Assembly (NCBI GenBank): GCA_015231405.1
Contig: JADGBR010000006.1
Span: 40,218-104,217, forward strand
Length of the DNA: 64,000 nt
Direction of reading: 5' to 3'
From: Candidatus Omnitrophota bacterium
GTDB taxonomy: Bacteria > Omnitrophota > Gorgyraeia > Tantalellales > Tantalellaceae
The notes below the pieces were generated by a model that did no database searches, was not told where the DNA came from, and was given only the letters and a program-made list of their open reading frames with translations. A program made the translations under genes and the position numbers. Positions 1 through 64,000 of the stretch are shown here, piece by piece. Each line of letters starts with the position of its first letter. Within the stretch, counting starts at the first letter, position 1.

Positions 1-2173
1 GAAGCCACAGCCCGTGATCCTTTTTCGAAAGTTCGAAGATCCTCCCCAGGATGTATTTACCCTGCTCTTCTCCGCTTCTGGCCCTGTGTCTAAGGGTATC
101 CGGCAGTATCCTGTACAGGCTCATTATAAGTCCGAGGTCTTTCTCGAGCGTCCCTTGCAGCTCCGAGATATCCAGATAAAGACTTATAATCTTTTCAGCG
201 CTCCGTGATAACCACTTATTGATCTCCTCCACCCTCTCGAACGAGGTGTAATACTCCCTTTTGGAGGTAGAGGATATCCGAGTGTAAATACGCTGATCGT
301 TAATGTTGTTATACAATTGTCTTACCGCATAAAGCGCCGACGCGAGGTCCACAGTTGAGCCCTTCTTCCACTCCAACTGATAAAACTTTTCTAAAGCGTA
401 TTCTTTGACCCGGAACATAATAGGGGTTTTCTCGATATCGTCCGTATGCCCGCGAACACCCGCGAAGAGTTTAAGAGCGAAAACATCCTCAAAAACCCCG
501 GGTATGACGATATTCTCAGGATCCGGATACCAGAATGAGATAAAATCGATCAGTTCTTTTTTAGTGGCGTTGTTGAGATAGCCGTAAATGTCAAACGGCT
601 CGCATCCGGACTCCCTATATACGCGATCTCTATTAATCCCTCTCGACCTGACCACTCCCTCCATTACCGTTCTTGAGGGGTTCTCACATTCGTCAAAAAT
701 AAAATCCACGACGGTTTGCTCGAATATCCTGTACCGCATATCACCGGCATGCGCGTTGAGCTTCCTCGCTTTTTTCAAGAACGCGATCAGTCCATTCTCC
801 ACAAAAAGAGATTTAGGGTATCCTTCCTCATGATAGAGAAATACCTGCGCGTAGAAGTAATGCATGAAAGCAAGCAGGCTTTCGTAATCTTTAGCCTCAT
901 CGGCATAGCGGTGATATCCCTCAAAAAAATGAACCTTTTCAGCCGAGTATTCGCTACCGAGTTTTTCTATGTCGTGCATCCTTGACAGAAACTTCGATAG
1001 TTCCGTAACGGGAGGCACTTCTTTGTCGATCTCTTTTGGCATTGGCTTAACAGCGTCAATTGATTTCCAGGCGTTGTTCGCCCTGGTGTTACTCAATGAT
1101 CCAGCCCTTTTACCAAGATCGGGATGATAGGACCACGGATTCAACATCCCCATTTCCACTTTACCTGATCCCTTAGCAAGAAAATGGTCATACAATATGT
1201 CGATGTATTTGACGGAATACCCGGCTTTGTCCATCGTAAACAAAGCCTCGTTATCGGCCTCATATTCATTCGCATAACGTTCAAACCGCAACCTGAGATA
1301 TTCCGGAATGCTGACGAATCTTTCGGGTTTACCTCCACGGATGATCTTTTCACGGGATTGCTTTTTATGCTCGATTTCGTGAGCTAATAAAAAAGCGATA
1401 ATGTGTTTTCTCGCCTCACTGGGAAAAGACTGTATAGTTCTTAGGCAGCCGACGTTTACCACAACATAGGGCGAATAAGCCAGATCATAAATATTATACG
1501 ACTCATCCTTAATAAGTTTGATCTTATAAACTTTCTCCGGCAAACCCGCTGCCACGAGCAGCTCCCGGTAGACCTCATCCAGCATCCTGCAAGTCGCCGT
1601 GTATTCGTATTTCGGGTCCACATAACTCTCGGACGGGATATCCTTAAGCGAATTCTCTATTTGCCATTCCGGCGCGAAAAATTTGGACTCCTCGCCGGCC
1701 AGAACTTTGTCCTCACCATTCACGCGCCGGATATCCACGCATGAAGGGTTGTTCCTTATATCCTCCATTGTCCGGGCTTTCGACAGGATCTTAAATTTAA
1801 GGCCTTCCCCTTTCCCTCTTTTAAGAACGACCTCGATATTTAAAATATCACCGGAAAAAAACGGGTCGCGGCTTACGTTCAGCAGTCTCTTTCCGGCGTC
1901 GTGGAACATCCTGTCCAAACGAGCGTTTATGTTTTGACAAGGGACTAAATTACCCTTAAGACATGACGCAAGAATGAAAGCCGTCTCGACGCTGACCTGG
2001 TCTTCGATACCTTTTCCAGCTGCCTCTATTATCGGCTTAAAGATAGACTGGACCTGGAGGTTATCTTCAAAATTTCGGGTACGATGAGTCCCTGATTCCG
2101 AAATGTCAATTGGACCCAGACAAACAAAGGGTACCATACTGAGGGTGATAACTCTTTTAATAAGTATGTTCAT
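1..2173 (-). CDS. Large protein (more than 720 aa, N-terminal part only; the gene continues past the window start) with an HExxH zinc-metallopeptidase-like motif (LLAHEIEHKK); hypothetical
   Basis: Hand translation of the minus strand from the ATG at 2171-2173 (MNILIKRVITLSMVPFVCLGPIDIS...) runs open to position 1. No in-frame stop is implied, because the ORF track lists no stop-terminated minus-strand ORF in this frame. The HEIEH motif is encoded at about 1369-1383. The N-terminus is hydrophobic and could be a signal peptide. Confidence 0.5.
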   Translation of the reverse strand, partial: MNILIKRVITLSMVPFVCLGPIDISESGTHRTRNFEDNLQVQSIFKPIIEAAGKGIEDQVSVETAFILASCLKGNLVPCQNINARLDRMFHDAGKRLLNVSRDPFFSGDILNIEVVLKRGKGEGLKFKILSKARTMEDIRNNPSCVDIRRVNGEDKVLAGEESKFFAPEWQIENSLKDIPSESYVDPKYEYTATCRMLDEVYRELLVAAGLPEKVYKIKLIKDESYNIYDLAYSPYVVVNVGCLRTIQSFPSEARKHIIAFLLAHEIEHKKQSREKIIRGGKPERFVSIPEYLRLRFERYANEYEADNEALFTMDKAGYSVKYIDILYDHFLAKGSGKVEMGMLNPWSYHPDLGKRAGSLSNTRANNAWKSIDAVKPMPKEIDKEVPPVTELSKFLSRMHDIEKLGSEYSAEKVHFFEGYHRYADEAKDYESLLAFMHYFYAQVFLYHEEGYPKSLFVENGLIAFLKKARKLNAHAGDMRYRIFEQTVVDFIFDECENPSRTVMEGVVRSRGINRDRVYRESGCEPFDIYGYLNNATKKELIDFISFWYPDPENIVIPGVFEDVFALKLFAGVRGHTDDIEKTPIMFRVKEYALEKFYQLEWKKGSTVDLASALYAVRQLYNNINDQRIYTRISSTSKREYYTSFERVEEINKWLSRSAEKIISLYLDISELQGTLEKDLGLIMSLYRILPDTLRHRARSGEEQGKYILGRIFELSKKDHGLWL

Positions 2174-2358
2174 TAAATTAATAAGTTTTTTGTTTTAGAT
2201 TTTTATTGGTCTAACATATTATAGTCTACAAGTTCACTTTAATCAAAGCATATTACTTGCTTTTTTTTGCTTAACATAAGGTTGGTTATTTATTGAATGG
2301 AGAATTGATGGAGCTCGGCGAGACGGAAATCGGCCTGGGTCAAATTTCCTATAGATCG

Positions 2359-2922
2359 TTATCTGTAGCCGTATATTAGCGATAGGGCTTCGGAGCGGGT
2401 TTTGTGGTTGTTCAGGAAAATGCCCCTTACGGCACTGGTGGTGGTTGTTACACCGGGTTTTTTTACGCCCCTCATGCTCATGCATAGGTGCTCGGCTTCT
2501 ATGATAACGAACACGCCTTTGGGTTTAAGTTTCTTCATTATAGTGTTGGCTATGTCGGTCGTGAGCCTTTCCTGGACCTGCAGCCTTTTGGAGAACATAT
2601 CGACTACACGGGCTATTTTTGAAAGGCCGGTTATCCTGTCGGCAGCGGGGATATACGCCACATGCGCTTTTCCTATAAAGGGAACCATGTGGTGCTCACA
2701 AACCGAGTATAACGGTATATCCTTTAAGAGAACGATCTCGTCATGCTCTTCGTCGAATATTATCTTGAGCTCGTTCCCAGGGTCTCGTTTTATACCGTCG
2801 AATATCTCTTCGTACATCCTTGCTACCCTTTTAGGCGTTTCTTTTATCCCCGGTCTGTCCGGGTTCTCGCCTATAGCTATGAGTATTTCGCGGATGGCTT
2901 TTTCGATGCGTTTCTTGTCCAT
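2359..2922 (-). CDS. folE: GTP cyclohydrolase I
   Basis: 187 aa. Strong family signatures (…[12 protein letters not shown]…, …[15 protein letters not shown]…). Confidence 0.95.
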
Positions 2923-3098
2923 GTATTGTCTCCTTGTTAATTGACGTGTCAGTTTTATCCGTAATGCCTGATATCGTAAGACGTGGGACGTTGGACGTAT
3001 GACGTACGTTTTAATGAGAACTTTAATTTCATGCGCATCTTTCTACGTCCAACGTCCCACAACCTACGTCCCACGGAACTTATCTATCACTTTCACCC

Positions 3099-4499
3099 TC
3101 ACTTCCCAATACAAAACCCGGCAAATATCCGATCCAGAACTTCCTCCCCGACAGTCTCCCCAGTGATCAAGCCAAGATCATTCACCGCTTCGTTGATATC
3201 GCTCGCAAGAAGTTCGGCGTTGAACTCTACTGAAACCGACCTGACGGCGTTTTCGATATTTTCGAGAGCGCTTTCAAGCGCTCTCTTGTGGCGAATATTG
3301 GAAAGCATAGCGCCGCAAGTTACAGATGTCTCGCCCATCTTAAGGACCTTGTCCGATACAGCTGCCCTTATTTTTTCGATATTAACGCCTTTAACTATCG
3401 AAGTCTCTATCACAGGATCCCCGCCTAAGGTCCCGGCGATTTCGTCCGCTGATACCTTTTTTTCAAGGTCTACTTTATTCAGTATAACTATCCTTTCCTT
3501 ATCCCCGATCAACTGGTATATCTCCTTGTCAGCCGGGGATAATGACATCGACGCGTCCAGCATGAATATCACGAGATCAGCCCTCGCGATGACCAGAAGG
3601 GCTCTTCTGATGCTTTCCGTCTCTATGCGGCAATCCGTTTCCCTGATGCCGGCTGTATCGGTGAGTTTAACCTTGATCCCGTTTATATCAACCGACTCCT
3701 CGACGACATCCCTAGTGGTACCCGAAACCGGGGTCACTATAACCCTGTCCTTTTTGAGCAGCGCGTTCATGAGACTTGATTTCCCGACATTAGGCCTCCC
3801 TGCGATAACAACGGTCAAACCTCTCGTCAGTATCTCTCCCTGCCTGAAAGTTCCCAGAAGCGAGGCGGCATTAGCCTTAAGCGATCTAAGGCGCCCCGCG
3901 ATATTTCCCGCGCCCTCAAATTCAACATCCTCGCCCGTAAAATCTATTCCCAGCTCAACCAGCGACAAAATATCGAGGGCTTCATCCCTTAACCGTTTTA
4001 TCTCACCGGAAAATACGCCTCGAAGGTCCCTCATCGCCAGCCGCTGCGCCTCATCGGATTCCGCTCTGATCACATCAAGCACCGCTTCCGCCTGAACGAG
4101 ATCCATGCGGCCGCTGAGAAAAGCCCTTTTGGTGAACTCGCCGTGACCGGCTAGCCGCGCGCCTTGGGCCAGACAAAGCTCGAGAACCCTTTTAACGGTT
4201 ACCGGACCGCCGTGGCAATTGATCTCGGCGATATCTTCCGTGGTATACGTCGCCGGAGCTCTCATCACCGCGAGCAAAACCTCGTCCACGGTCTCTCTTT
4301 CTCCCGGCCTTACTATATGACCGAAATGAACGGTATGGCTGGGTACAGCCTTTATATCAAGTCCTCTTTTGGGCCTGAAGATCCGCGCGGCTATCTCTAT
4401 CGCCTCCGGTCCGCTCATCCTGACGATACCTATCCCGCCCTCGCCGGGGGGCGTCGATATCGCCGCTATTGTATCATTTTTCACTTTTCCCATTCTCAC
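3099..4499 (-). CDS. mnmE: tRNA modification GTPase MnmE (TrmE)
   Basis: 466 aa. It has the N-terminal DTIAAISTPPGEGGIGIVRMSG motif, a G-domain (GRPNVGKSSLMNAL) and the C-terminal CIGK motif. The most likely start is the ATG at 4493, with GTG at 4499 as an alternative. Confidence 0.95.
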   Translation of the reverse strand: MRMGKVKNDTIAAISTPPGEGGIGIVRMSGPEAIEIAARIFRPKRGLDIKAVPSHTVHFGHIVRPGERETVDEVLLAVMRAPATYTTEDIAEINCHGGPVTVKRVLELCLAQGARLAGHGEFTKRAFLSGRMDLVQAEAVLDVIRAESDEAQRLAMRDLRGVFSGEIKRLRDEALDILSLVELGIDFTGEDVEFEGAGNIAGRLRSLKANAASLLGTFRQGEILTRGLTVVIAGRPNVGKSSLMNALLKKDRVIVTPVSGTTRDVVEESVDINGIKVKLTDTAGIRETDCRIETESIRRALLVIARADLVIFMLDASMSLSPADKEIYQLIGDKERIVILNKVDLEKKVSADEIAGTLGGDPVIETSIVKGVNIEKIRAAVSDKVLKMGETSVTCGAMLSNIRHKRALESALENIENAVRSVSVEFNAELLASDINEAVNDLGLITGETVGEEVLDRIFAGFCIGK

Positions 4500-4502
4500 G
4501 TC

Positions 4503-5867
4503 CTACGTCCCACTTCCTACGTCCCACGATCGCATCCCAGCCGTCACCCCCGTGCGCCCCAAAACACGATCACGCACCTCACCAACAAGATAGAACGACC
4601 CCGTAACAACAACAAGATCCCGTTTGGAAGTTTTCGCGAACACGACACCGAGCGCCTCGTCGACATTCGCGGTGACGGTTATGTTATTACCGCGAAAAAA
4701 ACCTCTCACGACAAGAGGATCCGCCGCGCGCGCCACGTTTGACCTTGTTATTACGAACTCATCAGCTGTCCCGGATAATTCCTCTACAACACCTTTAATA
4801 TCCTTATCCGCGGAGATCCCCAGAATGAAGAACAGCCTGTCATATTTAAAGGCCCTCCTTATCGCCGATACCAGTCTTCGCGCGCTCGCTTTATTCTGCG
4901 CCCCGTCGAGGACCATCATTGGATCACGTGATATTATCTCGAGCCTCCCGGGGATAAAGGCTTCTCTTACCCCTTTTCTTACGGCTTCCTTATCCGCTTT
5001 GAAACCTTTCCTCAAGGCTATTTTCTCGAACATCCCTATAGCCGTCGCCGCGTTCTCCGCCTGAAAATCACCGGACATGGCCGAATAACAGTTCTCGTAA
5101 ACCCCGGAAGTCCCTTCTATGTCGAAGTAAGTCCCGTCGATACCGGTCCTGACCCTGCCGAACTTTATATCCCTTCCGACGGCCGAGAGAGGCGCGTTCT
5201 TTTCGGCGCACCTGGCCTCGAGAACGCCCATTACTCCGGGCTCCTGAGGCGCCGTCACACAATCCATCCCTTCTTTTATCACTCCGGCTTTTTCGCCGGC
5301 TATCTCCTCCAAAGTATTACCGAGAATATGCGTATGGTCATAGCTTATCGGGCTGAAACCCGCTACATGCGGTTCTATGACATTCGTAGCGTCCAGCCGT
5401 CCTCCGAGCCCGCATTCGAAAACCGCGTATTCGACCTTCATCGCCCTGAAATGCATCATGGAAATTATCGTGAACATCTCGAAAAAAGAAAAAGTGCGGC
5501 TTTCCATGAGATCGCCGATAATATCGCCGGCGGCATTGATCGTTTCAACCACGGAGCTTTCGGATATCATTACGTTATCGACGCATATCCTTTCCCTCAT
5601 ATCAGAAAGATGGGGTGAGGTGAATATGCCGGTCCTCGACCCTGAACTTTTCAATATCGAGGCGAGAAAGACGGATGTCGAACCTTTTCCTTTTGTCCCG
5701 GCGACATGGGCCGTCTCGTAGCTCCTTTCGGGGTTGCCCAGCCTGGCCAGGGCGAGACGGATATTCGAAAGATTATCCCTCCGTTTAAGCTTGACCAGAC
5801 CTCTTGACTCGAAATTGTAGAGAGAGTTAAGATACTTGACCGCGTCCGGATATGTGGTGATATTCAT
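4503..5867 (-). CDS. folC: Folylpolyglutamate synthase / dihydrofolate synthase
   Basis: 454 aa with Mur-ligase-family motifs (HVAGTKGKGST…). Its last ~10 codons are encoded by the CCTACGTCCCAC repeat element. Confidence 0.9.
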   Translation of the reverse strand: MNITTYPDAVKYLNSLYNFESRGLVKLKRRDNLSNIRLALARLGNPERSYETAHVAGTKGKGSTSVFLASILKSSGSRTGIFTSPHLSDMRERICVDNVMISESSVVETINAAGDIIGDLMESRTFSFFEMFTIISMMHFRAMKVEYAVFECGLGGRLDATNVIEPHVAGFSPISYDHTHILGNTLEEIAGEKAGVIKEGMDCVTAPQEPGVMGVLEARCAEKNAPLSAVGRDIKFGRVRTGIDGTYFDIEGTSGVYENCYSAMSGDFQAENAATAIGMFEKIALRKGFKADKEAVRKGVREAFIPGRLEIISRDPMMVLDGAQNKASARRLVSAIRRAFKYDRLFFILGISADKDIKGVVEELSGTADEFVITRSNVARAADPLVVRGFFRGNNITVTANVDEALGVVFAKTSKRDLVVVTGSFYLVGEVRDRVLGRTGVTAGMRSWDVGSGT

Positions 5868-5875
5868 ATGGCAAA

Positions 5876-7450
5876 TTAATGCTTAAAATGCCTGATACCG
5901 GTAAAAACCATGGAGATACCGCACCTGTCGCAGGCCGCGATAACATCGGCGTCCTTTACGGAACCACCGGGCTGAATAACCGCCCTGACCCCGGCCTTAT
6001 GAGCTTCGTCTATGGAATCAGGCATAGGGAAAAAAGCGTCGCTCGCGAGCACAGATCCTTTTGACCGTTCCCCGGCTTTCCTGATCGCCGTTATTACGGA
6101 ATCGACCCGTGACATCTGTCCGGCTCCTATGCCGACCGTCGCCGTACCTCTTGAAAGAACGATCGCGTTGCTTTTAACATGCCTGACAATATTCCAGGCG
6201 AAAATGAGAGCCTCCATGTCTTCTTTTGAAGGCACCGCCTTTGTGACAATTTTCATGTTCTCCGCGGAAATCGAGCCCTCATCCATATCCTGCACGAGGA
6301 ATCCTCCGGGCACCTTTTTAATATCTTTTTCCCCGGCTGTCCCGAGTTCGCCCGCCGGAAGTCCCAGAACACGCAAATTCTTCTTTTTCCCGAAAACCTC
6401 TAAAGCTTTCCCGATATATCCGGGGGATATTATGCATTCCACGAAATCGGCCTCGCCAAGAATAAGCTCGGCTAACTTCTCGTCGATCTCGCGGTTAAAA
6501 GCCATTATCCCTCCGAAAGCGCTCATCCTGTCGCAATCGAGAGCCTTGAGATATGCGTCCTCCATTTTATCCGCCATGGCCGCGCCCGAGGGGTTGTTAT
6601 GTTTTACGACCACCGCTCCCGGCTTATCAAGATCGTTAACGATCCTTAGGGCGGAGCCTAGGTCCAGGATATTATTAAAAGAAAGCTGTTTCCCCTGATA
6701 CTGTTTCGCCGCCGCGAAACCTTCCGATCGGGAATCTATATCCTTATAAAGGGCCCCTTTCTGGTGTGGGTTTTCACCGTATCTCAGGTCATACAATTTT
6801 TCCAGTCTGATATTGATAGCAGGAAGCAGTTCATCCGCGCCCTCCCCACCCGGCAAGGACGGAAACGTCCGAGAGAAATAACGGTTTATGGCCCCGTCAT
6901 ATTCCGATGTCCTCCGGAAAGCCTCCGACGCCAGCTTTTTAAGCGTTCCCTCGGATATTTCTCCGCCCGCGGCGTTCAGTTGGCGTATAACTTCAGGATA
7001 CTGCCCGGGGGAAGAAACTACCGCTACCGACTTAAAATTTTTTGAGGCGCTGCGGAGCATGCTCGGTCCGCCTATATCAATGTTCTCGAGCGCTTCCTCG
7101 AAAGTCACTCCCGGACGCGAAACTGTCATCTCGAAAGGATAAAGATTTACGACCACCATATCGATGTAAGGGATGCCCATCGCCTCCATCACTTTCCGGT
7201 GCTCGGAGTTATCCCTCTGAGACAGGAGACCGGCGTGGATAACAGGATTCAGGGTCTTTACGCGGCCATCCAGCATTTCCGGATAACCCGTATGGTCAGC
7301 TATGTCTACCACCGGTATGTTAAGGGATTTTAGAAGCTTTGCGGTGCCGCCTGTCGATATTATCTGGACTCCCAGAGCGTGGAGCAGAAAAGCCAGCGGC
7401 TCGAGCCCGGTTTTATCGTAAACGCTTATAAGCGCCCTTTTTACTTTCAC
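5876..7450 (-). CDS. purH: Bifunctional AICAR transformylase / IMP cyclohydrolase
   Basis: 524 aa. N-terminal MGS-like domain (RALISVYDKTGL…GGTAKLL) followed by an AICARFT domain. Confidence 0.95.
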   Translation of the reverse strand: MKVKRALISVYDKTGLEPLAFLLHALGVQIISTGGTAKLLKSLNIPVVDIADHTGYPEMLDGRVKTLNPVIHAGLLSQRDNSEHRKVMEAMGIPYIDMVVVNLYPFEMTVSRPGVTFEEALENIDIGGPSMLRSASKNFKSVAVVSSPGQYPEVIRQLNAAGGEISEGTLKKLASEAFRRTSEYDGAINRYFSRTFPSLPGGEGADELLPAINIRLEKLYDLRYGENPHQKGALYKDIDSRSEGFAAAKQYQGKQLSFNNILDLGSALRIVNDLDKPGAVVVKHNNPSGAAMADKMEDAYLKALDCDRMSAFGGIMAFNREIDEKLAELILGEADFVECIISPGYIGKALEVFGKKKNLRVLGLPAGELGTAGEKDIKKVPGGFLVQDMDEGSISAENMKIVTKAVPSKEDMEALIFAWNIVRHVKSNAIVLSRGTATVGIGAGQMSRVDSVITAIRKAGERSKGSVLASDAFFPMPDSIDEAHKAGVRAVIQPGGSVKDADVIAACDRCGISMVFTGIRHFKH

Positions 7451-7452
7451 TT

Positions 7453-8031
7453 CTACCTCGCCTTAAGTACTTTTATCTTCAGCCTGAGCATCCCGATCTC
7501 CTCGCCCAGCTTGGTTAATTCCTGTCCGAGAGTAGCTTCCCTCTCGAGAAGGATGGAATGTTTCTTGTTCCAGACCTGTATTTCCTCTTTCGTGAAATCA
7601 AGCCTGTTCTTTTTTTGCATTAGGTTATCGACTTCGCTGATATCCCTTTTCACGTCATTCATCTCGTTCGTCTTTATCTTGAACCTCGCGGAGATATCTA
7701 TCAATTTATTCCGGAGCTCCTGCTGGTCCGGAACGAGCTGCTGCTTTTTTGCCTCTAACGCCTGAAGATATTCGACCCTAAGGTCCTCCCTCTTTTTCTT
7801 GAGAGACTCGATCTGTATGTAGATAGCGTTAGCGGCCTTACGGTACAGGGCCCCTATATCGGATATCTCGTTCTGTATAAGGTCCCTTTTCTCGAGCAGT
7901 TTCGCGAACAGGGGGTCATAATCTACTATTTTCTTCTCAGCCTCTTCCCGCCTTTCCACACAGCCGCATAGCGCCACCGTCGAACAAAAATAGATAAGAA
8001 ACAGTAAATGCTTTATGCGACAGATCGACAT
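7453..8031 (-). CDS. Hypothetical secreted or lipoprotein coiled-coil protein
   Basis: The ORF is 7453..8070. The likely start is the internal M (MSICRIKHLLFLIYFCSTVALCGC…), which gives a signal peptide, followed by a heptad-rich KE coiled coil. Its stop lies 2 bp from the purH start, so the two are probably co-transcribed. Confidence 0.45.
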   Translation of the reverse strand: MSICRIKHLLFLIYFCSTVALCGCVERREEAEKKIVDYDPLFAKLLEKRDLIQNEISDIGALYRKAANAIYIQIESLKKKREDLRVEYLQALEAKKQQLVPDQQELRNKLIDISARFKIKTNEMNDVKRDISEVDNLMQKKNRLDFTKEEIQVWNKKHSILLEREATLGQELTKLGEEIGMLRLKIKVLKAR

Positions 8032-8050
8032 ATAACTTGTCCTTACGTTT

Positions 8051-8107
8051 GACCATGGACCATGGACCATGGACCATAGACCATGGACTATAGACTATGG
8101 ACTATGG
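8051..8107. repeat. Tandem heptamer array (GGACCAT/AGACCAT/GGACTAT, about 8 units)
   Basis: Read directly: ggaccatggaccatggaccatagaccatggactatagactatggactatgg. Confidence 0.8.
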
Positions 8108-8111
8108 GCCT

Positions 8112-8309
8112 TCACTTTCTGGCGGCCTCTTTCTTTCGGTCTTTGCGTTCGGCTGTCCCGGAAGCTAGAGCTATGATGCCGGCGAATATAAGAAAACCCG
8201 GCAGTATTCCCCTTACGATGAACAAAACTTCGTATCCCCACAGGAAAAAAAGTATGACTCCTAAGATCGTCAATACCCCTCCGCCCGCCAAACTGTAATA
8301 CTGGCCCAT
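8112..8309 (-). CDS. Small membrane protein (two predicted TM helices), hypothetical
   Basis: 65 aa. Two hydrophobic stretches and a basic C-terminal tail (KDRKKEAARK). Confidence 0.35.
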   Translation of the reverse strand: MGQYYSLAGGGVLTILGVILFFLWGYEVLFIVRGILPGFLIFAGIIALASGTAERKDRKKEAARK

Positions 8310-8420
8310 CTCATCCCTCCGTCTTTCTCGCGCCGGGTCAACGTAACTCCTGACGTTTTTACATTATACAATTAAAACGCGTATTGCCAAGACAAAAAAC
8401 GTTTTCCCCACGGGAGTTAT

Positions 8421-8491
8421 GTCATCCCCGCGAAAGCGGGGACCACATAAAAATAATATTTCCATTAGATCCCCGCTTTCGCGGGGATGAC
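8421..8491. repeat. Twin GC-rich hairpins forming a 23-bp inverted repeat (gtcatccccgcgaaagcggggac … atccccgctttcgcggggatgac)
   Basis: Read directly. The stems are tccccgc/gcgggga with loops gaaa and tttc, separated by a 25-bp AT-rich spacer, about 90 bp upstream of era. Confidence 0.7.
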
Positions 8492-8583
8492 AACTTCTAT
8501 TTCTATTTTCCCTTCCCCTCTTTGTCCCGTTTGCCCCAATTATCCGTCTAGCTATCATACTTCACGCATGCTATAATATCGCC

Positions 8584-9477
8584 ATGACAAAATGCGGATA
8601 CATAGCTATAGCCGGGCAGCCCAATGTCGGGAAATCCACACTGATCAACGGCCTCATGAAGAAAAAAGTCGCTATTATCAGCGAAAAGCCGGAGACCACC
8701 AGGGACGCGATATGCGGGATACTCACCGAAGGCGACAGCCAGATGATATTCATCGATACGCCCGGGATACACAAACCTAAGAATCTCCTCGGAAAGATCA
8801 TGACCACCCAGGCGAGATCGTCCGTCCTCGAAGCCGATATCATCCTCTTCCTCATCGAAAAAAGAGCGGCTTTCACCCGGGAGGATATGAACATCATCTC
8901 TCTATTACCCGAGAAAAAGGACAAGAAAACGGTCATTCTGATAATAAACAAAACGGACAGGATAAAAGATAAACCGTCCCTTCTCCCTCTCATGGAAAAA
9001 GCGGCCCGGCTGTACCCCTTTGACGAGATAGTGCCGATGAGCGCCCTTGACCAGAAGCACATTGACGCGCTGCATTCGCTCATAACCAAATACTTACCTG
9101 AAAAAGATCATATTTTCGCCTCTGACAAGATCACGGACAGGGACGAGGATTTCATGACAAAAGAAATAATACGGGAAAAAATACTCATTGAATCCTACGA
9201 TGAAGTACCGCATTCGGTAGCTGTGACGATTGACCAGAAGAACGACGAGGGTACTATCATCCGCATCCACGCCACGATAATAGTTGAAAGGGAATCCCAA
9301 AAAACCATAATCATCGGGAAGAACGGCTCGATGATAAAGAAGATCGGCACTTCCGCGCGCCGCGAACTGGAAAAACTTCTTAATAAGCGGGTCTATCTGG
9401 ATCTCTGGGTCAAACCGGTGAAAGACTGGAAGAAAGATACGGAAGCGCTCAGGGACGTCGGGTATATAAGCGGCTGA
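8584..9477 (+). CDS. era: GTPase Era
   Basis: 297 aa. G1 motif AGQPNVGKSTL, DTPG, NKTD, and a C-terminal KH domain (…IIIGKNGSMIKKIG…). Confidence 0.95.
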   Translation: MTKCGYIAIAGQPNVGKSTLINGLMKKKVAIISEKPETTRDAICGILTEGDSQMIFIDTPGIHKPKNLLGKIMTTQARSSVLEADIILFLIEKRAAFTREDMNIISLLPEKKDKKTVILIINKTDRIKDKPSLLPLMEKAARLYPFDEIVPMSALDQKHIDALHSLITKYLPEKDHIFASDKITDRDEDFMTKEIIREKILIESYDEVPHSVAVTIDQKNDEGTIIRIHATIIVERESQKTIIIGKNGSMIKKIGTSARRELEKLLNKRVYLDLWVKPVKDWKKDTEALRDVGYISG

Positions 9478-9482
9478 GCATT

Positions 9483-9519
9483 ATGGACCATGGACCATAG
9501 ACTATAGACCATGGACCTT
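9483..9519. repeat. Second tandem heptamer array of the same family (about 5 units), immediately 3' of era
   Basis: Read directly: atggaccatggaccatagactatagaccatggacc. Confidence 0.8.
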
Positions 9520-9543
9520 ACGAGGGGGATTCCACATTACATG

Positions 9544-10176
9544 TTAGACATTAAACAGTCCATGTTCCCTGAGCGTTTCAGTTAGTTGCCCACAGCCGGT
9601 GAACTGTACCGAGTTAATGCCGAATTGCCGGGACGCATCGATAAGATCCAGTCTATCGTCGGTATAGAGTATCTTTTCCGGAAGGCATCCGGCAAGCTTT
9701 ATGGCCGCAGAATATATCTCTTTTGAAGGTTTCAGCTTACCTATCCTATACGACAGGACATAATGGTCGAAACATTCATCAAGTACGGGATAATTCTTCC
9801 TGATGAACTCAAAATGCTGTTCGTTCGTATCTGAGACCAATATCAGCCGGATATCCGGATACGTTCGCGAGATCTTTCTTATGAGAGCGTCCATCCCGGG
9901 ATTTGGCGTGAATATACCGTTCCATAGATCGTAAAATCCGCTATATGATATCGAGATCTTGAAATGCCCCACGACTTTCGAGTAGAACGTTTCCGAGCTT
10001 ATCCTCCCCTCCATATAATCCCTGCCGGCTTCGGAATTTGTCATAAATTCGTGGAATAATTCAGGGGTGAACACACCTTGACCCGAAAGACCCCTGACGA
10101 TGGACGAGAGATCGAAGTCCACGATGACTTTCCCAAGATCGAAAAATAAGGATTTTAGTTGTTTGCATTCACTCAT
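9544..10176 (-). CDS. HAD-superfamily hydrolase (beta-phosphoglucomutase / phosphatase-like)
   Basis: 210 aa. HAD motif I FFDLGKVIVDFD and motif IV TDDRLDLIDA. Confidence 0.75.
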   Translation of the reverse strand: MSECKQLKSLFFDLGKVIVDFDLSSIVRGLSGQGVFTPELFHEFMTNSEAGRDYMEGRISSETFYSKVVGHFKISISYSGFYDLWNGIFTPNPGMDALIRKISRTYPDIRLILVSDTNEQHFEFIRKNYPVLDECFDHYVLSYRIGKLKPSKEIYSAAIKLAGCLPEKILYTDDRLDLIDASRQFGINSVQFTGCGQLTETLREHGLFNV

Positions 10177-10220
10177 AGTTCACACTCAGACTGTTTATGC
10201 GTCAAGAATATCAGCTTAAT

Positions 10221-10328
10221 CCGTCATTGCGAGGAAAGAGCGACGAAGGAGCGAACGACGAAGCAATCCCTGTAATTTATTATTTTTACAGAGATTGCTT
10301 CGGGCACTTCGCGCCCTCGCAATGACGG
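10221..10328. other. About 108-bp imperfect hairpin between the helicase stop and the HAD hydrolase start
   Basis: Outer stem ccgtcattgcgagg / cctcgcaatgacgg; inner stem cgaagcaatc / gattgcttcg; AT-rich loop. Confidence 0.6.
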
Positions 10329-10369
10329 ACAAAACGGTCCCCCATGCTCCCTGCCCCATGCCCTTTGCC

Positions 10370-12397
10370 CTACAGGTCTATTTCTTCATCTTCGACATCC
10401 GCCCCGCCGTGCCCGTACCCTGTCTCCCAAAGCTCATAATCGTCGGCGGGAAGCTCCTCAAGAAAACGGCTCTTTCTCGAGATGACCATGCCCTTCTGGT
10501 AATCATACCTGGTGCGCGGGTGGATGAGATAGAGGTATTTTCTGGCTCTCGTGGCGGCAACGTAAAAGAGCCTCCGTTCTTCCTCCAGGTCATTATCCTC
10601 GATCAAGGCCTTGGCGTGGGGGAACTGCCCTTCAGAAAGTCCAATGATGAAAACGGCGTCCCATTCCAGGCCCTTAGCCTGGTGTATGGTAGAAAGGACC
10701 AGGTACTCTTCCTCACCCGAAGCGGCTTCCGAAGTTTCGCCTTTAAACCCTTCACGGAGCGTTATGTCGTTCAGAAAATCGTTGACCGTACCGTACTCAT
10801 GCGAAAAATTCGCGAGCTCCCTGAGATCGTCTATCCGGTCCTTAGCGTTATCGAAAGTAGCCATGACATAGGTCTCGTACCCGTTAACTAGTATGCTGTT
10901 TATCATGGCGGCCGTGTCATCGCCCTTCGCGGCCTCAAGGACCGAGCTCATTATTTTCACGAACCTGCCGAACCCGGAACGGGCCTTCTCCGGCACAACT
11001 CGCGAGATATCCGAAGCCATGAAACTTTTTAAAGAGGCACCTGACTTTAGAAAACGCTCAAATATCTTCACCGCGTAAGCCGGGCCTATCCCGGGGCAAA
11101 GGGTAAGCGCCCGCGTCCACGATATCTCGTCAGAGCTGTTAGTAAGTATCCGGAGGTACGATATGACGTCCTTGATATGGGCCTGCTCAAAGAACCTGAC
11201 GCCTCCCCTGATGACATAAGGGATATTCCTTTTTACAAGCTCCATCTCAAGTTCCGCGGACTGGTAATGCGCCCGGAAAAGGACGGATATCCCTTTCATG
11301 TCTACCCCCTGTTCCCGGAGCTCCAGCACCCGCTGGACGACAAACGAAGACTGCGAATAACTGTCGTTCGTCTCGACGAGCGCCGGTTTCTCGAACGGAG
11401 GGCTTACGGCCCGGAGTTCCTTCTCGAATTGGTCGAGGTTGTTGACGAGCGAATCGTTAGCGAGATCGAGTATCTCGGGGGTGGAGCGATAGTTCGTCTC
11501 CAGCCTGAATATTTTCGCGTCTTTATGCCTGTCGGGGAAAGAGAGGATATTCTTGACCGACGCTCCTCTGAACGAGTAAATAGACTGCGCGTCATCGCCC
11601 ACGACAAGAAGGTTCCCGTTCTTTGACGCGAGCATATCGGAGATATCAGATTGCAGAATATTTGTATCCTGGTACTCATCGACCATTATATACCTGAACC
11701 GCGAGCTCAAACGGCCCCTCACATCGGGCACATTTTCCAAAAGCCATTTCCATCTCTCCAAAAGATCATCGTAATCCATGCAGTTAGAAAGTCTTTTTTT
11801 CTTCTCATACATTTCCCTGACGCGTTTTATCTCGGGAAGGAACTGCGAGAAATATGGATATTTCTCGTCAACGACCTTTTCAAGAGTTTTTTCCGTATTG
11901 ACCGAATAGCTTATTATGGACTGGACAACTGACGGTTTAGGGAATTTATCCGCTTTCCCGGACGAACTCCTTTTCCCTACGCAGGTCTTTATAAGATCCC
12001 TCGAGTCGTGTTCGTCAAGTATGGCGAAATCCTTCGTATAACCGGCTTCCTCCGCGTACATCCTGAGTATCCTGTTCCCGACATGATGAAAAGTACCGTT
12101 CCAAAGCCCTTTTGGCTTATTTTTCAGGAGGATCTCTGTCCGGTCGCGCATTTCTCTAGCTGCTTTATTCGTAAAAGTCATGAGAAGGATGCTCTCCGGC
12201 GGAACGCCTTTTTCAATAAGATAGGCGAGGCGGTATATAAGCGTCCTCGTCTTACCGCTCCCGGCCCCGGCAAGGACCAGAGAGTAACCCTCCCCCTCCG
12301 TCACGACCTCGTACTGCTCCGTGTTCAGGGCCGCCTTGTAATCTATAGCGGTCTTAAGAGGAAGGTTCGGGTCATCATGTAGAGTGTATTTTTTCAT
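10370..12397 (-). CDS. UvrD/PcrA/Rep-family ATP-dependent DNA helicase
   Basis: Walker A AGAGSGKTRTL, plus motifs II (MVDEYQDTN), IV and VI. The likely start is MKKYTLHDD at 12397; the upstream 84 codons of the ORF look non-coding. Confidence 0.9.
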   Translation of the reverse strand: MKKYTLHDDPNLPLKTAIDYKAALNTEQYEVVTEGEGYSLVLAGAGSGKTRTLIYRLAYLIEKGVPPESILLMTFTNKAAREMRDRTEILLKNKPKGLWNGTFHHVGNRILRMYAEEAGYTKDFAILDEHDSRDLIKTCVGKRSSSGKADKFPKPSVVQSIISYSVNTEKTLEKVVDEKYPYFSQFLPEIKRVREMYEKKKRLSNCMDYDDLLERWKWLLENVPDVRGRLSSRFRYIMVDEYQDTNILQSDISDMLASKNGNLLVVGDDAQSIYSFRGASVKNILSFPDRHKDAKIFRLETNYRSTPEILDLANDSLVNNLDQFEKELRAVSPPFEKPALVETNDSYSQSSFVVQRVLELREQGVDMKGISVLFRAHYQSAELEMELVKRNIPYVIRGGVRFFEQAHIKDVISYLRILTNSSDEISWTRALTLCPGIGPAYAVKIFERFLKSGASLKSFMASDISRVVPEKARSGFGRFVKIMSSVLEAAKGDDTAAMINSILVNGYETYVMATFDNAKDRIDDLRELANFSHEYGTVNDFLNDITLREGFKGETSEAASGEEEYLVLSTIHQAKGLEWDAVFIIGLSEGQFPHAKALIEDNDLEEERRLFYVAATRARKYLYLIHPRTRYDYQKGMVISRKSRFLEELPADDYELWETGYGHGGADVEDEEIDL

Positions 12398-12502
12398 TCG
12401 GGAGGTATTATATAGGGTCAAACGACATGGGTCAAGCGTCATGGGAGATTCCCTCTTTTGGGGGGATTGAGGAGTTGATAAAAGTTGAGGAAAAGCTTTG
12501 TG

Positions 12503-12657
12503 GGCGTGAAGGAGATGGGGTTCTTCGTACGGCACTTTGCTTGTCCAAACATTCAAAGTAGCCTTGTGCGTGGACCTTGTAAACATTACAATGAAGGCCT
12601 CGAGCTGAACTAGAAGTTTGCAAAGTGCCGGTAGAAGGTTCACATTTCCTTCACGCC
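12503..12657. other. Nested inverted repeats in the ~280-bp leader upstream of the helicase (candidate structured RNA or regulatory element)
   Basis: Outer pair ggcgtgaaggagatg / catttccttcacgcc (14/15). Inner pair ggcactttg / caaagtgcc. Confidence 0.4.
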
Positions 12658-12682
12658 ATCGGCAAAATCGCACAATATTATT

Positions 12683-13186
12683 TCACTTCCGGAATAACGC
12701 TACGATCCTCGGGCGGGTGAAAAAGACCACGACCGCAAGTTCAAAGACAGTGGCCAGGGACGTGAAGACAAGGCCCATCCTGAAGACATCCTGGGCGTAA
12801 GCGGATGGGATCCCCGAAGCTTTTGAAAAGATGAATTCCCTGAAGTTCGCTATAACGGTACTCCCCACGCCGAAACCAAGAACCACGCTCACAACCGTCA
12901 ATACAAGGAAGAATTTCCTCGCCCAGTCTTCCTTCTTCAGAATTTTCGCTCCTGAGTACAACCCGCATACACCGTACAGTACTGAGAAGAAATATAAAAA
13001 TAACGTCACAACCTTAGGAAGACCTTTGAACATAATAGAAAAATGTTCGAAGTCACCTATTCCGAGGAGGTGGTAAACGCCATAGAAGATGATGAGATAT
13101 GAAAAGACCTTGATCAACATAATAAGATTCATTTTGAGTATGAAATTTATAATCGCGGATAGTTTGATACATGACGCGGTAGACAT
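12683..13186 (-). CDS. Hypothetical integral membrane protein (about 4 TM helices)
   Basis: 167 aa; hydrophobic segments throughout. Confidence 0.45.
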   Translation of the reverse strand: MSTASCIKLSAIINFILKMNLIMLIKVFSYLIIFYGVYHLLGIGDFEHFSIMFKGLPKVVTLFLYFFSVLYGVCGLYSGAKILKKEDWARKFFLVLTVVSVVLGFGVGSTVIANFREFIFSKASGIPSAYAQDVFRMGLVFTSLATVFELAVVVFFTRPRIVALFRK

Positions 13187-13263
13187 CTGCTCCGGTTACG
13201 AGATATCCATTTTATTACGTCCTACGTCCCCCATCCTACGTCCTACGGCAATATGTAAGCCCG

Positions 13264-15711
13264 CTACCTGACCCCCCATATCTCATGCGCGTACTCAAGT
13301 ATGGTCCTGTCGCTTGAGAACTTACCCGCGCGGGCCGTGTTCATAATCGACTTTTTAGCCCAGCCGTCCTCGTCCCTGTATGCTATGGATACCTCTTTTT
13401 GCGCGCGAAGGTAATCTTTAAAATCGGCGAATACAAGGTATTCGTCGTGGTGGATCAACGAGCCCGCTATCGGCTCGAATATCCCCTCTTCAAGCTGAGA
13501 AAAGAAATCATCGCGTATGAGCTCAATGATCTCGGAAAGAACGGGATCCTTTTTAAGGTATTTCTTCGGATCATACCCGTCCGCTTTTAGCTTCATCACT
13601 TCATGTTCCTTAAGCCCGAAAATAAAAACATTTTCCGGTCCGACTTCTTCGGCGATCTCGATATTAGCTCCGTCGAGCGTCCCGATAGTCACAGCGCCGT
13701 TCAGCATGAATTTCATATTCCCTGTACCGGAAGCTTCTCTCCCCGCGGTCGATATCTGCTCGGATAGATCGCTCGCCGGAAATATCTTTTCTGCCAGCGA
13801 AACCCTGTAGTCCTCAAGGAAAACGACCTTCAGTTTATCTTTCACATCCGGGTCGTTGTTGACTATTTTGCCGATATTGTTTATGAACTTAATTATGAGC
13901 TTAGCCATGTAGTATCCGGGAGCCGCCTTGCCCGCGAAAATTGCCGTCCGAGGGGTTTTAAATGTCCGCGGAGAATTCTTGATCTCCAGATACTGCGAAA
14001 TTACAAAGAGCGCGAAAAGCACCTGCCGTTTATACTCATGCATCCTTTTAACTTGTACGTCGAACATCGAATCCGGATTGACAACTATACCCGTCGTGTT
14101 CTTGATGTATGACGCGAGCTTCAACTTGTTCCTGTACTTAACTTTTTTCCACTCTTCACGGAAAGCTTTATTGCCGGTATATTGCTCGATCTCTTTCAAT
14201 TTCGAGAGATCAAGCACCCATTCGGGTCCTATCTTCTCGGTTATGATATCAGAAAGGCCTTTGTTGGATTTCTTGAGCCACCTTCTCTGCGTAATGCCGT
14301 TGGTCTTCGAGTTGAACTTACCGGGATAGAACTCCGCGAAATCCTTAAAAAGGGCTGACTTCAGAAGATCACTGTGCAGCTTTGATACTCCGTTCACAGA
14401 ATGGCTGCCGACTATGCACAAGTGACTCATCCTCACCCTCTTATCCGGCGACTCCTGTATGATCGACATTGCGGCAATTTTCCCGTGATCCTTCGGGTAT
14501 CGTATAGCGACCTGCCTGAGGAACCGCATATTGATCTCGTATATGATCTCAAGATGCCGGGGAAGCAGCTTTCCCATAAGATCTACCGACCAGGACTCGA
14601 GCGCCTCGGGCATTATCGTATGGTTCGTATAAGCGAAAGTGTTTACGGTTATATCCCACGCGGAATCCCAGTCCATTTCCTGGTCGTCGAGGAGTATCCT
14701 CATTAACTCGACTATGGCTATCGCGGGATGAGTATCGTTCAGCTGGATGGCTACCTTTTTGGGGAAATCCCTGAAATCCTTGTTGTGCACGGTAAAACGC
14801 CGGATAATGTCCTGCATCGAGGCGGACGTGAAAAAATACTCCTGTTTAAGCCTTAGCTCCTTGCCCTGGTATTGATTGTCGCTCGGATAAAGCACCCTGG
14901 ATATATTCTCGGAATTTACTTTCTGCTCACAGGCCTTGATATAATCCCCGTCGTTGAAATACTCAAGATCGAATTCCGCCGTGCTCCTCGCCGACCAGAG
15001 CCTCAGGTTGTTGACAACATCGTTCCTGTAACCCGGCACCGGAATATCGTACCCGACAGCCAGGACATTTGAAGTGTCTATCCAGTCTATCCTCAGATTC
15101 CCATTCCTGTCCATCCTCTTCTGGGTCTTGCCGTAGAACCGCACCTTAATGGTGTACTCGGGCCTGCCGAATTCCCATGGATTACCCAGCATAAGCCATT
15201 CATCCGGGAATTCTACCTGTCTCCCGCTTAATATCTTCTGCCTGAAAATACCGTAATCATACCGTATGCCGTACCCGGTCGCCGGGATCCCCAAAGTAGC
15301 CATCGAGTCGAGGAAACACGCCGCGAGCCTCCCGAGGCCTCCGTTACCGAGGCCGGCGTCAGGCTCCTGCTCGAACAGCTCTTCAATGTCCATCCCTATC
15401 TCGTTCATGGCTTTTTTTGCTTCTTCCTCCATACCGAGGTTCAGGATATTGTCCGCGAGGAGCCGCCCGATAAGGAATTCAAGCGAAAAATAATACACCC
15501 TTTTGCAGTTCTCGTCATGATACCTCTGCTGCGTCAATATCCACCTCGCGATAAGCCTGTCCCTTATCGACAGGGCCAGCGAGCGGAAGTTATCGTTCAG
15601 GGTAGCGGAATGATGGTCTTTGGCGAGCGCGTAATTGCGGTTGTGCATGAAATCTTTTTTGAGTTCTTCCACGTTATTCGCCGCGGGGGGAACATTCCGG
15701 TTAGTAGGCAT
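13264..15711 (-). CDS. glgP: Glycogen (alpha-glucan) phosphorylase
   Basis: PLP-site EASGTGNMKFMLNGA. Start taken at the ATG at 15711, which follows an AAGGAG Shine-Dalgarno. Confidence 0.95.
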   Translation of the reverse strand: MPTNRNVPPAANNVEELKKDFMHNRNYALAKDHHSATLNDNFRSLALSIRDRLIARWILTQQRYHDENCKRVYYFSLEFLIGRLLADNILNLGMEEEAKKAMNEIGMDIEELFEQEPDAGLGNGGLGRLAACFLDSMATLGIPATGYGIRYDYGIFRQKILSGRQVEFPDEWLMLGNPWEFGRPEYTIKVRFYGKTQKRMDRNGNLRIDWIDTSNVLAVGYDIPVPGYRNDVVNNLRLWSARSTAEFDLEYFNDGDYIKACEQKVNSENISRVLYPSDNQYQGKELRLKQEYFFTSASMQDIIRRFTVHNKDFRDFPKKVAIQLNDTHPAIAIVELMRILLDDQEMDWDSAWDITVNTFAYTNHTIMPEALESWSVDLMGKLLPRHLEIIYEINMRFLRQVAIRYPKDHGKIAAMSIIQESPDKRVRMSHLCIVGSHSVNGVSKLHSDLLKSALFKDFAEFYPGKFNSKTNGITQRRWLKKSNKGLSDIITEKIGPEWVLDLSKLKEIEQYTGNKAFREEWKKVKYRNKLKLASYIKNTTGIVVNPDSMFDVQVKRMHEYKRQVLFALFVISQYLEIKNSPRTFKTPRTAIFAGKAAPGYYMAKLIIKFINNIGKIVNNDPDVKDKLKVVFLEDYRVSLAEKIFPASDLSEQISTAGREASGTGNMKFMLNGAVTIGTLDGANIEIAEEVGPENVFIFGLKEHEVMKLKADGYDPKKYLKKDPVLSEIIELIRDDFFSQLEEGIFEPIAGSLIHHDEYLVFADFKDYLRAQKEVSIAYRDEDGWAKKSIMNTARAGKFSSDRTILEYAHEIWGVR

Positions 15712-15831
15712 ATGACCCTTCTCCTTTCGCCCCCCTTGTCGCCGAACGATCCGGGGGTGACTTCTCTCTATGGAATAACAAATTTTTCGCGTCACGGGGC
15801 TATTCCGCCCCGGACGGAGGAACTTCCGACC

Positions 15832-15999
15832 CTAGATCTTCTTGAGAGCGTTCCTCGTTTCCAAAAGGTTCAGTTTTTTCACTTTGGCTTCATCCAAACC
15901 TGCGGCCAAAAGACGGGCCTTTTGGGCTTTGATCCTTGTGTTCTTTTTAGCGCCGACCTTTTTGGGCCTTTGCCTGAATTTTCTGCGGGGACCTACCAT
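15832..15999 (-). CDS. Small, highly basic protein (55 aa), hypothetical
   Basis: Hand-translated: MVGPRRKFRQRPKKVGAKKNTRIKAQKARLLAAGLDEAKVKKLNLLETRNALKKI. A strong SD (GAGAGGAG) sits 5 nt upstream. It is below the ORF-track length cutoff. Confidence 0.4.
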   Translation of the reverse strand: MVGPRRKFRQRPKKVGAKKNTRIKAQKARLLAAGLDEAKVKKLNLLETRNALKKI

Positions 16000-16126
16000 C
16001 GTAACTCCTCTCTTTTTGTTTGAATAATATTTCTGATAGCGCCAGTATTATACATTAAACGTGTCTTTACGTCACCTTTTTTCGGGCGCGATAAATCGCG
16101 CCCCAACACTTCTATTTTCTCTCCGG

Positions 16127-16804
16127 TCAATCCTTATCCAAGAAACTGAAATCACTGACGTAACGCGAATCCGGATTATTCCTCACATAGTCGATAAAGA
16201 ACCTGGCTTTGTCGCTTAATCGCCTGTCCGTGTTCAGGTCTATCACCTTTTGCAGTTCGGTATAAGCCATCGGGAGGTTGTGGAAGAAATTGTAATAGCA
16301 GACCGCCAGGTTATAATGAGCTTTCTGGTTATTAGGGCTGATCCTAACGATCTTTTTATACCCCGCGAGTACATCATCGTATCTTTTAATGGTAACATGG
16401 AGGTAATTGATATACATGAGGCTCTTGGTATAGAATTCCTCGAGGGCCGGATCGTTCTTGTAAACGCGGTCCATTTTTTTTTGAAAAATGCCGAACTCTT
16501 CGATCCCCTTGTCGTTGTCCTTATCGAAAAAATGTATCTTGCCCATAAAGAAATAAGGCGGCGGGTAATCGGGATCGGCTTTCACGGCCATTCGAAGGAA
16601 GCCCAGAGCCCTTTTCCTGTCGTTGCGCAGGAGGTATATCTCACCGAGCCTGGACAATGCCGCGGGATCGGGTTTCCCTGCATTACTCGCCAGCTTCAGT
16701 TCTTTTTCCTCAGCGGAATACTCGTCCGGAGCGAAAGTCATCCGGCATGAGGTGACAATAATGGCGAGGATGATCACTAGCGCTAACCCAATGGCATTTT
16801 TCAT
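16127..16804 (-). CDS. TPR-repeat lipoprotein
   Basis: Signal peptide with lipobox (…IVTSC) and TPR-like repeats (…AHYNLAVCYYNF…). Confidence 0.6.
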   Translation of the reverse strand: MKNAIGLALVIILAIIVTSCRMTFAPDEYSAEEKELKLASNAGKPDPAALSRLGEIYLLRNDRKRALGFLRMAVKADPDYPPPYFFMGKIHFFDKDNDKGIEEFGIFQKKMDRVYKNDPALEEFYTKSLMYINYLHVTIKRYDDVLAGYKKIVRISPNNQKAHYNLAVCYYNFFHNLPMAYTELQKVIDLNTDRRLSDKARFFIDYVRNNPDSRYVSDFSFLDKD

Positions 16805-17127
16805 AACAACATTTTAATATCAACCGCCTTCTTCCGGAAGCGATATTTGCATTAATTGCGGATTGAACGTCATCCCCAAAGGCCCGAAACATAAAAACAG
16901 TAGCCTCCGACCCCCGCCTGTCCGCCGTAGCCTTGGCGAAGACGTATGTCGGGGATAAAATTTCATTTCACCGGCAAATTATTGCGCGGACACGGAGGGC
17001 CCCGCCTACTATTCGTATTTCCGTTACCCATCTTCTACAATTACCCTTTCCCTGCCATTTGCCCCCTAAATTGTTGCCAAACTCCCGCAGATAATGCATA
17101 ATTACACTTACCAGCAAGGAGAACAAA

Positions 17128-18948
17128 TTGGGCAAGAAAAAGCAAAAGAAAGACCTTATCGAGATCGAGCAAGAAGGCACCAACCACTTTCACGAGCGGT
17201 TCAAGTCCTTCCTACCTTATCTCGGGGTCTTCCTGATAGGGTTCATGGCTTACTCCAACACCCTAAAAGCGGATTTCATATGGGATGACGAGTACCTCAT
17301 AATCAATAACTCGCAAATAAAAAATTTCTCACATCTGGGAGAGATCTTCAAGACCTACGTCGGGTACGGCAGCGAAAATATCAATAATTTCTACAGGCCT
17401 ATGCAGGAACTATCCGACATGATCGATTACGGGATCTGGGGGCTCAAACCTTTCGGTTTCCACCTGACCAATGTCACGCTCCACTCCCTGGTCGGGGTAT
17501 TCCTCCTCCTTTTAATGTTCCAGCTGACAGGGAACAAACTGGCGTCTTTCATATGCGCCGCATTTTACGTCGTCCATCCGGTGCACACCGAGGCCGTGGC
17601 GTACATTGCCGGACGCGCAGATCCTCTGTACGCCATGTTCTTCATGTTATCTTACGTCTTCTTCATTAAATCTCTTAGATCGGCCCCGTCCGGTCCGGAC
17701 CCGACCAGGGGACTGCCGAACCTACTCTTGTATTCTCTTTCGGTCTTTTTCTTTATCGTCTCCATACTCTCGAAAGAGATGGTAATGATAATGCCGCTTC
17801 TAATATGGCTTTACCTGTACTCTTATTTAAAGAACAGCGAGAACGCAAGTTCTTATACGCGGTTCAAATGGACCTGGGTTCCCTACGCTGTGGTCGTCGT
17901 CATATATGCCGCGCTAAGAAGCACCGTCCTTGATTTTTCGGATATCGCGCCCGCTTCGCTTTTCAACAAGATACCCTTTGTTTTCAGACTGCTCACGTTC
18001 TTTAGGACCGTCGCGGAATATTTTAAGCTTGTAGTCCTGCCTCTGGACCTTCACATGGAAAGAAGCATAGCGATAACCAAAAGCATCTTCGACCTGGAGG
18101 CTATCTTTTCCATTCTGATGATCGCTTCCATAGTCTGGGTAACATATAAAAGCTACAAGACCGGAAGGAAGATCGTATTTTTCGGAATAAACTGGTTCTT
18201 TATCAACCTTCTGCCGGTCTCTAACATCGTTCCTATAAACAGCTTCCTCGCCGAGCACTGGATCTACACCGCGATAATGGGCCCGTTCATACTTCTGGGC
18301 CTCGGCCTCGCGTGGCTCTGGAGAAATATCCCCCCAAAAGGAAGGTCTTTACGTATAGGATTCACCATGTTCGTCTCAGGGCTCTTACTGGCTTATGGCA
18401 ACGGAACCTATGAAAGGAACAAGGACTGGAAAGACGAGGTCGCGTTCTTTTCGAACACCCTCAAATACCAGCCCAACAACACACGTTTATACCTGAACCT
18501 TGGGAATACTTACTACGAAAAAGGCGATACTGAGAAGGCCATAGCTGAATACGAGAAATGCATAAAACTCGATAAGACTTACGCCATAGCGTACGGCAAT
18601 ATAGGCAGCGTTTATCTCCAAAAAGAAGACCTGGACAAAGCGCTTGAATATCTCCTTATCGCAGTCAAGTATAAAGACAATTACCCTATAGCCCATTTTA
18701 ACCTAGGGCTCATCTATAATAAAAAAGACGATTTCGCTAAAGCCAAGCAGGAATTCATTATCGCCACCGAACAGCTGCCCCAGTTCTACCAGGCATGGAA
18801 CATGCTCGGCCAGGTTTACTGGAGAGACGGAAATCTCGCCAAAGCAAAGGAAACCCTTGAAAGATCGCTCGCGATACTCCCTGGCCAGGAAAAGATCGTA
18901 GAGGCTTTAAAACGTATAGCTCAGGAAGCTCCGCCTTCCCGATCCTGA
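17128..18948 (+). CDS. Polytopic membrane protein with C-terminal TPR repeats (PMT/TMTC-like glycosyltransferase or O-antigen-ligase-like architecture)
   Basis: TTG start preceded by AAGGAG. About 10 TM helices, then 4-5 TPR repeats (LNLGNTYYEKGDTEKAIAEYEKCIKLD…). Confidence 0.6.
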   Translation: MGKKKQKKDLIEIEQEGTNHFHERFKSFLPYLGVFLIGFMAYSNTLKADFIWDDEYLIINNSQIKNFSHLGEIFKTYVGYGSENINNFYRPMQELSDMIDYGIWGLKPFGFHLTNVTLHSLVGVFLLLLMFQLTGNKLASFICAAFYVVHPVHTEAVAYIAGRADPLYAMFFMLSYVFFIKSLRSAPSGPDPTRGLPNLLLYSLSVFFFIVSILSKEMVMIMPLLIWLYLYSYLKNSENASSYTRFKWTWVPYAVVVVIYAALRSTVLDFSDIAPASLFNKIPFVFRLLTFFRTVAEYFKLVVLPLDLHMERSIAITKSIFDLEAIFSILMIASIVWVTYKSYKTGRKIVFFGINWFFINLLPVSNIVPINSFLAEHWIYTAIMGPFILLGLGLAWLWRNIPPKGRSLRIGFTMFVSGLLLAYGNGTYERNKDWKDEVAFFSNTLKYQPNNTRLYLNLGNTYYEKGDTEKAIAEYEKCIKLDKTYAIAYGNIGSVYLQKEDLDKALEYLLIAVKYKDNYPIAHFNLGLIYNKKDDFAKAKQEFIIATEQLPQFYQAWNMLGQVYWRDGNLAKAKETLERSLAILPGQEKIVEALKRIAQEAPPSRS

Positions 18949-21900
18949 TCTTCACTGGGGTCCTTATCCAGTATTTCGTCGATCAGGTCAGCCACCTCGC
19001 TTTCATCTTCGGGATCTTCTTCAATTTCCGGGTCGTGGCCCTTATCTCCCGGTTTGATCTTCTTTTTCTTTTTTCTGGTGAATAAGAACGCGACAGCCGC
19101 CGGTATCCCGGTGAAGGCATGGCCAAGAGAGCCCAGCCATTTACCCAGGCTTTCTTTATTAACCGACTTTATAAGTTTCGGAAAATCGTCAAAAACGGAG
19201 TATATGGCCGGAAGGAGCACAAGCGTAATAGGAGTAGCGAATACCAGCCCGCTTATTACCGTTATCGCGAGGGGGTTCCACAGGTTTGACCCCTCGCTTT
19301 TATCCAAAGCCATAGGGAGAAGGCCGAATATTGTCGCCGATTTGGTCATCAAAACCGCCCTGAGCCTGTCATTACCTACCCTGATAAGCATCCTAAAGGG
19401 ATTTTTGAACTTATGCTTTACCTGATTAGCGTGGTCAATGAGTATGATCCCGTTATTGACGACAATGCCTCCCAGCATCATGAGCCCTATCCGCGCGCCC
19501 ATACCCACCGGCGTTTTAGAGAAAAACAGACCGAGCAGTGCCCCCGCGCAGGCCAATGGGACCGTTATAACTATTATCATAAAGGGTTTGGAGAAGGATT
19601 CGAATATCGCGGCCATGACAAGATAGACCAGGAAAAGTATTATTATGAGCGTCAGGTTGGTCTCCTTCTGGGATTGGAGCATGTTCTCGTAATCGCCTCC
19701 AACTTCATAATAATAATCTTCAGGCAGCTTAAGGTCTGACAGCTCCTTAAAAAGCAGGGCTACGGCCTTGTCCAGCGGTATCTCGGCGAGAGACGCACTG
19801 ACCTGTATCATGCGGGACCTGTCTTTGCGCCATATCTCGCTTGGGCCAAGGCCGTACTCGAACTGGGCGGCCTGATCCATTAGGATCTTGTCATCACCCC
19901 TTTTCGACAGAGGCAGAAGATGCATATCCTTGATGGTCCTTCTGTCCTTTTCCGCGAGCCTAAGTATAGTCTCGACCTCGCTGCCTTTATCATGCAGCAT
20001 TGTGGCCCTCACCCCTCGTACCTGAGCATGGACAAGATCGCCTATATCTTTTGTGGTATATCCGAGCTTGGCAGATTTGAGTTTGTCTACCCTGAGCCAG
20101 AGCTCTGGTCGTCCCTCGCGCATCCTTATCTTCGCGTCCTTAAAATACGGGCTTCTACCCATCCTTGTGGTGACGGCTATCGCGATCTCCCTCAGGATAT
20201 CGTAGTTGAACCCGTAAACATTGAGCGTTATCTCCTTAGTACCTACCTCCTGCTCCTCCTCAAAATAAACAAAAGCCGGTGACAACTTAGCCACTTTCGG
20301 TCTTAAACTCTCAATGATCTCGTTAATAGACCTTGTTCTCTTATCGAGCCCGACGAGGTTGACGTAAACCTTGCTCGACCAAGCCTCAACACGCGCCGTG
20401 AAATCCTTCACTTCGGGTACCTCTTTTATCATATCCTCGACTTTTTTTACGACCTCGTCGCTGGCATCAAGCTTGGCCCCGGTAGGCAGCTCGATAAAAA
20501 CCGTAAAACGGTTCTGCTCGGTCGAACCAAGATATTCCTGTCCCAACCGTCCCCATATTAGAGCCGAAGCCACATAAGGCACAATTATCCCGAACGCGAT
20601 GAAAGCGAAACGTCTTCTGAAAACAAATAAAAGCCCCCTCCTCTGGAGCCCGTACAGAGGAATGAGTATCTTAGACTTTGCCAGTTCCTCTCCGCTCGCG
20701 GTCCCCTGGTCCTTGGTGCGTGAACACATGAGCGGCACGACCATAAGCGCGACAAAGAGCGACACGGAAAGAGAGAAAGTGACCGTCCACGCGACACCGC
20801 CGTAAAGGATGCTCATAGATTTACTTATGAAAAGCATAGGCAGGAAAACTATGACAGCCGTCAAAGTGGAAGCGAAGATAACCACGTTCATTTCTGTCGA
20901 GCCGTCAATCGCCGCCGTGATCTTGTCTACCCCGGTCTCCATCTTGGTGGCAATGTTCTCATATACAACGATAGCGTTATCAACAAGCATCCCCACCCCG
21001 AGAGCAAGACCGAACAGGGTCATAAAATTTATCGACATGTTCATTGCCGGGTTCATCATATTGCACATATCCATCACCCCGAACGTGATGATAAGCGATA
21101 TGGGTATCGAAACAGCGACTATGAGTATCGGCCTGTATTTTTTGGTAAAAAGGACCGTAAGGATCGTTAGAACCAGGAAAAATGTCATGAGCCTTGCGGG
21201 GGCGAACCCGGCGGCTATGATCCCCGCAGGCAGGATTATTGCGTATTTATTCTCCCATTTGCTCATGAAAAGGACCAGGACATAAAGTATCATCATCGAT
21301 CCGCGGAGCAGAGAATCCTTAAGATCGTTAATTGATTCGCGTATGAATTCCGACTGGTTCTTCGTAACCTTGATTTTTATGTCTTTTGGCAAAGTGGCCT
21401 TGAGCTCTTCCAACTCTTTCATTATTTCATCCGCAACGGCGATAGTGTTGCCTTTTGACTCTTTCTGGACATACATCGAGACTACGGGATTGAGATTGAT
21501 CCTGGAGTATGTGCTGGCTTCCATGTAAGAATCTTTGACCTCGGCGAAATCCTTCACCCTGACGATAGACCCTTCGGGCTTCGTTGTAACTGGCGTATTC
21601 TTGATCTCTTCGATCTGGTTCAACTGCCCCTTTGCCCTGAGTAGCACCTTGTCGCTCTTCCGCTCGAATTCGCCTATAAGTATATCCAGGTTATTGGACC
21701 CGAGAACGTTTATGATCTGGTTGACCGACACCCCATACCTTGCCAGCATGTTCTTGTCGACCTCGAGGAGTATTTTCCTTTCCCTGCCGCCCCCCACCTC
21801 GACATTGGCCACGCCCTTTACCCTTTTTAAAACGGGCTTAATATCGGTTTCAACGACCTCCTTTATCTCTTCCTGTGTCTTTTTAAGGCTGGTAACTGCA

Positions 21901-22325
21901 AGGATCACGATCGGGGCATCAGACTCTGAGAACTGCGCGATGACAGGCTTTTCGGCCTCTTTAGGCATCTTATCCTTGACCTTGGCGAATTTCTCCCTGA
22001 CGTCCATGGCCGCGATCTCCATGTTCGAACCCTGCTCGAAAGTAAGCACGACAGTGGATTCACCCTCTTTGGATATGGAAAGAAGCCCCTTAAGGTGCGC
22101 TACCGTGCTCACCGCCTCCTCTACCTGGAGCGTCACCATGGCCTCGCATTCGGTAGGGGGGACGCCTCCCCTGATATATACGATTATACTTATCTGTCCG
22201 TAGGAAACATCGGGGTAAAGCTCAACCGGAAGCCGGGTAAGAGCTATTACGCCGAACAGGCACAACGAGAAGAATATCATCAACGTCGTGACAGGTCTTG
22301 CTATGGCGAAACTGGATAGGCTCAT
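18921..22325 (-). CDS. RND-family efflux transporter (AcrB/HAE1-like) with an acidic C-terminal tail
   Basis: 1134 aa with 12-TM RND topology signatures. The C-terminal tail is KKKKKIKPGDKGHDPEIEEDPEDESEVADLIDEILDKDPSEDQD. Confidence 0.9.
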   Translation of the reverse strand: MSLSSFAIARPVTTLMIFFSLCLFGVIALTRLPVELYPDVSYGQISIIVYIRGGVPPTECEAMVTLQVEEAVSTVAHLKGLLSISKEGESTVVLTFEQGSNMEIAAMDVREKFAKVKDKMPKEAEKPVIAQFSESDAPIVILAVTSLKKTQEEIKEVVETDIKPVLKRVKGVANVEVGGGRERKILLEVDKNMLARYGVSVNQIINVLGSNNLDILIGEFERKSDKVLLRAKGQLNQIEEIKNTPVTTKPEGSIVRVKDFAEVKDSYMEASTYSRINLNPVVSMYVQKESKGNTIAVADEIMKELEELKATLPKDIKIKVTKNQSEFIRESINDLKDSLLRGSMMILYVLVLFMSKWENKYAIILPAGIIAAGFAPARLMTFFLVLTILTVLFTKKYRPILIVAVSIPISLIITFGVMDMCNMMNPAMNMSINFMTLFGLALGVGMLVDNAIVVYENIATKMETGVDKITAAIDGSTEMNVVIFASTLTAVIVFLPMLFISKSMSILYGGVAWTVTFSLSVSLFVALMVVPLMCSRTKDQGTASGEELAKSKILIPLYGLQRRGLLFVFRRRFAFIAFGIIVPYVASALIWGRLGQEYLGSTEQNRFTVFIELPTGAKLDASDEVVKKVEDMIKEVPEVKDFTARVEAWSSKVYVNLVGLDKRTRSINEIIESLRPKVAKLSPAFVYFEEEQEVGTKEITLNVYGFNYDILREIAIAVTTRMGRSPYFKDAKIRMREGRPELWLRVDKLKSAKLGYTTKDIGDLVHAQVRGVRATMLHDKGSEVETILRLAEKDRRTIKDMHLLPLSKRGDDKILMDQAAQFEYGLGPSEIWRKDRSRMIQVSASLAEIPLDKAVALLFKELSDLKLPEDYYYEVGGDYENMLQSQKETNLTLIIILFLVYLVMAAIFESFSKPFMIIVITVPLACAGALLGLFFSKTPVGMGARIGLMMLGGIVVNNGIILIDHANQVKHKFKNPFRMLIRVGNDRLRAVLMTKSATIFGLLPMALDKSEGSNLWNPLAITVISGLVFATPITLVLLPAIYSVFDDFPKLIKSVNKESLGKWLGSLGHAFTGIPAAVAFLFTRKKKKKIKPGDKGHDPEIEEDPEDESEVADLIDEILDKDPSEDQDREGGAS

Positions 22326-22326
22326 T

Positions 22327-25300
22327 TTATTTGACCGGTTTGTTTTTCCGGGCGCGGAATGAAACGACGGCGCTTTTAACCTTGGCCAGAGAAACCCGCC
22401 ATTTCTCCTGGATCTCGCCTTCGATAACGTATATAGCCGGTATGACGAAAAGGGTCAGCGACGTCGAAACGGCCATTCCACCGGCAACCGAGATAGCCAT
22501 GGGTCTCTGAAGTTCCGCACCTCGCCCGGAAGCCAGGATCATCGGGAAAAGCCCAAGAACTGTACTGAATGCCGTCATCATTATAGGACGGAGCCGTGTC
22601 AGCCCGGCCTCTATTATCGCGTCGTGTCGGCTCAGCCCCTTTTCTTTTACCAGCAGGTTGGTGAAATCGATGAGTACTATACCGTTATTGACGACTATAC
22701 CCCCGAGAATTACGACCCCGAGAAGAGAGATAACGTTCACCGAGGTCTTCGTAAAGTACAGCGCGAGGATAACGCCTATTATCGAAAGTGGAACGGTAAA
22801 AAGTATAATGAAGGGTTGCGTTATCGATTCAAACTGCGCCGCCATTACCATGTATACAAGAAGTATGGACAGGGTTATCGCGAAAACAAGGCTGGCAAAT
22901 GATTTTTTCATTTCCTCCGACTCACCTCCCATCCTCACCCTATAGTTCTTTTCCACTTCCACATTCTTAAGCGCCGCCTCTATCTCCGTGTTAACATCGG
23001 ATATTTTCCGCTGCGAGACATTTGCCGAGACCGTTATGGTCTTTTCCTGGCTGATACGCCGTATTTCGCTCGGGCCCATGCCCTGCTCGAACTTAACGAC
23101 CTTGCTTAAGGGAACAGGTCCGGCGACGGGGCTATTCACGATCAGCCGCTGGATCTTCGAGTACTGGTCCCTGTCCTTTTTCTTAAGAACAACTCTGATA
23201 TCGATTTCCTTACCTTTCTCCTTGAACTGCGACGGTATATAACCTCTGATAACCGTTTGTGCCATTCTAGCCAGATCCACGACGGAGAGGTTGTACAAAG
23301 CCGCTTTATCCTTATCGATAATTATCCTGACCTCTGGGATGGGGTCAGGGAAATCGTCCTCGATTCCAAATATTCCTTTTATCCCTTCCAGTTTCTCCCT
23401 GACCCTTTTAGCTATTTTCCCTATCACTTCGAGGTCCTCGCCTTTTATTTCCACGGCTATCGGCTTTGCGCTGCCTCCAAAAGCTCCCGACATGATACCC
23501 TGTTGTATGAGCACTTCTATTGTGGCTCCCCTAAAAGCCTTTCCCTTGAGAACGGGAACAAGAATGTCCACTATCTCCGACGTAGTCCGTTTTTTGTTGT
23601 CTTTCAGAGCGACCATGATCTGCGCCTGGTTGGAACCTATGCTCTTGATTATGTCCTTGGTGGACTCCCCTTTTTCGGCACCCACAATGGTGTTGATGGT
23701 AGCCGCTTCGGGAACGATCCGCGATATCGTATCCTCTACTCTTTCCACTGTCCGGTTGGTCTCTTCGACTATCGTCCCCACCGGAAGGTCGACTTTCACC
23801 ATGAACTCACCCTGGTCCGCTTTTGGCATAAGTTCTTTATCCAGAGATCCCCACAACATAAGGCTCCCAAGAAAAAGGGCGAGCATCCCTAGAAGGCCTA
23901 ACCCCTTAACCTTCATAAAAGCGCGTAGTGCACCCTCGTAGAGTTTCACTAATTTCATCCAACCCTTTCCACCGGTGAAAAGGTCAGCTGATTTCACACC
24001 GCCTTTCCCCAGTCCCATTTTGAGGCTCATAAGCGGTATGGTCATGATGGCCACTACCAGCGAGATTATCTGGCAAAATGTTATCGTGAACGATATCTGT
24101 TTAAAAAGCTGGCCCGCTATACCTATGACAAACACCATGGGAAGGAATACCGATACGGATGTCAGGGTGGAAGCGATGACGGCGTTAACGACCTCGTCCG
24201 TTCCTTTTTCGGCGGCCACGCTCATCTCAGAACCCATCTCTTTGTGCCTGAAAATATTCTCGATTATAACTACGGCATTATCGAGCATCATCCCTACCCC
24301 GAGGGCTAATCCGCCCATGCTCATTATGTTGATCGATATCCCCGGGAAATACATGAAAATGAACACTATGACGACTGTTATAGGGATATTCACAGTGACG
24401 ATGAACGCGGTCTTCATATTCTTGAGAAATATATAAAGAGTTATGAAGGCGAGCACCGCGCCCTGCCACGCTGCATCGGTAACCGACCGGATAGCGTCCT
24501 TAATGAACACAGACTGGTCCAGAGTAACGTTTATCTGTATGTCTTTCGGAACTTTGTCCTTCATCGCCACTATGGCTTTGCGGACCTTCTCAACGACTTG
24601 TATGGTATTTGCCTGCGACTGTTTCTGTATAGAAATGGAGATATTCTCCTTGCGGTTATACCGGGAGAAACTGCTCTTTTCCTTGAAGGTATCTTTTACT
24701 TCAGCGACGTCTTTCAGCAGCACCACATTAACGACCTTGCTGATTTCAAGTTTTTTCAGGGATATGCCGTAATTCTCCTGCTGACCCTCTCCCTGTTCGT
24801 CCGCATTGCTCGCGATCACGACGTCCTTCAATTCGTCCATCTTCTCGAACTCGCCGAGCGTCCTTATCATGTACTCATAAAAGCTCTCCTTTATAGTACC
24901 CGCCGGATAATTAAGGTTCGAGTTAGTTATCGCGTCTGATATGGTGAGTATTGGAACATTGTAGTTAGAAAGTTTCCCCTGGTCGATATCGACCAGTATC
25001 TCACGTTCCAACCCGCCTTCTACAGAGGCCGAAGCGACGCCTTCGACCTTCTCAAGCTCGTCTTTTATCCTATCCTTGGCTATTCTGCGAAGGTCCAGAA
25101 GGTCCCTGTTCCCGGTAACGCTGAGGCGCATGATAGGCATATCGAAGGGGTTGAACATGACGACAAGGGGCTCCGTGGCGTCCCTGGGGAGACCCGCCTT
25201 AACGAGATCGACCTTTTCACGGACACGCAGCGAAGCGAAGTCCATGTTCTGATCCCAGTCAAACTCGGCGAAAACCAGCGAAACGCCCTCTTTAGAGATC

Positions 25301-25545
25301 GAACGTATGGCCCTGATGCCGCTGGCCGTTCCTACAGCCTCTTCGATGGGTTTCGTGAGAAGGGTCTCCACTTCCTGGGGAGCGGCATTCGCATACCCGG
25401 TAAAAATGGTCAACTGTGGGTATTTGATCTCGGGGAAAAGCTCCATCGGCATCTTAAGCAGCGAAATAATGCCGAAAAGACCCAGCCCGAGATAGATCAT
25501 CACGGTGGTAACAGGCCGGTTTATCGAGAACGACGCTAAAGTCAT
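22327..25545 (-). CDS. RND-family efflux transporter (second pump, in tandem)
   Basis: The ORF runs to 25611; the likely start is MTLASFSINRPV at 25545. Its stop is 2 bp from the start of the downstream RND gene. Confidence 0.9.
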   Translation of the reverse strand: MTLASFSINRPVTTVMIYLGLGLFGIISLLKMPMELFPEIKYPQLTIFTGYANAAPQEVETLLTKPIEEAVGTASGIRAIRSISKEGVSLVFAEFDWDQNMDFASLRVREKVDLVKAGLPRDATEPLVVMFNPFDMPIMRLSVTGNRDLLDLRRIAKDRIKDELEKVEGVASASVEGGLEREILVDIDQGKLSNYNVPILTISDAITNSNLNYPAGTIKESFYEYMIRTLGEFEKMDELKDVVIASNADEQGEGQQENYGISLKKLEISKVVNVVLLKDVAEVKDTFKEKSSFSRYNRKENISISIQKQSQANTIQVVEKVRKAIVAMKDKVPKDIQINVTLDQSVFIKDAIRSVTDAAWQGAVLAFITLYIFLKNMKTAFIVTVNIPITVVIVFIFMYFPGISINIMSMGGLALGVGMMLDNAVVIIENIFRHKEMGSEMSVAAEKGTDEVVNAVIASTLTSVSVFLPMVFVIGIAGQLFKQISFTITFCQIISLVVAIMTIPLMSLKMGLGKGGVKSADLFTGGKGWMKLVKLYEGALRAFMKVKGLGLLGMLALFLGSLMLWGSLDKELMPKADQGEFMVKVDLPVGTIVEETNRTVERVEDTISRIVPEAATINTIVGAEKGESTKDIIKSIGSNQAQIMVALKDNKKRTTSEIVDILVPVLKGKAFRGATIEVLIQQGIMSGAFGGSAKPIAVEIKGEDLEVIGKIAKRVREKLEGIKGIFGIEDDFPDPIPEVRIIIDKDKAALYNLSVVDLARMAQTVIRGYIPSQFKEKGKEIDIRVVLKKKDRDQYSKIQRLIVNSPVAGPVPLSKVVKFEQGMGPSEIRRISQEKTITVSANVSQRKISDVNTEIEAALKNVEVEKNYRVRMGGESEEMKKSFASLVFAITLSILLVYMVMAAQFESITQPFIILFTVPLSIIGVILALYFTKTSVNVISLLGVVILGGIVVNNGIVLIDFTNLLVKEKGLSRHDAIIEAGLTRLRPIMMTAFSTVLGLFPMILASGRGAELQRPMAISVAGGMAVSTSLTLFVIPAIYVIEGEIQEKWRVSLAKVKSAVVSFRARKNKPVK

Positions 25546-25744
25546 GTTATCCTTTAGAATCCAGAATTCAGAATCCAGAATCCAGAATTCGTCATACCAG
25601 AACGGAAGCATATCATCAATTGCTTCATGGTATCTCTTCCAAATATCACATTAACGATCCATATTTTAAGCATTAAATACCTTTCACGCTCCGTCTTCCG
25701 TGATTCTGGCTTTGGGATCTTATCTTCATTATCCCTAACCAACA

Positions 25745-27163
25745 CTAAAAGAGCGTTTCCTGAACTTCAGTTATTTCAACCTTATCCCCGCTCTTGAATT
25801 CCTGGTGAAGTTCGCGGACAATGAGCTCGCCTTCTTCAAGCCCTTTAGCGACTTCAGCCATATCATGAGTAAGGTACTCTATCTCTATTTTCTTTTCCTC
25901 GATCACACCGCTCTCTGTCTCGGCTTCTCCTGCTCCGGGAGCACCCATATCGGATATTTCACCTGAAATGTCCTCGCCCCCCGCAGGCTCCGCTCCAGGA
26001 ACGGACGAAGCGCCCGGAGTACCGGATTTTTCACCGGCGCTGTCCAGACTTCCTCCGGCCGCCTCTTTAGGCGCCTTACTCTGTTCTTTTCCGATCCCGT
26101 TCTCTTTACCCTTTTCGCCTTCTTCTTCCGGATTTTCAGAGACAGCGCCTTCTTCCCCGTCTTCCTCAACTTTCTCCTCTTTTTTAACCACGTAGATGAA
26201 GTACTCCTGTTCTTTCTTTTTGAACGCGGAAGCCGGTATCATCATAGCGTCCTTTTTCTCATAAATATTTATAACGGCTCTCGCGAACATACCGGGCCTC
26301 AACATGTCGTCCTTGTTATCGATCTCCACTTTTATCTTCTGTGTGCGGGTACGGCCTTCTATCATCGGAGCGATCATATCCACCGTCCCCGTGAATGTCT
26401 CACCTGGGTAAGCGTCAAGGTATATCTCCATCGTCTGGCCTAGCTTCAGCTTCGGGGAATCCTCTTCGATGACCTCGAACACGGAATAAACCTTGCTATA
26501 ATCAAGAAATGTACCGATCTTGTCCTGACTCGTCACATAAGCCCCCGCGAATTTATCCTTGCTGCCCAGGTATCCGTCTCCGGGAGCGTAAATATTGGTC
26601 TTTTCGAGGTCTCTTTTCGCCGATTCGTATTCCAGTTTTTTCTGCTCGTAAGGAAGTTTGTCAGTGGCTCCCAGTTCATAAAGCTTTTTGTTCTTTTCAA
26701 GGTCCAGTGCGGCATACTTCAATTTCAATAAAGAGTCACGCTGGTTCAAGCTCGCGATTATATCGCCCTCCAGTATCCTTTCCCCTTCCTCAAAGTTAAA
26801 ACTCTCCAGCATCCCGTTCTCCTCGAATTTGAGCTCAATTTCCTTCGCCCCCTGTATCCTTCCCATTACCGGCAGAGTGTCTTTGAAATCCATCCTTTTC
26901 ACCTTATAGACCTTCACCGGGATCGTTTCCAGAAATTCGACCTTCTCCTTCTCATCCTCTTTCTTCCCGAAGATAATGGACTTGATCTGCTCCGAAGATC
27001 TTGCCAGAATAAGCCCTAGCACCAGAACACCGAGAGCTATCCAGAGGTAGTTTTTCTTGATTTTTTTGGGATCGACCTTCATCTTGACAAGAAGTTTACC
27101 GAACGGCGCGAAAATATTAAGCCTCTTCAATAACGATACTTTAACTTTCTTTTCGTTTTCCAT
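25745..27163 (-). CDS. Periplasmic adaptor / membrane fusion protein (HlyD family) with a long acidic, Gly-rich C-terminal tail
   Basis: N-terminal TM helix, a biotinyl/lipoyl-like hairpin and a beta-barrel region. A low-complexity tail of about 130 aa follows (EEDGEEGAVSENPEEEGEKGKENG…). Confidence 0.8.
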   Translation of the reverse strand: MENEKKVKVSLLKRLNIFAPFGKLLVKMKVDPKKIKKNYLWIALGVLVLGLILARSSEQIKSIIFGKKEDEKEKVEFLETIPVKVYKVKRMDFKDTLPVMGRIQGAKEIELKFEENGMLESFNFEEGERILEGDIIASLNQRDSLLKLKYAALDLEKNKKLYELGATDKLPYEQKKLEYESAKRDLEKTNIYAPGDGYLGSKDKFAGAYVTSQDKIGTFLDYSKVYSVFEVIEEDSPKLKLGQTMEIYLDAYPGETFTGTVDMIAPMIEGRTRTQKIKVEIDNKDDMLRPGMFARAVINIYEKKDAMMIPASAFKKKEQEYFIYVVKKEEKVEEDGEEGAVSENPEEEGEKGKENGIGKEQSKAPKEAAGGSLDSAGEKSGTPGASSVPGAEPAGGEDISGEISDMGAPGAGEAETESGVIEEKKIEIEYLTHDMAEVAKGLEEGELIVRELHQEFKSGDKVEITEVQETLF

Positions 27164-27188
27164 TTATGCCCTCCATATGGACCAGAGC

Positions 27189-29885
27189 TCATTTGTTGTC
27201 GTTTTTCTCTTGTCCCTTCTCACCGGCGTCGGGTTTAACCCCGAGCTTTTTCCACTCATCATATTCTTCGTTCTCATATTCCGGCCTGAAGAATTCGGGT
27301 ATCCCTATAGCCTTGTTAAGCCCTACTATTGAAAGATAATATTCCGTATAGGACTGCACTACTCCATATACCATATCCCTCAGTTTCGTGAGCTCATCAA
27401 TGATCCCGGGTATATCGACCTCGCCGTAAAGCCTCTTTTGTTCGGCTATCTCAGTCTGCCTTTTCTGCTGCTCAAGCTGGACCAGGGACATGTCCATCTG
27501 GATAAGCGATTTCCTGTACTTGAAATAAGTTTCCTTTACCGCGATCATAACGTCCTGTTTGGCTTTCTCGTACTCGTACTTCGCCCTGTCGAACCCTACG
27601 AGCGTTTCCTCAATCTCGGAGAAGTACGTAAGGTTATCCAGGACTTTCATTGAAAAATAATTCGTCGCCGTCTCGGACCCCCTGAACGCCGATACCGTGG
27701 GAGACCATTTCTCCTTAACGTAGTTATGTTCGAGGGTGTTGCCCCAGAAAGGTATGTCTGTTTTAACTCCGACATACCATTCCGATTCAAGATCACGTTT
27801 GGACCTTTCCTTGAACCCGGTGGCGTCTTCGGCCTCATAATCCGCCTCCCTGTCCAGGGGCTGGTAATTCTCGTAAGCCAGGCCGAAATTACCATTGAAC
27901 TCTACTTTAGGCCAGGCTTTCGCTTTTACCATTTTACGGTCGAAATTATAATAATCCAGAACGGTCAGCTTCATCCTTATGTCAGGGGAGTTGGCCAGCG
28001 CTAACTGGTAACAGTTGGCGATCCCAATGGAAAGCAGTTTACCCGGAGGGCTGACCGGTTTTATCCCGAAGTTGTCGTCCGGATCCATCGACATAGCCTG
28101 AAGGAGGATCAATCTCGCCAGGGACACGTCCTCCTCCGATGACATATTCTCGAAATCCACCTGCATGTTGGAGGCCTTGACCTTAAGCAAAACGACCGGA
28201 GTAATGACATCGGCCTCCTGGAGCTTAACGGTTATTTCATAGAAGCGGTTGACTTGCTTCTGGAGTTCTTCCTGTTGGGCGAGGGCTTTTATCGCTTTAT
28301 CGAGGTTGTAATATCCCTTTTTTACCTCCTCGATGAGTTCTCCCTTTATCTTGAGGCATTCGAGCCTTACATTCTCTACGTTCGCCTCGGACTGTCTAAG
28401 AGCCCAGTATTTCTCGAAACCATCGAAAACATTCTGCTTAATCTCCATCTGGTATTTTTTGCCCTGATAATGCCTGGGGCTCATCGTCCCGTAACTTATT
28501 TCGTGTTTAAGGGTCAGCTCCGGGAGTATCTCCCTCCTGGATTGCTCCACCCGTTTCTCCGCTAGGTTCACCTGCCTTTCGGCGACCCTTAATCGCGGGG
28601 TGCGCGCGAGCGCTATCTGAACACATTCGTCTATGGAATATGTCCGGCCTTTCCTTACGTCTTCTTCGCCAAGCTCATATTTCGGGACCTTTAAAGGCTC
28701 TGTCAGTCTCTCATACCATGGTTTGGGAGGAGCGTTGTCCTTGACGGCGTCGCGGAGCAAGGCTTTATCCGACTCCGTCATCTCTTTCCTATTTGACGCC
28801 TCAAGGCGTTGACGGTTATAGTAGATCTCGTCCTTATCTATCTCGTCCAGAAGGTCCATGAGCTCCTTACTGTCCGGGTCCATCTTAAAAGCTTCCCGGA
28901 CGCAAGCCCTGGCTTCAGGGTATGATCTCTCATTCTTATAAACTTTTGCCTGCATGACAAGCTCTTTGAACATGTCGTATCCGGGATCCTCTATTGTAGC
29001 CGGCTTGACCACCTTCCTCTCCGGAACGGGCTCATCCTCCCGAGCCGTTTTATCAGAGCCGGTCACTTCTTGGGACACGCCCGGGGTCTGCTTAACTTCA
29101 CCCGTATCCTTCGAGCCGCTGAAAAGGCCTTTTATTTTTGAAAATACCGGAAATTTACCGTTATTTGGCTCGGCTTGTTTTCGGGGTTTTGCCGCCGCTT
29201 CCCGTTCAGCGCTTTTCGTTTGTACCTCCGGCTGGACTTTCGCGGCTTCTTTGGCTTGCTCTTTATTTTTTTCTTTTGTTCTTTTAACTTTCCCGGTCTT
29301 CTTCCCATCTATGGTCAGTTCTTTATGTTCCGTTATTTTGACTCCCTGGCCGTCTTCCACTCCAACGGCAGTATCAAGAAGTTTTTTTGCCGTCGAGTTC
29401 CCCGGATCGATCGAAAGGATCTCCTTCGCGGCCGCTTTCGCTTCGCCGGACTCCCCGTTCTCAAGAGCTTTCTTGGCTTTATCCAACAGCTGCACCACCC
29501 TCATTTTTTGTTGTGTCGCTCTTGGGATCTCACCGCCGGTACCGTTCTCATTCTCTTCAATATAGGCTTTTCCCTCCCCAGGAGACTCTCCGGCGGCTAC
29601 ATAAAGAAGTTTCCTGGCGTGGATATTTCCCGGATCGATATCCAGTATCGCCCGGGCGGCTTTTCCCGCGCCCTCAAGGTCCTCTCTCCCAAGCGACTCT
29701 TTCGCTTCATCAAGAAGACGGACGACATCTAGCTTCTGTTTTGTCCCCGGGACCATAGTCCCTCCGGCCGCTTTACCCTGAGCGGCCCCGGCCGAAACAG
29801 CGTGAAAAAAAACAGATAATATTACCGGCAGGAAAACAGATAATATCTTCCGAAAACCAATATTACGGACAAACCTCAATTCCAC
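27189..29885 (-). CDS. Outer-membrane efflux protein (TolC-like OMF) with an N-terminal extension of about 350 aa containing duplicated segments
   Basis: C-terminal OEP repeats (…CYQLALANSPDIRM…). The N-terminal region has duplicated modules (ILDIDPGNIHARKLL / ILSIDPGNSTAKKLL) and K/E-rich low complexity. Confidence 0.8.
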   Translation of the reverse strand: MELRFVRNIGFRKILSVFLPVILSVFFHAVSAGAAQGKAAGGTMVPGTKQKLDVVRLLDEAKESLGREDLEGAGKAARAILDIDPGNIHARKLLYVAAGESPGEGKAYIEENENGTGGEIPRATQQKMRVVQLLDKAKKALENGESGEAKAAAKEILSIDPGNSTAKKLLDTAVGVEDGQGVKITEHKELTIDGKKTGKVKRTKEKNKEQAKEAAKVQPEVQTKSAEREAAAKPRKQAEPNNGKFPVFSKIKGLFSGSKDTGEVKQTPGVSQEVTGSDKTAREDEPVPERKVVKPATIEDPGYDMFKELVMQAKVYKNERSYPEARACVREAFKMDPDSKELMDLLDEIDKDEIYYNRQRLEASNRKEMTESDKALLRDAVKDNAPPKPWYERLTEPLKVPKYELGEEDVRKGRTYSIDECVQIALARTPRLRVAERQVNLAEKRVEQSRREILPELTLKHEISYGTMSPRHYQGKKYQMEIKQNVFDGFEKYWALRQSEANVENVRLECLKIKGELIEEVKKGYYNLDKAIKALAQQEELQKQVNRFYEITVKLQEADVITPVVLLKVKASNMQVDFENMSSEEDVSLARLILLQAMSMDPDDNFGIKPVSPPGKLLSIGIANCYQLALANSPDIRMKLTVLDYYNFDRKMVKAKAWPKVEFNGNFGLAYENYQPLDREADYEAEDATGFKERSKRDLESEWYVGVKTDIPFWGNTLEHNYVKEKWSPTVSAFRGSETATNYFSMKVLDNLTYFSEIEETLVGFDRAKYEYEKAKQDVMIAVKETYFKYRKSLIQMDMSLVQLEQQKRQTEIAEQKRLYGEVDIPGIIDELTKLRDMVYGVVQSYTEYYLSIVGLNKAIGIPEFFRPEYENEEYDEWKKLGVKPDAGEKGQEKNDNK

Positions 29886-29961
29886 GTGAACTCCCCAGAA
29901 GAGCGATTTAGATCTATGAGATAACGAGAAATAATGTTTTAAAACACTTTAAAACCATTCT

Positions 29962-30348
29962 TTACCCGTTCTGCTCAGCTCCTGGCTGGTCAATCACGCC
30001 GCCTTCCTGTTTCTTCTTTTGCCTGTACTGGCGCATGTAATCCCTCATATACTCCCGGTGCCTTTCCTTATTCGCTTCGCGGTAAAGCTGCAAATATTCT
30101 TTATGCTTTTTCCTCCATTCCAGCGACCTTTCCCTGCAGGTCTGCTTCCAGGATTTATCCTGGGATTCTTTGTACTTGAAGTAGTTCGGGTTGCTCTTCC
30201 TCCACTCCTTCATGTTCGACAGCTGCCTCTGGTACTGGCATTCGAGGCTTGAACAAACCGTCTGATTAGGCCGATATTTGTTCGGAACAAAAGGCTTACC
30301 GCAATTCTTGCAGCTCTTCTCTTTCCTTCTTATCTCATCCACAATCAC
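29962..30348 (-). CDS. Cys-rich small protein (putative zinc ribbon), hypothetical
   Basis: CKNCGKPF…CSSLEC pattern. It overlaps the ROK gene stop by 4 bp. Confidence 0.45.
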   Translation of the reverse strand: MIVDEIRRKEKSCKNCGKPFVPNKYRPNQTVCSSLECQYQRQLSNMKEWRKSNPNYFKYKESQDKSWKQTCRERSLEWRKKHKEYLQLYREANKERHREYMRDYMRQYRQKKKQEGGVIDQPGAEQNG

Positions 30349-31472
30349 ACCTCCATGAACATCTCGCGTCTACATAAAACGGCGGCCCCTACCGAAGCCG
30401 CCTCCTTGCCCAGAACACCCGGGACAATCCTTATTCTCTCGGAAATATCCTTTGAAACAAATCTTTTCAGGCTTTCCCTCATGCAGTCGATAAAGCCGCC
30501 TTCGACACGTTCGATCCCTCCGCCCAGGAGGACGCATTCGATACCGAACATATTAATGAGATATGCCACCCTTACCCCGAGCGCGGACGCGGACCTTTTG
30601 ACCAGGTCCACCGCCAGCTCATCCCCTTTTTCGGACGCCCGGAGAACTACATCCATGTTTATCCTGTCGATATCCCCTTTTACCATCTCGACTATCTCCG
30701 TGCCGACACCCCTTGAAACAAGGTCCTTCGTCGTAGCGACCATGCTGAACTGGTTCCAGGGTCTCAAATAGGCTCCCTGCCTCCCTTCGTTATATTCGTC
30801 AGCCTCGAATATAGATTCTTTTTTAAAAATTACGCCTATCCCTATGTCCGAATACATAAAGAGAACGCTGTCCTCCGATGCATTCGGGTTATATTCCCTG
30901 TCACCGTAACCGGAGGCCGTGGCGGATTTAGTATGAAATACCCTGGAAGAAAATATCCCGCTCACGCCCGAAGCCAGGACATCAACAGCCTTTTCGCTGA
31001 TAGCTAGGATGTCTTCCGGTACGGCGAGTCCAACGAATTCGAATTTTTCGGATTTGAACCTGGTTTTAAACGAGATCTCCTCCACTATCCCCGAAATATC
31101 TTTATTTTTCTTGTTCTTTTTGGTCAACAGATCTATATGCAGTTTTTCTTGAGCGATAATTTTTCCCCTCGTATCTATGGATGCCAGATACGCCGTCTCT
31201 TCGCGGCAACCGATACCAAGTATTTTATCTCCCGTATCCTTGACGCTCAACTTGCCTGAATTTGGTGCGCCTTCCAGAATTTCCTTTTTTACAAAAAAAT
31301 CAAGATAGTTAGAAATAAAATCAACTGAAAGTTTAGTGCTGTTAATGATCTCATCGACCGAAAACGCTTTCTTCTTTTTGATAAAATGAAATATCTCCAA
31401 AGCCATTTGCTCTTTTTCTGTTTCAGGCTGTATGCTGAAAGCTGCTGTATTGCTTTTAAAATTTTTAACCAT
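30345..31472 (-). CDS. ROK-family protein (N-terminal wHTH plus sugar-kinase fold); regulator or kinase
   Basis: C-terminal GVLGKEAASVGAAVL and a ROK glycine-rich region (LLGGGIERVEGGF). Confidence 0.65.
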   Translation of the reverse strand: MVKNFKSNTAAFSIQPETEKEQMALEIFHFIKKKKAFSVDEIINSTKLSVDFISNYLDFFVKKEILEGAPNSGKLSVKDTGDKILGIGCREETAYLASIDTRGKIIAQEKLHIDLLTKKNKKNKDISGIVEEISFKTRFKSEKFEFVGLAVPEDILAISEKAVDVLASGVSGIFSSRVFHTKSATASGYGDREYNPNASEDSVLFMYSDIGIGVIFKKESIFEADEYNEGRQGAYLRPWNQFSMVATTKDLVSRGVGTEIVEMVKGDIDRINMDVVLRASEKGDELAVDLVKRSASALGVRVAYLINMFGIECVLLGGGIERVEGGFIDCMRESLKRFVSKDISERIRIVPGVLGKEAASVGAAVLCRREMFMEV

Positions 31473-31611
31473 ATGATAGCAATCCGTAAACTTGAAACCC
31501 AGTTCCTAATAAATACCTTAACTTCTAACTTTTTCTGATAACATAACTATACATAACGAATTAGTAAAAGTCAATAGTTAGATTTAATTTATTCAATTAG
31601 GAATTTAGAAG

Positions 31612-31760
31612 CCAGAATTCAGAAGACAGAAGACAGAAGACAGAACCCAGAATAGTAGTGTCGAGATATGATCCCCGAGAAGAGTGCATTACCCCCCCCC
31701 CTCAACCGTTTATTCTGTATTCTATATTCTGTATTCTGGATTCTGAATTCTGAATTCCTG
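31612..31760. repeat. Long imperfect palindrome built of CAGAAT/CAGAAG hexamer repeats around a C10 homopolymer (31692-31701)
   Basis: Left arm ccagaattcagaagacagaagacagaagacagaacccagaatag. Right arm tattctgtattctatattctgtattctggattctgaattctgaattcc. Confidence 0.7.
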
Positions 31761-31816
31761 TTTCTTACTTCTTGACATCCCCCAAACACTATGTTATTTT
31801 ATTGCCTTAATACCGT

Positions 31817-31894
31817 GGCCCCATCGTCTAGCCTGGCCTAGGACGTCAGATTCTCATTCTGGTAACAGGGGTTCGAATCCCCTTGGGGCTACCA
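31817..31894 (+). tRNA. tRNA-Glu (anticodon CUC), CCA encoded
   Basis: Cloverleaf folded by hand. The acceptor is GGCCCCA/TGGGGCT. The anticodon stem is TCAGA/TCTGG around the loop TTCTCAT. The T-arm is GGTTCGAATCC. Confidence 0.85.
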
Positions 31895-31898
31895 CTCT

Positions 31899-31940
31899 AA
31901 AAAAGCTGTTCCATCACAAAAATGGAACAGCTTTTTTATT
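31899..31940 (+). terminator. Rho-independent terminator after tRNA-Glu
   Basis: Perfect 11-bp stem agctgttccat/atggaacagct, loop cacaaaa, then TTTTTT. Confidence 0.75.
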
Positions 31941-32045
31941 TAGAAAAGCCCCAAGGGGATTCGAAGGGAGATTTTGAGCCTTTAATACAGGTCAGATCCG
32001 AGCAAGCGAGGATTTGACTTACAACCGAAAAATCGGGTGGCCGAT

Positions 32046-32204
32046 CCGCCTTCGCCAAACTATTTTATGTTAATTGGCTTCGGCGGACAGGCCGTAGGGC
32101 GATCATATTTTCCGGCGTGAGCGATAGCGAGAGCCGGTAACATTATATGAGCCCGACTTGCCCGCCGTAGCCAGATACAATACAAATATTTTGGCGAAGG
32201 CGGG
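32046..32204. repeat. MITE/REP-like nested palindromic element (terminal inverted repeats ccgccttcgccaaactatttt / aaatattttggcgaaggcggg)
   Basis: Read directly. There is also an inner inverted pair ggcttcggcgg / ccgccgtagcc. Related copies lie at 52474-52519 and 59081-59102. Confidence 0.6.
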
Positions 32205-32248
32205 AGGCGCCGAATCCACTCTTCACGAAGCCTCGCGGTCAATAACGT

Positions 32249-35200
32249 TTAATTCGTCCTCAGATCCCTGGACCCGTCTGTCTGCACGGCGTAAGTGAAA
32301 GTCATCGTAACCATATCGTCGTCATTCATTCCGTCCTGATCGGCATTGACCGTGTCTATCCTCATTTTCGCGTAATAACCTTCCTGCGTTACTAAAAGAT
32401 AAACTTTGCCCGCGGTAGCCGGGCCATTGACTTCGTTCGTTATGTCCGGAGCGGTGGAGAGGCTGTCAAAAGTATAAGTCCCGGAAACATCCTGAATTTT
32501 AGCGTTTCCATATGTGAACAAGAGGTTCGGAAATTCGAGAACAAAATCTCCTACCGCGTCAGCCTGCGCCCCCGATGAAAAGAAAAACCCTCTGTCCATG
32601 TTGGAGGCCATCGGAAGGTCTACCGACGTTACCGTTCCTGTCCTTACGCTAAGTACCGAAGACACTCCTCCGGTTTCCTGTGTAGCGCCAGATCCGGGCT
32701 GCTCAGGGTTCCTCGTATCCCTGTCAACCCTGATAGCCTCGACGACGGCCTCGCCGAGTCCGCTGGACGAGGCTATTTCAGGAGAAAGCGTCGCGTATAT
32801 GAGATTGCCCTTAAGATTGTAGATCTTCATTTTACCGTCTTCCAGTAAAAATATCATTCGGGTCGAACCGCTTGTCCTCTGCTGCTGGCCAGTTTTCTTC
32901 GGTGTCTGGGTTTTCTGCCACCGTGTTTCGGCAATAAATAACGCGTTGTTCTTCTCTATACGGTCGATGAATATCGTAAGCCTTATATCGTCGAACATAT
33001 CAAAATCGAACCTGATCCCTTCTTCCAGAAATATCTTATTCCCCAGAAAATCCCTCGATATCAGAGAAGACACATTCGCGATATTTTTAGACTCGTAAGA
33101 ATCGGCTAATTCCTTAACGGCGTCCCTGATCAGCACGGTATGATCTATATCCCGGTAAACGAGCGTCTGTCCGTTCGAAAGGAGATCGAATACTTTTTCA
33201 TCGGACTCGAACTTAAGTTTGATCCGCGGAATGTACTGTTTTCCAGGGACAGGATGGAACGAATACCGGATTTGCCTGTCTACGGGTATTTCTTTAAATA
33301 CCGATCCGTCTTCCGATATAAGGACTGTCTTTATACCGTAAAGGTTATCGAGCCACGCGGTGATCTCTATAGTATTGTCGCGAAGTTCGCTCGAGGTAAG
33401 CACCATTTCGCCGGGAACATTGGGTATCGTGAGCGTGTTCACTCTCACGTCATACACCCTGTACCCGGACTTTTCAGCGTCTTCCTTCTCCCTTTTCTTC
33501 CTTTCTTCTTCCTCTTTCCTCTTTTCCTCATCGCGTTTAGCCGCGTATTCCGCGTCCATCCTGGCCTCATATATCTTCATCGACGCCTCTATAGCTTTAT
33601 TCGTCTCCGCGGAAAAGATCTTGTATATGGCCGGGGTCTTCCCTCCGTCAGGGGAGGCGTAGGCCTTAAGCCATTGGTCTAATATGGGCCGGTCGGCTTC
33701 TGCGTTGAGCGTGGAAGCGATAACGGCCCTTTTACCCATGGCTGTGACGTAATCGGAAGACGCGAACTCGTTACGGACTTTCAAGTTGATCTCGTCTATC
33801 TTAGGGAGAAAAGATATAAAGTCGTTGATCTCGTTCGCCACGCCGAAACTCGCGTTAGCTATCTCGGCGCATTTATTAAAAATATCCTCTCTTACCCTGG
33901 GATTCCCGTTCATGTCGACATCCCACAGGTCCTCGCCGTATTTATTCTCAGGGTTTATGACGCCTTGTTCGGGGTAGCCTTCAGCGATTACCCTCACCAG
34001 ACCGAGATCCGGATCGGAGTTAACTTTTTCCTCGAACTGCCAGCGGGTATTGAGAGCGAGCGCCGCGAGATGCCCCGCGCGCGAGGCGGGTTCACCCAAT
34101 ACCGCGAATTTCTTCCTTTCTTCTTCAAGAAAAGCTTTAACCTTAGCCCCATCGGCTCCGGAATCGAACATCTCGGCCACTTGCTTGCGTAGCTTAGCGA
34201 GATGCCGGTATGCGGAGGCGCTGTCTTCGAACCCGGCGGCTTTGGCCTCAACTATGACCGCCTTACCCTTATTTACGGCGAATATGGCCGCGTTCACCAC
34301 ATCGGCCGCGCCGGTAGAATATCTTTGAACGAATCCCCTGGCTTTTGATACCTTATTATCGAACTCAGAGCGCATAGCGGTGATATTCTTTTTATACACA
34401 TCATTCTCTTCCGGGATCCTCGCGATGATTTTATTTAAAGATATCGATTGAGATGAGGCTGAGGCGGTAAGATACTCCACATTGTAAGAGCCAGGGCTCA
34501 CTCCCAACCCCGCCAAAGCGTTCATAACAGGGGTCGCCTCCCCTTTAAGAGAAGAAACAAAATTGTCATATTCCACCGGATATCTCCGGATTACAGGAAG
34601 CAGATCGTCGTTAACCTTAATGATGACCCCGTAAAAATTCATTTCCTGAGTAAGCTCCTGGGGGCCCATGCCTCTTATGACCTGAGGAGCTAAAAGCTCA
34701 GGCAAGGCGTAGCTCGAGCTTTTTCCCTCAAGAGGATTATGGTTCCCACCCTTGAAGGAAGCCTTAGCTTCCTTGTTAAGTTCCGCGCCTATCTCCTCGA
34801 ACTTCTTTCGCCCGGCGGCTTCTATATTGTAGAGCGCTGTTTGATATGAAGCTATGAGCGCCTGCCGCTCCGCCTCATCTTTGACATGTGCCGGCGCAGG
34901 CGTAATATTAATTTTCCCTTTTTCTTTCCCGGCTGAATTGATCTCACCGTCTTTCTTTGCCGCCATCTCAATTTCAGCGGCTGATAACCTTTTCTTGAGC
35001 TCTTCCAGGCGTTTCCCCAGCCTATCGTCCTCTTCCGCTACACGGGGACGCTCGCTATCGATATCGGCTTTTGTCCTATCCAGATTTTTTCTGAGCTCGT
35101 ATATCTTTTTTTTGGCGTTCTCAATGGCTTCTAGGACATAATAGAACTTCCTATAAATAAGGCCCGTCTCTCCGAGATCGTCCGGGTTCTCCCCTTCTCT

Positions 35201-35737
35201 CATCACCTTGATCTTAAGATCGATGGCGTCCATGCTCAACGTTTTTTGGACTTCCGCGATCTCCGGAAGCAGCTTCTGGGCTCCTTCGCTCAGCCCCTGT
35301 ACGACTTTTTTGTAGGGGGAGAGCATACTGTCCTGCATCTGGTCCGACGCGTATTCGCAGGCGCAGGCGAGGATGATCAGCTTAATGGACTGCTGGGCGA
35401 AACCCAGCACAAGATTGACTTTCTGATACGTGTCAAACCCGAGCTTTATAGTGGATTTAATAAGGTTTTTCTGCAAGAGGTCCCTCATCCTCTTTTCGAG
35501 AGCGTCGAGCTCGTCATAGGCCTTGCCAAGGGACTCTACCATGCCAGGATAATTCTTCAGGAATTCATCCATACGGACAAGGGCGTCGTGGACTATCTTG
35601 TATTTCGCCTCGGTCTCGCGTATCTCGTTCTGGAGGTAATAAGCATCCTCCGCTGCGAACGCGTCAGGGGCTGTTCCCGGCATTGACGACAAAACCATAG
35701 AAAAGGACAAAATCGCTCTGACTGTTTTTCTGATCAT
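32249..35737 (-). CDS. Giant secreted paralog A: signal peptide, KE-rich coiled coil, conserved C-terminal module of about 350 aa including an NTF2-like domain
   Basis: 1162 aa. Signal peptide MIRKTVRAILSFSMVLSSMPGTAPDAFAAED. The C-terminal block (…LISRDFLGNKIFLEEGIRFDFDMFDDIRLTIFIDRIE…MIFLLEDGKMKIYNLKGNLIYATLSPEIASSSGL…) is shared with paralogs B and C. Confidence 0.7.
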   Translation of the reverse strand: MIRKTVRAILSFSMVLSSMPGTAPDAFAAEDAYYLQNEIRETEAKYKIVHDALVRMDEFLKNYPGMVESLGKAYDELDALEKRMRDLLQKNLIKSTIKLGFDTYQKVNLVLGFAQQSIKLIILACACEYASDQMQDSMLSPYKKVVQGLSEGAQKLLPEIAEVQKTLSMDAIDLKIKVMREGENPDDLGETGLIYRKFYYVLEAIENAKKKIYELRKNLDRTKADIDSERPRVAEEDDRLGKRLEELKKRLSAAEIEMAAKKDGEINSAGKEKGKINITPAPAHVKDEAERQALIASYQTALYNIEAAGRKKFEEIGAELNKEAKASFKGGNHNPLEGKSSSYALPELLAPQVIRGMGPQELTQEMNFYGVIIKVNDDLLPVIRRYPVEYDNFVSSLKGEATPVMNALAGLGVSPGSYNVEYLTASASSQSISLNKIIARIPEENDVYKKNITAMRSEFDNKVSKARGFVQRYSTGAADVVNAAIFAVNKGKAVIVEAKAAGFEDSASAYRHLAKLRKQVAEMFDSGADGAKVKAFLEEERKKFAVLGEPASRAGHLAALALNTRWQFEEKVNSDPDLGLVRVIAEGYPEQGVINPENKYGEDLWDVDMNGNPRVREDIFNKCAEIANASFGVANEINDFISFLPKIDEINLKVRNEFASSDYVTAMGKRAVIASTLNAEADRPILDQWLKAYASPDGGKTPAIYKIFSAETNKAIEASMKIYEARMDAEYAAKRDEEKRKEEEERKKREKEDAEKSGYRVYDVRVNTLTIPNVPGEMVLTSSELRDNTIEITAWLDNLYGIKTVLISEDGSVFKEIPVDRQIRYSFHPVPGKQYIPRIKLKFESDEKVFDLLSNGQTLVYRDIDHTVLIRDAVKELADSYESKNIANVSSLISRDFLGNKIFLEEGIRFDFDMFDDIRLTIFIDRIEKNNALFIAETRWQKTQTPKKTGQQQRTSGSTRMIFLLEDGKMKIYNLKGNLIYATLSPEIASSSGLGEAVVEAIRVDRDTRNPEQPGSGATQETGGVSSVLSVRTGTVTSVDLPMASNMDRGFFFSSGAQADAVGDFVLEFPNLLFTYGNAKIQDVSGTYTFDSLSTAPDITNEVNGPATAGKVYLLVTQEGYYAKMRIDTVNADQDGMNDDDMVTMTFTYAVQTDGSRDLRTN

Positions 35738-35799
35738 GTAAGTTAACCTCCAAATTGATAGTTCTGTACCGATATGCCTGAAGACCCGAAAACTTTGTT

Positions 35800-38700
35800 C
35801 TAAAAATTCCTCGACCCGTCGCGCTGGTACTTGTACCTGACTACCGTCGTGAACGGAAAGGCGGCCGCCGTCATGCTCGTTATCGATATGATCGCGTACT
35901 TCCCGTCGGGAAGCTGGAGCGCGTAAGTATGTCCCGTCGCCGCGTCAAGCCATCCTCCGGCATCATATCCTGAAGACGGCGCTTCGGTGACGCTGTCAAT
36001 AGATACCCCGCCGAGATCCACGATCCCTCCTGACGGATTTACCTTAATAAAAACGTCCTCTCTCCTGAAATCCGAGCTAAAAGCGAAAATATCCCTGGTT
36101 ACAGCGCTACACGCGAAAGTGTAGCCGTCGCAATCATGGAAACCGTATTGCGTAAGCGTTACCGACCCTGACTCCGACCTGGCACTCGTTCCGTCCGCGG
36201 TTTCGGTATCCGTATCGCCCTCAGTTGTCCCCGCTCCGGGCTGGACCGGGTCACGGTCGTCCCTGGCTGCCCTGACCTCATCGATGACCGTAACTCCTAA
36301 CCCGCTCGATTCGGCTATCTCCGGGGAAAGCGTCGCGTATATCAGGTTCCCTTTAAGGTTCTTTAGCTTCATCTTCCCGTCCTCGAACGCGAATATCATA
36401 GAAGTGTTCCCGGAAGTTTTCTGCTCCTGGCCGGTCTTTCTCGGACTTTGCGTTTTGTTCCATTTCGTATCTGCTATGAAATATGCCCCGCCCTTCTCTA
36501 TCCTGTTAATAAAAATGGCAAGCCTTATGCTGGAGAACATATCAAAATCAAACCTCACGCCTTCCTCAAGAAAAGTCCTGTTCCCGAGAAAATCATCGGA
36601 AACATATTCGCTGAAAGCCGATACGTTCTGCTGTTCGTATGCGTTGGCTATCGCCATGATAGAGTCCTGGACCAGCTTTACAAAATCAATATCCTTATAC
36701 GTAATGCTTTGGACATACGGGAAAAGCTCCTGGGTCACTTCTCCGGCTTCACCCATATCTATCCTTAAGATAAAGGTGTACTCGGCGTCAGGCGTCGGGG
36801 CAAAAGAATATTTCACATCTGCGCTATTCTGGATCTTCGTCCAGCTCCTGCCGCCATCCACTGAGATCTCGACGCCCCGTGATCCCGCGACTGTAGAAAG
36901 CTTCCCGGCGACCTCTATCTTACCGTTCTTGAGGTCCATTTTAGAAAGAACCACTGTTTGAGGCATGCTAGCCGCGTTGTATTTGTTAAGCGTCGCGCTC
37001 AGGACTTGTATGGCCTGCCGGCCGGCTTCATCCTCCGCTTCCTTCTTCTTTCTCTCCTCCTCTTCCTTCTTTTTCCTCGCCGCTTCTTCTTCCGCGGCTT
37101 GACGTTCCCGTTCCCATCGTTTTTCTTCATCTATTTTGTCCTGGCCGGACTTTTTGAGCTCATCCTCCACCTCTTTCTCCAGGGCCATCCATCCGCCTAA
37201 GGATTTCTCAATTGCGTCTGTCTTCGCGAACATGGAATATAGCCGGACGAAATGTGAAACATTCTCCTTCTGGAATTTCTCGAGCTGCTTGATCTTTTCC
37301 TGGACATTGTAGCTGTTCTTCTTAATATCGTCGAATTTCTGCTTCGCCTCGCCAAGATATTTATCGGCCAGTGCCGCCCTCTCGTCAAAAGTCTTTTTGA
37401 CAGTTTCGTAGGTCTCCTGGTACACCTTTATCCTGTCGGGTATGGTCAACCATTTATCAAGCGGAGGGTAGTAGGACTGGGCGAAATCGAATCTATACCT
37501 GATATTTGTCCCTATGCCTTTACGCAGGTTGTCCAGCTTAGAGACGAGATCGCTGTATTTCGCCCAGGCCTCTTTCATCTGTTCCAGGTACGCATACCCT
37601 CGCATCTTTTCGGGCAGGGTGTACATAAAAGCTGAGTTATCCGGCATAATGTACATATCGCTCTGCCTTCTTATTTCCTGTTCAAGCGTAAGATCAGAAA
37701 GGCGCAGCATGAACATATCCAGGGTGATATCGTAGTATATCCTGGCATACGCCGAGGCCACCTGGTCCGCGTGCTCTATCGTAAAAAGATCGCTTTCTCT
37801 CTTTGCAACGGCTGCTATGGCCTTATCCATTTCCTCGAGTATATCCTTTCTCTCCATCACCTTCGCCTGCGCCTCGGCGTCGTTATCTCCTCCCCACACC
37901 CTCGGGATACCCACGCTTTCGGCAGGAAGTATCTCCCCTCCCAGTTGCGCGTTATAGAACTGGCTTGTGGAAACGATATTTTCAAATCCCCACGACTGTT
38001 TACCGTCATATGGGATGAGCAGTCTTTTCGGCATTGAGCTCTCAAAACTTTTCGCGATGCTGATAGCGGACGCCGCGTATTGTTCGAATGCTTTTTTTTC
38101 TTTCGCGTAGAGTTCGGCCGCGGCTGACCTGTCTCCGGAAAGGTCCACTTTCATCTGTTGCACCTCTACAAGCTCCCGTGACGCGTCGCCGGGCATCTCG
38201 TATACGAGACCTTCCCGAGCGGCCATGTTCTCGGATATGATGGTGTAGAAATAGGCGGATCCCCATCCATCGGGAAAATTCAATTTGGTAAGGGCCTCCT
38301 GGGATGTCTCGCTGCCGGCTTTCCGATAGGCTTCCACGGCTTTATCGAGCTCTTCCCTGATCTTTTCGGCCTTTTCCCTCATATAAGCCCTCATCTTACT
38401 TCCCCGCTCGAGAGCTTCCGCGACAATGACCTGCTCTTCGGCGCATAGCACCTTGTAATCATTATAGAACTGCCCCTCGACTATACTGCCCCAGGCCCGA
38501 TTCATATAAGGCCCGCGCGCCGCATTGTACACATCGGATAACGCGTTACTCTGGGCGACAAGCGCGTCGTGTTCCGCTCTATTCCTGGCATTTTGGATCC
38601 TTGCCCAGATCGCGGCGAACTGAGGGTCATATTGTGCGGCGAGGGCCGCTAGGATCTCATTCGCCTTCCGTTTGCCGTCATCCATTTTCTTACTGGCCGC

Positions 38701-39966
38701 TTGAAGCGCCGCCTTCCTTTTCGACACGTAATCTTCATACATCCGTTCGATCGCCGCCGTATCATACCCCTCGATCCCGGATTCCTTGATCTCGGTGAAA
38801 GCCGTTTCTAAAGCGCTTAAAATTGAGCCATGATCGAACCCTTCATAAGGGAAAGACTGGACATATTTAGCCATCCTGCCGTTGTATTTATCTTCGTCCG
38901 ATTCCTCCGTCCGGACAAATGTCTCGGCATCCTGTTTTTTGGCGCCATTAATAAGGATATCAAATTCATCTATCATTTTTAGAGCCGGATCAGCTTCCTT
39001 CCTGGCCGCGTCGACGGCCGCGGTGACTCCGGCGGAAGCGCCCCTGGTTTCCTGCACAAGAGCGTCCAGTTTCGACCTCAATTCGTTCTCGATCTGTTTT
39101 TTCTCGAGGATATCGGCCTTCATGCGTGAAAGTTCGGCGATAATGGCGTTTTTCATATTGTCGCCTTCGTTATTTTTACCCTTCAAGTACCACCCGCCGT
39201 AAGCAAGCTGCTCGTCCCATTCCCGCTGAACGTAAGAGGCGATGTCAACGGTCTGGATCCATTCGACAAAGCCTCGGGGATTTTGTTGCGGGTCATGCCC
39301 CGCCAGAACGACCTTCATCTTTCCCTCGAGCGCGGAACTGAAGGCGTACTGAACGACATATTTGCCCAAAGCCTCTACCATCGACTGGGCCAGTTTATAC
39401 CATCCCCAGCCCGGCACGAAATATGTTATTATCTTTTCTCCCACATCCTTACCGAGAGATCTTAAGGCTTCTTCCGGACCGTCCTTTTTCCAGCTGGAAA
39501 TAAAATTATACGTCATCTGGACGCCCTCAAGACCGGCCTTAAAAGCGTTTACCTGGGTATCCAATTTTGCGTTAATATCGATATCGGCTGCCGACCACAA
39601 AGCCCCGACGTTCTTCCCTTCTATGATGGCTTTATGCATCATATCCGGGATCTGAGCCTTAAAAAGTTCCTCACGCAATTTTTTCTTTACATATTCCTCG
39701 AGCTTCTCCTTGGCCGCCTCTTTCAGCCGGTCGGAACTCTCTTCCCAGACTCGCTCTTTCCCTTTTTTGAGGATATAGGCGACTTTGGCTTTGTCGGTGG
39801 GGAGGCTGTTAAGTTCCGCGACGTCGTCGACAAAGTTAGTGAATTGTTTGATAAGTTCTTTAGATACCTTTTCCGTAGCCTCGTCCTCTGAGAAAGCCGG
39901 AGGGCACGCCGAAGTTATCGTGAAACAGAGAATGGTTATTGAGGCAAGTATCTTTTTTATGTTCAT
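35800..39966 (-). CDS. Giant secreted paralog B (1388 aa), same architecture
   Basis: Signal peptide MNIKKILASITILCFTITSA. KE-rich coiled coil (…EEEAARKKKEEEERKKKEAEDEA…). Conserved C-terminal module (…VSDDFLGNRTFLEEGVRFDFDMFSSIRLAIFINRIE…KLKNLKGNLIYATLSPEIAESSGL…). Confidence 0.7.
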   Translation of the reverse strand: MNIKKILASITILCFTITSACPPAFSEDEATEKVSKELIKQFTNFVDDVAELNSLPTDKAKVAYILKKGKERVWEESSDRLKEAAKEKLEEYVKKKLREELFKAQIPDMMHKAIIEGKNVGALWSAADIDINAKLDTQVNAFKAGLEGVQMTYNFISSWKKDGPEEALRSLGKDVGEKIITYFVPGWGWYKLAQSMVEALGKYVVQYAFSSALEGKMKVVLAGHDPQQNPRGFVEWIQTVDIASYVQREWDEQLAYGGWYLKGKNNEGDNMKNAIIAELSRMKADILEKKQIENELRSKLDALVQETRGASAGVTAAVDAARKEADPALKMIDEFDILINGAKKQDAETFVRTEESDEDKYNGRMAKYVQSFPYEGFDHGSILSALETAFTEIKESGIEGYDTAAIERMYEDYVSKRKAALQAASKKMDDGKRKANEILAALAAQYDPQFAAIWARIQNARNRAEHDALVAQSNALSDVYNAARGPYMNRAWGSIVEGQFYNDYKVLCAEEQVIVAEALERGSKMRAYMREKAEKIREELDKAVEAYRKAGSETSQEALTKLNFPDGWGSAYFYTIISENMAAREGLVYEMPGDASRELVEVQQMKVDLSGDRSAAAELYAKEKKAFEQYAASAISIAKSFESSMPKRLLIPYDGKQSWGFENIVSTSQFYNAQLGGEILPAESVGIPRVWGGDNDAEAQAKVMERKDILEEMDKAIAAVAKRESDLFTIEHADQVASAYARIYYDITLDMFMLRLSDLTLEQEIRRQSDMYIMPDNSAFMYTLPEKMRGYAYLEQMKEAWAKYSDLVSKLDNLRKGIGTNIRYRFDFAQSYYPPLDKWLTIPDRIKVYQETYETVKKTFDERAALADKYLGEAKQKFDDIKKNSYNVQEKIKQLEKFQKENVSHFVRLYSMFAKTDAIEKSLGGWMALEKEVEDELKKSGQDKIDEEKRWERERQAAEEEAARKKKEEEERKKKEAEDEAGRQAIQVLSATLNKYNAASMPQTVVLSKMDLKNGKIEVAGKLSTVAGSRGVEISVDGGRSWTKIQNSADVKYSFAPTPDAEYTFILRIDMGEAGEVTQELFPYVQSITYKDIDFVKLVQDSIMAIANAYEQQNVSAFSEYVSDDFLGNRTFLEEGVRFDFDMFSSIRLAIFINRIEKGGAYFIADTKWNKTQSPRKTGQEQKTSGNTSMIFAFEDGKMKLKNLKGNLIYATLSPEIAESSGLGVTVIDEVRAARDDRDPVQPGAGTTEGDTDTETADGTSARSESGSVTLTQYGFHDCDGYTFACSAVTRDIFAFSSDFRREDVFIKVNPSGGIVDLGGVSIDSVTEAPSSGYDAGGWLDAATGHTYALQLPDGKYAIISITSMTAAAFPFTTVVRYKYQRDGSRNF

Positions 39967-39994
39967 CTCGCGCTCCTTTGGCGGTCATGTCGGA

Positions 39995-40510
39995 TCAAAA
40001 GGGGGAATTCCCTTTCACATCGTACAGCTTCCATTCCTCTCCCGACTTTTTAAACACGAAAAGACATTGCCCCCGGCTCTTACGCTGGCTTCCGGTGTCG
40101 AACGGCACGTCCTTCTTGTTCCAACTGAAAGAAACGGCGAGTTTGTCTCCTTTCGGAATAACCGTATTTATGAAATACTCTATGTCCAGGGGTCTTGCCG
40201 AATAAAATGAGTTCTCGACGCCGCTCACAAAAGACTGGCCGCCAGAGGGAAAATCATCGTCCACAATATCGGCGAAAGATCCCCTCGTGTACCCACGGTA
40301 AGAGTCGAAGATACGGGATAGAAGACTATCGGCTATCTCCCTTTCTTTTCCGGGAGCTATAACTTTCTGGGCTCTTCCCCTTTCGACCGTCGTTCCGGCC
40401 ATAGCCCACGCGTAAGATGTCAACGCCGTCAAAACCAGTAGCGACGCGAATACCCGGCAAAAACGATCAGAAATTCGAAACGAGCTTGGTGATAAACCTT
40501 GTTTCATCAT
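39995..40510 (-). CDS. Small secreted protein (171 aa) consisting of a stand-alone copy of the paralogs' conserved NTF2-like domain
   Basis: Signal peptide. The segment …DDDFPSGGQSFVSGVENSFYSARPLDIEYFINTVIPKGDKLAVSFSWNKK…GQCLFVFKKSGEEWKLYDVKGN aligns by pattern with RDFLGNKIFLEEGIRFDFDMF…IAETRWQKTQ…TRMIFLLEDGKMKIYNLKGN in the giant paralogs. Confidence 0.55.
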   Translation of the reverse strand: MMKQGLSPSSFRISDRFCRVFASLLVLTALTSYAWAMAGTTVERGRAQKVIAPGKEREIADSLLSRIFDSYRGYTRGSFADIVDDDFPSGGQSFVSGVENSFYSARPLDIEYFINTVIPKGDKLAVSFSWNKKDVPFDTGSQRKSRGQCLFVFKKSGEEWKLYDVKGNSPF

Positions 40511-42233
40511 AAGACTGCTCCTTGTCCTGCTGATTATAGTCGTTATGTTCCCCTCGAAAGACCAGACGCGTGCTCCTTTTCTTCTCCATGAGAAAATTCA
40601 TTTCGAAAAATGTCGTGTAATTAAAATAGTTCTGCATGGGCTGGTTGGAATCGCTGGAGTTCACGTTATAACCAAAATATAGCATATGGGCGCCATAGAT
40701 GTTGTACTGGCCCTGGAACCCTACCCCGGTGTTAAAATCCTCCTTAGGGTACTTTTTGGGGTCGTGATAATCCAGGTTCAAATACCCCGAAAGATACGCT
40801 CGGCGCTTCAATATGTACTGTTCCCGCCCGAGATTCGTGCCGAGGCGGTAAAAGTAGTCGGAGTTAGATTTGACATATTTGTCGATGAAACCCCTAAATT
40901 CGCCGAAAATCCCGTAGCTTGTCTTATCGTCCAGATTATCGTTGACCGCAACGCCAGGCGTGTAAGTGACCGCGCGCAAGGTGTTAAAAACGTCGTCAGA
41001 CCTTCGTTCCTGCACGTTCGTGTAAGCCCTGACGCTGAACGAAGGATCGCTTTCGTACGGACGCATATTGAGCGTCATGTATTTTTCGTCGTATATGGTG
41101 CGTTTTTTCAATGTGCTTCCGGTAAGATGGTTCCAGTAATAATTCTCTGTGACGGTCGCCCTCATCTTTTTAGTGATATCATAATCAAGAGTTCCCTGGT
41201 GCTGCATTTTATCGGGCATAGCTGAACCCGCGTCGGTATAAAATTTAGGCTGAACGTAGTAGAAAAGATAAGTGCCGGTAAAGGGTCCGTATTTCAAACG
41301 GGGCCTGGCCCTGAACGCGTTGCCGTGCTTGTCGTCCGAATACGCCGCTTTTCTTTCGTCAAGGTTGTGATAACTCGTACCCAACTCATAGATCAGTGAG
41401 AAGTACTCTTTCGTGGCTATCTCGCCGTCCACGCTGACCACCGTATTGCTCATGTCCGGGATAGGCGTCCCGAGCCCTGTGGAATCGCTGGTAGCTCTGT
41501 CGTCACGGTTTGTAACGGCCTGGGTCCCTATCCTGAAAGTTTTGAACGCTTCCTCTCCTTCCTCCTTAAAAAGAAAGATATCGGTCTTCCCTCCGTACAC
41601 ATTTCTCCAGAATGCGCTCATATCGTTATCAGGGCTCTGACTGCGCGCGGCGACCCCTTGCAAATGCACGCTGTCGTATTCTTTTATCTCAGCGTTGAAC
41701 CCTTCGAGTGAGTTACCCAGAGTGAACTGGCTGAAGTCCCCGTAGAAATCTCCGAAGAGGAGCATATTGTCGGGGTTGGATATCTGGGTAGTAAGCTGTT
41801 TGACCCGGAGGTCCTTCCTCCTTTCGATACGACGGTCATCGGTCCTCCGGAGGAACAGCTGGCTTTCAAAACTGTAGTCTGAGATCAATTTTTCATAGCT
41901 ATTGATATTGACCTCGGTATTCTGATAAACTCCCCTTCTGAGAAATGTTTTCGTTCCGTTGCCTCCGGTAGCGTTAAAATTTATCTCTTCCATAACGCTC
42001 CCGGTTATCATTCCGGAACGGTCAGGGCCATAGTTGCCGTAATTTTTAAAATCGAGAAGATCATCCACCCTATCCTCAAGGGTGAAGGTCTTATTTACAT
42101 CAGGTGCTCCTCCGGCTGTAGAACCCTGTCCGAGATAATAAACCTCCGCCGCTTCAAGTGTTAACGGCCGGCAGAAAATAACTATTCCCGCCAGAACGAA
42201 CGACACAGCTACATCTCTCGACCTTTTTCCCAT
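40467..42233 (-). CDS. Outer-membrane beta-barrel protein (porin/transporter-like), hypothetical
   Basis: 588 aa. Signal peptide. Alternating aromatic/hydrophilic beta-strand pattern throughout. The C-terminus ends in the aromatic signature …KLVSNF. Confidence 0.6.
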   Translation of the reverse strand: MGKRSRDVAVSFVLAGIVIFCRPLTLEAAEVYYLGQGSTAGGAPDVNKTFTLEDRVDDLLDFKNYGNYGPDRSGMITGSVMEEINFNATGGNGTKTFLRRGVYQNTEVNINSYEKLISDYSFESQLFLRRTDDRRIERRKDLRVKQLTTQISNPDNMLLFGDFYGDFSQFTLGNSLEGFNAEIKEYDSVHLQGVAARSQSPDNDMSAFWRNVYGGKTDIFLFKEEGEEAFKTFRIGTQAVTNRDDRATSDSTGLGTPIPDMSNTVVSVDGEIATKEYFSLIYELGTSYHNLDERKAAYSDDKHGNAFRARPRLKYGPFTGTYLFYYVQPKFYTDAGSAMPDKMQHQGTLDYDITKKMRATVTENYYWNHLTGSTLKKRTIYDEKYMTLNMRPYESDPSFSVRAYTNVQERRSDDVFNTLRAVTYTPGVAVNDNLDDKTSYGIFGEFRGFIDKYVKSNSDYFYRLGTNLGREQYILKRRAYLSGYLNLDYHDPKKYPKEDFNTGVGFQGQYNIYGAHMLYFGYNVNSSDSNQPMQNYFNYTTFFEMNFLMEKKRSTRLVFRGEHNDYNQQDKEQSYDETRFITKLVSNF

Positions 42234-42282
42234 AATTGGTCCCTTCCTTTTCTTGTATTTTAATTATTTCAAGCAGGCGTTC

Positions 42283-45200
42283 TTATTGCGTCCTAACGTT
42301 CCTCGTCCCATCGGTCTGGAGCGCGTACTGGAATTCCAGCGTATCAGGCGGACCGAGAGTCCGGTTGGTCACCGTCATCTTCCCGTATTTTGCATCTGCG
42401 GTCTTAAAAGCGTAAACTTTTCCCACATCCATATTGTCAACAAAAGGGGCGTATCCAGATGACGGGGCTTCATTGAGCGCCCCGAACGTGGAAGTTGTAA
42501 TTTCCTGTATCTCGGACGCGCCTACGGCGATAAATCGCATCCCCATAACATAATTGAAATCACCGGTATCCACGTCAGCCTGAGCCCCGGACGAGAAACT
42601 AAATCCCTTTACATTGCTAGGAGGGGGACCGGGTTCGGATGTGACAGACCCTGTCCGGACGGATATCACGGCGGTCGAAGTCGTCCCTCCGGCCTCAACG
42701 GTCTCGCTGGATCCGGGCTGTACGGGATCACGGGTTTCCTGAGCCTGCTCTATCTGCTCGACGACGGCTTGCGCCAACCCGCTGGATTCGGCTATTTCCG
42801 GGGAAAGAGTAGCGTATATTAGGTTCCCTTTAAGATTGTAGATCTTCATCCTTCCGTCCTCCAGAACAAAGATCATCTCAGTTTTTCCTGTCGTCCTTTG
42901 CTGTTCCCCGGTCTGTCTCGGTATCTGGGTCTTGTTCCACGTTGTCTCGGCAACGTATTGCCCGTTACGTATCTCTATCCTGTTGATGAATATGGTGAGC
43001 CTTATTTCAGTGAACATATCGAAGTCGAACCTCACTCCTTCTTCCAGAAAAGTCCGGTTGCCTATGAAATCCCTCGATATATTCTCTTCGAATAAAGAAA
43101 CGTTCTGGGCTTCATAGGCGTCGGCTATCTTCTTAGCGGCGTCGACGAGAAGCTGGCTATAGTCGATGTTCCTATATATCAACCCGTTGATGTTCTCGAA
43201 CGGCTCTAGAGTGACCTCATCGAAATCCACGGTCTTGATCTTGAAAACGACCTGATACAATTGCTCGACCGCCGGCATGAAGGAAAAGGATAACATCTGG
43301 TTCTTCTGGCATTCGTTCCATATCCGTCCGCCGTCGGTCGAAACGAGTATCTTATCTATCCTGTCCAGCGTGTTCAGCCTGGCTGTAACTTCGATAGCGT
43401 TATTCTTCAGGTCAGTATTCGTGAGGATAACGTCACCGGAAGCGTTTTTTAGGCTCACTGTATTTACGCGCGCGTCATAAAGCTGATAAAAAGAAAACCC
43501 TTCACCCTCCCCCACTGGAACGGTTTGAGAGAAAGACGCCGTTTTCTGTCCGGGCTGGCCTCCCTGTCCAGGCTGTCCCCCTTGCCCCGGCTGCCCGCCC
43601 TGCCCTGGCTGCCCACCCTGCCCTGGTTGTCCTCCCTGTCCTGGTTGTCCTCCCTGTCCTGGTTGTCCACCCTGTCCCGGTTGTCCACCCTGTCCCGGCT
43701 GGCCTCCCTGTCCAGGCTGGCCACCCTGCCCCGGTTGTCCGCCGGGCCCGCTTGTCTTAGTGGTTTTAAGAAACTCCGTGCGCTCTTCCAGGATCTTATC
43801 GAGTTCATTCATTATGGAGACATATCTTTTGCCCAGCGAATGATCGAAAGGAGCCGGGTTTTTCTCATAGGCTTTGTCCACGGCATATGGCTGGCTCGTA
43901 TCACCGCTTGAAATTATGGCACCGGCTATTGCCCCAATGACCGGCATCATCTGCTGCATGAACTCGATATCACTCGCGTCATATTTGACCTTCGGAACTT
44001 CCTCCTCGAACTTCGCGACCGTGCTAGCCTGGATCACGATCTCCGTATCGCCCGAAGGAGCGAAAAAATTGTCTTCCGCGGCGTATTCAACTCCGGGCAA
44101 GGTAAGGATCTTCTCGAGTACCTCGTTAACTCCGGAGGCGCTATTCTTAATGAACTTGTAGCCCGGATATTGCTGCCACATAGTTCTTATCTCGTTGGCG
44201 AAAGTCCCCGTATCGTTCTTAGTCATATAGTGTTTGTAGGGTTTATCCATCAGTATCAAATTGCCGTCTTTCTTGAAAAGGATCTCGTACTCCCCATAGC
44301 TGAACTCCCTAAGAACTCCTTTTTCCTTCTGGTCCCGGAAGAACTCCTCTACCGCCGCTTTTTTAGAGTTGATCCAGTCCGCCCCTTCCTGACGTTTCGC
44401 CATTTCCTCGTCGGCATATTTACGTATCTCGTCGAACCTGGCCTGTGACCTGTTGATGAGATCCTGAAGTTTCTCTATGGCATTGCCCAGGTCCGCCATC
44501 TCTTCCATTTGCCGGTCGAAATTTTCGGAAACACCGAGCACCTTCATTTCGGTGAGTTCACTGTCCGACGGTTTAGGTATATCCTTAAGTTCCGCCGCGG
44601 CTCTCTGCCAATCCGGGTAGGAACCCTGGACATTCGCCATTCGGTACCCACCTTCCCTGCCTATCTCCCCGGCGAAATCGAAGTTTACAGTAGCGGCCTT
44701 CTGGTTCATTTCAGAATATAGCTCGGGAACGCTTTTCGGGTCGTTAAAAGTACCTACTCCCCCATACTCGTAAGATTTCGTTTTTTCTACCGCCGCGTTA
44801 ATGGCGTTCATGTTATCCGAAAAATCTTCATCGGCCTGGGTCCTCGTCCCTGTCCCCAGGATACTATTGACGGGAATTATTTTGGCTGACGCCTGCACAA
44901 GCCCTGTATATTCATACCATTGCCTTTGCCTTACCCTCTTAAGGTCGTTAAAAGTATTGACGAGCCCTGATATCTCGGAATTGGTCTTAACGATCACGGC
45001 TTCGGTCGTATTCCTGAGCGTCTGGCTAACGTCCCCGGCCAGATAATATGCGCTCTGAAGAATGGATAACTCGCCGCCGAGGGCGCTAGTCTCCTTTCTT
45101 ATCGCTTCCATCCGCGTTGAGTTGCCGCTCATTGCCGAGACAAGGCTGCTCCTTAAGGCTTCGTCATAGGAATCGTAATACTGTCTCTGCAATTTCGCGT

Positions 45201-46809
45201 TATCCGCCTCACGGTTCTTATATTCCTCGTTTAGCGCCCCTATCCTCTCATTAATTGGACCTTGCGCGTTCTCATACGCTTTCGCGAGCTTTTTAGGAAG
45301 TTCTTCGTTATAGTAGCCGTTCATCCCTTTCCTGGCGGCGCCCTCCCATTCGGATAGGAGGGTATACGCTTCGGAAAATTTGCCCTTATTCAAAGCTTCC
45401 AGCACCTTATCGTAAAGATCATCACCAGAAGTTCCCCAGTCCTTGAACGGCGCGAGAACTGGAACGAATGCGGCGTTATAATAGCCCATCTCGGGAGCGC
45501 TTATCGTTTTCTCTTCTTCCTCATAAACGGTCGCGGGATCGGTTATGACAGCTTTTTCTTTAGCTCCGAGGGCTTTTTCATAATCCTTTTCCAGCGCCCA
45601 CCACAGCTTCAGCTCGGACTTTAGCGACGCGGAAAGATCGGCCTCTCCGATAAGATTGGAAGCGCTGGACGCGGTCACAAGCGAACTTTTCCAGGTATTA
45701 ATGGCGTTCTGAACTTCGTTCATCCTCTTAAGGTTGGCGATAAGCGTCCCGGCCCCGACGCGCGCGGCCGGACTTTTCGCGAGGAGCTCCTTGTATTTAG
45801 GCAGCTGTTTACGGTATTCTTTTTTGGCGTTGAATTCGCTGAGAAGTTGCGGGATATTGTTCGAAAAGGCTCTTAAACGGTAGGCGAACTTCTTGAATTC
45901 AGCCATCTCATGCCCGGCCCGCTGCTCCGCCCACCGCTCGGTCACCTGGAGGTTAACGTCCTTAAGGAGTTTCATTATCCATGTGCGCGCCTTGTTCCGA
46001 TATTCCACGGAAAGCGCCATAGTCTCGGCGCTTTCGGTCGTGTCCTCTCCCGAGCCTGCCGACATCAGGTCCCTGGCCCAATCCCCCCAACTTTGTTCGG
46101 GCCATTCCTCCCCGAGAACGGTCGTTACATAAGATTTGACCATATCGCGGACCTCGGCGTTGGTCACGATGTATTTGTTAAAGAAATAGTCCGCGGTCTT
46201 TTCGTTGACATCTATCAGCTTAGGAGAGCCGCCCTTGGGATCGGACGTACCCAAAAGACGCCTGTCGTTCTCAACTTTATTGTAAAGCGTCTCTACCTGG
46301 AGCTCGGCGCCCGACTCTACTACCAGCTTATGGGACTCGTAGGCCATCTTAACGGCGGCCCACGCCACTTTTATAACGGGATGATCTATTTCCCCGACGA
46401 CAACGTCCACTGTCAGGAAAAGTGCTTCGTCATATTTCCCTTCTCCGAGCATGGTACCGAGCTTTTGGACGTTCTCTATGATATCCAGGATCTTGTCTAT
46501 TTTGTCCTTGATCTGCTTAGTGTATGCGTCGGTATCGTCGATCTGCCCTTTCCATAGTTTCTCGTATTCAAAGAGAGATTCCCATCCAAGCTCGTTGACT
46601 TTGTCCTGGCCCAGGGCCTTCAATCCTTCCGTCGCTCCGTCCTCCGACATCATGGCTTCCGCCACATCAAGGCCGAGACTTACGCCGGTACCCAATTCAT
46701 CCGGGTCGGTAAATTTCCCGCCCTTGGACCCTTTTTCCTCGGCACTCGCGATATTGAAGTTGAGGACCATTAATGACAACAGGATGAAAACTGATATTTT
46801 ATTAGCCAT
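42283..46809 (-). CDS. Giant secreted paralog C (1508 aa) with an internal GGQPGQ tandem repeat
   Basis: Signal peptide MANKISVFILLSLMVLNFNIASA. Conserved C-terminal module (…ISRDFIGNRTFLEEGVRFDFDMFTEIRLTIFINRIE…KIYNLKGNLIYATLSPEIAESSGL…). Confidence 0.7.
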   Translation of the reverse strand: MANKISVFILLSLMVLNFNIASAEEKGSKGGKFTDPDELGTGVSLGLDVAEAMMSEDGATEGLKALGQDKVNELGWESLFEYEKLWKGQIDDTDAYTKQIKDKIDKILDIIENVQKLGTMLGEGKYDEALFLTVDVVVGEIDHPVIKVAWAAVKMAYESHKLVVESGAELQVETLYNKVENDRRLLGTSDPKGGSPKLIDVNEKTADYFFNKYIVTNAEVRDMVKSYVTTVLGEEWPEQSWGDWARDLMSAGSGEDTTESAETMALSVEYRNKARTWIMKLLKDVNLQVTERWAEQRAGHEMAEFKKFAYRLRAFSNNIPQLLSEFNAKKEYRKQLPKYKELLAKSPAARVGAGTLIANLKRMNEVQNAINTWKSSLVTASSASNLIGEADLSASLKSELKLWWALEKDYEKALGAKEKAVITDPATVYEEEEKTISAPEMGYYNAAFVPVLAPFKDWGTSGDDLYDKVLEALNKGKFSEAYTLLSEWEGAARKGMNGYYNEELPKKLAKAYENAQGPINERIGALNEEYKNREADNAKLQRQYYDSYDEALRSSLVSAMSGNSTRMEAIRKETSALGGELSILQSAYYLAGDVSQTLRNTTEAVIVKTNSEISGLVNTFNDLKRVRQRQWYEYTGLVQASAKIIPVNSILGTGTRTQADEDFSDNMNAINAAVEKTKSYEYGGVGTFNDPKSVPELYSEMNQKAATVNFDFAGEIGREGGYRMANVQGSYPDWQRAAAELKDIPKPSDSELTEMKVLGVSENFDRQMEEMADLGNAIEKLQDLINRSQARFDEIRKYADEEMAKRQEGADWINSKKAAVEEFFRDQKEKGVLREFSYGEYEILFKKDGNLILMDKPYKHYMTKNDTGTFANEIRTMWQQYPGYKFIKNSASGVNEVLEKILTLPGVEYAAEDNFFAPSGDTEIVIQASTVAKFEEEVPKVKYDASDIEFMQQMMPVIGAIAGAIISSGDTSQPYAVDKAYEKNPAPFDHSLGKRYVSIMNELDKILEERTEFLKTTKTSGPGGQPGQGGQPGQGGQPGQGGQPGQGGQPGQGGQPGQGGQPGQGGQPGQGGQPGQGGQPGQGGQPGQKTASFSQTVPVGEGEGFSFYQLYDARVNTVSLKNASGDVILTNTDLKNNAIEVTARLNTLDRIDKILVSTDGGRIWNECQKNQMLSFSFMPAVEQLYQVVFKIKTVDFDEVTLEPFENINGLIYRNIDYSQLLVDAAKKIADAYEAQNVSLFEENISRDFIGNRTFLEEGVRFDFDMFTEIRLTIFINRIEIRNGQYVAETTWNKTQIPRQTGEQQRTTGKTEMIFVLEDGRMKIYNLKGNLIYATLSPEIAESSGLAQAVVEQIEQAQETRDPVQPGSSETVEAGGTTSTAVISVRTGSVTSEPGPPPSNVKGFSFSSGAQADVDTGDFNYVMGMRFIAVGASEIQEITTSTFGALNEAPSSGYAPFVDNMDVGKVYAFKTADAKYGKMTVTNRTLGPPDTLEFQYALQTDGTRNVRTQ
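43549..43756 (-). repeat. In-frame 18-bp tandem repeat encoding (GGQPGQ), about 11 copies, within paralog C
   Basis: DNA shows near-identical cctggctgcccaccctgc-type units. The protein reads SGPGGQPGQGGQPGQ…GGQPGQK. Confidence 0.85.
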
Positions 46810-47028
46810 TCCGGTCCTTTGGTAATTTTTTTATAGGTTGGGGAATATAGATATTTTTGTGATAAGCCTGGTCCGCCCCCCCCATTTCAGCGCTTGTTTC
46901 CTTCCATTTTCTACTTTAGATTACTTTCTCGGGCAAATTCTGTCAATTGATTTTAGCTCATCCCATCATTTCACAATTCTCAACAATATCCCCCTTTCAA
47001 ATGCATACGATCCCGCTAAAAGAATCAT

Positions 47029-48693
47029 TTGACTTCCACCTCCTCAATCCCTATCATAGTACCCACTATGAAGAACAAAAACTTGATCTCCCTCTTGATG
47101 CTCTTGTCTGTCTCTTCGTTCCTCTTCCTTTTCAAACTCGGAGCTATGCCTCTAACTGATCCGGACGAGACTTTCTATGCCGAAACAGCGAAAGAAATGC
47201 TTACCGCTAACGACTGGCTTACGCCTAAGATATTCGGGGAACCACAATTCGAAAAGCCGGTTTTCTATTACTGGACAATAATGGCGAGTTACAAATTTTT
47301 CGGCGTGAACGAGTTCTCGGCCAGGTTGCCTTCGGCCCTTTTCGGCATCCTCGGTATAATAGGTATTTACACTCTGGGTGTCATGCTCTCTACCCCACTC
47401 GGAGGATTATTGTCCGGACTAATAGCGTGCACGTCCATCTACTATCTTGGACTGGCAAGGGGATGCGTGACGGATATGGTCCTGACCGTATTCATCCTGT
47501 TCTCGCTCGTTTTTTTCCTTAAAGGGTGGTCCGAAAAAAAGAGATATTATTTCCTTTTATCTTCCGCGTCGATGGCTCTGGCTGTCCTGACAAAAGGACC
47601 AATCGGCCTTTTCCTCCCGGGATTGATACTGATCCTGTTCATCACCCTGGAAAATAAATGGAAAGACATCGGCAGGATCCCTTTCCTATCAGGAACGGCT
47701 GTTTTTGTGGTCATATGCCTACCCTGGTACCTGACCATGATAGATCTGCACGGCAAGGTATTTATCGGTGAATTTTTCGGGTTCCATAACGTCACGCGGT
47801 TCTTGAAGCCGGAGCATAAGATAGGTTCGTCCCCGTTCTTTTATTTTCCGATAGTGTTGGGAGGGATACTTCCCTGGACGCCGTTCCTTTTAGCCGGGAT
47901 ATGGCGTTCGTTCTTCGGGAAGGAACCTATCATTGAAAGATCCGGCCGCACTCTGTTCACGATATGGTTTTTGACCGTGTTCCTTTTTTTCTCATTTTCC
48001 AGCACAAAACTCCTGACTTACATTTCCCCTCTTTTTCCCGTATTGGCGGTAATTACGGGAATATTCTGGGAAAAATTTATTACAGGGAAGACCGGGGGGT
48101 CGGAAGAAAAGGCATTTATCATCCCGGGCTTAGTCCTTCTTGTTATCGCCTCGATACCCGGGTTCTTAGTGGGACGCCATATTGTCCTGGCTAAATGCCC
48201 GGAAGCGCTGGCGTCTGTAACTCTCGGCTCGGCGATCCTTTTTTCGGGGATACTCCTGGCGCTCTTATTTTCAATATTCGGAAAAAGGCGGCTTTCTTTC
48301 ATTTCCTTGTTCCTTGGCGTATTGGTCTTATCCCTGCCGGCCTTTACCTACATCATGCCGATCATCGGAGCGTCGGAATCCAGCGCGGCACTGGCCGGAA
48401 CAGCCCTTAGATTATCCGGTCCAGGCGAACCCATAGGGGGAGAATCCGACAGAAGAAGAGGGATAGCTTTTTATACCGGCAGGGTGGATGTCCCGGATAT
48501 CCATACATACGGCGGACTTATCGCCTTTTTCCCCAGGAAAGAAAGGGTCTGGGGGATCGTACAGAAAAAACACTACGAACAACTCGCGGGTTACATGAAA
48601 GGCCAATATTTCGAGGTGATCAGTTCTTCCGGGAAATACGTCCTTGTCACGAACAAGCCTCTCCTCACTTCTCCCGAAGAGACCTCAAAGTGA
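47029..48693 (+). CDS. Glycosyltransferase family 39 (ArnT / PMT_2-like) membrane protein; undecaprenyl- or dolichyl-phosphate sugar transferase-like
   Basis: Has the DPDETFY (DE-motif) loop after TM1 and multiple TM helices. The likely start is the internal MKNKNLISLL at about 47068. Confidence 0.7.
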   Translation: MTSTSSIPIIVPTMKNKNLISLLMLLSVSSFLFLFKLGAMPLTDPDETFYAETAKEMLTANDWLTPKIFGEPQFEKPVFYYWTIMASYKFFGVNEFSARLPSALFGILGIIGIYTLGVMLSTPLGGLLSGLIACTSIYYLGLARGCVTDMVLTVFILFSLVFFLKGWSEKKRYYFLLSSASMALAVLTKGPIGLFLPGLILILFITLENKWKDIGRIPFLSGTAVFVVICLPWYLTMIDLHGKVFIGEFFGFHNVTRFLKPEHKIGSSPFFYFPIVLGGILPWTPFLLAGIWRSFFGKEPIIERSGRTLFTIWFLTVFLFFSFSSTKLLTYISPLFPVLAVITGIFWEKFITGKTGGSEEKAFIIPGLVLLVIASIPGFLVGRHIVLAKCPEALASVTLGSAILFSGILLALLFSIFGKRRLSFISLFLGVLVLSLPAFTYIMPIIGASESSAALAGTALRLSGPGEPIGGESDRRRGIAFYTGRVDVPDIHTYGGLIAFFPRKERVWGIVQKKHYEQLAGYMKGQYFEVISSSGKYVLVTNKPLLTSPEETSK

Positions 48694-50211
48694 TCAATTC
48701 CCCGGCGATTGAGCCTGCTGAACCTGGTTCCTGCCGCCGTCCTTAGCCCGGTATAAAGCCTGATCGGCGAATTTTATCAGTTCGTCCTTGTCGGTACTGT
48801 CAAAAGGATATGTGGACACGCCAAGGCTCACGGTGACCTTAAGCGTCCCTTTCTGGCTGGGATAATCGTGAGCCTCTACGGCTTTACGGAGCTTTTCCGC
48901 CATTTTGAAGGCCTCATCCTTTCCGGTTTCCGGCATCACAATGGCGAATTCCTCTCCGCCGTATCTTGCCGCAATATCGACGTCCCTCACGTTCGTCCTG
49001 AAAAGTTTTGCCGTCTCCATAAGAACAAGGTCACCCATCTGATGTCCGTAAGTATCGTTGAATTTTTTGAAATGGTCTATATCCGACATTATAAGAGATA
49101 CGGGATGATTGAACTTGGCTGAACGTATCAGTTCTTCCTGAAGCCGCTGCTGGAAATACCTGTGTATCCTGAGCTGGGTCAGCCCGTCGGTAATGGCCAG
49201 ATGATAGAGTTTAGCGTTGTGTATGGTTACCGCGGAATGTCCGGCCAGCGTCGAAAGGATATCGGCGTCTTCCCTTGTGAATTTTCCTCCTTTCTGCTTA
49301 TTTGTAAGGTTAATTACGCCTATGACCTCGTCATTGACCAGGAGCGGCATACAGAGAATGGATTCCACGAACGATTTTCCCGATTGTTTGAACCTCGCGT
49401 CGTTCTCAACGTCATCTACCAGTATGTACTGCTTCTGTATAGCGACCTGCCCCGCTATGCCTTCGCCTATCTTGATCCTGGTGCATTCCATCTGCCCGGA
49501 ATTGATCTTTTCCTCGATATCCATAGGAACGCCCCTGACAACTTTGACCGCAAGTTCTCGGGTCTTCTCATCGATCAGCATCAGCGAAGCCTTTTGCGCC
49601 TGTAGAGCGTCGCGCGATCTGTCCAGGATGAAAAGAAGGACCCGGTTAAGGTCGTTAGCGAAATTCAGGGCTTTACTGACGCTGTACAGGATCTGCAGGT
49701 TCTCGACTTTTTTAGCGAGTTCCGTTTCGGCCTTTTTTCGCTCCTCGACCTCGGCTTCAAGGGTTTTTCTGGCCGCCTCTATCTCCTGGGTCCGCTCCTC
49801 CACATATTCATGAAGGCGCTTGGTCAGGTCTCTCATCGATACTATCCCGGTTATTTTCCCGTTCTTTGTGACCGGTATGTGCCGCACCCTTTTTTCCCTC
49901 ATTATTTTTATGACTTCGAGGTAAGAGGTGTCGTCCGGTACCGTTATAAGATCTTTGCTCATGAAATTGCTCACCAAGAGCGATTCCATATCGATCTTCC
50001 CGGCAGGGATCAGCTTGTGCAAAAGGTCTCTTTCCGTAAAAATGCCTTTAATGTCGCCGCGATCCTCGACAAGAACAGCGCCTATGTTCTTTTCACGCAT
50101 AAGTTTGATGGCGTTCAAGAGCGTGATGTTAATATCAACCTGGACGATACCCGTCGTCATATAAGATACCATGTTATCCATATCAGGTCCTTTTTTATGC
50201 TTTTGCGACAA
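48694..50211 (-). CDS. Diguanylate cyclase with CBS-pair, GAF and GGDEF domains
   Basis: GGEEF motif (RYGGEEFAIVMPET). N-terminal CBS pair. Central GAF domain. A coiled-coil linker. Confidence 0.85.
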   Translation of the reverse strand: MSQKHKKGPDMDNMVSYMTTGIVQVDINITLLNAIKLMREKNIGAVLVEDRGDIKGIFTERDLLHKLIPAGKIDMESLLVSNFMSKDLITVPDDTSYLEVIKIMREKRVRHIPVTKNGKITGIVSMRDLTKRLHEYVEERTQEIEAARKTLEAEVEERKKAETELAKKVENLQILYSVSKALNFANDLNRVLLFILDRSRDALQAQKASLMLIDEKTRELAVKVVRGVPMDIEEKINSGQMECTRIKIGEGIAGQVAIQKQYILVDDVENDARFKQSGKSFVESILCMPLLVNDEVIGVINLTNKQKGGKFTREDADILSTLAGHSAVTIHNAKLYHLAITDGLTQLRIHRYFQQRLQEELIRSAKFNHPVSLIMSDIDHFKKFNDTYGHQMGDLVLMETAKLFRTNVRDVDIAARYGGEEFAIVMPETGKDEAFKMAEKLRKAVEAHDYPSQKGTLKVTVSLGVSTYPFDSTDKDELIKFADQALYRAKDGGRNQVQQAQSPGN

Positions 50212-50249
50212 TAGATCCGGCGCATTAAATTATATTCCGAACCGGAATG

Positions 50250-51101
50250 TTAATCAAAGATCACGGTCTTATTGTCATACACCAGTATTTTCCTTTCCAG
50301 ATGCCACCGTACAGCCCGGGCAAGGACCATCTTCTCAAGATCCTCACCGCTCCTTATGAGGTCCTTTACGGCATCCCGGTGGCTTATCCTGGCGGTATCC
50401 TGCTCTATTATCGGACCTTCGTCCAGCTTTTCTGTTACATAATGACTGGTCGCTCCGATTATTTTTACACCTTTTTTGAAAGCCCGCGAGTAGGGATCGC
50501 TCCCGGCGAAGGCCGGCAGGAAAGAATGATGTATGTTTATTATCTTCATCCTGTATCGGTCCACGAAACCCCGTGTAAGGATCTGGTGATACCTCGCGAG
50601 TATTATGAGATCGATCCTCTCATTCTCCAGGATATTGAGCTGTTTTTTTTCCTGCGCCGGCTTGTTCTTCGCGGTTATGGGAAACTCGTAATATTTCGCA
50701 CCGAACTCCCGGGCGATGTGTTCCGCGTATGGGTGATTACTCACCACGACCGGCATCTCACACCTGAACTGGCCTGACTTCAACCTCAGAAAAAGATCGT
50801 AAAGGCAATGTGTCTGCTTCGATACGAACACCGCGACCCTCGGCACCTGGTCGCTGAAATATAGCTCCCATTTCATTTCGAAATTCCCGGCTATCGCCGA
50901 GAATTTCTTCCCGATCATTTCTCTTTTTATAGTGAACCCTTTCATATCCCATACTATCCTCATGAAAAAGGCCTTGGCCTCGTCATCGGTATGCTGGTCC
51001 GAGTGAAGGATATTTCCGTTGTTGTTGTACACAAAATTCGTCACCGTAGCCGTGATCCCTTTCTTGTCGGGGCACGATATCAATATCGTTGCATTGAGCA
51101 T
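50250..51101 (-). CDS. purU: Formyltetrahydrofolate deformylase
   Basis: N-terminal ACT domain (ILISCPDKKGI) followed by a formyl-transferase domain. The likely start is MLNATIL at 51101. Confidence 0.85.
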   Translation of the reverse strand: MLNATILISCPDKKGITATVTNFVYNNNGNILHSDQHTDDEAKAFFMRIVWDMKGFTIKREMIGKKFSAIAGNFEMKWELYFSDQVPRVAVFVSKQTHCLYDLFLRLKSGQFRCEMPVVVSNHPYAEHIAREFGAKYYEFPITAKNKPAQEKKQLNILENERIDLIILARYHQILTRGFVDRYRMKIINIHHSFLPAFAGSDPYSRAFKKGVKIIGATSHYVTEKLDEGPIIEQDTARISHRDAVKDLIRSGEDLEKMVLARAVRWHLERKILVYDNKTVIFD

Positions 51102-51329
51102 AAATTTCCTTTGGATCTTTCGGAAACGGACCATAATGTCCCAGGTTCTCAAATAATTATACTTATGATGCCCGGGATTGGCAAATCGTTACCCGCAAAA
51201 TCCGACGTTCTATCACCCCTTACGGCCACCAACAAGATAAATTTATCCGCGCCGGGGTTGACATTCCCGAAATAGACATTAAAATTATTTTTACGGACGT
51301 TTCGTTGGTCCGGTAAATAAGTTACCGGG

Positions 51330-52034
51330 ATGATTATCATGGGTTTTTCGCTGAGAACAGGGTTTGTTTTTACTATGGCTTTCGCCCTCCTGGCCTTCCC
51401 GGCGGACTTCGCTAAAGCCCAAAAACTTCCTAAGCTGTTCCCTTTTAACAAGAAAGACGCGCTCAATGAATGGGAAGAAAAGGTTTTCAAGAACAAGGTC
51501 TTGTACACCGTCAAACCGGCTGTTCCCGACGGACAGCTCTCGGCGGAGAGCAACTCCGCCTGTTCGGGGCTTATTTACCGGGTTAAGTTCAATGTCAACA
51601 AAACGCCCATGATCAGTTGGGAGTGGAAAGTCACAAAATTTCCCGACAAATTGAAGACCCAAAACGAGGGCGGATGGATAGAGAAGGACGATTACGCCGC
51701 AAGGGTCTATATCATATTCCCGAGCATGATATTTACCGAAACCCAAACGCTGGAGTATATCTGGTCGGAAACGGACCCGGAAGGAACGATCATGACCAGC
51801 CCCTATTTCAAGAACATTAAGCTTATCGTGATCGAGTCCGGGAGGGAGAACATGGATAAATGGGTCTTTGAGGAACGTAATATCCTCGAGGATTTCACAA
51901 AAGCTTTCGGCAAATCTCCGTCCCGTAACGTCGGTGCCATATCGCTCATGACGGATACCGACAACACAATGTCAACCGCCGAAGCGTTCTACAAAGACAT
52001 AAAGGTAGGTTATAGCTATGAAGAACCAAAATAA
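51330..52034 (+). CDS. DUF3047-family secreted protein
   Basis: Signal peptide. Conserved W-rich core (…MISWEWKV…YIWSE…). Confidence 0.55.
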   Translation: MIIMGFSLRTGFVFTMAFALLAFPADFAKAQKLPKLFPFNKKDALNEWEEKVFKNKVLYTVKPAVPDGQLSAESNSACSGLIYRVKFNVNKTPMISWEWKVTKFPDKLKTQNEGGWIEKDDYAARVYIIFPSMIFTETQTLEYIWSETDPEGTIMTSPYFKNIKLIVIESGRENMDKWVFEERNILEDFTKAFGKSPSRNVGAISLMTDTDNTMSTAEAFYKDIKVGYSYEEPK

Positions 52035-52443
52035 AAGGAAAAATGTTTTCGCCAATAAAATGCACCAGGACATACTACTCCTGGTCCTTGTGTCATCCTT
52101 GGCTCCTACGGTCCTCGTGACCATATCGCTTTATTTCCTGATATTCGGGATAACCGCGAACCAGATAGGGATACCCGAATCCATAGCCTACAACGTTCTC
52201 CCTGCCGCTCAAAAGGTCGTCGTGGTCCTGGCCATCGCCATGCCCATACTCATACTTACCATTCTATTCTTCGCCCACAAAATATCGCACATGATAGTTG
52301 GTCCCTTTGACCGTATAGTCAGGGAGCTCGGAGAATGCGTCACGGGAACCAAAAAGACGCATATTTATCTTCGGGATAACGACAAGTTCTGGCCGATGGT
52401 CAGCGCGATAAATAAGCTGCTGGATAAGGCGAATTCGAAGTAG
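52018..52443 (+). CDS. Hypothetical membrane protein (2-3 TM helices)
   Basis: 141 aa. Overlaps the upstream gene by 17 bp. Confidence 0.4.
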   Translation: MKNQNKRKNVFANKMHQDILLLVLVSSLAPTVLVTISLYFLIFGITANQIGIPESIAYNVLPAAQKVVVVLAIAMPILILTILFFAHKISHMIVGPFDRIVRELGECVTGTKKTHIYLRDNDKFWPMVSAINKLLDKANSK

Positions 52444-52473
52444 GTCCTAGTAGATTGTCTAAATGAGGGTGCT

Positions 52474-52560
52474 GTCCGCCTTCGCCAAACTATTTTGATA
52501 TTATTCGGCTACGGCGGACAAAATTCGCCTTTTCTGGATTGTTATTGGTAGGCGAATTTT
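52474..52560. repeat. Two adjacent hairpins 3' of tRNA-Leu: a CCGCCTTCGCCAAACTATTTT-family hairpin (gtccgccttcgcc…ggctacggcggac) and aaaattcgcc…ggcgaatttt
   Basis: Read directly. They probably serve as the tRNA terminator. The first is a copy of the 32046 element's arm. Confidence 0.6.
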
Positions 52561-52645
52561 GGTGCGCGAGGCGAGATTTGAACTCGCACAGGATTGCTCC
52601 CGCTAGCCCCTCAAGCTAGTGCGTCTGCCATTCCGCCACTCGCGC
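52560..52645 (-). tRNA. tRNA-Leu (anticodon GAG), type II with a long variable arm, CCA encoded
   Basis: The reverse complement reads GCGCGAGTGGCGGAATGGCAGACGCACTAGCTTGAGGGGCTAGCGGGAGCAATCCTGTGCGAGTTCAAATCTCGCCTCGCGCACCA. The anticodon loop is TTGAGGG. Confidence 0.85.
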
Positions 52646-52650
52646 ATAAC

Positions 52651-52718
52651 AGCTATCAGCTTTCAGCTTTAACGGATGTCTAACCACCTATAGCAGAAGG
52701 CTGATGGCTGAAAGCTAG
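52651..52718. repeat. AGCTTTCAGC-family palindrome between rpsI and tRNA-Leu
   Basis: The pair agctatcagctttcagcttt … ggctgatggctgaaagctag. Confidence 0.6.
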
Positions 52719-52720
52719 TA

Positions 52721-53119
52721 TTACCGTTTCGAGAACTGGAAGTTTTTCCTCGCGCGTTTCTGGCCGTATTTCTTTCTTTCCTTGGCGCGCGGGTCGCGTG
52801 TCAGAAGACCGTCTTTTTTTAAGGTGATCCTCTGTTCGGGATCAACTTTCAAGATAGCCCTGGATATGGAATGCCTCAAAGCACCGGCCTGCCCGCTCAA
52901 ACCGCCTCCGGTGATAGTGGCAAAAACGTCATATTTACCTAACATCCCGGTTATCTCAAGGGGACGTATCACTACGATCCTATGGGTTTCGCGGGGGAAA
53001 TAATCCTCGAAAGTCCTTTTGTTGATCCTTATTGTCCCTTTTCCCTCGGCAAGTCTAACCCTTGCTATCGACATTTTCCTTCTACCGACCGCTGCAAAAA
53101 ATTTTTTTCCTTCGGACAT
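52721..53119 (-). CDS. rpsI: 30S ribosomal protein S9
   Basis: C-terminal …[16 protein letters not shown]. Confidence 0.95.
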
Positions 53120-53138
53120 TAAACACCCCTCGTTCTTT

Positions 53139-53582
53139 TTATATTTCGACCTTCACGGGCTTTTGCGCTAAATGCGGCTGTTCAGTCCCGCAATACAGTT
53201 TTAACCTCTTGAGCATAAGGGCGCCGAGCCTGGTTTTAGGGAGCATTCCCTTCACGGCATGCCTCAGAATGTATTTGGGTTTACGGATCGACATATCCTG
53301 AAAGGTAGTTCTTTTTAGCCCCCCGGGATATCCGGAATAGCTGGTGTATATTTTTTCTTTGACCTTGTTCCCGGTTACCCTGATTTTGTCGCAATTGGTC
53401 ACGATCACTCCGGCCCCGTTATCCACATGCGGCGTAAAATCGACCCTATTCTTTCCTGAAAGCAGGAACGCCACCTTTGTGGCCAATCTTCCAAGGATCT
53501 TTTCGTCGGCGTCAACGATATACCAGGCATGGCTGGTCTCGGACCTCTTTATCATTTTAGTTTTATTACTCATAAAAACCAC
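53139..53582 (-). CDS. rplM: 50S ribosomal protein L13
   Basis: The …[18 protein letters not shown]… motif. The start may be an internal M (MIKR). Confidence 0.95.
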
Positions 53583-53787
53583 CTTTTAAAATAGTTAAAC
53601 TTGAAGTGTAAAAATAACATATTTGACGGGTATTTGTCAAGGGGAAAGAAGGAAAACATTCGTCTGCTTGAGGGGGTCCAGCATATATCATATCGCATAG
53701 TCACAGCGCTTGGCATATATGTTTCATTTCATTTGATACAAAGTACACGCCTTCAGCCACGCACTTTAGCCATGCTTTCATCGATCA

Positions 53788-53964
53788 TTTCTTTCCGGTA
53801 ACTTGTTTATAAAGAGCCGAGATCTGATCTTTGTAAAAAGTATTGTAAATATAATTCACTTCGTGCTTATAGGTCTTGTTCTTTATCTTGTCCAGCTCTT
53901 TCTTCTTTTCTCTTCTTATGTCGTTAACGCTCTTCGTCCTTTCCTTCATCAACCTGGGCATCTG
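53788..53964 (-). CDS. Small hypothetical protein (58 aa)
   Basis: Hand-translated MPRLMKERTKSVNDIRREKKKELDKIKNKTYKHEVNYIYNTFYKDQISALYKQVTGKK. A GGGAGGG SD lies 7 nt upstream. It may instead be only a leader for rplM-rpsI. Confidence 0.3.
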
Positions 53965-54106
53965 ATCCCTCCCTGCTTAAGAATACAAATATTCTTTTAT
54001 TCCCGGAACAAAGCACCAAACATTATTGTAGCAAGTATATAACAAGTATAAATACTTGTCAAAATAAAAAAATTTTTACTTACGTTAGATAGAAGGAAAA
54101 ATTTTT

Positions 54107-54847
54107 TTATCTGTAGGAGACTTCCATTAAAAAAAGACCCTCTGGGGGTGCCGTGGGTCCGGCTTTGGCGCGGTCCTCCGCAAGGATTATCTTTTTCATC
54201 CTGTCGGCGGGAATATACCCTCTTGCAACATCAACGAGAGTGCCTACTATGTTCCTTACCATATTGTAAAGGAACCCGTCGGCAGTTATATCGATCGAGA
54301 TCACGGAGCTTTTCTTTTTAATCGATATCCCGTATACGGTCCTCACCGAAGACCTGTCCTTCTTGTCTTTCGCCTGAAATGACCTGAAATCATGCTTTCC
54401 GGCTAATGCTTTAGCTCCGGCTTTCATTGCCTCAAGGTCAAGCCGGTATGGGACCGTCCATGCGTATCTCGAGATGAAAGGATCACGTGAACGGGAAGCA
54501 TGGATAAAATACCTGTAAGTCTTCTGCTTGGCGTCGTACTGTGCGTGAAATCCAGCCTTAGCGTACTCGGCCTTGATCACGGATATGTCCGGCGGGAGAA
54601 CGGAGTTTAGAGCATATACAACTTTTTTTGCGGGGATAGCGAGATCAGTGTTGAAATGGGCGACCTGTTTCTTGGCGTGCACCCCGGCGTCGGTCCGTCC
54701 TGCCCCATATATGGTGACCCTTTTCTTAAAGACCTTCTCGACCGACTTCTCTATCTCTTCCTGGATGGACGGCCCGTTCTTCTGTCTCTGCCAGCCGTTG
54801 TAGTTCGTGCCGTCGTAGGCGATGGTTAATTTAATTATGTGAGACAT
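54107..54847 (-). CDS. truA: tRNA pseudouridine(38-40) synthase
   Basis: Catalytic motif GAGRTDAGVHA; 246 aa. Confidence 0.9.
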   Translation of the reverse strand: MSHIIKLTIAYDGTNYNGWQRQKNGPSIQEEIEKSVEKVFKKRVTIYGAGRTDAGVHAKKQVAHFNTDLAIPAKKVVYALNSVLPPDISVIKAEYAKAGFHAQYDAKQKTYRYFIHASRSRDPFISRYAWTVPYRLDLEAMKAGAKALAGKHDFRSFQAKDKKDRSSVRTVYGISIKKKSSVISIDITADGFLYNMVRNIVGTLVDVARGYIPADRMKKIILAEDRAKAGPTAPPEGLFLMEVSYR

Positions 54848-54851
54848 GTTT

Positions 54852-54943
54852 GCTTTCAGCTATAAGCTTTCAGCTTTATTTGTAGGGCTAGTGATCTTTA
54901 CATTAAAAAGCTGAAAGCTGAAGACTGACAGCTGAAAGCTAAA
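54852..54943. repeat. AGCTTTCAGC-family long palindrome between asd and truA
   Basis: The pair gctttcagctataagctttcagcttt … aaagctgaaagctgaagactgacagctgaaagc. Confidence 0.65.
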
Positions 54944-54972
54944 TTCAGCCCGCGTAGTTCACGTCTATTCCT

Positions 54973-56019
54973 TCACCTGATCAGCAATTCCGCGATCTGG
55001 ACCGCGTTGAGAGCGGCGCCTTTCCTGAGATTATCGGCGACAACCCACATATTCAGGCCGTTAGCTATGGAATCGTCTTCCCGTATCCGCCCGACGAAAA
55101 CGTTGTCCTTCCCCTCAACCATGAGCGGCATGGGATACTCTTTCTTGAGGGGATCGTCCATGACCGTTATCCCGGGGAAAGCCCGAAGTATCTCGATGGC
55201 TTCTTCCCGGGTGATCTTTTTCTCCATCTCGATATTGACGCATTCCGAATGTGCAAAATATACAGGCACTCTTACGCATGTGGCCGTAAGCCTGAGATCG
55301 GGGATACCCATGATCTTCCGGGTTTCGTAGACCATCTTCATTTCCTCTTTGGTGTAGTTATTCTCGAGGAAGACGTCTATCTGGGGTATAAGATTAAAAG
55401 CCATCTGATAGGCGAATTTACTGACCATATCCGGCTTGACGTTATGGCTGCCGATACGCGAACTCCACTCTGTTTTTGAAAGTTCCCCGGCCTGAGTTTC
55501 CAATTCGAGAATATTCTGCTGGCCGGCTCCGGATACGGACTGGAAAGTCGACACTACGATCCTCTTCAAACGCGAATGCCTGTTCAATGCCATTAGCGGC
55601 AGTACCATCTGGATCGTCGAGCAGTTAGGATTCGCTATTATTCCCTGATGGGCCTTAGCCGCTTCGGGATTCACTTCCGGGACGACAAGGGGGACGGTGG
55701 GCTCCATGCGGAAGGCACTGGAATTATCCACGCATACCGCGCCTGATCTGACCGCGTGGGGAAGGAATTCAATGCTCCTTGACGCCCCGGCCGATGCGAG
55801 AACTATGTCTATGCCCTTAAAAGAATCCTTATCAAGGACCGTTACCGGGTATTGCCTTCCCCTAAAGTTAAGTTTTTTACCGGCTGACCGGTCGCTCGCG
55901 AGCAGCCTTATCTCGTTTATAGGAAAATCCCGCTCTTCCAGGATCGAAAGAAATACCGAACCCACGGCACCGGTAGCGCCCATTACAGCCACATTATATC
56001 TTTCTTTTTTCTTAAGCAT
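54973..56019 (-). CDS. asd: Aspartate-semialdehyde dehydrogenase
   Basis: N-terminal NAD(P)-binding VAVMGATGAVG. Start at the internal M (MLKKKERYNV) at 56019. Confidence 0.9.
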   Translation of the reverse strand: MLKKKERYNVAVMGATGAVGSVFLSILEERDFPINEIRLLASDRSAGKKLNFRGRQYPVTVLDKDSFKGIDIVLASAGASRSIEFLPHAVRSGAVCVDNSSAFRMEPTVPLVVPEVNPEAAKAHQGIIANPNCSTIQMVLPLMALNRHSRLKRIVVSTFQSVSGAGQQNILELETQAGELSKTEWSSRIGSHNVKPDMVSKFAYQMAFNLIPQIDVFLENNYTKEEMKMVYETRKIMGIPDLRLTATCVRVPVYFAHSECVNIEMEKKITREEAIEILRAFPGITVMDDPLKKEYPMPLMVEGKDNVFVGRIREDDSIANGLNMWVVADNLRKGAALNAVQIAELLIR

Positions 56020-56050
56020 CTTATTCCCTTCCCTTATCTTTTCCCGGAAT

Positions 56051-57100
56051 CTATAACGCCTTAACGACAAGGTCGCCTACTTCCGTCGTAGAATAACCCA
56101 TTTTGCCCGCGGACAGGCTTTTCAGCTTGTTAGCTGTCACGTCCATCACGGCTTTCTCGATAGCCTCGTTGATCTTGGTCTCTCCAAGTTCCGCCATCAT
56201 CATCCCTCCGGCGCAAATGGCCGCGAGCGGGTTTATGACGTTCTTCCCTGTATATTTAGGAGCCGAACCGCCTATGGGCTCGAACATTGAAACTCCCTCC
56301 GGATTGATATTTCCTCCGGCTGCTATACCCATACCGCCCTGTATCATAGCCCCGAGATCCGTAATTATGTCGCCGAACATGTTATCGGTGACTATGACAT
56401 CGAACCATTCCGGGTTCTTTATCATCCACATGCAGGTCGCGTCGACATGGGCGTAATCGGTCTTCACTTCGGGGTAACTTTTAGCCATCGCGTAGAACGC
56501 CCTTTCCCACAAGTCGAAAGCGTAGGTAAGGACATTTGTCTTCCCGACAAGGGTCAGCTTTTTCTCCCTTCCCTTCGTCTTCGCGTACTCAAACGCGTAC
56601 TTAAGGCATTTGTCTATGCCCCTCCTGCTGTTCCTCGATACCTGGACCGCCACTTCCGTCGGTTTATCCTTGTCGATGAATTCGCCTTCACCCACATAAA
56701 GCCCCTCGTTGTTCTCGCGAACGACGACAAAATTTATCTCCGCTGGACCCTTGTCCTTAATAGGGGTCCATACTCCCGGAAATAGTTTTACGGGACGCAG
56801 ATTTATGTACTGCTGGAGGGAGAACCTCAGCTTCAACAAGAGACCCTTTTCCAATATACCGGGTTTCACGTCCGGGTGGCCTACGGCGCCGAGATATATC
56901 GCGTCCATACCCTTGAGCTCCGCGAGTACGCTGTCCGGAAGGATCTCCCCCGTCCTTTTGTAGCGTTCCCCGCCCAGGTCATAGTGTATCTTCTTGTATT
57001 TCACCCCGAACTTCGCACAAGCGGCGTCAAGGACCTTCAACCCCTCCCGTATTACCTCCGGCCCCGTACCGTCCCCCGGCATGACTGCTATATTGTACAT
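56051..57100 (-). CDS. leuB: 3-isopropylmalate dehydrogenase
   Basis: N-terminus MYNIAVMPGDGTGPEV… and …NMFGDIITDLGAMIQGGMG…. Confidence 0.95.
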   Translation of the reverse strand: MYNIAVMPGDGTGPEVIREGLKVLDAACAKFGVKYKKIHYDLGGERYKRTGEILPDSVLAELKGMDAIYLGAVGHPDVKPGILEKGLLLKLRFSLQQYINLRPVKLFPGVWTPIKDKGPAEINFVVVRENNEGLYVGEGEFIDKDKPTEVAVQVSRNSRRGIDKCLKYAFEYAKTKGREKKLTLVGKTNVLTYAFDLWERAFYAMAKSYPEVKTDYAHVDATCMWMIKNPEWFDVIVTDNMFGDIITDLGAMIQGGMGIAAGGNINPEGVSMFEPIGGSAPKYTGKNVINPLAAICAGGMMMAELGETKINEAIEKAVMDVTANKLKSLSAGKMGYSTTEVGDLVVKAL

Positions 57101-57108
57101 TGCTCCTC

Positions 57109-57597
57109 CTAATTCTTTTTTGCGGCGTATTCCATAAGGCCGCCGGATTTGATGATCTTTTTAATGAACTCCGGAAAGATATCCGATCTGTATGTTGCCG
57201 TCTGCCCGGACTTTGATATTTCACCTTTCGCCGCGTCAACCTCGACTTTGTCGCCGGTCTTAAGGTGATCGACCGCCTCGGGAGCGGTCAATATGGCCAG
57301 GCCTATATTTATCGCGTTCCTATAAAATATGCGCGCGAAGCTTTTAGCTATCACGCATGATATCCCGGCGGCTTTGATCGCTATCGGAGCGTGCTCCCTT
57401 GAAGAACCGCATCCGAAATTCTCGCCCGCCACGATAATGTCCCCTTCCTTCTTTTTTTTCACGAACTCGGGATCCGCGTCTTCCATGCAGTGTTCCGCAA
57501 GGCTCGCCGGATCGGACGTATTCATATACCTCGCCGGGATTATCTCGTCGGTATTTACATCGTCACCGAACCTGAATACATTCCCCTTAAATATCAT
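57109..57597 (-). CDS. leuD: 3-isopropylmalate dehydratase small subunit
   Basis: 162 aa, LeuD/aconitase swivel domain (…[13 protein letters not shown]…). Confidence 0.9.
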
Positions 57598-57613
57598 GTC
57601 ATCTCCTTTTTAC

Positions 57614-58894
57614 TCACAGATCAGACGGATGTGTTATCTTCCCCGTTATCGCGCTTGCCGCGGCCACTGCCGGGTTGGCGAGATAAATAAAACTTTTCGG
57701 ATGGCCCATCCTGCCGACGAAATTCCTGTTGGTGGTAGCAAGCGCCACTTCCCCCTCCGCCAAAATGCCCATATGCCCGCCGAGACAGGGCCCGCAGCTG
57801 GGAGTGCAGAAAACCCCGCCGGCTTTTATAAAAGTTTCGGCATAGCCTTCCTTCATCGCTTCCTTGTAGATATCCTGCGTCGCGGGTATGATCACGAGCC
57901 TTATACCCGGAGCTATTTTCCTATTCTTGAGTATAGCCGCCGCTTTTTTAAGGTCGGATATCCGACCGTTGGTGCAAGAGCCTATGACCACCTGGTCGAC
58001 TTTGACATCTTTCAGTTCGTGAACAGGCTTGGTGTTCGACGGGAGATGAGGCTCGGCGACCACCGGCTGGAGCTTAGAGATATCGTATTCCCTGACATCC
58101 GAATACACGGCGTCCTTATCGCTTTTAAAGATCTTATAGGATTTCCGCTGGGGCTTGTATCTTTTTATAGCGGCTTTCATATACCTTTCGGTCTCTTTAT
58201 CGGGCTCGATGATGCCGCTTTTCGCGCCGGCTTCTATCGCCATATTACACATCGAGAACCTTTCATCCATACTGAGATTTTGAAGTGCGTCGCCGGATAT
58301 CTCAAGCGCCTTGTATCTCGCGCCTGAAACCCCGAGGTCCCCTATAGCGTGAAGGATAAGGTCTTTTCCTCCCACCCATTTTCTGGGTTTCCCTTTGAAA
58401 ACAAGTTTTATCGTCTCGGGCACCTTGAACCAGCATTCTCCGAAAGCCATCACATACGCGAGGTCCGTGGAACCTACTCCGGTAGCGAACGCTCCCAGCG
58501 CGCCGTGAGTGCAGGTATGGGAATCTGCGCCTATGATAATATCCCCCGGAAGAAGTAACCCTCTTTCCGGCAATAAAGCGTGCTCGACCCCCATCCGTCC
58601 TACCTCAAAATAATTGGTTATCCCGAATTCCCTGGCAAAATCCTTTAACTCTTTAGCCTGGTTGGCGCTTTTCATGTCCTTGGCCGGGAGAAAATGATCG
58701 GGTATAAGGGCAATTCTGTCTTTATGAAAAACTTTCTTTCTTTTTAGTTTCCTAAATTCCTGTATCGCTATGGGGGCGGTTATATCATTCCCGAAACAGA
58801 AATCCACCTTAGCCATAATAAAGTCGCCGGGTTTAATGCTTTTCACTCCGACCGCATGAGCTAAAAGTATCTTTTCCGTAATGTTATATCCCAT
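57614..58894 (-). CDS. leuC: 3-isopropylmalate dehydratase large subunit (short archaeal/Thermotoga-type, 426 aa)
   Basis: Aconitase-family Fe-S ligand motifs (…GSCTNGR…, …CGPCLG…). Adjacent to leuD and leuB. Confidence 0.9.
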
Positions 58895-59080
58895 TTACCG
58901 CTCCTTATTTGAAATATCAAAAGCACATTGTGAGAAAGAAGTTTACCAAATTTGGGAAGTAAAATCAATGGGTTATTTCAGGCGGGAACGAGGATCAACA
59001 ACATCCCGCCTGCCCTCCGACGAAGTCCTCCGAAGCAAAATAATATAAAATGGGTATGCGTAGGAGGAAGCCAAATAATA

Positions 59081-59102
59081 TAAAATAGTTTGGCGAAGGA
59101 GG
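59081..59102. repeat. Solo copy (inverted orientation) of the CCGCCTTCGCCAAACTATTTT-family motif, preceded by a direct repeat aaataatataaaat(g/a)g
   Basis: Read directly: aaaatagtttggcgaaggaggg. Confidence 0.5.
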
Positions 59103-59113
59103 GTACGTTATTA

Positions 59114-62100
59114 TTATGCCGAAACTACGACTTTTCTGAGGTTCTCCCACTCCTGCATAGCCCCCCGGCTCATCTCTTCATAAGCTGAGGGAATTACCAT
59201 CAACCTGGAAGGGGCGGTCGTCAATCCAACGAACCATCCGTTCAAAAGCCGCGATAAGGATATAGCTTGTCCCTCACCCGGGATATCGGGGATAAAGATC
59301 GACAGGTTTTCATACAATTCATCTCTCAGTATCTCTGAAATGCCGTTTAACCCTTCCTTGTCAGGGATATCGGTACAAATAAGCATGTAATCATTCTCCT
59401 TCAATGTACCGAAGTACATATCCTTTACTATCCTGACCCTTCCTTCGATAGTTGCTGGATCATATCCCAAAGGCCCTATGTGTGTATATTTTCCGGCTAT
59501 GTTATTAAGTTCATCCTCGCTTACGGTCCTTATGGCCACATTTTCAGGAACACCCAGCGCCCTGGACAGCTGACCGCCGCGCTCGAGGATAGAAAAGAAC
59601 GATAGGTCTTCATTATTCGCCCCGGTAACCACTATTTCGAACCTGGTCCCTTTACCGGCGAGCGATCCCATTTTTTTGAGAACATGCAGGAGATCAGGAG
59701 CATTCCTGAGCACCTGAGAAGGAACTGCGATAATGTATTTCGACGCCTTCTTTTCCGTCACCGGACAGCCTTTAAGCAATTCATTTAACCGCCCCCATAA
59801 ACTATCCGAGATCCCTTCGCTTTCACTGATCTTTCTGGAAAGGCTTTTATAGGCCGCTTTTACGCGCTCATCGTTTTCCAGGACCTTTCTCCTCTCTATC
59901 GCCCTCAGGTACTCACCGTCGTCGAGGATGTCTTTTACAGACTCTATACCCAGGCTTTTCGCTAGAAGGTCCCTGTCATCGCTCAATGTGTACTTGAAAT
60001 CAATGGTGCCGTCGTCACGGACGGCATAGTCCGTTTTAAGGAACTTGATCTTCATGTCTTTTTTCGCCTCGATAAGCCCTTCCCTCATATGTGTGTTCAG
60101 TATAACTGTAGCTCCGATCTCCTCCGTCAAATATCTCGCGATCGCCGCCTGAAGCGCCGACAGCTCCCAGTAATCGCTGCCGTGCAGTTCATCCATAAGT
60201 ATGAGCGAATTTTTCGTGGCGTTATCTATGAGGCCCGCGAGCCGCTGGGCGACCCTGTTAAAATATGACTGACCGCCGCTCATTATCTCCTCGGCGCCGA
60301 AAAAGGTAAGGACCTTATCATATCCCGGCAAAGAACAGGTCGCAGGAACGGGATAACCCTTCCTGGCTAAAAGCACTATCGCCTGGATAGTCCTTATAGC
60401 TGCTGTCTTACCGCTCTTATTCGGGCCCATGATGGCGAATTGATCCAGAGCCGTTCCCTGGACCATATCTATACTTTTAGCCGACTCGTAGAACGGGGAT
60501 AAAGCGTTCCTTATTTCCATGGTCCCGCCTGCTTGCGCAAGATGAAGATCGTTATTCTCTTTCATCGTTAACGCCACTCCCATGATGCTGTCAAGCGCGG
60601 GGAGAAAAGCCTTTTCCATGTTCCCAAGGCCGGTTAATAGTTTTTTGACGCAGTTCTTTTCCATGGCCATTATCTCTTTAAATCTTTGTTCCCTCGGAGC
60701 CTCTTTTTCCGATTCGGGCCTTGGGTCATTCTCTTTAAGATGGAGGATGATCCCGTCTTCGGAGTACAGTTTCCTTCTTTCACCTTTACTCCCTTCTTCC
60801 GGGATATTCTTTTCGATGGATTTGATCGTATTATCGATGTCTCCTTCAGGCAAAAGGCCTTCGCCTTTGAGTTCACTCAATAATTTCACGATCCGTCTCA
60901 ACCGTTTATTCACTCTTTTCACAAGTTTGTCCAGATATTCATCGGCCATTTTAGGCGTTTTCCATATTTCAGGCGTAGGATCGATAAAATTGAATTCGCC
61001 GAAAATGATCTCCCTGTCGTTTTCAAGTGTTCCTCTTTTTATCCACCGTTCTAAAAGGTCTCTGTATGGGAGTAGGTCACCTGTATATCCATTATAAAAG
61101 ATGTTTTTTTCCGAGAATAAGGCTTTCCTGGCCCTTTTGAATATTTCATGGTCCTGCAATTCGTCATAAGCGGTTTTACCGGAACTTTTTCCGCGAGGCT
61201 TATCTCCCGTCGACCCTGCCCCGGGATCCGGCATTTCACTTCCGGTTACCGCCCTGTAATATTCCGCGCTCCAGCCTATGACCTTTTCCGGGAAACTATA
61301 CTTACGCAATGTCTTTACGGCATAGCTGTCGTCGGCGATCCCTTCTTCAAAAGTCCTTTCACCTTCGGGCCCTGGCATGATACGCTTAAAAGAAAGGTCC
61401 GGATAAGCCGCCTTCAATATGTGCATGACCTCTTTTAAATGTGTCGTGTAAACCACGGTAGCTCCGGTTTTCATGAGGTCCTCTATCAAAACGGATGTAA
61501 TAGCCGTAAGGTCCTTATATTCCGAACCCATATGAGCTTCGTCGATAATGACAAGATCCCCGGGCCCGGCGACGCCTATAAGGTCTCCAAGCCTTCTGAC
61601 AAGGGCCGTATGAGTGCTCTCTCCTTCCTTAATATTCTCATAGGACGGGGTATCTACGTAGACGTTCCTGAAAACGCTGAGCTCCGCGTATTCGGCCGGC
61701 ACGGGAAGGCCCATCTGGTTATACAGCGCGCATATCGCTATCATCTCGGCTGTGGTGCTTTTACCGATCTCGTTCTCCCCGGTAATCCCAAGGAATTTCC
61801 TCCTGCCGGTAATATCTATGTCGACAAGGTCCATGTTCTCTTTCTTTCCGGCCGCTGGGTTCCACGCCTTATCGAGCTTCACTCTGCCCAGGACATCCGG
61901 GACTTTCGCGATCGAATAACCGCCCTGTTTCATCATCCGCGCCCCGCCGGACGCGAAAAGCATTTCGTTCACGAGGTTATGCGTATTAGCGATCGAAAAT
62001 AATGAGTCGTTATCAGCGTTAAATACATCCTCGAACGATCGCTGTAAAGGACGAAATTCATTAACGCGTTCCGGCAGGGTTACCCCTCTCATATCGTGGA

Positions 62101-63481
62101 AGTCCCGGTTAAAACCGGTCATGTACTGCCAGAATCGCGACATTGAAAATTCCGAGACCTCCGCCTCGGTCGGTCGGAGTCTCGTCAAATCCCTTTCCAG
62201 AAGGGAGGCCATTCTTTTCTCGGTTCTCGCGTGAAATAACCTGTCCTGCATCGCGCCCCATTCGCTGGAGATGATATCGAAACGGTCAAAAGGATATTTT
62301 TGTGTATAGGCGATCATATTTTTAACTTCCGGGTCTTCCAGAAAAGAATTTATCCAACCATATAATCCGAAATCGCCTTTTATACCCGTTGCGTCCATGA
62401 TGGCTTTAATTTCCAAGGCATATCCGGCAAGGAAGGATAATCTTATGATAGCTTTGGTAAGGTAATGATCGCGGGTATTAAATATGTATTCGGGTTCGCC
62501 TTCCACCAACATGGCTGTTATTCTGGGGTCCATGTCTTTACGCTGTTTACAAAACCTGAAAAACCAAATATCTTGCATGTAATCATGCGCCGTATTGGCC
62601 ATACCTACTAAAGTCCCGGTAAGCCTTTCATAGGTATCTTCATCCAGTTCATTGATGGCTTTCACCTGCCTCTGAGATCTCTCAATTTTATTTTTATCTC
62701 TTAATGGATTATTCCACCTCGGGCGGAACATATGCTCAGTGAACTGTCGACGCGCTTTCCGGTTCATTCCGCTAAAAGTAAAATACCGGCTTACCTTATC
62801 CAACTCTTTCACAGCCCCATCATCGGAGAACTCTTCCACCCCGGCATAAAGGCTATCCATATGAAGTCGCCCATAAGTGCCCCAGCTCATCACATCTCTT
62901 AGAGCCGTACGCACCCTTTCCTTTTCCACCCGGATCCCGAGATCATCCGCCGCTTTATATTGGTCATCACCTCTCAGATCTTCTTTTCCCCTCTTCAGTA
63001 GCGCCCTGGGATTTATCGGCATCGGAAGACCCGCGTCATAACAGTCATGCGCGATAAGGCGCCTGTAAGGGACCTCTTCCTGCTGATCACCGTTATTATC
63101 CCGTTCACTCGTCTTCAATTCCGCTTCCCGGACCAACAGGTCGGCCTCGATCACCCCATTCAAGAACGAGTCGTCACCTCCCGTCCCTGTTGAGATATAA
63201 CATCCCGATGGAAGCTTCAAATACTGATTACCTGACACATCCAATGCCCTGGCGTATCTGTCAGACCGGGATGCGTCCCGTATAAGCCCCGCCCGCCTGT
63301 ATATCTCGGCGGCGATTTCCCCTCTTCTTGCCGTATCATCGGTAAAAGTCCAGACGCTTAAAAGTGCGGCGGACTTCCCCCACCCCTCATCCCGGCAAGA
63401 TATGACATCACCCGAAAGAAAACAGATCATAAGAAAAATTTTTTGCGCTGCGAATTTTTTAAGCATAAATAGACTTATCAT
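59114..63481 (-). CDS. Large protein (1455 aa) with two tandem MutS-family (domain V-like) ABC ATPase domains and an N-terminal hydrophobic segment
   Basis: First P-loop …LGITGENEIGKSTTAEM… with …LVIIDEAHMGSEYKD…TTH. Second P-loop …FAIMGPNKSGKTAAIRT… with …LILMDELHGSDYWE…NTH. No Smr or mismatch-binding domain was recognised. Confidence 0.6.
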   Translation of the reverse strand: MISLFMLKKFAAQKIFLMICFLSGDVISCRDEGWGKSAALLSVWTFTDDTARRGEIAAEIYRRAGLIRDASRSDRYARALDVSGNQYLKLPSGCYISTGTGGDDSFLNGVIEADLLVREAELKTSERDNNGDQQEEVPYRRLIAHDCYDAGLPMPINPRALLKRGKEDLRGDDQYKAADDLGIRVEKERVRTALRDVMSWGTYGRLHMDSLYAGVEEFSDDGAVKELDKVSRYFTFSGMNRKARRQFTEHMFRPRWNNPLRDKNKIERSQRQVKAINELDEDTYERLTGTLVGMANTAHDYMQDIWFFRFCKQRKDMDPRITAMLVEGEPEYIFNTRDHYLTKAIIRLSFLAGYALEIKAIMDATGIKGDFGLYGWINSFLEDPEVKNMIAYTQKYPFDRFDIISSEWGAMQDRLFHARTEKRMASLLERDLTRLRPTEAEVSEFSMSRFWQYMTGFNRDFHDMRGVTLPERVNEFRPLQRSFEDVFNADNDSLFSIANTHNLVNEMLFASGGARMMKQGGYSIAKVPDVLGRVKLDKAWNPAAGKKENMDLVDIDITGRRKFLGITGENEIGKSTTAEMIAICALYNQMGLPVPAEYAELSVFRNVYVDTPSYENIKEGESTHTALVRRLGDLIGVAGPGDLVIIDEAHMGSEYKDLTAITSVLIEDLMKTGATVVYTTHLKEVMHILKAAYPDLSFKRIMPGPEGERTFEEGIADDSYAVKTLRKYSFPEKVIGWSAEYYRAVTGSEMPDPGAGSTGDKPRGKSSGKTAYDELQDHEIFKRARKALFSEKNIFYNGYTGDLLPYRDLLERWIKRGTLENDREIIFGEFNFIDPTPEIWKTPKMADEYLDKLVKRVNKRLRRIVKLLSELKGEGLLPEGDIDNTIKSIEKNIPEEGSKGERRKLYSEDGIILHLKENDPRPESEKEAPREQRFKEIMAMEKNCVKKLLTGLGNMEKAFLPALDSIMGVALTMKENNDLHLAQAGGTMEIRNALSPFYESAKSIDMVQGTALDQFAIMGPNKSGKTAAIRTIQAIVLLARKGYPVPATCSLPGYDKVLTFFGAEEIMSGGQSYFNRVAQRLAGLIDNATKNSLILMDELHGSDYWELSALQAAIARYLTEEIGATVILNTHMREGLIEAKKDMKIKFLKTDYAVRDDGTIDFKYTLSDDRDLLAKSLGIESVKDILDDGEYLRAIERRKVLENDERVKAAYKSLSRKISESEGISDSLWGRLNELLKGCPVTEKKASKYIIAVPSQVLRNAPDLLHVLKKMGSLAGKGTRFEIVVTGANNEDLSFFSILERGGQLSRALGVPENVAIRTVSEDELNNIAGKYTHIGPLGYDPATIEGRVRIVKDMYFGTLKENDYMLICTDIPDKEGLNGISEILRDELYENLSIFIPDIPGEGQAISLSRLLNGWFVGLTTAPSRLMVIPSAYEEMSRGAMQEWENLRKVVVSA

Positions 63482-63567
63482 TATTATTGCTATTTATTAA
63501 GCTAACATTGTACCACACAAGGAACCGATATTTATTTTACTTTTTTAATTACTAACATTAATTGGCC

Positions 63568-64000
63568 TCACAGGCGGGGAATAGAACTGAGCAGATGCTT
63601 TGTGTATTCGTGTTTCGGATCTTCGTAGATCTCAGCGCTTCCGGCTATCTCGACGAGCCTGCCGTCTTTCATAACGCCTATGTGGTCGGACATGAACTCG
63701 ACGACACGGAGGTCGTGAGAAATGAAAAGATATGTGAGGCCCATTTTATCCTGCAGGTCCTTTAAAAGGTTCAATATCCCTGCCTGTATCGAAACGTCCA
63801 GACTCGATACGGGTTCATCGAGTATAACTATGGCTGGAAATCTGACTATGGCCCTGGCTATGGCTATTCTCTGCCTCTCACCACCGGAGAACTGATGGGG
63901 ATATTTTTTCAGAACCGAATGCTCGAGCCTAACCAGCGAAAGGATGTCTTTTATCCGTTTTTCTATCTCATCTTTTTTGACTTTACGGATGTAAAGTGAT
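63568..64000 (-). CDS. ABC transporter ATP-binding protein (oligopeptide/dipeptide OppD/F-DppD/F type), C-terminal part; the gene continues past the window end
   Basis: LSGGERQRIAIARAI signature and Walker B ILDEPVSSLD upstream of the listed ORF. C-terminal …YTKHLLSSIP. Confidence 0.85.
   Translation of the reverse strand, partial: SLYIRKVKKDEIEKRIKDILSLVRLEHSVLKKYPHQFSGGERQRIAIARAIVRFPAIVILDEPVSSLDVSIQAGILNLLKDLQDKMGLTYLFISHDLRVVEFMSDHIGVMKDGRLVEIAGSAEIYEDPKHEYTKHLLSSIPRL

Follow-up and report, generated by a model that had tools for sequence, protein, structure and literature searches.

A codon-divergent (GGQPGQ)11 repeat in the spacer of a large, predicted exported protein from a 'Candidatus Omnitrophota' bacterium

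RESULTS

Genes at the locus

The repeat lies within the gene for paralog C (1508 aa; 42283–46809, on the minus strand, as are all features below unless noted) in the window, i.e. the whole 64,000-nucleotide stretch of 'Candidatus Omnitrophota' DNA that was analysed. The protein consists of a signal peptide, an all-helical N-terminal domain, a variable middle portion, a spacer and a C-terminal module, as judged from the open reading frame, its translation, homologs and a model of the N-terminal portion. Its N-terminus (MANKISVFILLSLMVLNFNIASA) is signal-peptide-like by inspection, and from its sequence paralog C is predicted to be a large Sec-exported protein that may be located at the cell surface. 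The conserved helical domain (approximately aa 40–430; 45520–46692) is apparent in alignments A1 and A4 and in the AlphaFold2 (AF2) model, and a Foldseek search of the PDB found no known fold relative (best E = 0.1).

The C-terminal module (42286–43494) is common to paralogs A, B and C and consists of a beta-sandwich, an NTF2-like domain, helices, a hinge and a terminal beta-domain. Identity among the three modules is 39–49% by BLAST, and that of paralog C is modelled by AF2 with a pLDDT of 80–95. The central domain matches the NTF2-like PDB entries 3soy, 3rob, 3hx8 and 3b7c (Foldseek probability 1.0, TMt 0.68–0.77, rmsd 1.8–2.5 A). As modelled, this domain superposes on the alpha+beta cone by which the NTF2-like superfamily fold is recognised, and it is predicted to belong to that superfamily. 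At the sequence level, the NTF2-like evidence consists of a weak DUF4440 match, found for E171 alone.

Paralog B (1388 aa, MBF0216231.1; 35800–39966) and paralog A (1162 aa, MBF0216230.1; 32249–35737) carry the module as paralog C does. Sequence comparison bears out the initial annotation in that neither contains the GGQPGQ repeat. They are not spacer-less: a low-complexity segment rich in E/R/K lies at the corresponding position in both (37015–37131 in B and 33470–33535 in A).

Two smaller genes lie between paralogs B and C. The first encodes E171 (39995–40510), a small exported protein that resembles the NTF2-like part of the module and is related by BLAST to the modules of A, B and C. By BLAST it does not match the C-terminal ends of the short-form homologs, and its slot in locus L062 is occupied by a gene of 159 aa. 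The second encodes D588 (40467–42233), the conserved partner of the family, which has a signal peptide and the C-terminal residues ...SNF. Of the 36 family loci for which 9 kb or more of sequence is available, 33 have a D588-type partner. D588 has no Pfam or PDB match and, from its sequence, is a putative outer-membrane beta-barrel. Pfam and NCBIfam assign no function to A, B, C, D588 or E171, and sequence and profile searches of the PDB with the proteins of the cluster gave nothing convincing. Scans for promoters and terminators around the cluster returned counts not above those in shuffled sequence.

Sequence of the tandem array

The array consists of 11 units of 18 bp (43546–43743) and encodes a perfect (GGQPGQ)11, aa 1023–1088 of paralog C, as established by Tandem Repeats Finder (TRF), translation, a unit table and pattern matches. 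TRF reports a single array at 43546–43740 with a period of 18, 10.8 copies, 85% matches and a score of 194, and translation places it in frame with the minus-strand open reading frame of paralog C. The degenerate coding pattern GGNGGNCARCCNGGNCAR has 11 matches in the window, all 11 of them inside the array, and none in 100 shuffles. The in-frame (GGQPGQ)n of about 11 x 18 bp described in the initial annotation is therefore real, on the evidence of TRF, the translation and the comparison of the pattern with shuffles. The span originally given for the array (43549–43756) starts 3 nt late and runs 13 nt too far at its end. The array is more than 3 kb within the open reading frame and is not in a promoter. 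Higher-order repeats, with TRF periods of 36 and 54, were rejected, since analysis of third positions by lag gives them no support. Open reading frames that overlap the array in other frames (43464–43808, minus strand; 43525–43911, plus strand) were dismissed as stop-free by-products of a GC-rich repeat.

The units had been described as near-perfect DNA repeats, which does not hold. Their mean pairwise identity is 81% (range 67–94%), no two of the 11 are identical, and all differences are at third codon positions. Within the unit, variation affects all six third positions and none of the 12 first and second positions. Relative to the majority unit, 29 of 66 third positions deviate, compared with 0 of 132 first and second positions. 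This corresponds to an upper bound on omega of ~0.03 and to P = 7e-34 under equal rates. Pairwise identity at third positions (0.43) is close to that of random codon draws (0.42, p = 0.38). Within the array and 100 nt on either side, the longest exact repeat measures 29 nt and occurs at 43622 and 43640.

This exact repeat is contained in the central units 4–7 (43618–43689). In the unit identity matrix, neighbours within this group differ by 1 nt (17/18 identical; p ~0.005 in permutation tests), and over the whole array neighbouring units are more similar than units far apart (p ~0.02). Since units 4–7 differ by only 1 nt each, part of the duplication would be relatively recent. These units appear to be the youngest and most slippage-prone part of the array, and some residual instability of array length is possible.

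The spacer

The repeat forms most of a spacer (aa 1021–1105; 43495–43749), which the AF2 model delimits as a continuous low-confidence segment made up of the repeat and KTASFSQTVPVGEGEGF. With its flanks the spacer has 85 residues. The repeat ends 17 residues (aa 1089–1105) before the start of the module at approximately aa 1106, in agreement with the Gly/Pro/Gln-rich linker that had been placed just before the conserved C-terminal module. The spacer is predicted to be non-globular. Its pLDDT in the AF2 monomer is 30–37, and in a modelled fragment residues 28–112 are below 50 with no secondary structure, between confidently folded parts on either side; a monomer model of this kind is blind to oligomeric structures such as a triple helix. 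The repeat contains no charged residues. When parsed as triplets, it belongs to an uninterrupted Gly-X-Y tract of 23 triplets (aa 1021–1089; 43543–43749), with the form GPG + (GQP-GQG)x10 + GQP-GQK.

Relatives of paralog C and of the repeat

The closest relative of paralog C among 5.8 billion protein clusters, GTDB species genomes and JGI metagenomes is 42–45% identical and lacks such a repeat. Family scans of the GTDB genomes and JGI metagenomes likewise recovered distant relatives only, at no more than ~45% identity. The repeat motif is absent from 62 related loci, and viral contigs scanned for three repeat units contained none. In the 5.8 billion protein clusters, the repeat peptide was found only in one unrelated small protein with a 12-residue unit. 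A related organism does exist, represented by a PurH fragment (P0143, 91% identity) and an ortholog of paralog A (P0148, 81.5%); its contigs are short and carry no ortholog of C. A cluster look-up showed that A, B, D588 and PurH are present in the protein collection as singletons from one NCBI metagenome-assembled genome (MAG), which has the locus tags HQL30_* and includes protein MBF0216233.1, and that C is absent. Searches by exact sequence with C, D588, LeuB and the PurH entry of 100% identity returned no contigs.

Among 1.84 billion cluster representatives, a profile search with the module identified 639 proteins. The module occurs alone, as a protein of 425–470 aa that has its own signal peptide, in Elusimicrobia, Halanaerobium, Campylobacterota, Geobacter and Nitrospiraceae, and in these five lineages its gene sits just upstream of the gene for the N-domain protein. 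By these comparisons, the repeat of paralog C sits at the fusion junction of two units that are independent proteins elsewhere. A low-complexity segment is present at the junction in 82 of 82 fused members examined. Most of these segments are E/R/K/Q/A-rich and about ten are irregular and G/P/S/Q-rich; a regular repeat occurs only in C. The longest GXY run in the other fused members surveyed is 7 triplets. In P0001, P0152 and P0155, the irregularity of the G/P linkers shows that residue substitutions are tolerated.

The number of residues between the invariant anchors Y996 and N1116 is 61–74 in 15 homologs with charged spacers, 82 in the G/P-rich P0001 and 119 in C. Spacer lengths are identical or nearly so in pairs of related homologs, and the spacer of P0148 equals that of paralog A in length. 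Taken together, the anchor-to-anchor lengths and the conservation of length in related pairs and in the A ortholog suggest that spacer length is under selection.

The analysis thus defines an uncharacterised gene cluster that is rare, spans many phyla and shows clear gene fusion and fission. Its parts are a D588-like putative outer-membrane protein, the beta-sandwich/NTF2/beta module and a large helical protein. The cultured Halanaerobium congolense DSM 11287 carries the cluster in its split form, which makes experiments feasible.

DISCUSSION

Interpretation of the repeat

The repeat is probably a selectively maintained, uncharged tether of defined length, flexible or extended, that arose by an old tandem duplication and is stabilised by codon divergence, rather than a mutational switch. 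The spacer has the position, composition and predicted disorder described above; mechanically, it would tether the N-terminal body of the exported protein to the 400-aa, three-domain C-terminal module. The two halves would be functional partners; in many other lineages they are separate, adjacent, secreted proteins, encoded beside the gene of a conserved putative outer-membrane protein. Every fused member would need a low-complexity spacer at the junction, for which most use a charged, probably helical segment. In the lineage of paralog C, an 18-bp unit may have been duplicated in tandem to form the spacer. The peptide would since have been kept unchanged, with synonymous sites diverging by drift or by selection. 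Owing to this synonymous divergence, long exact repeats on which slippage or recombination could act are no longer present in the array.

Known fusion-junction linkers, either E/R/K-rich single alpha-helices or disordered Gly/Pro/Ser-rich segments, share with the spacer of C their position at the junction and their predicted non-globular character. The spacer of C differs from the usual linkers in being perfectly periodic, with no residue variation over 11 units in spite of their diverged codons, which is unusual, and in its length (119 residues, compared with 61–82 between the anchors). As a counterpoint to the tether reading, a linker with a purely entropic role would usually accept amino-acid replacements. 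None of the 66 residues has changed, which suggests a structural or recognition function more specific than flexible tethering.

The result is a useful negative, in that a striking in-frame repeat within a secreted protein need not be hypermutable. The combination of scrambled third positions and unchanged residues provides a simple diagnostic, requiring nothing but sequence, by which old, selected peptide repeats may be told from young, slippage-prone ones.

Alternative readings

In a weaker form of what the initial annotation proposed, the repeat could instead be a length-polymorphic VNTR, in which copy number varies among strains or cells by slipped-strand mispairing or unequal recombination and tunes the length of the spacer. 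Paralog C does have the VNTR-type arrangement of an in-frame tandem repeat within a predicted exported protein, and the existence of the array shows that duplication happened. The 17/18 identity and shared exact repeat of units 4–7, and the greater likeness of neighbouring units, also fit this reading. Precedents are available. The NANP repeats of Plasmodium CSP are length-variable despite codon-variant units. In Legionella Lcl, between 11 and 18 GXY units are found among isolates, with functional consequences (PMC6460258). However, the initial annotation had proposed that near-perfect repeats here expand and contract readily, and the codon-scrambled copies, none of them identical and with no exact internal repeat above 29 nt, much reduce the substrate for slippage. 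Spacer length is tightly kept in related homolog pairs and in the A ortholog, no relative carries the motif, and the in-frame unit excludes on/off phase variation. On balance, we consider length polymorphism unlikely.

The proposal that the array acts as a contingency locus fares less well. Like the contingency loci of Neisseria, Haemophilus and Campylobacter, it is a tandem repeat within a gene for an exported, possibly surface protein. Those loci, however, have perfect tracts of short units in which a change of length shifts the reading frame or the spacing of a promoter. The unit of C is 18 nt, or six codons, and in frame, so frameshift switching is impossible; the tract lies within the gene and not in its promoter. 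With its in-frame unit and imperfect tract, the array is excluded as a classical contingency locus.

The repeat had also been called collagen-like, which is correct only in a formal sense, since the 23 Gly-X-Y triplets are unbroken. As a collagen-like stalk, three chains would combine into a rigid rod of ~20 nm in a trimerising protein, as in Scl1/Scl2, BclA and Lcl. The tract, GPG(GQPGQG)n, exceeds the ~20 triplets expected of such a stalk, and the Pfam Collagen model aligns over positions 1–59 of 60, with weak matches to SclA, collagen VI and C1q. Perfect conservation of residues over diverged synonymous sites suits a structural repeat better than a random coil. Lcl, Scl1/Scl2 and BclA resemble paralog C in that all have a signal peptide, carry Gly at every third position of a central in-frame tandem repeat and end in a folded C-terminal domain, with the repeat serving as a stalk or spacer, and for Lcl the parallel in this domain order can be drawn directly (PMC6460258). 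The repeat of C nevertheless scores below the collagen thresholds (11.9 bits compared with a cutoff of 27.2 for Pfam Collagen, PF01391, and 17.2 compared with 400 for NCBIfam adhesin_SclA). Every second triplet has Gly at Y, only one residue in six is Pro, always at Y, and the charge-free repeat lacks a stabilising composition of imino acids and/or charged pairs. Scl2 and other bacterial collagens without Hyp are reported to rely on salt bridges (PMC11923368, citing Mohs 2007). The units of C are moreover codon-scrambled rather than near-identical as in the Lcl, Scl and BclA genes, and its homologs carry non-collagen spacers in the same place, most of them charged helices and none with more than 7 consecutive GXY triplets. 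Since the homologs lack a long GXY tract, trimerisation through the spacer would not be a property of the family. Of the 20 ways to arrange three Gly in a hexapeptide, 12 put two of them three residues apart, and GXY periodicity alone is therefore weak evidence. A collagen-like stalk therefore seems improbable.

A broader version of the structural reading, to which we attach a similarly small probability, is that the spacer is an ordered element that assembles in a sequence-specific manner, for instance as a charge-free, Gln-rich triple helix or a regular beta-spiral, and forms the stalk of an undescribed three-part envelope system. The parts of that system, fused or split according to phylum, would be the putative outer-membrane barrel of the D588 family, the beta-sandwich/NTF2/beta module and the giant helical protein. 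If this reading were true, the conservation of 66 residues over diverged codons would reflect constraints on assembly.

The repeat may also be read as PGQGGQ, which differs at one position from the hexapeptide consensus PGQGQQ of wheat HMW glutenin. In an elastomeric reading, the unit would behave like that of glutenin, or like GPGQQ/GPGGX of spider silk, and form beta-turns or a beta-spiral acting as an extensible spring, as a convergent analogue and not a homolog. The composition and order of the hexapeptide are nearly identical to those of glutenin and silk, and the only Pfam match to the repeat in a full-length scan is Glutenin_hmw (15.6 bits, E = 0.006). Strict periodicity and conservation of residues would matter for a regular spiral. 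The Glutenin_hmw score is, however, far below the threshold for that family (PF03157, 50 bits) and is driven by composition. Relative to HMW glutenin and spider silk, the repeat of C lacks homology, is found in a bacterial context and has only 11 units; its 66 aa are short for an elastomeric domain. An elastomeric spacer is thus very unlikely.

That the array was collapsed, expanded or chimerically joined during assembly is extremely unlikely: the source is a short-read MAG and the exact C protein is missing from the protein collection that holds its neighbours A, B and D588, but with no exact repeat longer than 29 nt in the array and its 100-nt flanks an assembler k-mer of 31 or more crosses the array unambiguously, the reading frame stays open through all 1508 codons, and homologs match on both sides of the array.

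The tandem repeat and its coding pattern

Tandem Repeats Finder identifies a single strong array at 43546–43740 (period 18, 10.8 copies, 85% matches, score 194); further rows, with periods of 36 and 54, correspond to this one sequence. A 1508-codon open reading frame on the minus strand (42283–46809), which encodes paralog C, an exported protein, contains the array, and the in-frame translation of the array is a perfect (GGQPGQ)11 spanning residues 1023–1088 (43546–43743). The degenerate coding pattern GGNGGNCARCCNGGNCAR has 11 matches in the window, all 11 within the array, and none in 100 shuffles. The array is real and in frame, as the initial annotation had it, and far beyond chance, with the limits first proposed (43549–43756) displaced by 3 nt at the start and 13 nt at the end.

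The description of the 18-bp DNA repeats as near-perfect does not survive comparison of the units. Pairwise identity averages 81% (range 67–94%), and each of the 11 units differs from every other. The 12 first and second codon positions never vary, while all six third positions do. Measured against the majority unit (GGT GGA CAG CCG GGA CAG), 29 of 66 third positions differ versus none of 132 first or second positions; the probability of zero such changes at the third-position rate is ~7e-34, and omega has a rough upper bound of 0.03. Third-position identity between units is 0.43, compared with 0.42 for random codon draws at genome usage (p = 0.38), and is somewhat higher for adjacent units (0.55, p ~0.02). 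The central units 4–7 (43618–43689) form a chain with a one-nucleotide difference per step (p ~0.005), and codons in the array are skewed towards those ending in A (GGA 52% versus 19% genome-wide, p = 3e-5); both features fit an ancestral unit near GGA GGA CAA CCA GGA CAG. The longest exact repeat in the array and its flanks is 29 nt. This combination of scrambled third positions, fixed peptide and short exact repeats indicates an origin by tandem duplication, an array that is mostly old, and very strong purifying selection on the peptide, and it leaves little substrate for slippage.

Canonical G-quadruplex motifs (G3+ N1-7, four times) occur in units 8–10 (43577–43623, coding minus strand), which is one of only four such sites in the 64-kb window. 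These motifs are probably a by-product of CAG-GGN-GGG codon junctions.

The repeat peptide has a single match among 5.8 billion clusters, an unrelated protein with a 12-residue unit, and was not found in 62 related loci or in 2.9 million viral contigs. The (GGQPGQ)n motif itself is essentially unique; as a type of feature it is familiar, being a low-complexity spacer built of in-frame tandem repeats and formally of GXY pattern.

The spacer across the family

Paralog C shares a C-terminal module of ~400 amino acids (39–49% identity) with paralogs A (32249–35737) and B (35800–39966), and the array falls in the spacer preceding this module. When 1.84 billion cluster representatives were searched exhaustively with a profile of the module minus its spacer, 639 proteins scored at E <= 1e-3, 108 of them at E <= 1e-30. 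Each of the 82 fused members examined has low-complexity sequence in the 80 residues that precede the module. Most of these spacers are rich in E/R/K/Q/A and probably helical, including the charged-type spacers of A (...RDEEKRKEEEERKKREKEDAEK...) and B (...EEAARKKKEEEERKKKEAEDE...), and approximately 10 of the 82 (P0149, P0001, P0152, P0155 and others) are G/P/S/Q-rich yet irregular. Only C has a regular tandem-repeat spacer, which bears out the early observation that A and B lack it.

Spacer length, taken as the residues between the invariant anchors Y996 and N1116 (C numbering), is 61–74 residues in 15 charged-spacer homologs, 82 in the G/P-rich P0001 and 119 in C. Related pairs have identical or near-identical lengths, and P0148, which is the ortholog of A (81.5% identity) in a related organism, keeps the length exactly with several residues changed. 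Spacer length therefore appears to be constrained, while on several occasions spacer chemistry has been exchanged. A flexible Gly-rich chain would have to exceed a stiff helix in length for the same span, which would fit the greater lengths of both G/P-rich versions.

An AlphaFold2 model of residues 994–1508 of C (19 aligned sequences, mean pLDDT 78) runs from a helix through an 85-residue low-confidence stretch to a confidently folded beta-sandwich, an alpha+beta domain, two helices with a short hinge, and a terminal beta-domain. The low-confidence stretch is the repeat with its flanks (fragment residues 28–112), which has pLDDT values of 30–37 and no secondary structure. By Foldseek, the modelled alpha+beta domain falls within the NTF2-like superfamily (3soy, 3rob, 3hx8; TMt 0.68–0.77). 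The conserved N-terminal 430 residues of C are modelled as all-helical (pLDDT ~70), with no fold match in the PDB.

It seems fairly likely that the array encodes a non-globular tether, uncharged and of defined length, which selection maintains and which links the module to the helical body. Without a single change in its 66 residues, the peptide is more conserved than a passive linker would require, and it may form an ordered or recognised structure.

Alternative readings of the array

Length polymorphism (a VNTR) of the kind reported for Legionella Lcl (11–18 units, PMC6460258) is an unlikely account of the array. Slippage is plausible only among the near-identical central units; the tract as a whole offers little substrate for it, and most of the array is old. 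The ready expansion and contraction initially envisaged conflicts with a longest exact repeat of only 29 nt.

A collagen triple helix is unlikely. The repeat was initially called a collagen-like or flexible linker, and in form the first term stands: taken from the second Gly onwards, the sequence reads GPG-(GQP-GQG)n...GQK, with Gly at every third position for 69 residues, or 23 unbroken Gly-X-Y triplets. Other evidence speaks against a triple helix. The Pfam Collagen alignment spans the repeat but reaches 11.9 bits where the cutoff is 27.2, NCBIfam SclA reaches 17 where 400 is required, and PDB matches to collagen VI and C1q stalks are marginal. Gly occupies the Y position of alternate triplets, there is one Pro per six residues, and charged residues are absent, a composition unfavourable for a triple helix since bacterial collagens that lack Hyp, Scl2 for one, reportedly depend on salt bridges (PMC11923368). 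The periodicity of Gly is weak evidence, because 12 of the 20 arrangements of a three-Gly hexapeptide place two Gly three apart. The Gly-X-Y pattern is also missing from the homologs, the next longest unbroken run among the 82 fused members being 7 triplets.

An elastomeric beta-turn spring is a minor rival, drawing on a sub-threshold match of the repeat to Glutenin_hmw; read as PGQGGQ, the unit is one residue from the glutenin hexapeptide PGQGQQ. The suggestion of a classical contingency locus falls on two of its defining tests, as the tract is imperfect and has no frame or promoter effect: with a unit of six codons, slippage could change only the length of C and never switch it on or off. 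Assembly collapse or expansion is unlikely, since any assembler k-mer of at least 31 resolves the tract.

Relatives and the conserved gene cluster

Homologs of C number only 24 among 5.8 billion protein clusters (best 42% identity), and genome and metagenome scans produced 61 further loci, from Omnitrophota, Nitrospirota, Desulfobacterota, Planctomycetota, Halanaerobiales, Elusimicrobiota, Campylobacterota and Geobacter. In many loci the module is a stand-alone protein of 425–470 amino acids with its own signal peptide ('...AKWWIFG...'), encoded directly upstream of the gene for an N-terminal-domain protein. Among the loci compared with C (L003, L010, L012, L016, L018, L020–L023, L025, L039–L043 and L047–L059), the module is split in Elusimicrobiota, Halanaerobium, Campylobacterota, Geobacter and Nitrospiraceae, and fused in Omnitrophota, Desulfocurvus and others. 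The repeat of C thus lies exactly at a gene fusion/fission junction, one that would join two partner polypeptides. The cultured Halanaerobium congolense DSM 11287 carries a split system of a 471-residue module protein and a 1308-residue N-domain protein (L016, NZ_SOEF01000012.1; also L042 and L043) and offers an experimental handle on the family.

In some Omnitrophota homologs (P0008, P0010, P0012) a different C-terminal domain ('...VTSPNGGESW...TWTSSG...') takes the place of the module's last beta-domain, and several loci, listed with L002 and L005, have two tandem full-length paralogs. The family therefore diversifies through domain swapping and duplication.

In 36 loci that have 9 kb or more of sequence, the only conserved gene families are the large-protein/module family and that of D588, the latter present in 33. 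D588 (588 aa, 40467–42233, minus strand) and E171 (171 aa, 39995–40510, minus strand) are encoded between C and B. Homologs of D588 have a signal peptide, are Y/N/S/D/G-rich and end in an aromatic residue (...SNF, ...IQF, ...LCW), D588 itself ending in ...SNF. No relatives of D588 were found in Pfam, NCBIfam or the PDB, and profile searches lend no support to a beta-barrel; its sequence character suggests a putative outer-membrane beta-barrel. By inspection A, B, C, D588 and E171 all have signal-peptide-like N-termini, and none has a significant match in Pfam or NCBIfam. From its first start codon, the E171 frame shares 44 nt with the 3' end of D588. Locus L062 has a 159-aa gene in the same slot after a D588-like gene, so E171 is probably real; its actual start may be further downstream. 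This uncharacterised cluster of D588, module and helical protein, found in many phyla with clear fusion and fission, is the more interesting by-product of the analysis.

Genomic context and other features of the window

The window covers part of a bacterial chromosome and carries housekeeping genes, namely those for MnmE, Era, PurH, UvrD, glycogen phosphorylase, an RND efflux system, LeuB/LeuC, Asd and TruA. Exact database matches, to a 124,683-nt contig of an NCBI metagenome-assembled genome labelled 'Candidatus Omnitrophica bacterium', were obtained for PurH (MBF0216213.1), A (HQL30_04465), B (HQL30_04470) and D588 (HQL30_04480). The exact protein of C is missing from the 15-billion-protein collection in which these four, from the same NCBI contig, are present; it may be annotated otherwise in the NCBI record, perhaps as a pseudogene or from a different start codon.

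Transcribed divergently from C is a PMT_2/ArnT-like GT-C glycosyltransferase (47029–48693, plus strand). It is not conserved beside the family in other loci, so a functional link to the exported proteins, such as glycosylation, is speculative. An open reading frame at 59114–63481 (minus strand) encodes a 1455-residue protein with MutS domain V (E = 4.5e-42) and a weak STAND-NTPase match, by these matches a predicted MutS-like protein of unusual size. Directly downstream of its stop codon is an AT-rich direct repeat of two 35-bp copies (59032–59102).

Many short tandem arrays of 7-bp units, in 4–8 copies, occupy intergenic gaps or gene boundaries of the window (4498–4528, 8049–8109, 9483–9519, 10338–10363, 25556–25590, 31620–31645, 31709–31757, 52647–52672 and 54852–54877, with 2975–3006, 3045–3075, 13216–13247 and 54907–54940 from Tandem Repeats Finder). 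They resemble the heptamer STRR repeats of cyanobacteria. Some units recur between arrays: GACCATG/ATGGACC arrays flank the Era gene on both sides, TACGTCC or its reverse complement occurs at four sites, and an inverted pair of CAGCTTT arrays lies between TruA and Asd.

What the first reader, a model, noticed from the sequence alone, without database searches (positions are those of the whole stretch)
59114..63481. 1455-aa protein with two tandem MutS-type ATPase domains and no recognisable mismatch-binding or Smr domain
Two complete P-loop/Walker B/switch-H modules typical of MutS domain V are present (GENEIGKST…IIDEAHMGS…TTH and GPNKSGKTA…LMDELHGSD…NTH). They are separated by about 450 aa. 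A long N-terminal region of about 550 aa begins with a hydrophobic, signal-like segment. Canonical MutS or MutS2 has one ATPase per chain. A covalently fused tandem-ATPase MutS-like protein next to the leu operon is unusual. It could represent a novel DNA-surveillance or defence ATPase, or a fused pseudo-dimer.
Basis: partly seen in the sequence, partly recalled or inferred. Interest (0 to 1): 0.55.

Follow-up and report, generated by a model that had tools for sequence, protein, structure and literature searches.

The report
Single-chain double MutS ATPase, Omnitrophota
This is a real 1455-residue protein from an Omnitrophota bacterium that carries two different MutS-type ATPase engines in one chain, belongs to an apparently undescribed family whose members are mostly embedded in that phylum's very long proteins, and has no known target.

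Summary
ORF 59114-63481 (-) encodes 1455 aa with two complete MutS domain V ATPases (Pfam E 4.5e-42; Walker A at aa 568 and 1019). It has no MutS I/II/IV or Smr domain. It is not a frameshift artefact: an independent metagenome contig carries the same colinear ORF (77% identity), and every region has dN/dS of 0.06-0.31.

It is not a one-off. An exhaustive HMMER search found at least 41 clusters with the same two-ATPase layout, spaced about 370-570 aa. Most are Omnitrophota proteins of 1,000 to over 7,000 aa. In about 29 closer relatives, position 1 matches the query's module 1 and position 2 its module 2, and both catalytic sites are conserved. The region before ATPase 1 is a divergent MutS core domain; the linker is helical and otherwise unassignable.

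The N-terminal (~aa 36-130) and C-terminal (~aa 1235-1455) modules also bracket unrelated cores in other Omnitrophota proteins.

Most likely it is a single-chain "heterodimer" MutS2-like ATP-driven clamp without mismatch-recognition or nuclease parts. Its substrate is unknown. A defence role is not supported: the context is housekeeping, neighbours are not conserved and no viral copies were found.

The parts
59114..63481 (-). Whole ORF, 1455 aa plus stop (NCBI model HQL30_04560 starts 5 codons later, 1450 aa)
   Evidence: Colinear 77%-identical ORF in an independent metagenome contig. dN/dS 0.17 overall.
63395..63481 (-). aa 1-29: hydrophobic, signal-peptide- or anchor-like N-terminus (MISLFMLKKFAAQKIFLMICFLSGDVISC; 'VISC' fits a lipobox pattern)
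   Evidence: Relatives have an equivalent segment ending in [ND][IV]x[WF]A. Its function is unresolved.
63092..63376 (-). aa 36-130: N-terminal 'bookend' module (…LSVWTFT…EIAAEIYRRAGLI…RY…LPSGCY…), shared with other Omnitrophota proteins that lack MutS
   Evidence: phmmer hits to P0140, P0177 and P0180; alignment; no Pfam or PDB match.
61847..62764 (-). aa 240-545: divergent MutS core/lever (domain III-like) region of half 1, all-helical in the model
   Evidence: hhalign vs MutS1 domain III-IV: 99.6%, E 2e-24. After trimming the ATPase junction it is still 96%, E 4.5e-9 over 125 columns. The AF2 model is helical with pLDDT mostly above 85. Foldseek hits are all MutS/MutS2.
61232..61846 (-). 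aa 546-750: MutS domain V ATPase module 1 (Walker A 61754-61780, Walker B 61532-61555, TTH 61436-61447), MutS2-like, with C-terminal helix-turn-helix
   Evidence: dN/dS 0.06.
60467..61231 (-). aa 751-1005: helical inter-ATPase linker. Only its last ~80 aa resemble the MutS lever/ATPase junction.
   Evidence: not significant vs the MutS core after trimming. dN/dS 0.20.
59882..60466 (-). aa 1006-1200: MutS domain V ATPase module 2 (Walker A 60401-60427, Walker B 60182-60205, NTH 60086-60097), with the family-specific motif DELHGSDYWELSALQ
   Evidence: dN/dS 0.09.
59117..59779 (-). aa 1235-1455: C-terminal 'bookend' module. It has an alpha/beta (Rossmann-like) fold and always sits at the extreme C-terminus, ending …W..L..(S/A)A.
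   Evidence: Shared with P0045, P0078, P0090, P0095, P0115, P0116, P0121, P0136, P0140, P0144, P0153, P0177 and P0180. AF2 pLDDT 81.5, pTM 0.83. No significant PDB relative by fold or sequence.

Best explanation
The gene encodes a genuine single-chain MutS-family protein. It has two differentiated halves. Half 1 is a divergent MutS core/lever region plus a MutS2-like domain V ATPase. Half 2 is a helical linker plus a second domain V ATPase. The most likely mechanism (inferred) is that the two ATPase domains pair head-to-tail within one chain, as the two subunits of every solved MutS, MSH or MutS2 dimer do. That would create two composite nucleotide sites, both catalytically competent. ATP binding and hydrolysis would then open and close the helical arms as a clamp or motor, as in MutS2 and the MutS sliding clamp. 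The protein has no mismatch-reading domain I and no Smr nuclease, so it is not a mismatch-repair initiator. Its target (DNA, ribosome/RNA, or another macromolecule) is unknown. An N-terminal signal- or anchor-like segment plus N-module, and a C-terminal alpha/beta module, flank the core. These are Omnitrophota-specific 'bookends' that also flank unrelated enzymatic cores, so they probably serve localisation, anchoring or assembly and not the ATPase chemistry. In most relatives the same tandem core is one cassette inside very long multidomain proteins. The query is a minimal, stand-alone version.
For: Shown: two MutS_V domains with intact Walker A, Walker B and His motifs. The ORF is real and under purifying selection throughout. 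At least 41 clusters at 50% identity share the tandem layout, with spacing of 370-570 aa. In about 29 closer relatives the first module best matches the query's module 1 and the second its module 2, and the positions form largely separate clades, 26 of 34 each. Across 34 tandem proteins, Walker A Lys is kept in 33/34 and 33/34, Walker B Asp in 34/34 and 34/34, catalytic Glu in 30/34 and 33/34, and switch His in 33/34 and 33/34. The pre-ATPase-1 region is homologous to MutS domain III even after junction trimming. The AF2 model of aa 256-1455 has pTM 0.68 with a confident core, and its top 50 PDB matches are all MutS, MutSalpha/beta or MutS2, aligned over 460-680 columns. All 11 species-genome loci carry the tandem inside ORFs of 1,016 to over 6,800 aa, mostly in Omnitrophota MAGs. 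A paralog (HQL30_03000) lies in the same MAG. The bookend modules occur on glutamate-dehydrogenase-like, DnaJ and HATPase_c proteins. Inferred from established knowledge: MutS-family ATPase domains work as dimers with composite sites.
Against: Intramolecular pairing was not observed directly, because no coordinates or PAE were returned. Pairing between chains is equally compatible with the sequence data. The linker shows no significant similarity to the MutS core once the junction is removed, so 'two core+ATPase halves' holds strictly only for half 1. No clamp (domain IV) beta-structure is evident, and the corresponding stretches have low confidence. Net charges give no obvious DNA-binding surface beyond one basic helix at aa 851-900. 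The signal-like N-terminus predicts export of an ATP-dependent protein, which does not fit a cytoplasmic clamp. No functional data exist for any family member.
Confidence: 0.6

Rival explanations
1. The two modules do not pair with each other. Instead the protein dimerises or oligomerises, with each module pairing with its counterpart in another chain to give a four-ATPase assembly, and the linker acts only as a spacer.
For: MutS proteins can form tetramers (established knowledge). The halves are very divergent: only aa 482-684 and 954-1134 align, at 27% identity. No structural read-out of intrachain contacts was available.
Against: The tightly conserved order and spacing of a differentiated pair is what heterodimer-like partners would show. 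The trans-acting S-x-F motif is conserved unequally in the two modules, as in asymmetric heterodimers. A pTM of 0.68 for a 1200-residue single chain argues for a defined intrachain arrangement.
Confidence: 0.2
2. It is an exported or injected effector. The N-terminal segment is a true Sec or lipoprotein signal, and the tandem MutS motor acts outside the producer, for example in a prey or host cell of a predatory or parasitic Omnitrophota bacterium.
For: The N-terminus has signal-peptide features (positive n-region, short h-region, small residue at -1) in the query and many relatives. The small family members have no other TM-like segment. Published work reports that 94% of Omnitrophota long proteins carry a signal peptide or TM helices, and proposes predation-related roles (10.64898/2026.06.07.730766 and 10.1101/2023.11.21.568195).
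Against: All co-occurring domains (MutS_V, PfkB, HATPase_c, SAM methyltransferases, GDH-like, DnaJ) need cytoplasmic cofactors. No secretion genes flank this gene. The query's own hydrophobic segment is weak, below the 19-residue TM threshold. No dedicated signal-peptide predictor was available.
Confidence: 0.15
3. It is the ATPase of an anti-phage defence or DNA-surveillance system.
For: Weak PADLOC hits (mad8 E 1.4e-10, AbiLi 2e-4), all limited to the P-loop region. The MutS fold is associated with DNA transactions.
Against: The PADLOC match covers only about 45 residues. The neighbours are opp-type ABC, leuCDB, asd and truA. No partner gene is conserved across 11 loci. There are no relatives on viral contigs. 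GC content is uniform with the flanks. Relatives are cassettes inside multidomain giants, not small operonic ATPases.
Confidence: 0.05
4. It is an artefact: two adjacent MutS-like genes merged by a sequencing or assembly frameshift.
For: None beyond the source being a MAG.
Against: An independent JGI metagenome contig has the same continuous ORF with a single 1-aa gap over 1357 aa. The linker has dN/dS 0.20. Dozens of relatives from different assemblies have the same fused layout.
Confidence: 0.01

Closest known systems
MutS2 (TIGR01069; e.g. B. subtilis or T. maritima MutS2, PDB 9kce, 7qv3)
   Same: It lacks mismatch-binding domain I and connector domain II. It has a core/lever region followed by a domain V ATPase. 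Module 1 scores higher against a MutS2 ATPase profile than a MutS1 profile in 30 of 34 family members. The best PDB sequence hit for module 1 is MutS2, and the best TM-score to a target is 0.56 for T. maritima MutS2.
   Different: It has one chain with two different ATPases instead of a homodimer. There is no Smr nuclease and no KOW domain. It scores 136.9 bits against a TIGR01069 cut-off of 400. It carries extra Omnitrophota-specific N- and C-terminal modules.
Eukaryotic MSH heterodimers (MSH2-MSH6, MSH2-MSH3)
   Same: Two differentiated MutS-type ATPases presumably work as an asymmetric pair. Both sites retain catalytic residues, and the trans-acting motifs are unequally conserved. These chains are among the top structural matches.
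   Different: Here the partners are covalently fused. Domains I, II and a recognisable domain IV are absent, so mismatch recognition is not expected.
Bacteroidota tandem MutS-like proteins (~830-900 aa; P0098 Sediminibacterium, P0102 Bacteroidales, P0159 Muribaculaceae), annotated hypothetical or 'DNA mismatch repair ATPase MutS'
   Same: They have two MutS_V ATPases in one chain about 420-450 aa apart, and no domain I or Smr.
   Different: They are near-symmetric whole-unit duplications, with halves 31-45% identical over ~430 aa (E down to 1e-127). The query's halves align only over the ATPase plus a short junction (27%). They have no bookend modules, and both of their modules resemble the query's module 1. 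They probably arose by an independent fusion or duplication.
Single-chain tandem-NBD ABC-type ATPases (UvrA, ABCE1/Rli1, ABC-F)
   Same: The working principle is the same: two ABC-superfamily nucleotide-binding domains in one polypeptide form an internal head-to-tail dimer that drives a clamp or switch (established knowledge; PMC6486640 for UvrA, listed).
   Different: They belong to a different branch of the superfamily. The query has no LSGGQ signature and no Pfam ABC_tran match above threshold (E 0.077). The resemblance is in how it works, not in membership.
KamC, the lysine 5,6-aminomutase reactivase ATPase (NF052383)
   Same: It is a MutS_V-type ATPase used outside DNA repair. It matches module 1 with E 3e-32.
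   Different: The score is 112 bits against a cut-off of 300. KamC has a single ATPase and sits in a different genomic context (kam operon).

Membership tests
MutS superfamily (domain V ATPase, Pfam PF00488) | Domain V match above the Pfam gathering score | tested here: met
   144.6 bits against 30.2, in two stretches
MutS superfamily (domain V ATPase, Pfam PF00488) | Walker A GxxxxGK[ST], Walker B hhhhDE, S-x-F motif and T-H switch histidine | tested here: met
   Present in both modules of the query and conserved family-wide. Module 1 of the query has S-T-H instead of S-T-F.
MutS superfamily (domain V ATPase, Pfam PF00488) | ATPase domains act as a dimer with composite sites | not testable with these tools
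   Model coordinates and PAE were not returned; this is inferred only.
MutS1 (mismatch-repair MutS; TIGR01070 / NF003810) | Mismatch-binding domain I (PF01624), connector II (PF05188) and clamp IV (PF05190) | tested here: not met
   No Pfam hit to any of them even at E <= 1-10.
MutS1 (mismatch-repair MutS; TIGR01070 / NF003810) | Full-length equivalog score | tested here: not met
   114.7 and 121 bits against cut-offs of 641.7 and 480.
MutS2 (TIGR01069) | C-terminal Smr nuclease domain (PF01713), with KOW | tested here: not met
   Absent in Pfam and NCBIfam scans. The C-terminal module has an unrelated alpha/beta fold.
MutS2 (TIGR01069) | Equivalog score at or above 400 bits; one ATPase per chain | tested here: not met
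   136.9 bits; two ATPases per chain.
MutS2 (TIGR01069) | Core/lever region N-terminal to the ATPase, without domains I and II | tested here: met
   hhalign 96-99.6% probability to the MutS core. The fold matches MutS2 over ~430-530 columns.
KamC reactivase ATPase (NF052383) | Equivalog score at or above 300 bits | tested here: not met
   112.1 bits.
Known anti-phage defence ATPases (PADLOC-DB) | Full-length match to a defence-system model, plus system partner genes nearby | tested here: not met
   Only a 45-residue P-loop match to mad8. The neighbours are housekeeping genes, and none is conserved.
Omnitrophota tandem-MutS family (defined here) | ATP1-type then ATP2-type MutS_V modules ~370-570 aa apart, with DELHG[ST]D[YN][WF]EL[SA]A in module 2 | tested here: met
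Omnitrophota long/giant proteins (10.64898/2026.06.07.730766; 10.1101/2023.11.21.568195) | Multi-thousand-residue length with TM helices or a signal peptide, in Omnitrophota | tested here: inconclusive
   The query is only 1455 aa, but it comes from an Omnitrophota MAG and has a signal-like N-terminus. Its relatives of 2,000 to over 7,000 aa fit this class. These papers do not mention MutS.

The most novel reading that the evidence does not exclude
The tandem MutS core, together with the conserved N-terminal signal/N-module and the C-terminal alpha/beta module, marks a class of Omnitrophota proteins that are exported or delivered into another cell. There a MutS-derived, single-chain ATP-driven clamp would act on the victim's DNA or ribosomes. 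The 'bookends' would be the recognition elements of a so-far-unknown sorting or delivery route for ATP-dependent cargo.
Probability: 0.1. Interest if true: 0.85.

Novelty: new variant of a known kind. Interest (0 to 1): 0.55.

Why it matters
All characterised MutS-family proteins work as dimers of separate chains. A conserved, covalently fused and differentiated pair would be a natural single-chain 'heterodimer'. That would be convenient for dissecting the asymmetric ATPase cycle, because each site can be mutated independently in one polypeptide. It also shows that the MutS clamp or motor was recruited for something other than mismatch repair or the known MutS2 roles. The same cassette recurs inside the very long proteins of Omnitrophota, whose functions are an open question. 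A 1455-aa stand-alone version is therefore an experimentally tractable entry point. The co-occurring N- and C-terminal modules that bracket unrelated enzymes hint at a shared localisation or assembly system in this phylum.

Tried and rejected
(1) Frameshift or mis-merge artefact: rejected.
(2) Ordinary MutS2: rejected, because there is no Smr domain, the score is below the cut-off and there are two ATPases.
(3) Degenerate second ATPase: rejected.
(4) Defence system: no support.
(5) Word-indexed homolog searches with the family alignment and the C-terminal module alignment returned essentially nothing useful. The first was swamped by canonical MutS, and the index seems not to cover the family. 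The exhaustive HMMER search did the work.
(6) Sequence searches of the N-terminal region, linker and C-terminal region against Pfam and PDB found nothing.
(8) My first hhalign result suggested that the linker is also a MutS core domain. A control with the ATPase junction trimmed removed that signal, so I withdrew the claim for the linker.
(9) 'Type B' C-termini (P0046-like) are not homologous to the query's C-terminal module.
(10) Promoter and terminator scans were not above shuffled expectation.
(11) Two metagenome scans for further close orthologs found none, so conservation of the N-terminus among orthologs could not be checked.
(12) Literature searches found no description of tandem MutS_V proteins.


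Full report
OBSERVATION. The ORF lies exactly where stated: 59114..63481 on the minus strand, 1455 aa, ATG start. It translates without internal stops. Pfam finds MutS domain V in two stretches (E 4.5e-42, 144.6 bits against a gathering score of 30.2). NCBIfam matches mutS2, mutS1 and KamC models, each in two stretches and each far below its curated cut-off. The quoted motifs are present: GENEIGKST at aa 568, LVIIDEAH at 643 and TTH at 679; GPNKSGKTA at aa 1019, LILMDELH at 1093 and NTH at 1129. The Walker A motifs are 451 aa apart, and the two modules are 30% identical (E 4e-14). No MutS I, II or IV, Smr or KOW domain is detected. The neighbours are an OppF/DppF-type ABC ATPase upstream and leuC, leuD, leuB, asd and truA downstream. 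GC content is uniform with the flanks. The source is a Candidatus Omnitrophica MAG, locus HQL30_04560, annotated as hypothetical.

NOT AN ARTEFACT. A JGI metagenome contig carries a 5'-truncated ortholog (P0002). It is 77% identical and colinear over 1357 aa with a single one-residue gap, spanning both ATPases, the linker and the C-terminus. Nei-Gojobori dN/dS between the two genes is 0.06 for ATPase 1 and 0.09 for ATPase 2. It is 0.20 for the linker, 0.18-0.31 for the N-terminal regions and 0.20 for the C-terminal region. The whole fused frame is therefore a maintained coding sequence.

A FAMILY, NOT A SINGLETON. An exhaustive HMMER search with aa 256-1455 against 1.84 billion cluster representatives gave 33 proteins at E <= 1e-30. 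I mapped query segments onto the top 150 hits and counted module pairs. Forty-one proteins have two MutS_V modules 370-570 aa apart. Many of them are very long, for example 3486, 3547, 5257, 5939, 6037, 7381 and 7439 aa. In about 29 closer relatives (P0045-P0079 and P0083) the first module best matches the query's module 1 and the second its module 2. Pfam sees only MutS_V twice in the small members, plus HATPase_c, PfkB kinase or SAM-methyltransferase domains in larger ones.

A scan of GTDB species genomes used the family-specific module-2 motifs [IL][ML]DELHG[ST]D and TV[IV][LF]NTH[MV]R. It returned 11 loci, mostly Candidatus Omnitrophota MAGs, with a few labelled Planctomycetales, Planctomycetia or Elusimicrobia. 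All 11 carry the ATP1-ATP2 tandem inside ORFs of 1,016 to over 6,800 aa, and five of these ORFs run off both ends of the locus. P0046 (1375 aa) is a paralog in the same MAG, HQL30_03000.

BOTH SITES LOOK ACTIVE, AND THE POSITIONS ARE DIFFERENTIATED. Catalytic residues are conserved across 34 tandem proteins:
- Walker A Lys: 33/34 in module 1 and 33/34 in module 2.
- Walker B Asp: 34/34 and 34/34.
- Catalytic Glu: 30/34 and 33/34.
- Switch His: 33/34 and 33/34.
- Ser of the trans-acting S-x-F motif: 18/34 in module 1 (Gly in 15) and 30/34 in module 2.

Module 1 scores higher against a MutS2-ATPase profile than a MutS1 profile in 30 of 34 proteins (111 against 86 bits), while module 2 is equidistant. 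Module-1 and module-2 sequences form largely separate NJ clades (26 of 34 each) and are as distant from each other as from canonical MutS. This is the pattern expected of an old, asymmetric partner pair, not a recent duplication.

By contrast, a group of ~830-900-aa tandem MutS proteins in Bacteroidota (Sediminibacterium, Bacteroidales, Muribaculaceae) are clean whole-unit duplications. Their halves are 31-45% identical over ~430 aa. The query's halves align only over aa 482-684 against 954-1134, at 27% identity. Tandem MutS has therefore arisen at least twice.

THE NON-ATPASE PARTS. Single-sequence searches of aa 1-550, 690-1010 and 1186-1455 against Pfam and PDB found nothing. Profile-profile comparison showed that the 300 aa before ATPase 1 are homologous to the MutS core. 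Probability is 99.6% with E 2e-24 against MutS1 domains III-IV, and 99.2% with E 6e-20 against the MutS2 N-terminal region. I removed the 75 residues next to the ATPase from all profiles as a control. The half-1 signal persisted against MutS1 domain III (96%, E 4.5e-9, 125 columns), equal to the MutS2-vs-MutS1 positive control, and reversed-sequence controls scored 0.2%. The linker signal disappeared (E 0.03-0.13). So aa ~240-545 is a divergent domain III. Query aa 246-280, FTEHMFRPRWNNPLRDKNKIERSQ…, aligns with the conserved start of that domain. The linker can only be described as helical, with a MutS-like junction in its last ~80 residues.

An AlphaFold2 model of aa 256-1455 used 26 family sequences. 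It has pLDDT 74.7 and pTM 0.68, and most of aa 256-1215 scores above 80. Its top 50 PDB matches are all MutS, MutSalpha/beta or MutS2 chains, aligned over 460-680 columns with TM up to 0.56 to T. maritima MutS2. No beta-rich clamp (domain IV) is evident, and the stretches where it would lie have low confidence.

BOOKEND MODULES. The C-terminal ~220-250 aa match the extreme C-termini of proteins that have no MutS module: P0090, P0095, P0115, P0116, P0121, P0136, P0140, P0144, P0153, P0177 and P0180. They also match the C-termini of the tandem-MutS proteins P0045 and P0078. The MutS-less proteins include a HATPase_c protein, a glutamate-dehydrogenase-like protein and a DnaJ-domain protein. Named members are Candidatus Omnitrophota. 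The module models well on its own (pLDDT 81.5, pTM 0.83) as an alternating beta/alpha fold. It has no significant relative in the PDB by fold (best E 3e-3, TM ~0.3) or by profile.

The N-terminal ~130 aa match P0140, P0177 and P0180. They align with P0045, P0078 and P0121 through the motifs [FW]A[QA]…(S/T)L..WT…RE..A..YR…RY..LL…LPSG.Y. The N- and C-modules thus co-occur around unrelated cores. Some relatives, such as P0046, carry a different, non-homologous C-terminal module. No other ORF in the window carries either module.

THE N-TERMINUS IS UNRESOLVED. The query starts MISLFMLKKFAAQKIFLMICFLSGDVISC. It has a positive n-region, a short h-region and a small residue before the polar stretch, and 'VISC' fits a lipobox pattern. 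Relatives have a stronger hydrophobic segment ending in [ND][IV]x[WF]A. In the small family members this is the only TM-like segment, yet every recognisable domain downstream needs ATP or SAM. The segment is therefore either an anchor that leaves the bulk of the protein in the cytoplasm, or a signal on proteins that act outside the producer. Published surveys report that 94% of Omnitrophota long proteins have a signal peptide or TM helices, and they discuss predation-related roles (10.64898/2026.06.07.730766 and 10.1101/2023.11.21.568195). These papers do not mention MutS.

CONTEXT. No gene neighbour is shared among the window and ten related loci at blastp E <= 1e-8. No relatives occur on IMG/VR viral contigs. 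PADLOC gives only a 45-residue P-loop match. Promoter and terminator scans are at background. Adjacency to the leu operon is incidental, and there is no sign of an operon partner or a defence island.

MECHANISM (best estimate, about 0.6). The following are shown: two intact, conserved and differentiated MutS ATPases; a domain III-like region in half 1; and no recognition or nuclease domain. The following are inferred from the dimeric, composite-site architecture of all solved MutS-family proteins. The two modules pair within the chain to form a single-chain 'heterodimer', and nucleotide binding and hydrolysis opens and closes the helical arms as a clamp or motor. That is how MutS2 and the MutS sliding clamp work. 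The substrate is unknown. KamC, matched at E 3e-32 but below its cut-off, is a reminder that MutS_V ATPases also work outside nucleic-acid metabolism. The bookend modules most plausibly serve localisation or assembly. The main rival is pairing between chains (about 0.2). An exported-effector location (about 0.15) is compatible with either pairing mode. Defence (about 0.05) and artefact (about 0.01) are unlikely.

NOVELTY. The protein passes the MutS superfamily test (domain V) but fails the tests for MutS1, MutS2 and KamC membership. No curated Pfam or NCBIfam model covers the tandem architecture, the linker or the bookend modules. Full-text searches found no description of tandem MutS_V proteins. 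I rate it a new variant of a known kind: a conserved, fused and asymmetric MutS pair that recurs as a cassette in Omnitrophota long proteins. Interest is moderate (0.55). The architecture is real, conserved and apparently undescribed, and it offers a tractable handle on both MutS asymmetry and Omnitrophota giant proteins. Its function remains inferred.

Noticed in passing
window 42283-46809 (-), 35800-39966 (-), 32249-35737 (-): Three large ORFs (1508, 1388 and 1162 aa) have signal-peptide-like N-termini, no Pfam match at 1e-5, and similar C-terminal tails (…YALQTDGTRNVRTQ, …YKYQRDGSRNF, …YAVQTDGSRDLRTN). They look like a paralogous cluster of uncharacterised secreted or outer-membrane-type proteins.
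   Followed up: partly
window 18921-22325 (-), 22327-25611 (-), 27189-29885 (-): Two adjacent AcrB-family RND transporter genes (1134 and 1094 aa) lie near an OEP/TolC-like outer-membrane factor (898 aa), forming an efflux cluster.
   Followed up: partly
window 10370-12673 (-): This is a PcrA/UvrD-type helicase whose helicase match starts at about aa 114. The ~110-aa N-terminal extension (GTG start model) contains 'ATLNVWT', reminiscent of the (S/T)L..WT motif of the N-terminal bookend module. It may be chance or an over-extended start.
   Followed up: no
relatives P0045, P0078, P0116, P0121, P0140, P0153, P0177, P0180 (not in window); query aa 36-130 and 1235-1455 = window 63092-63376 and 59117-59779: A conserved N-terminal module and a conserved alpha/beta C-terminal module (ending …AWAVLxAA) co-occur at the two ends of Omnitrophota proteins with unrelated middles (GDH-like, DnaJ, HATPase_c, tandem MutS). 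Neither has a Pfam model, and the C-terminal module has no PDB relative.
   Followed up: partly
relatives P0098, P0102, P0159, P0164 (Bacteroidota; not in window): A separate class of ~830-900-aa tandem MutS proteins is made of two near-identical (core III + ATPase V) units, 31-45% identical between halves. They are mostly annotated as hypothetical.
   Followed up: partly
same MAG, locus HQL30_03000 (P0046; outside the window): A second tandem-MutS paralog (1375 aa) is encoded in the same genome. It is 34-40% identical to the query and has a different, non-homologous C-terminal module.
   Followed up: partly
window 13264-15795 (-): A glycogen/maltodextrin phosphorylase family protein of 843 aa (Pfam Phosphorylase, E = 0). 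This is ordinary.
   Followed up: no
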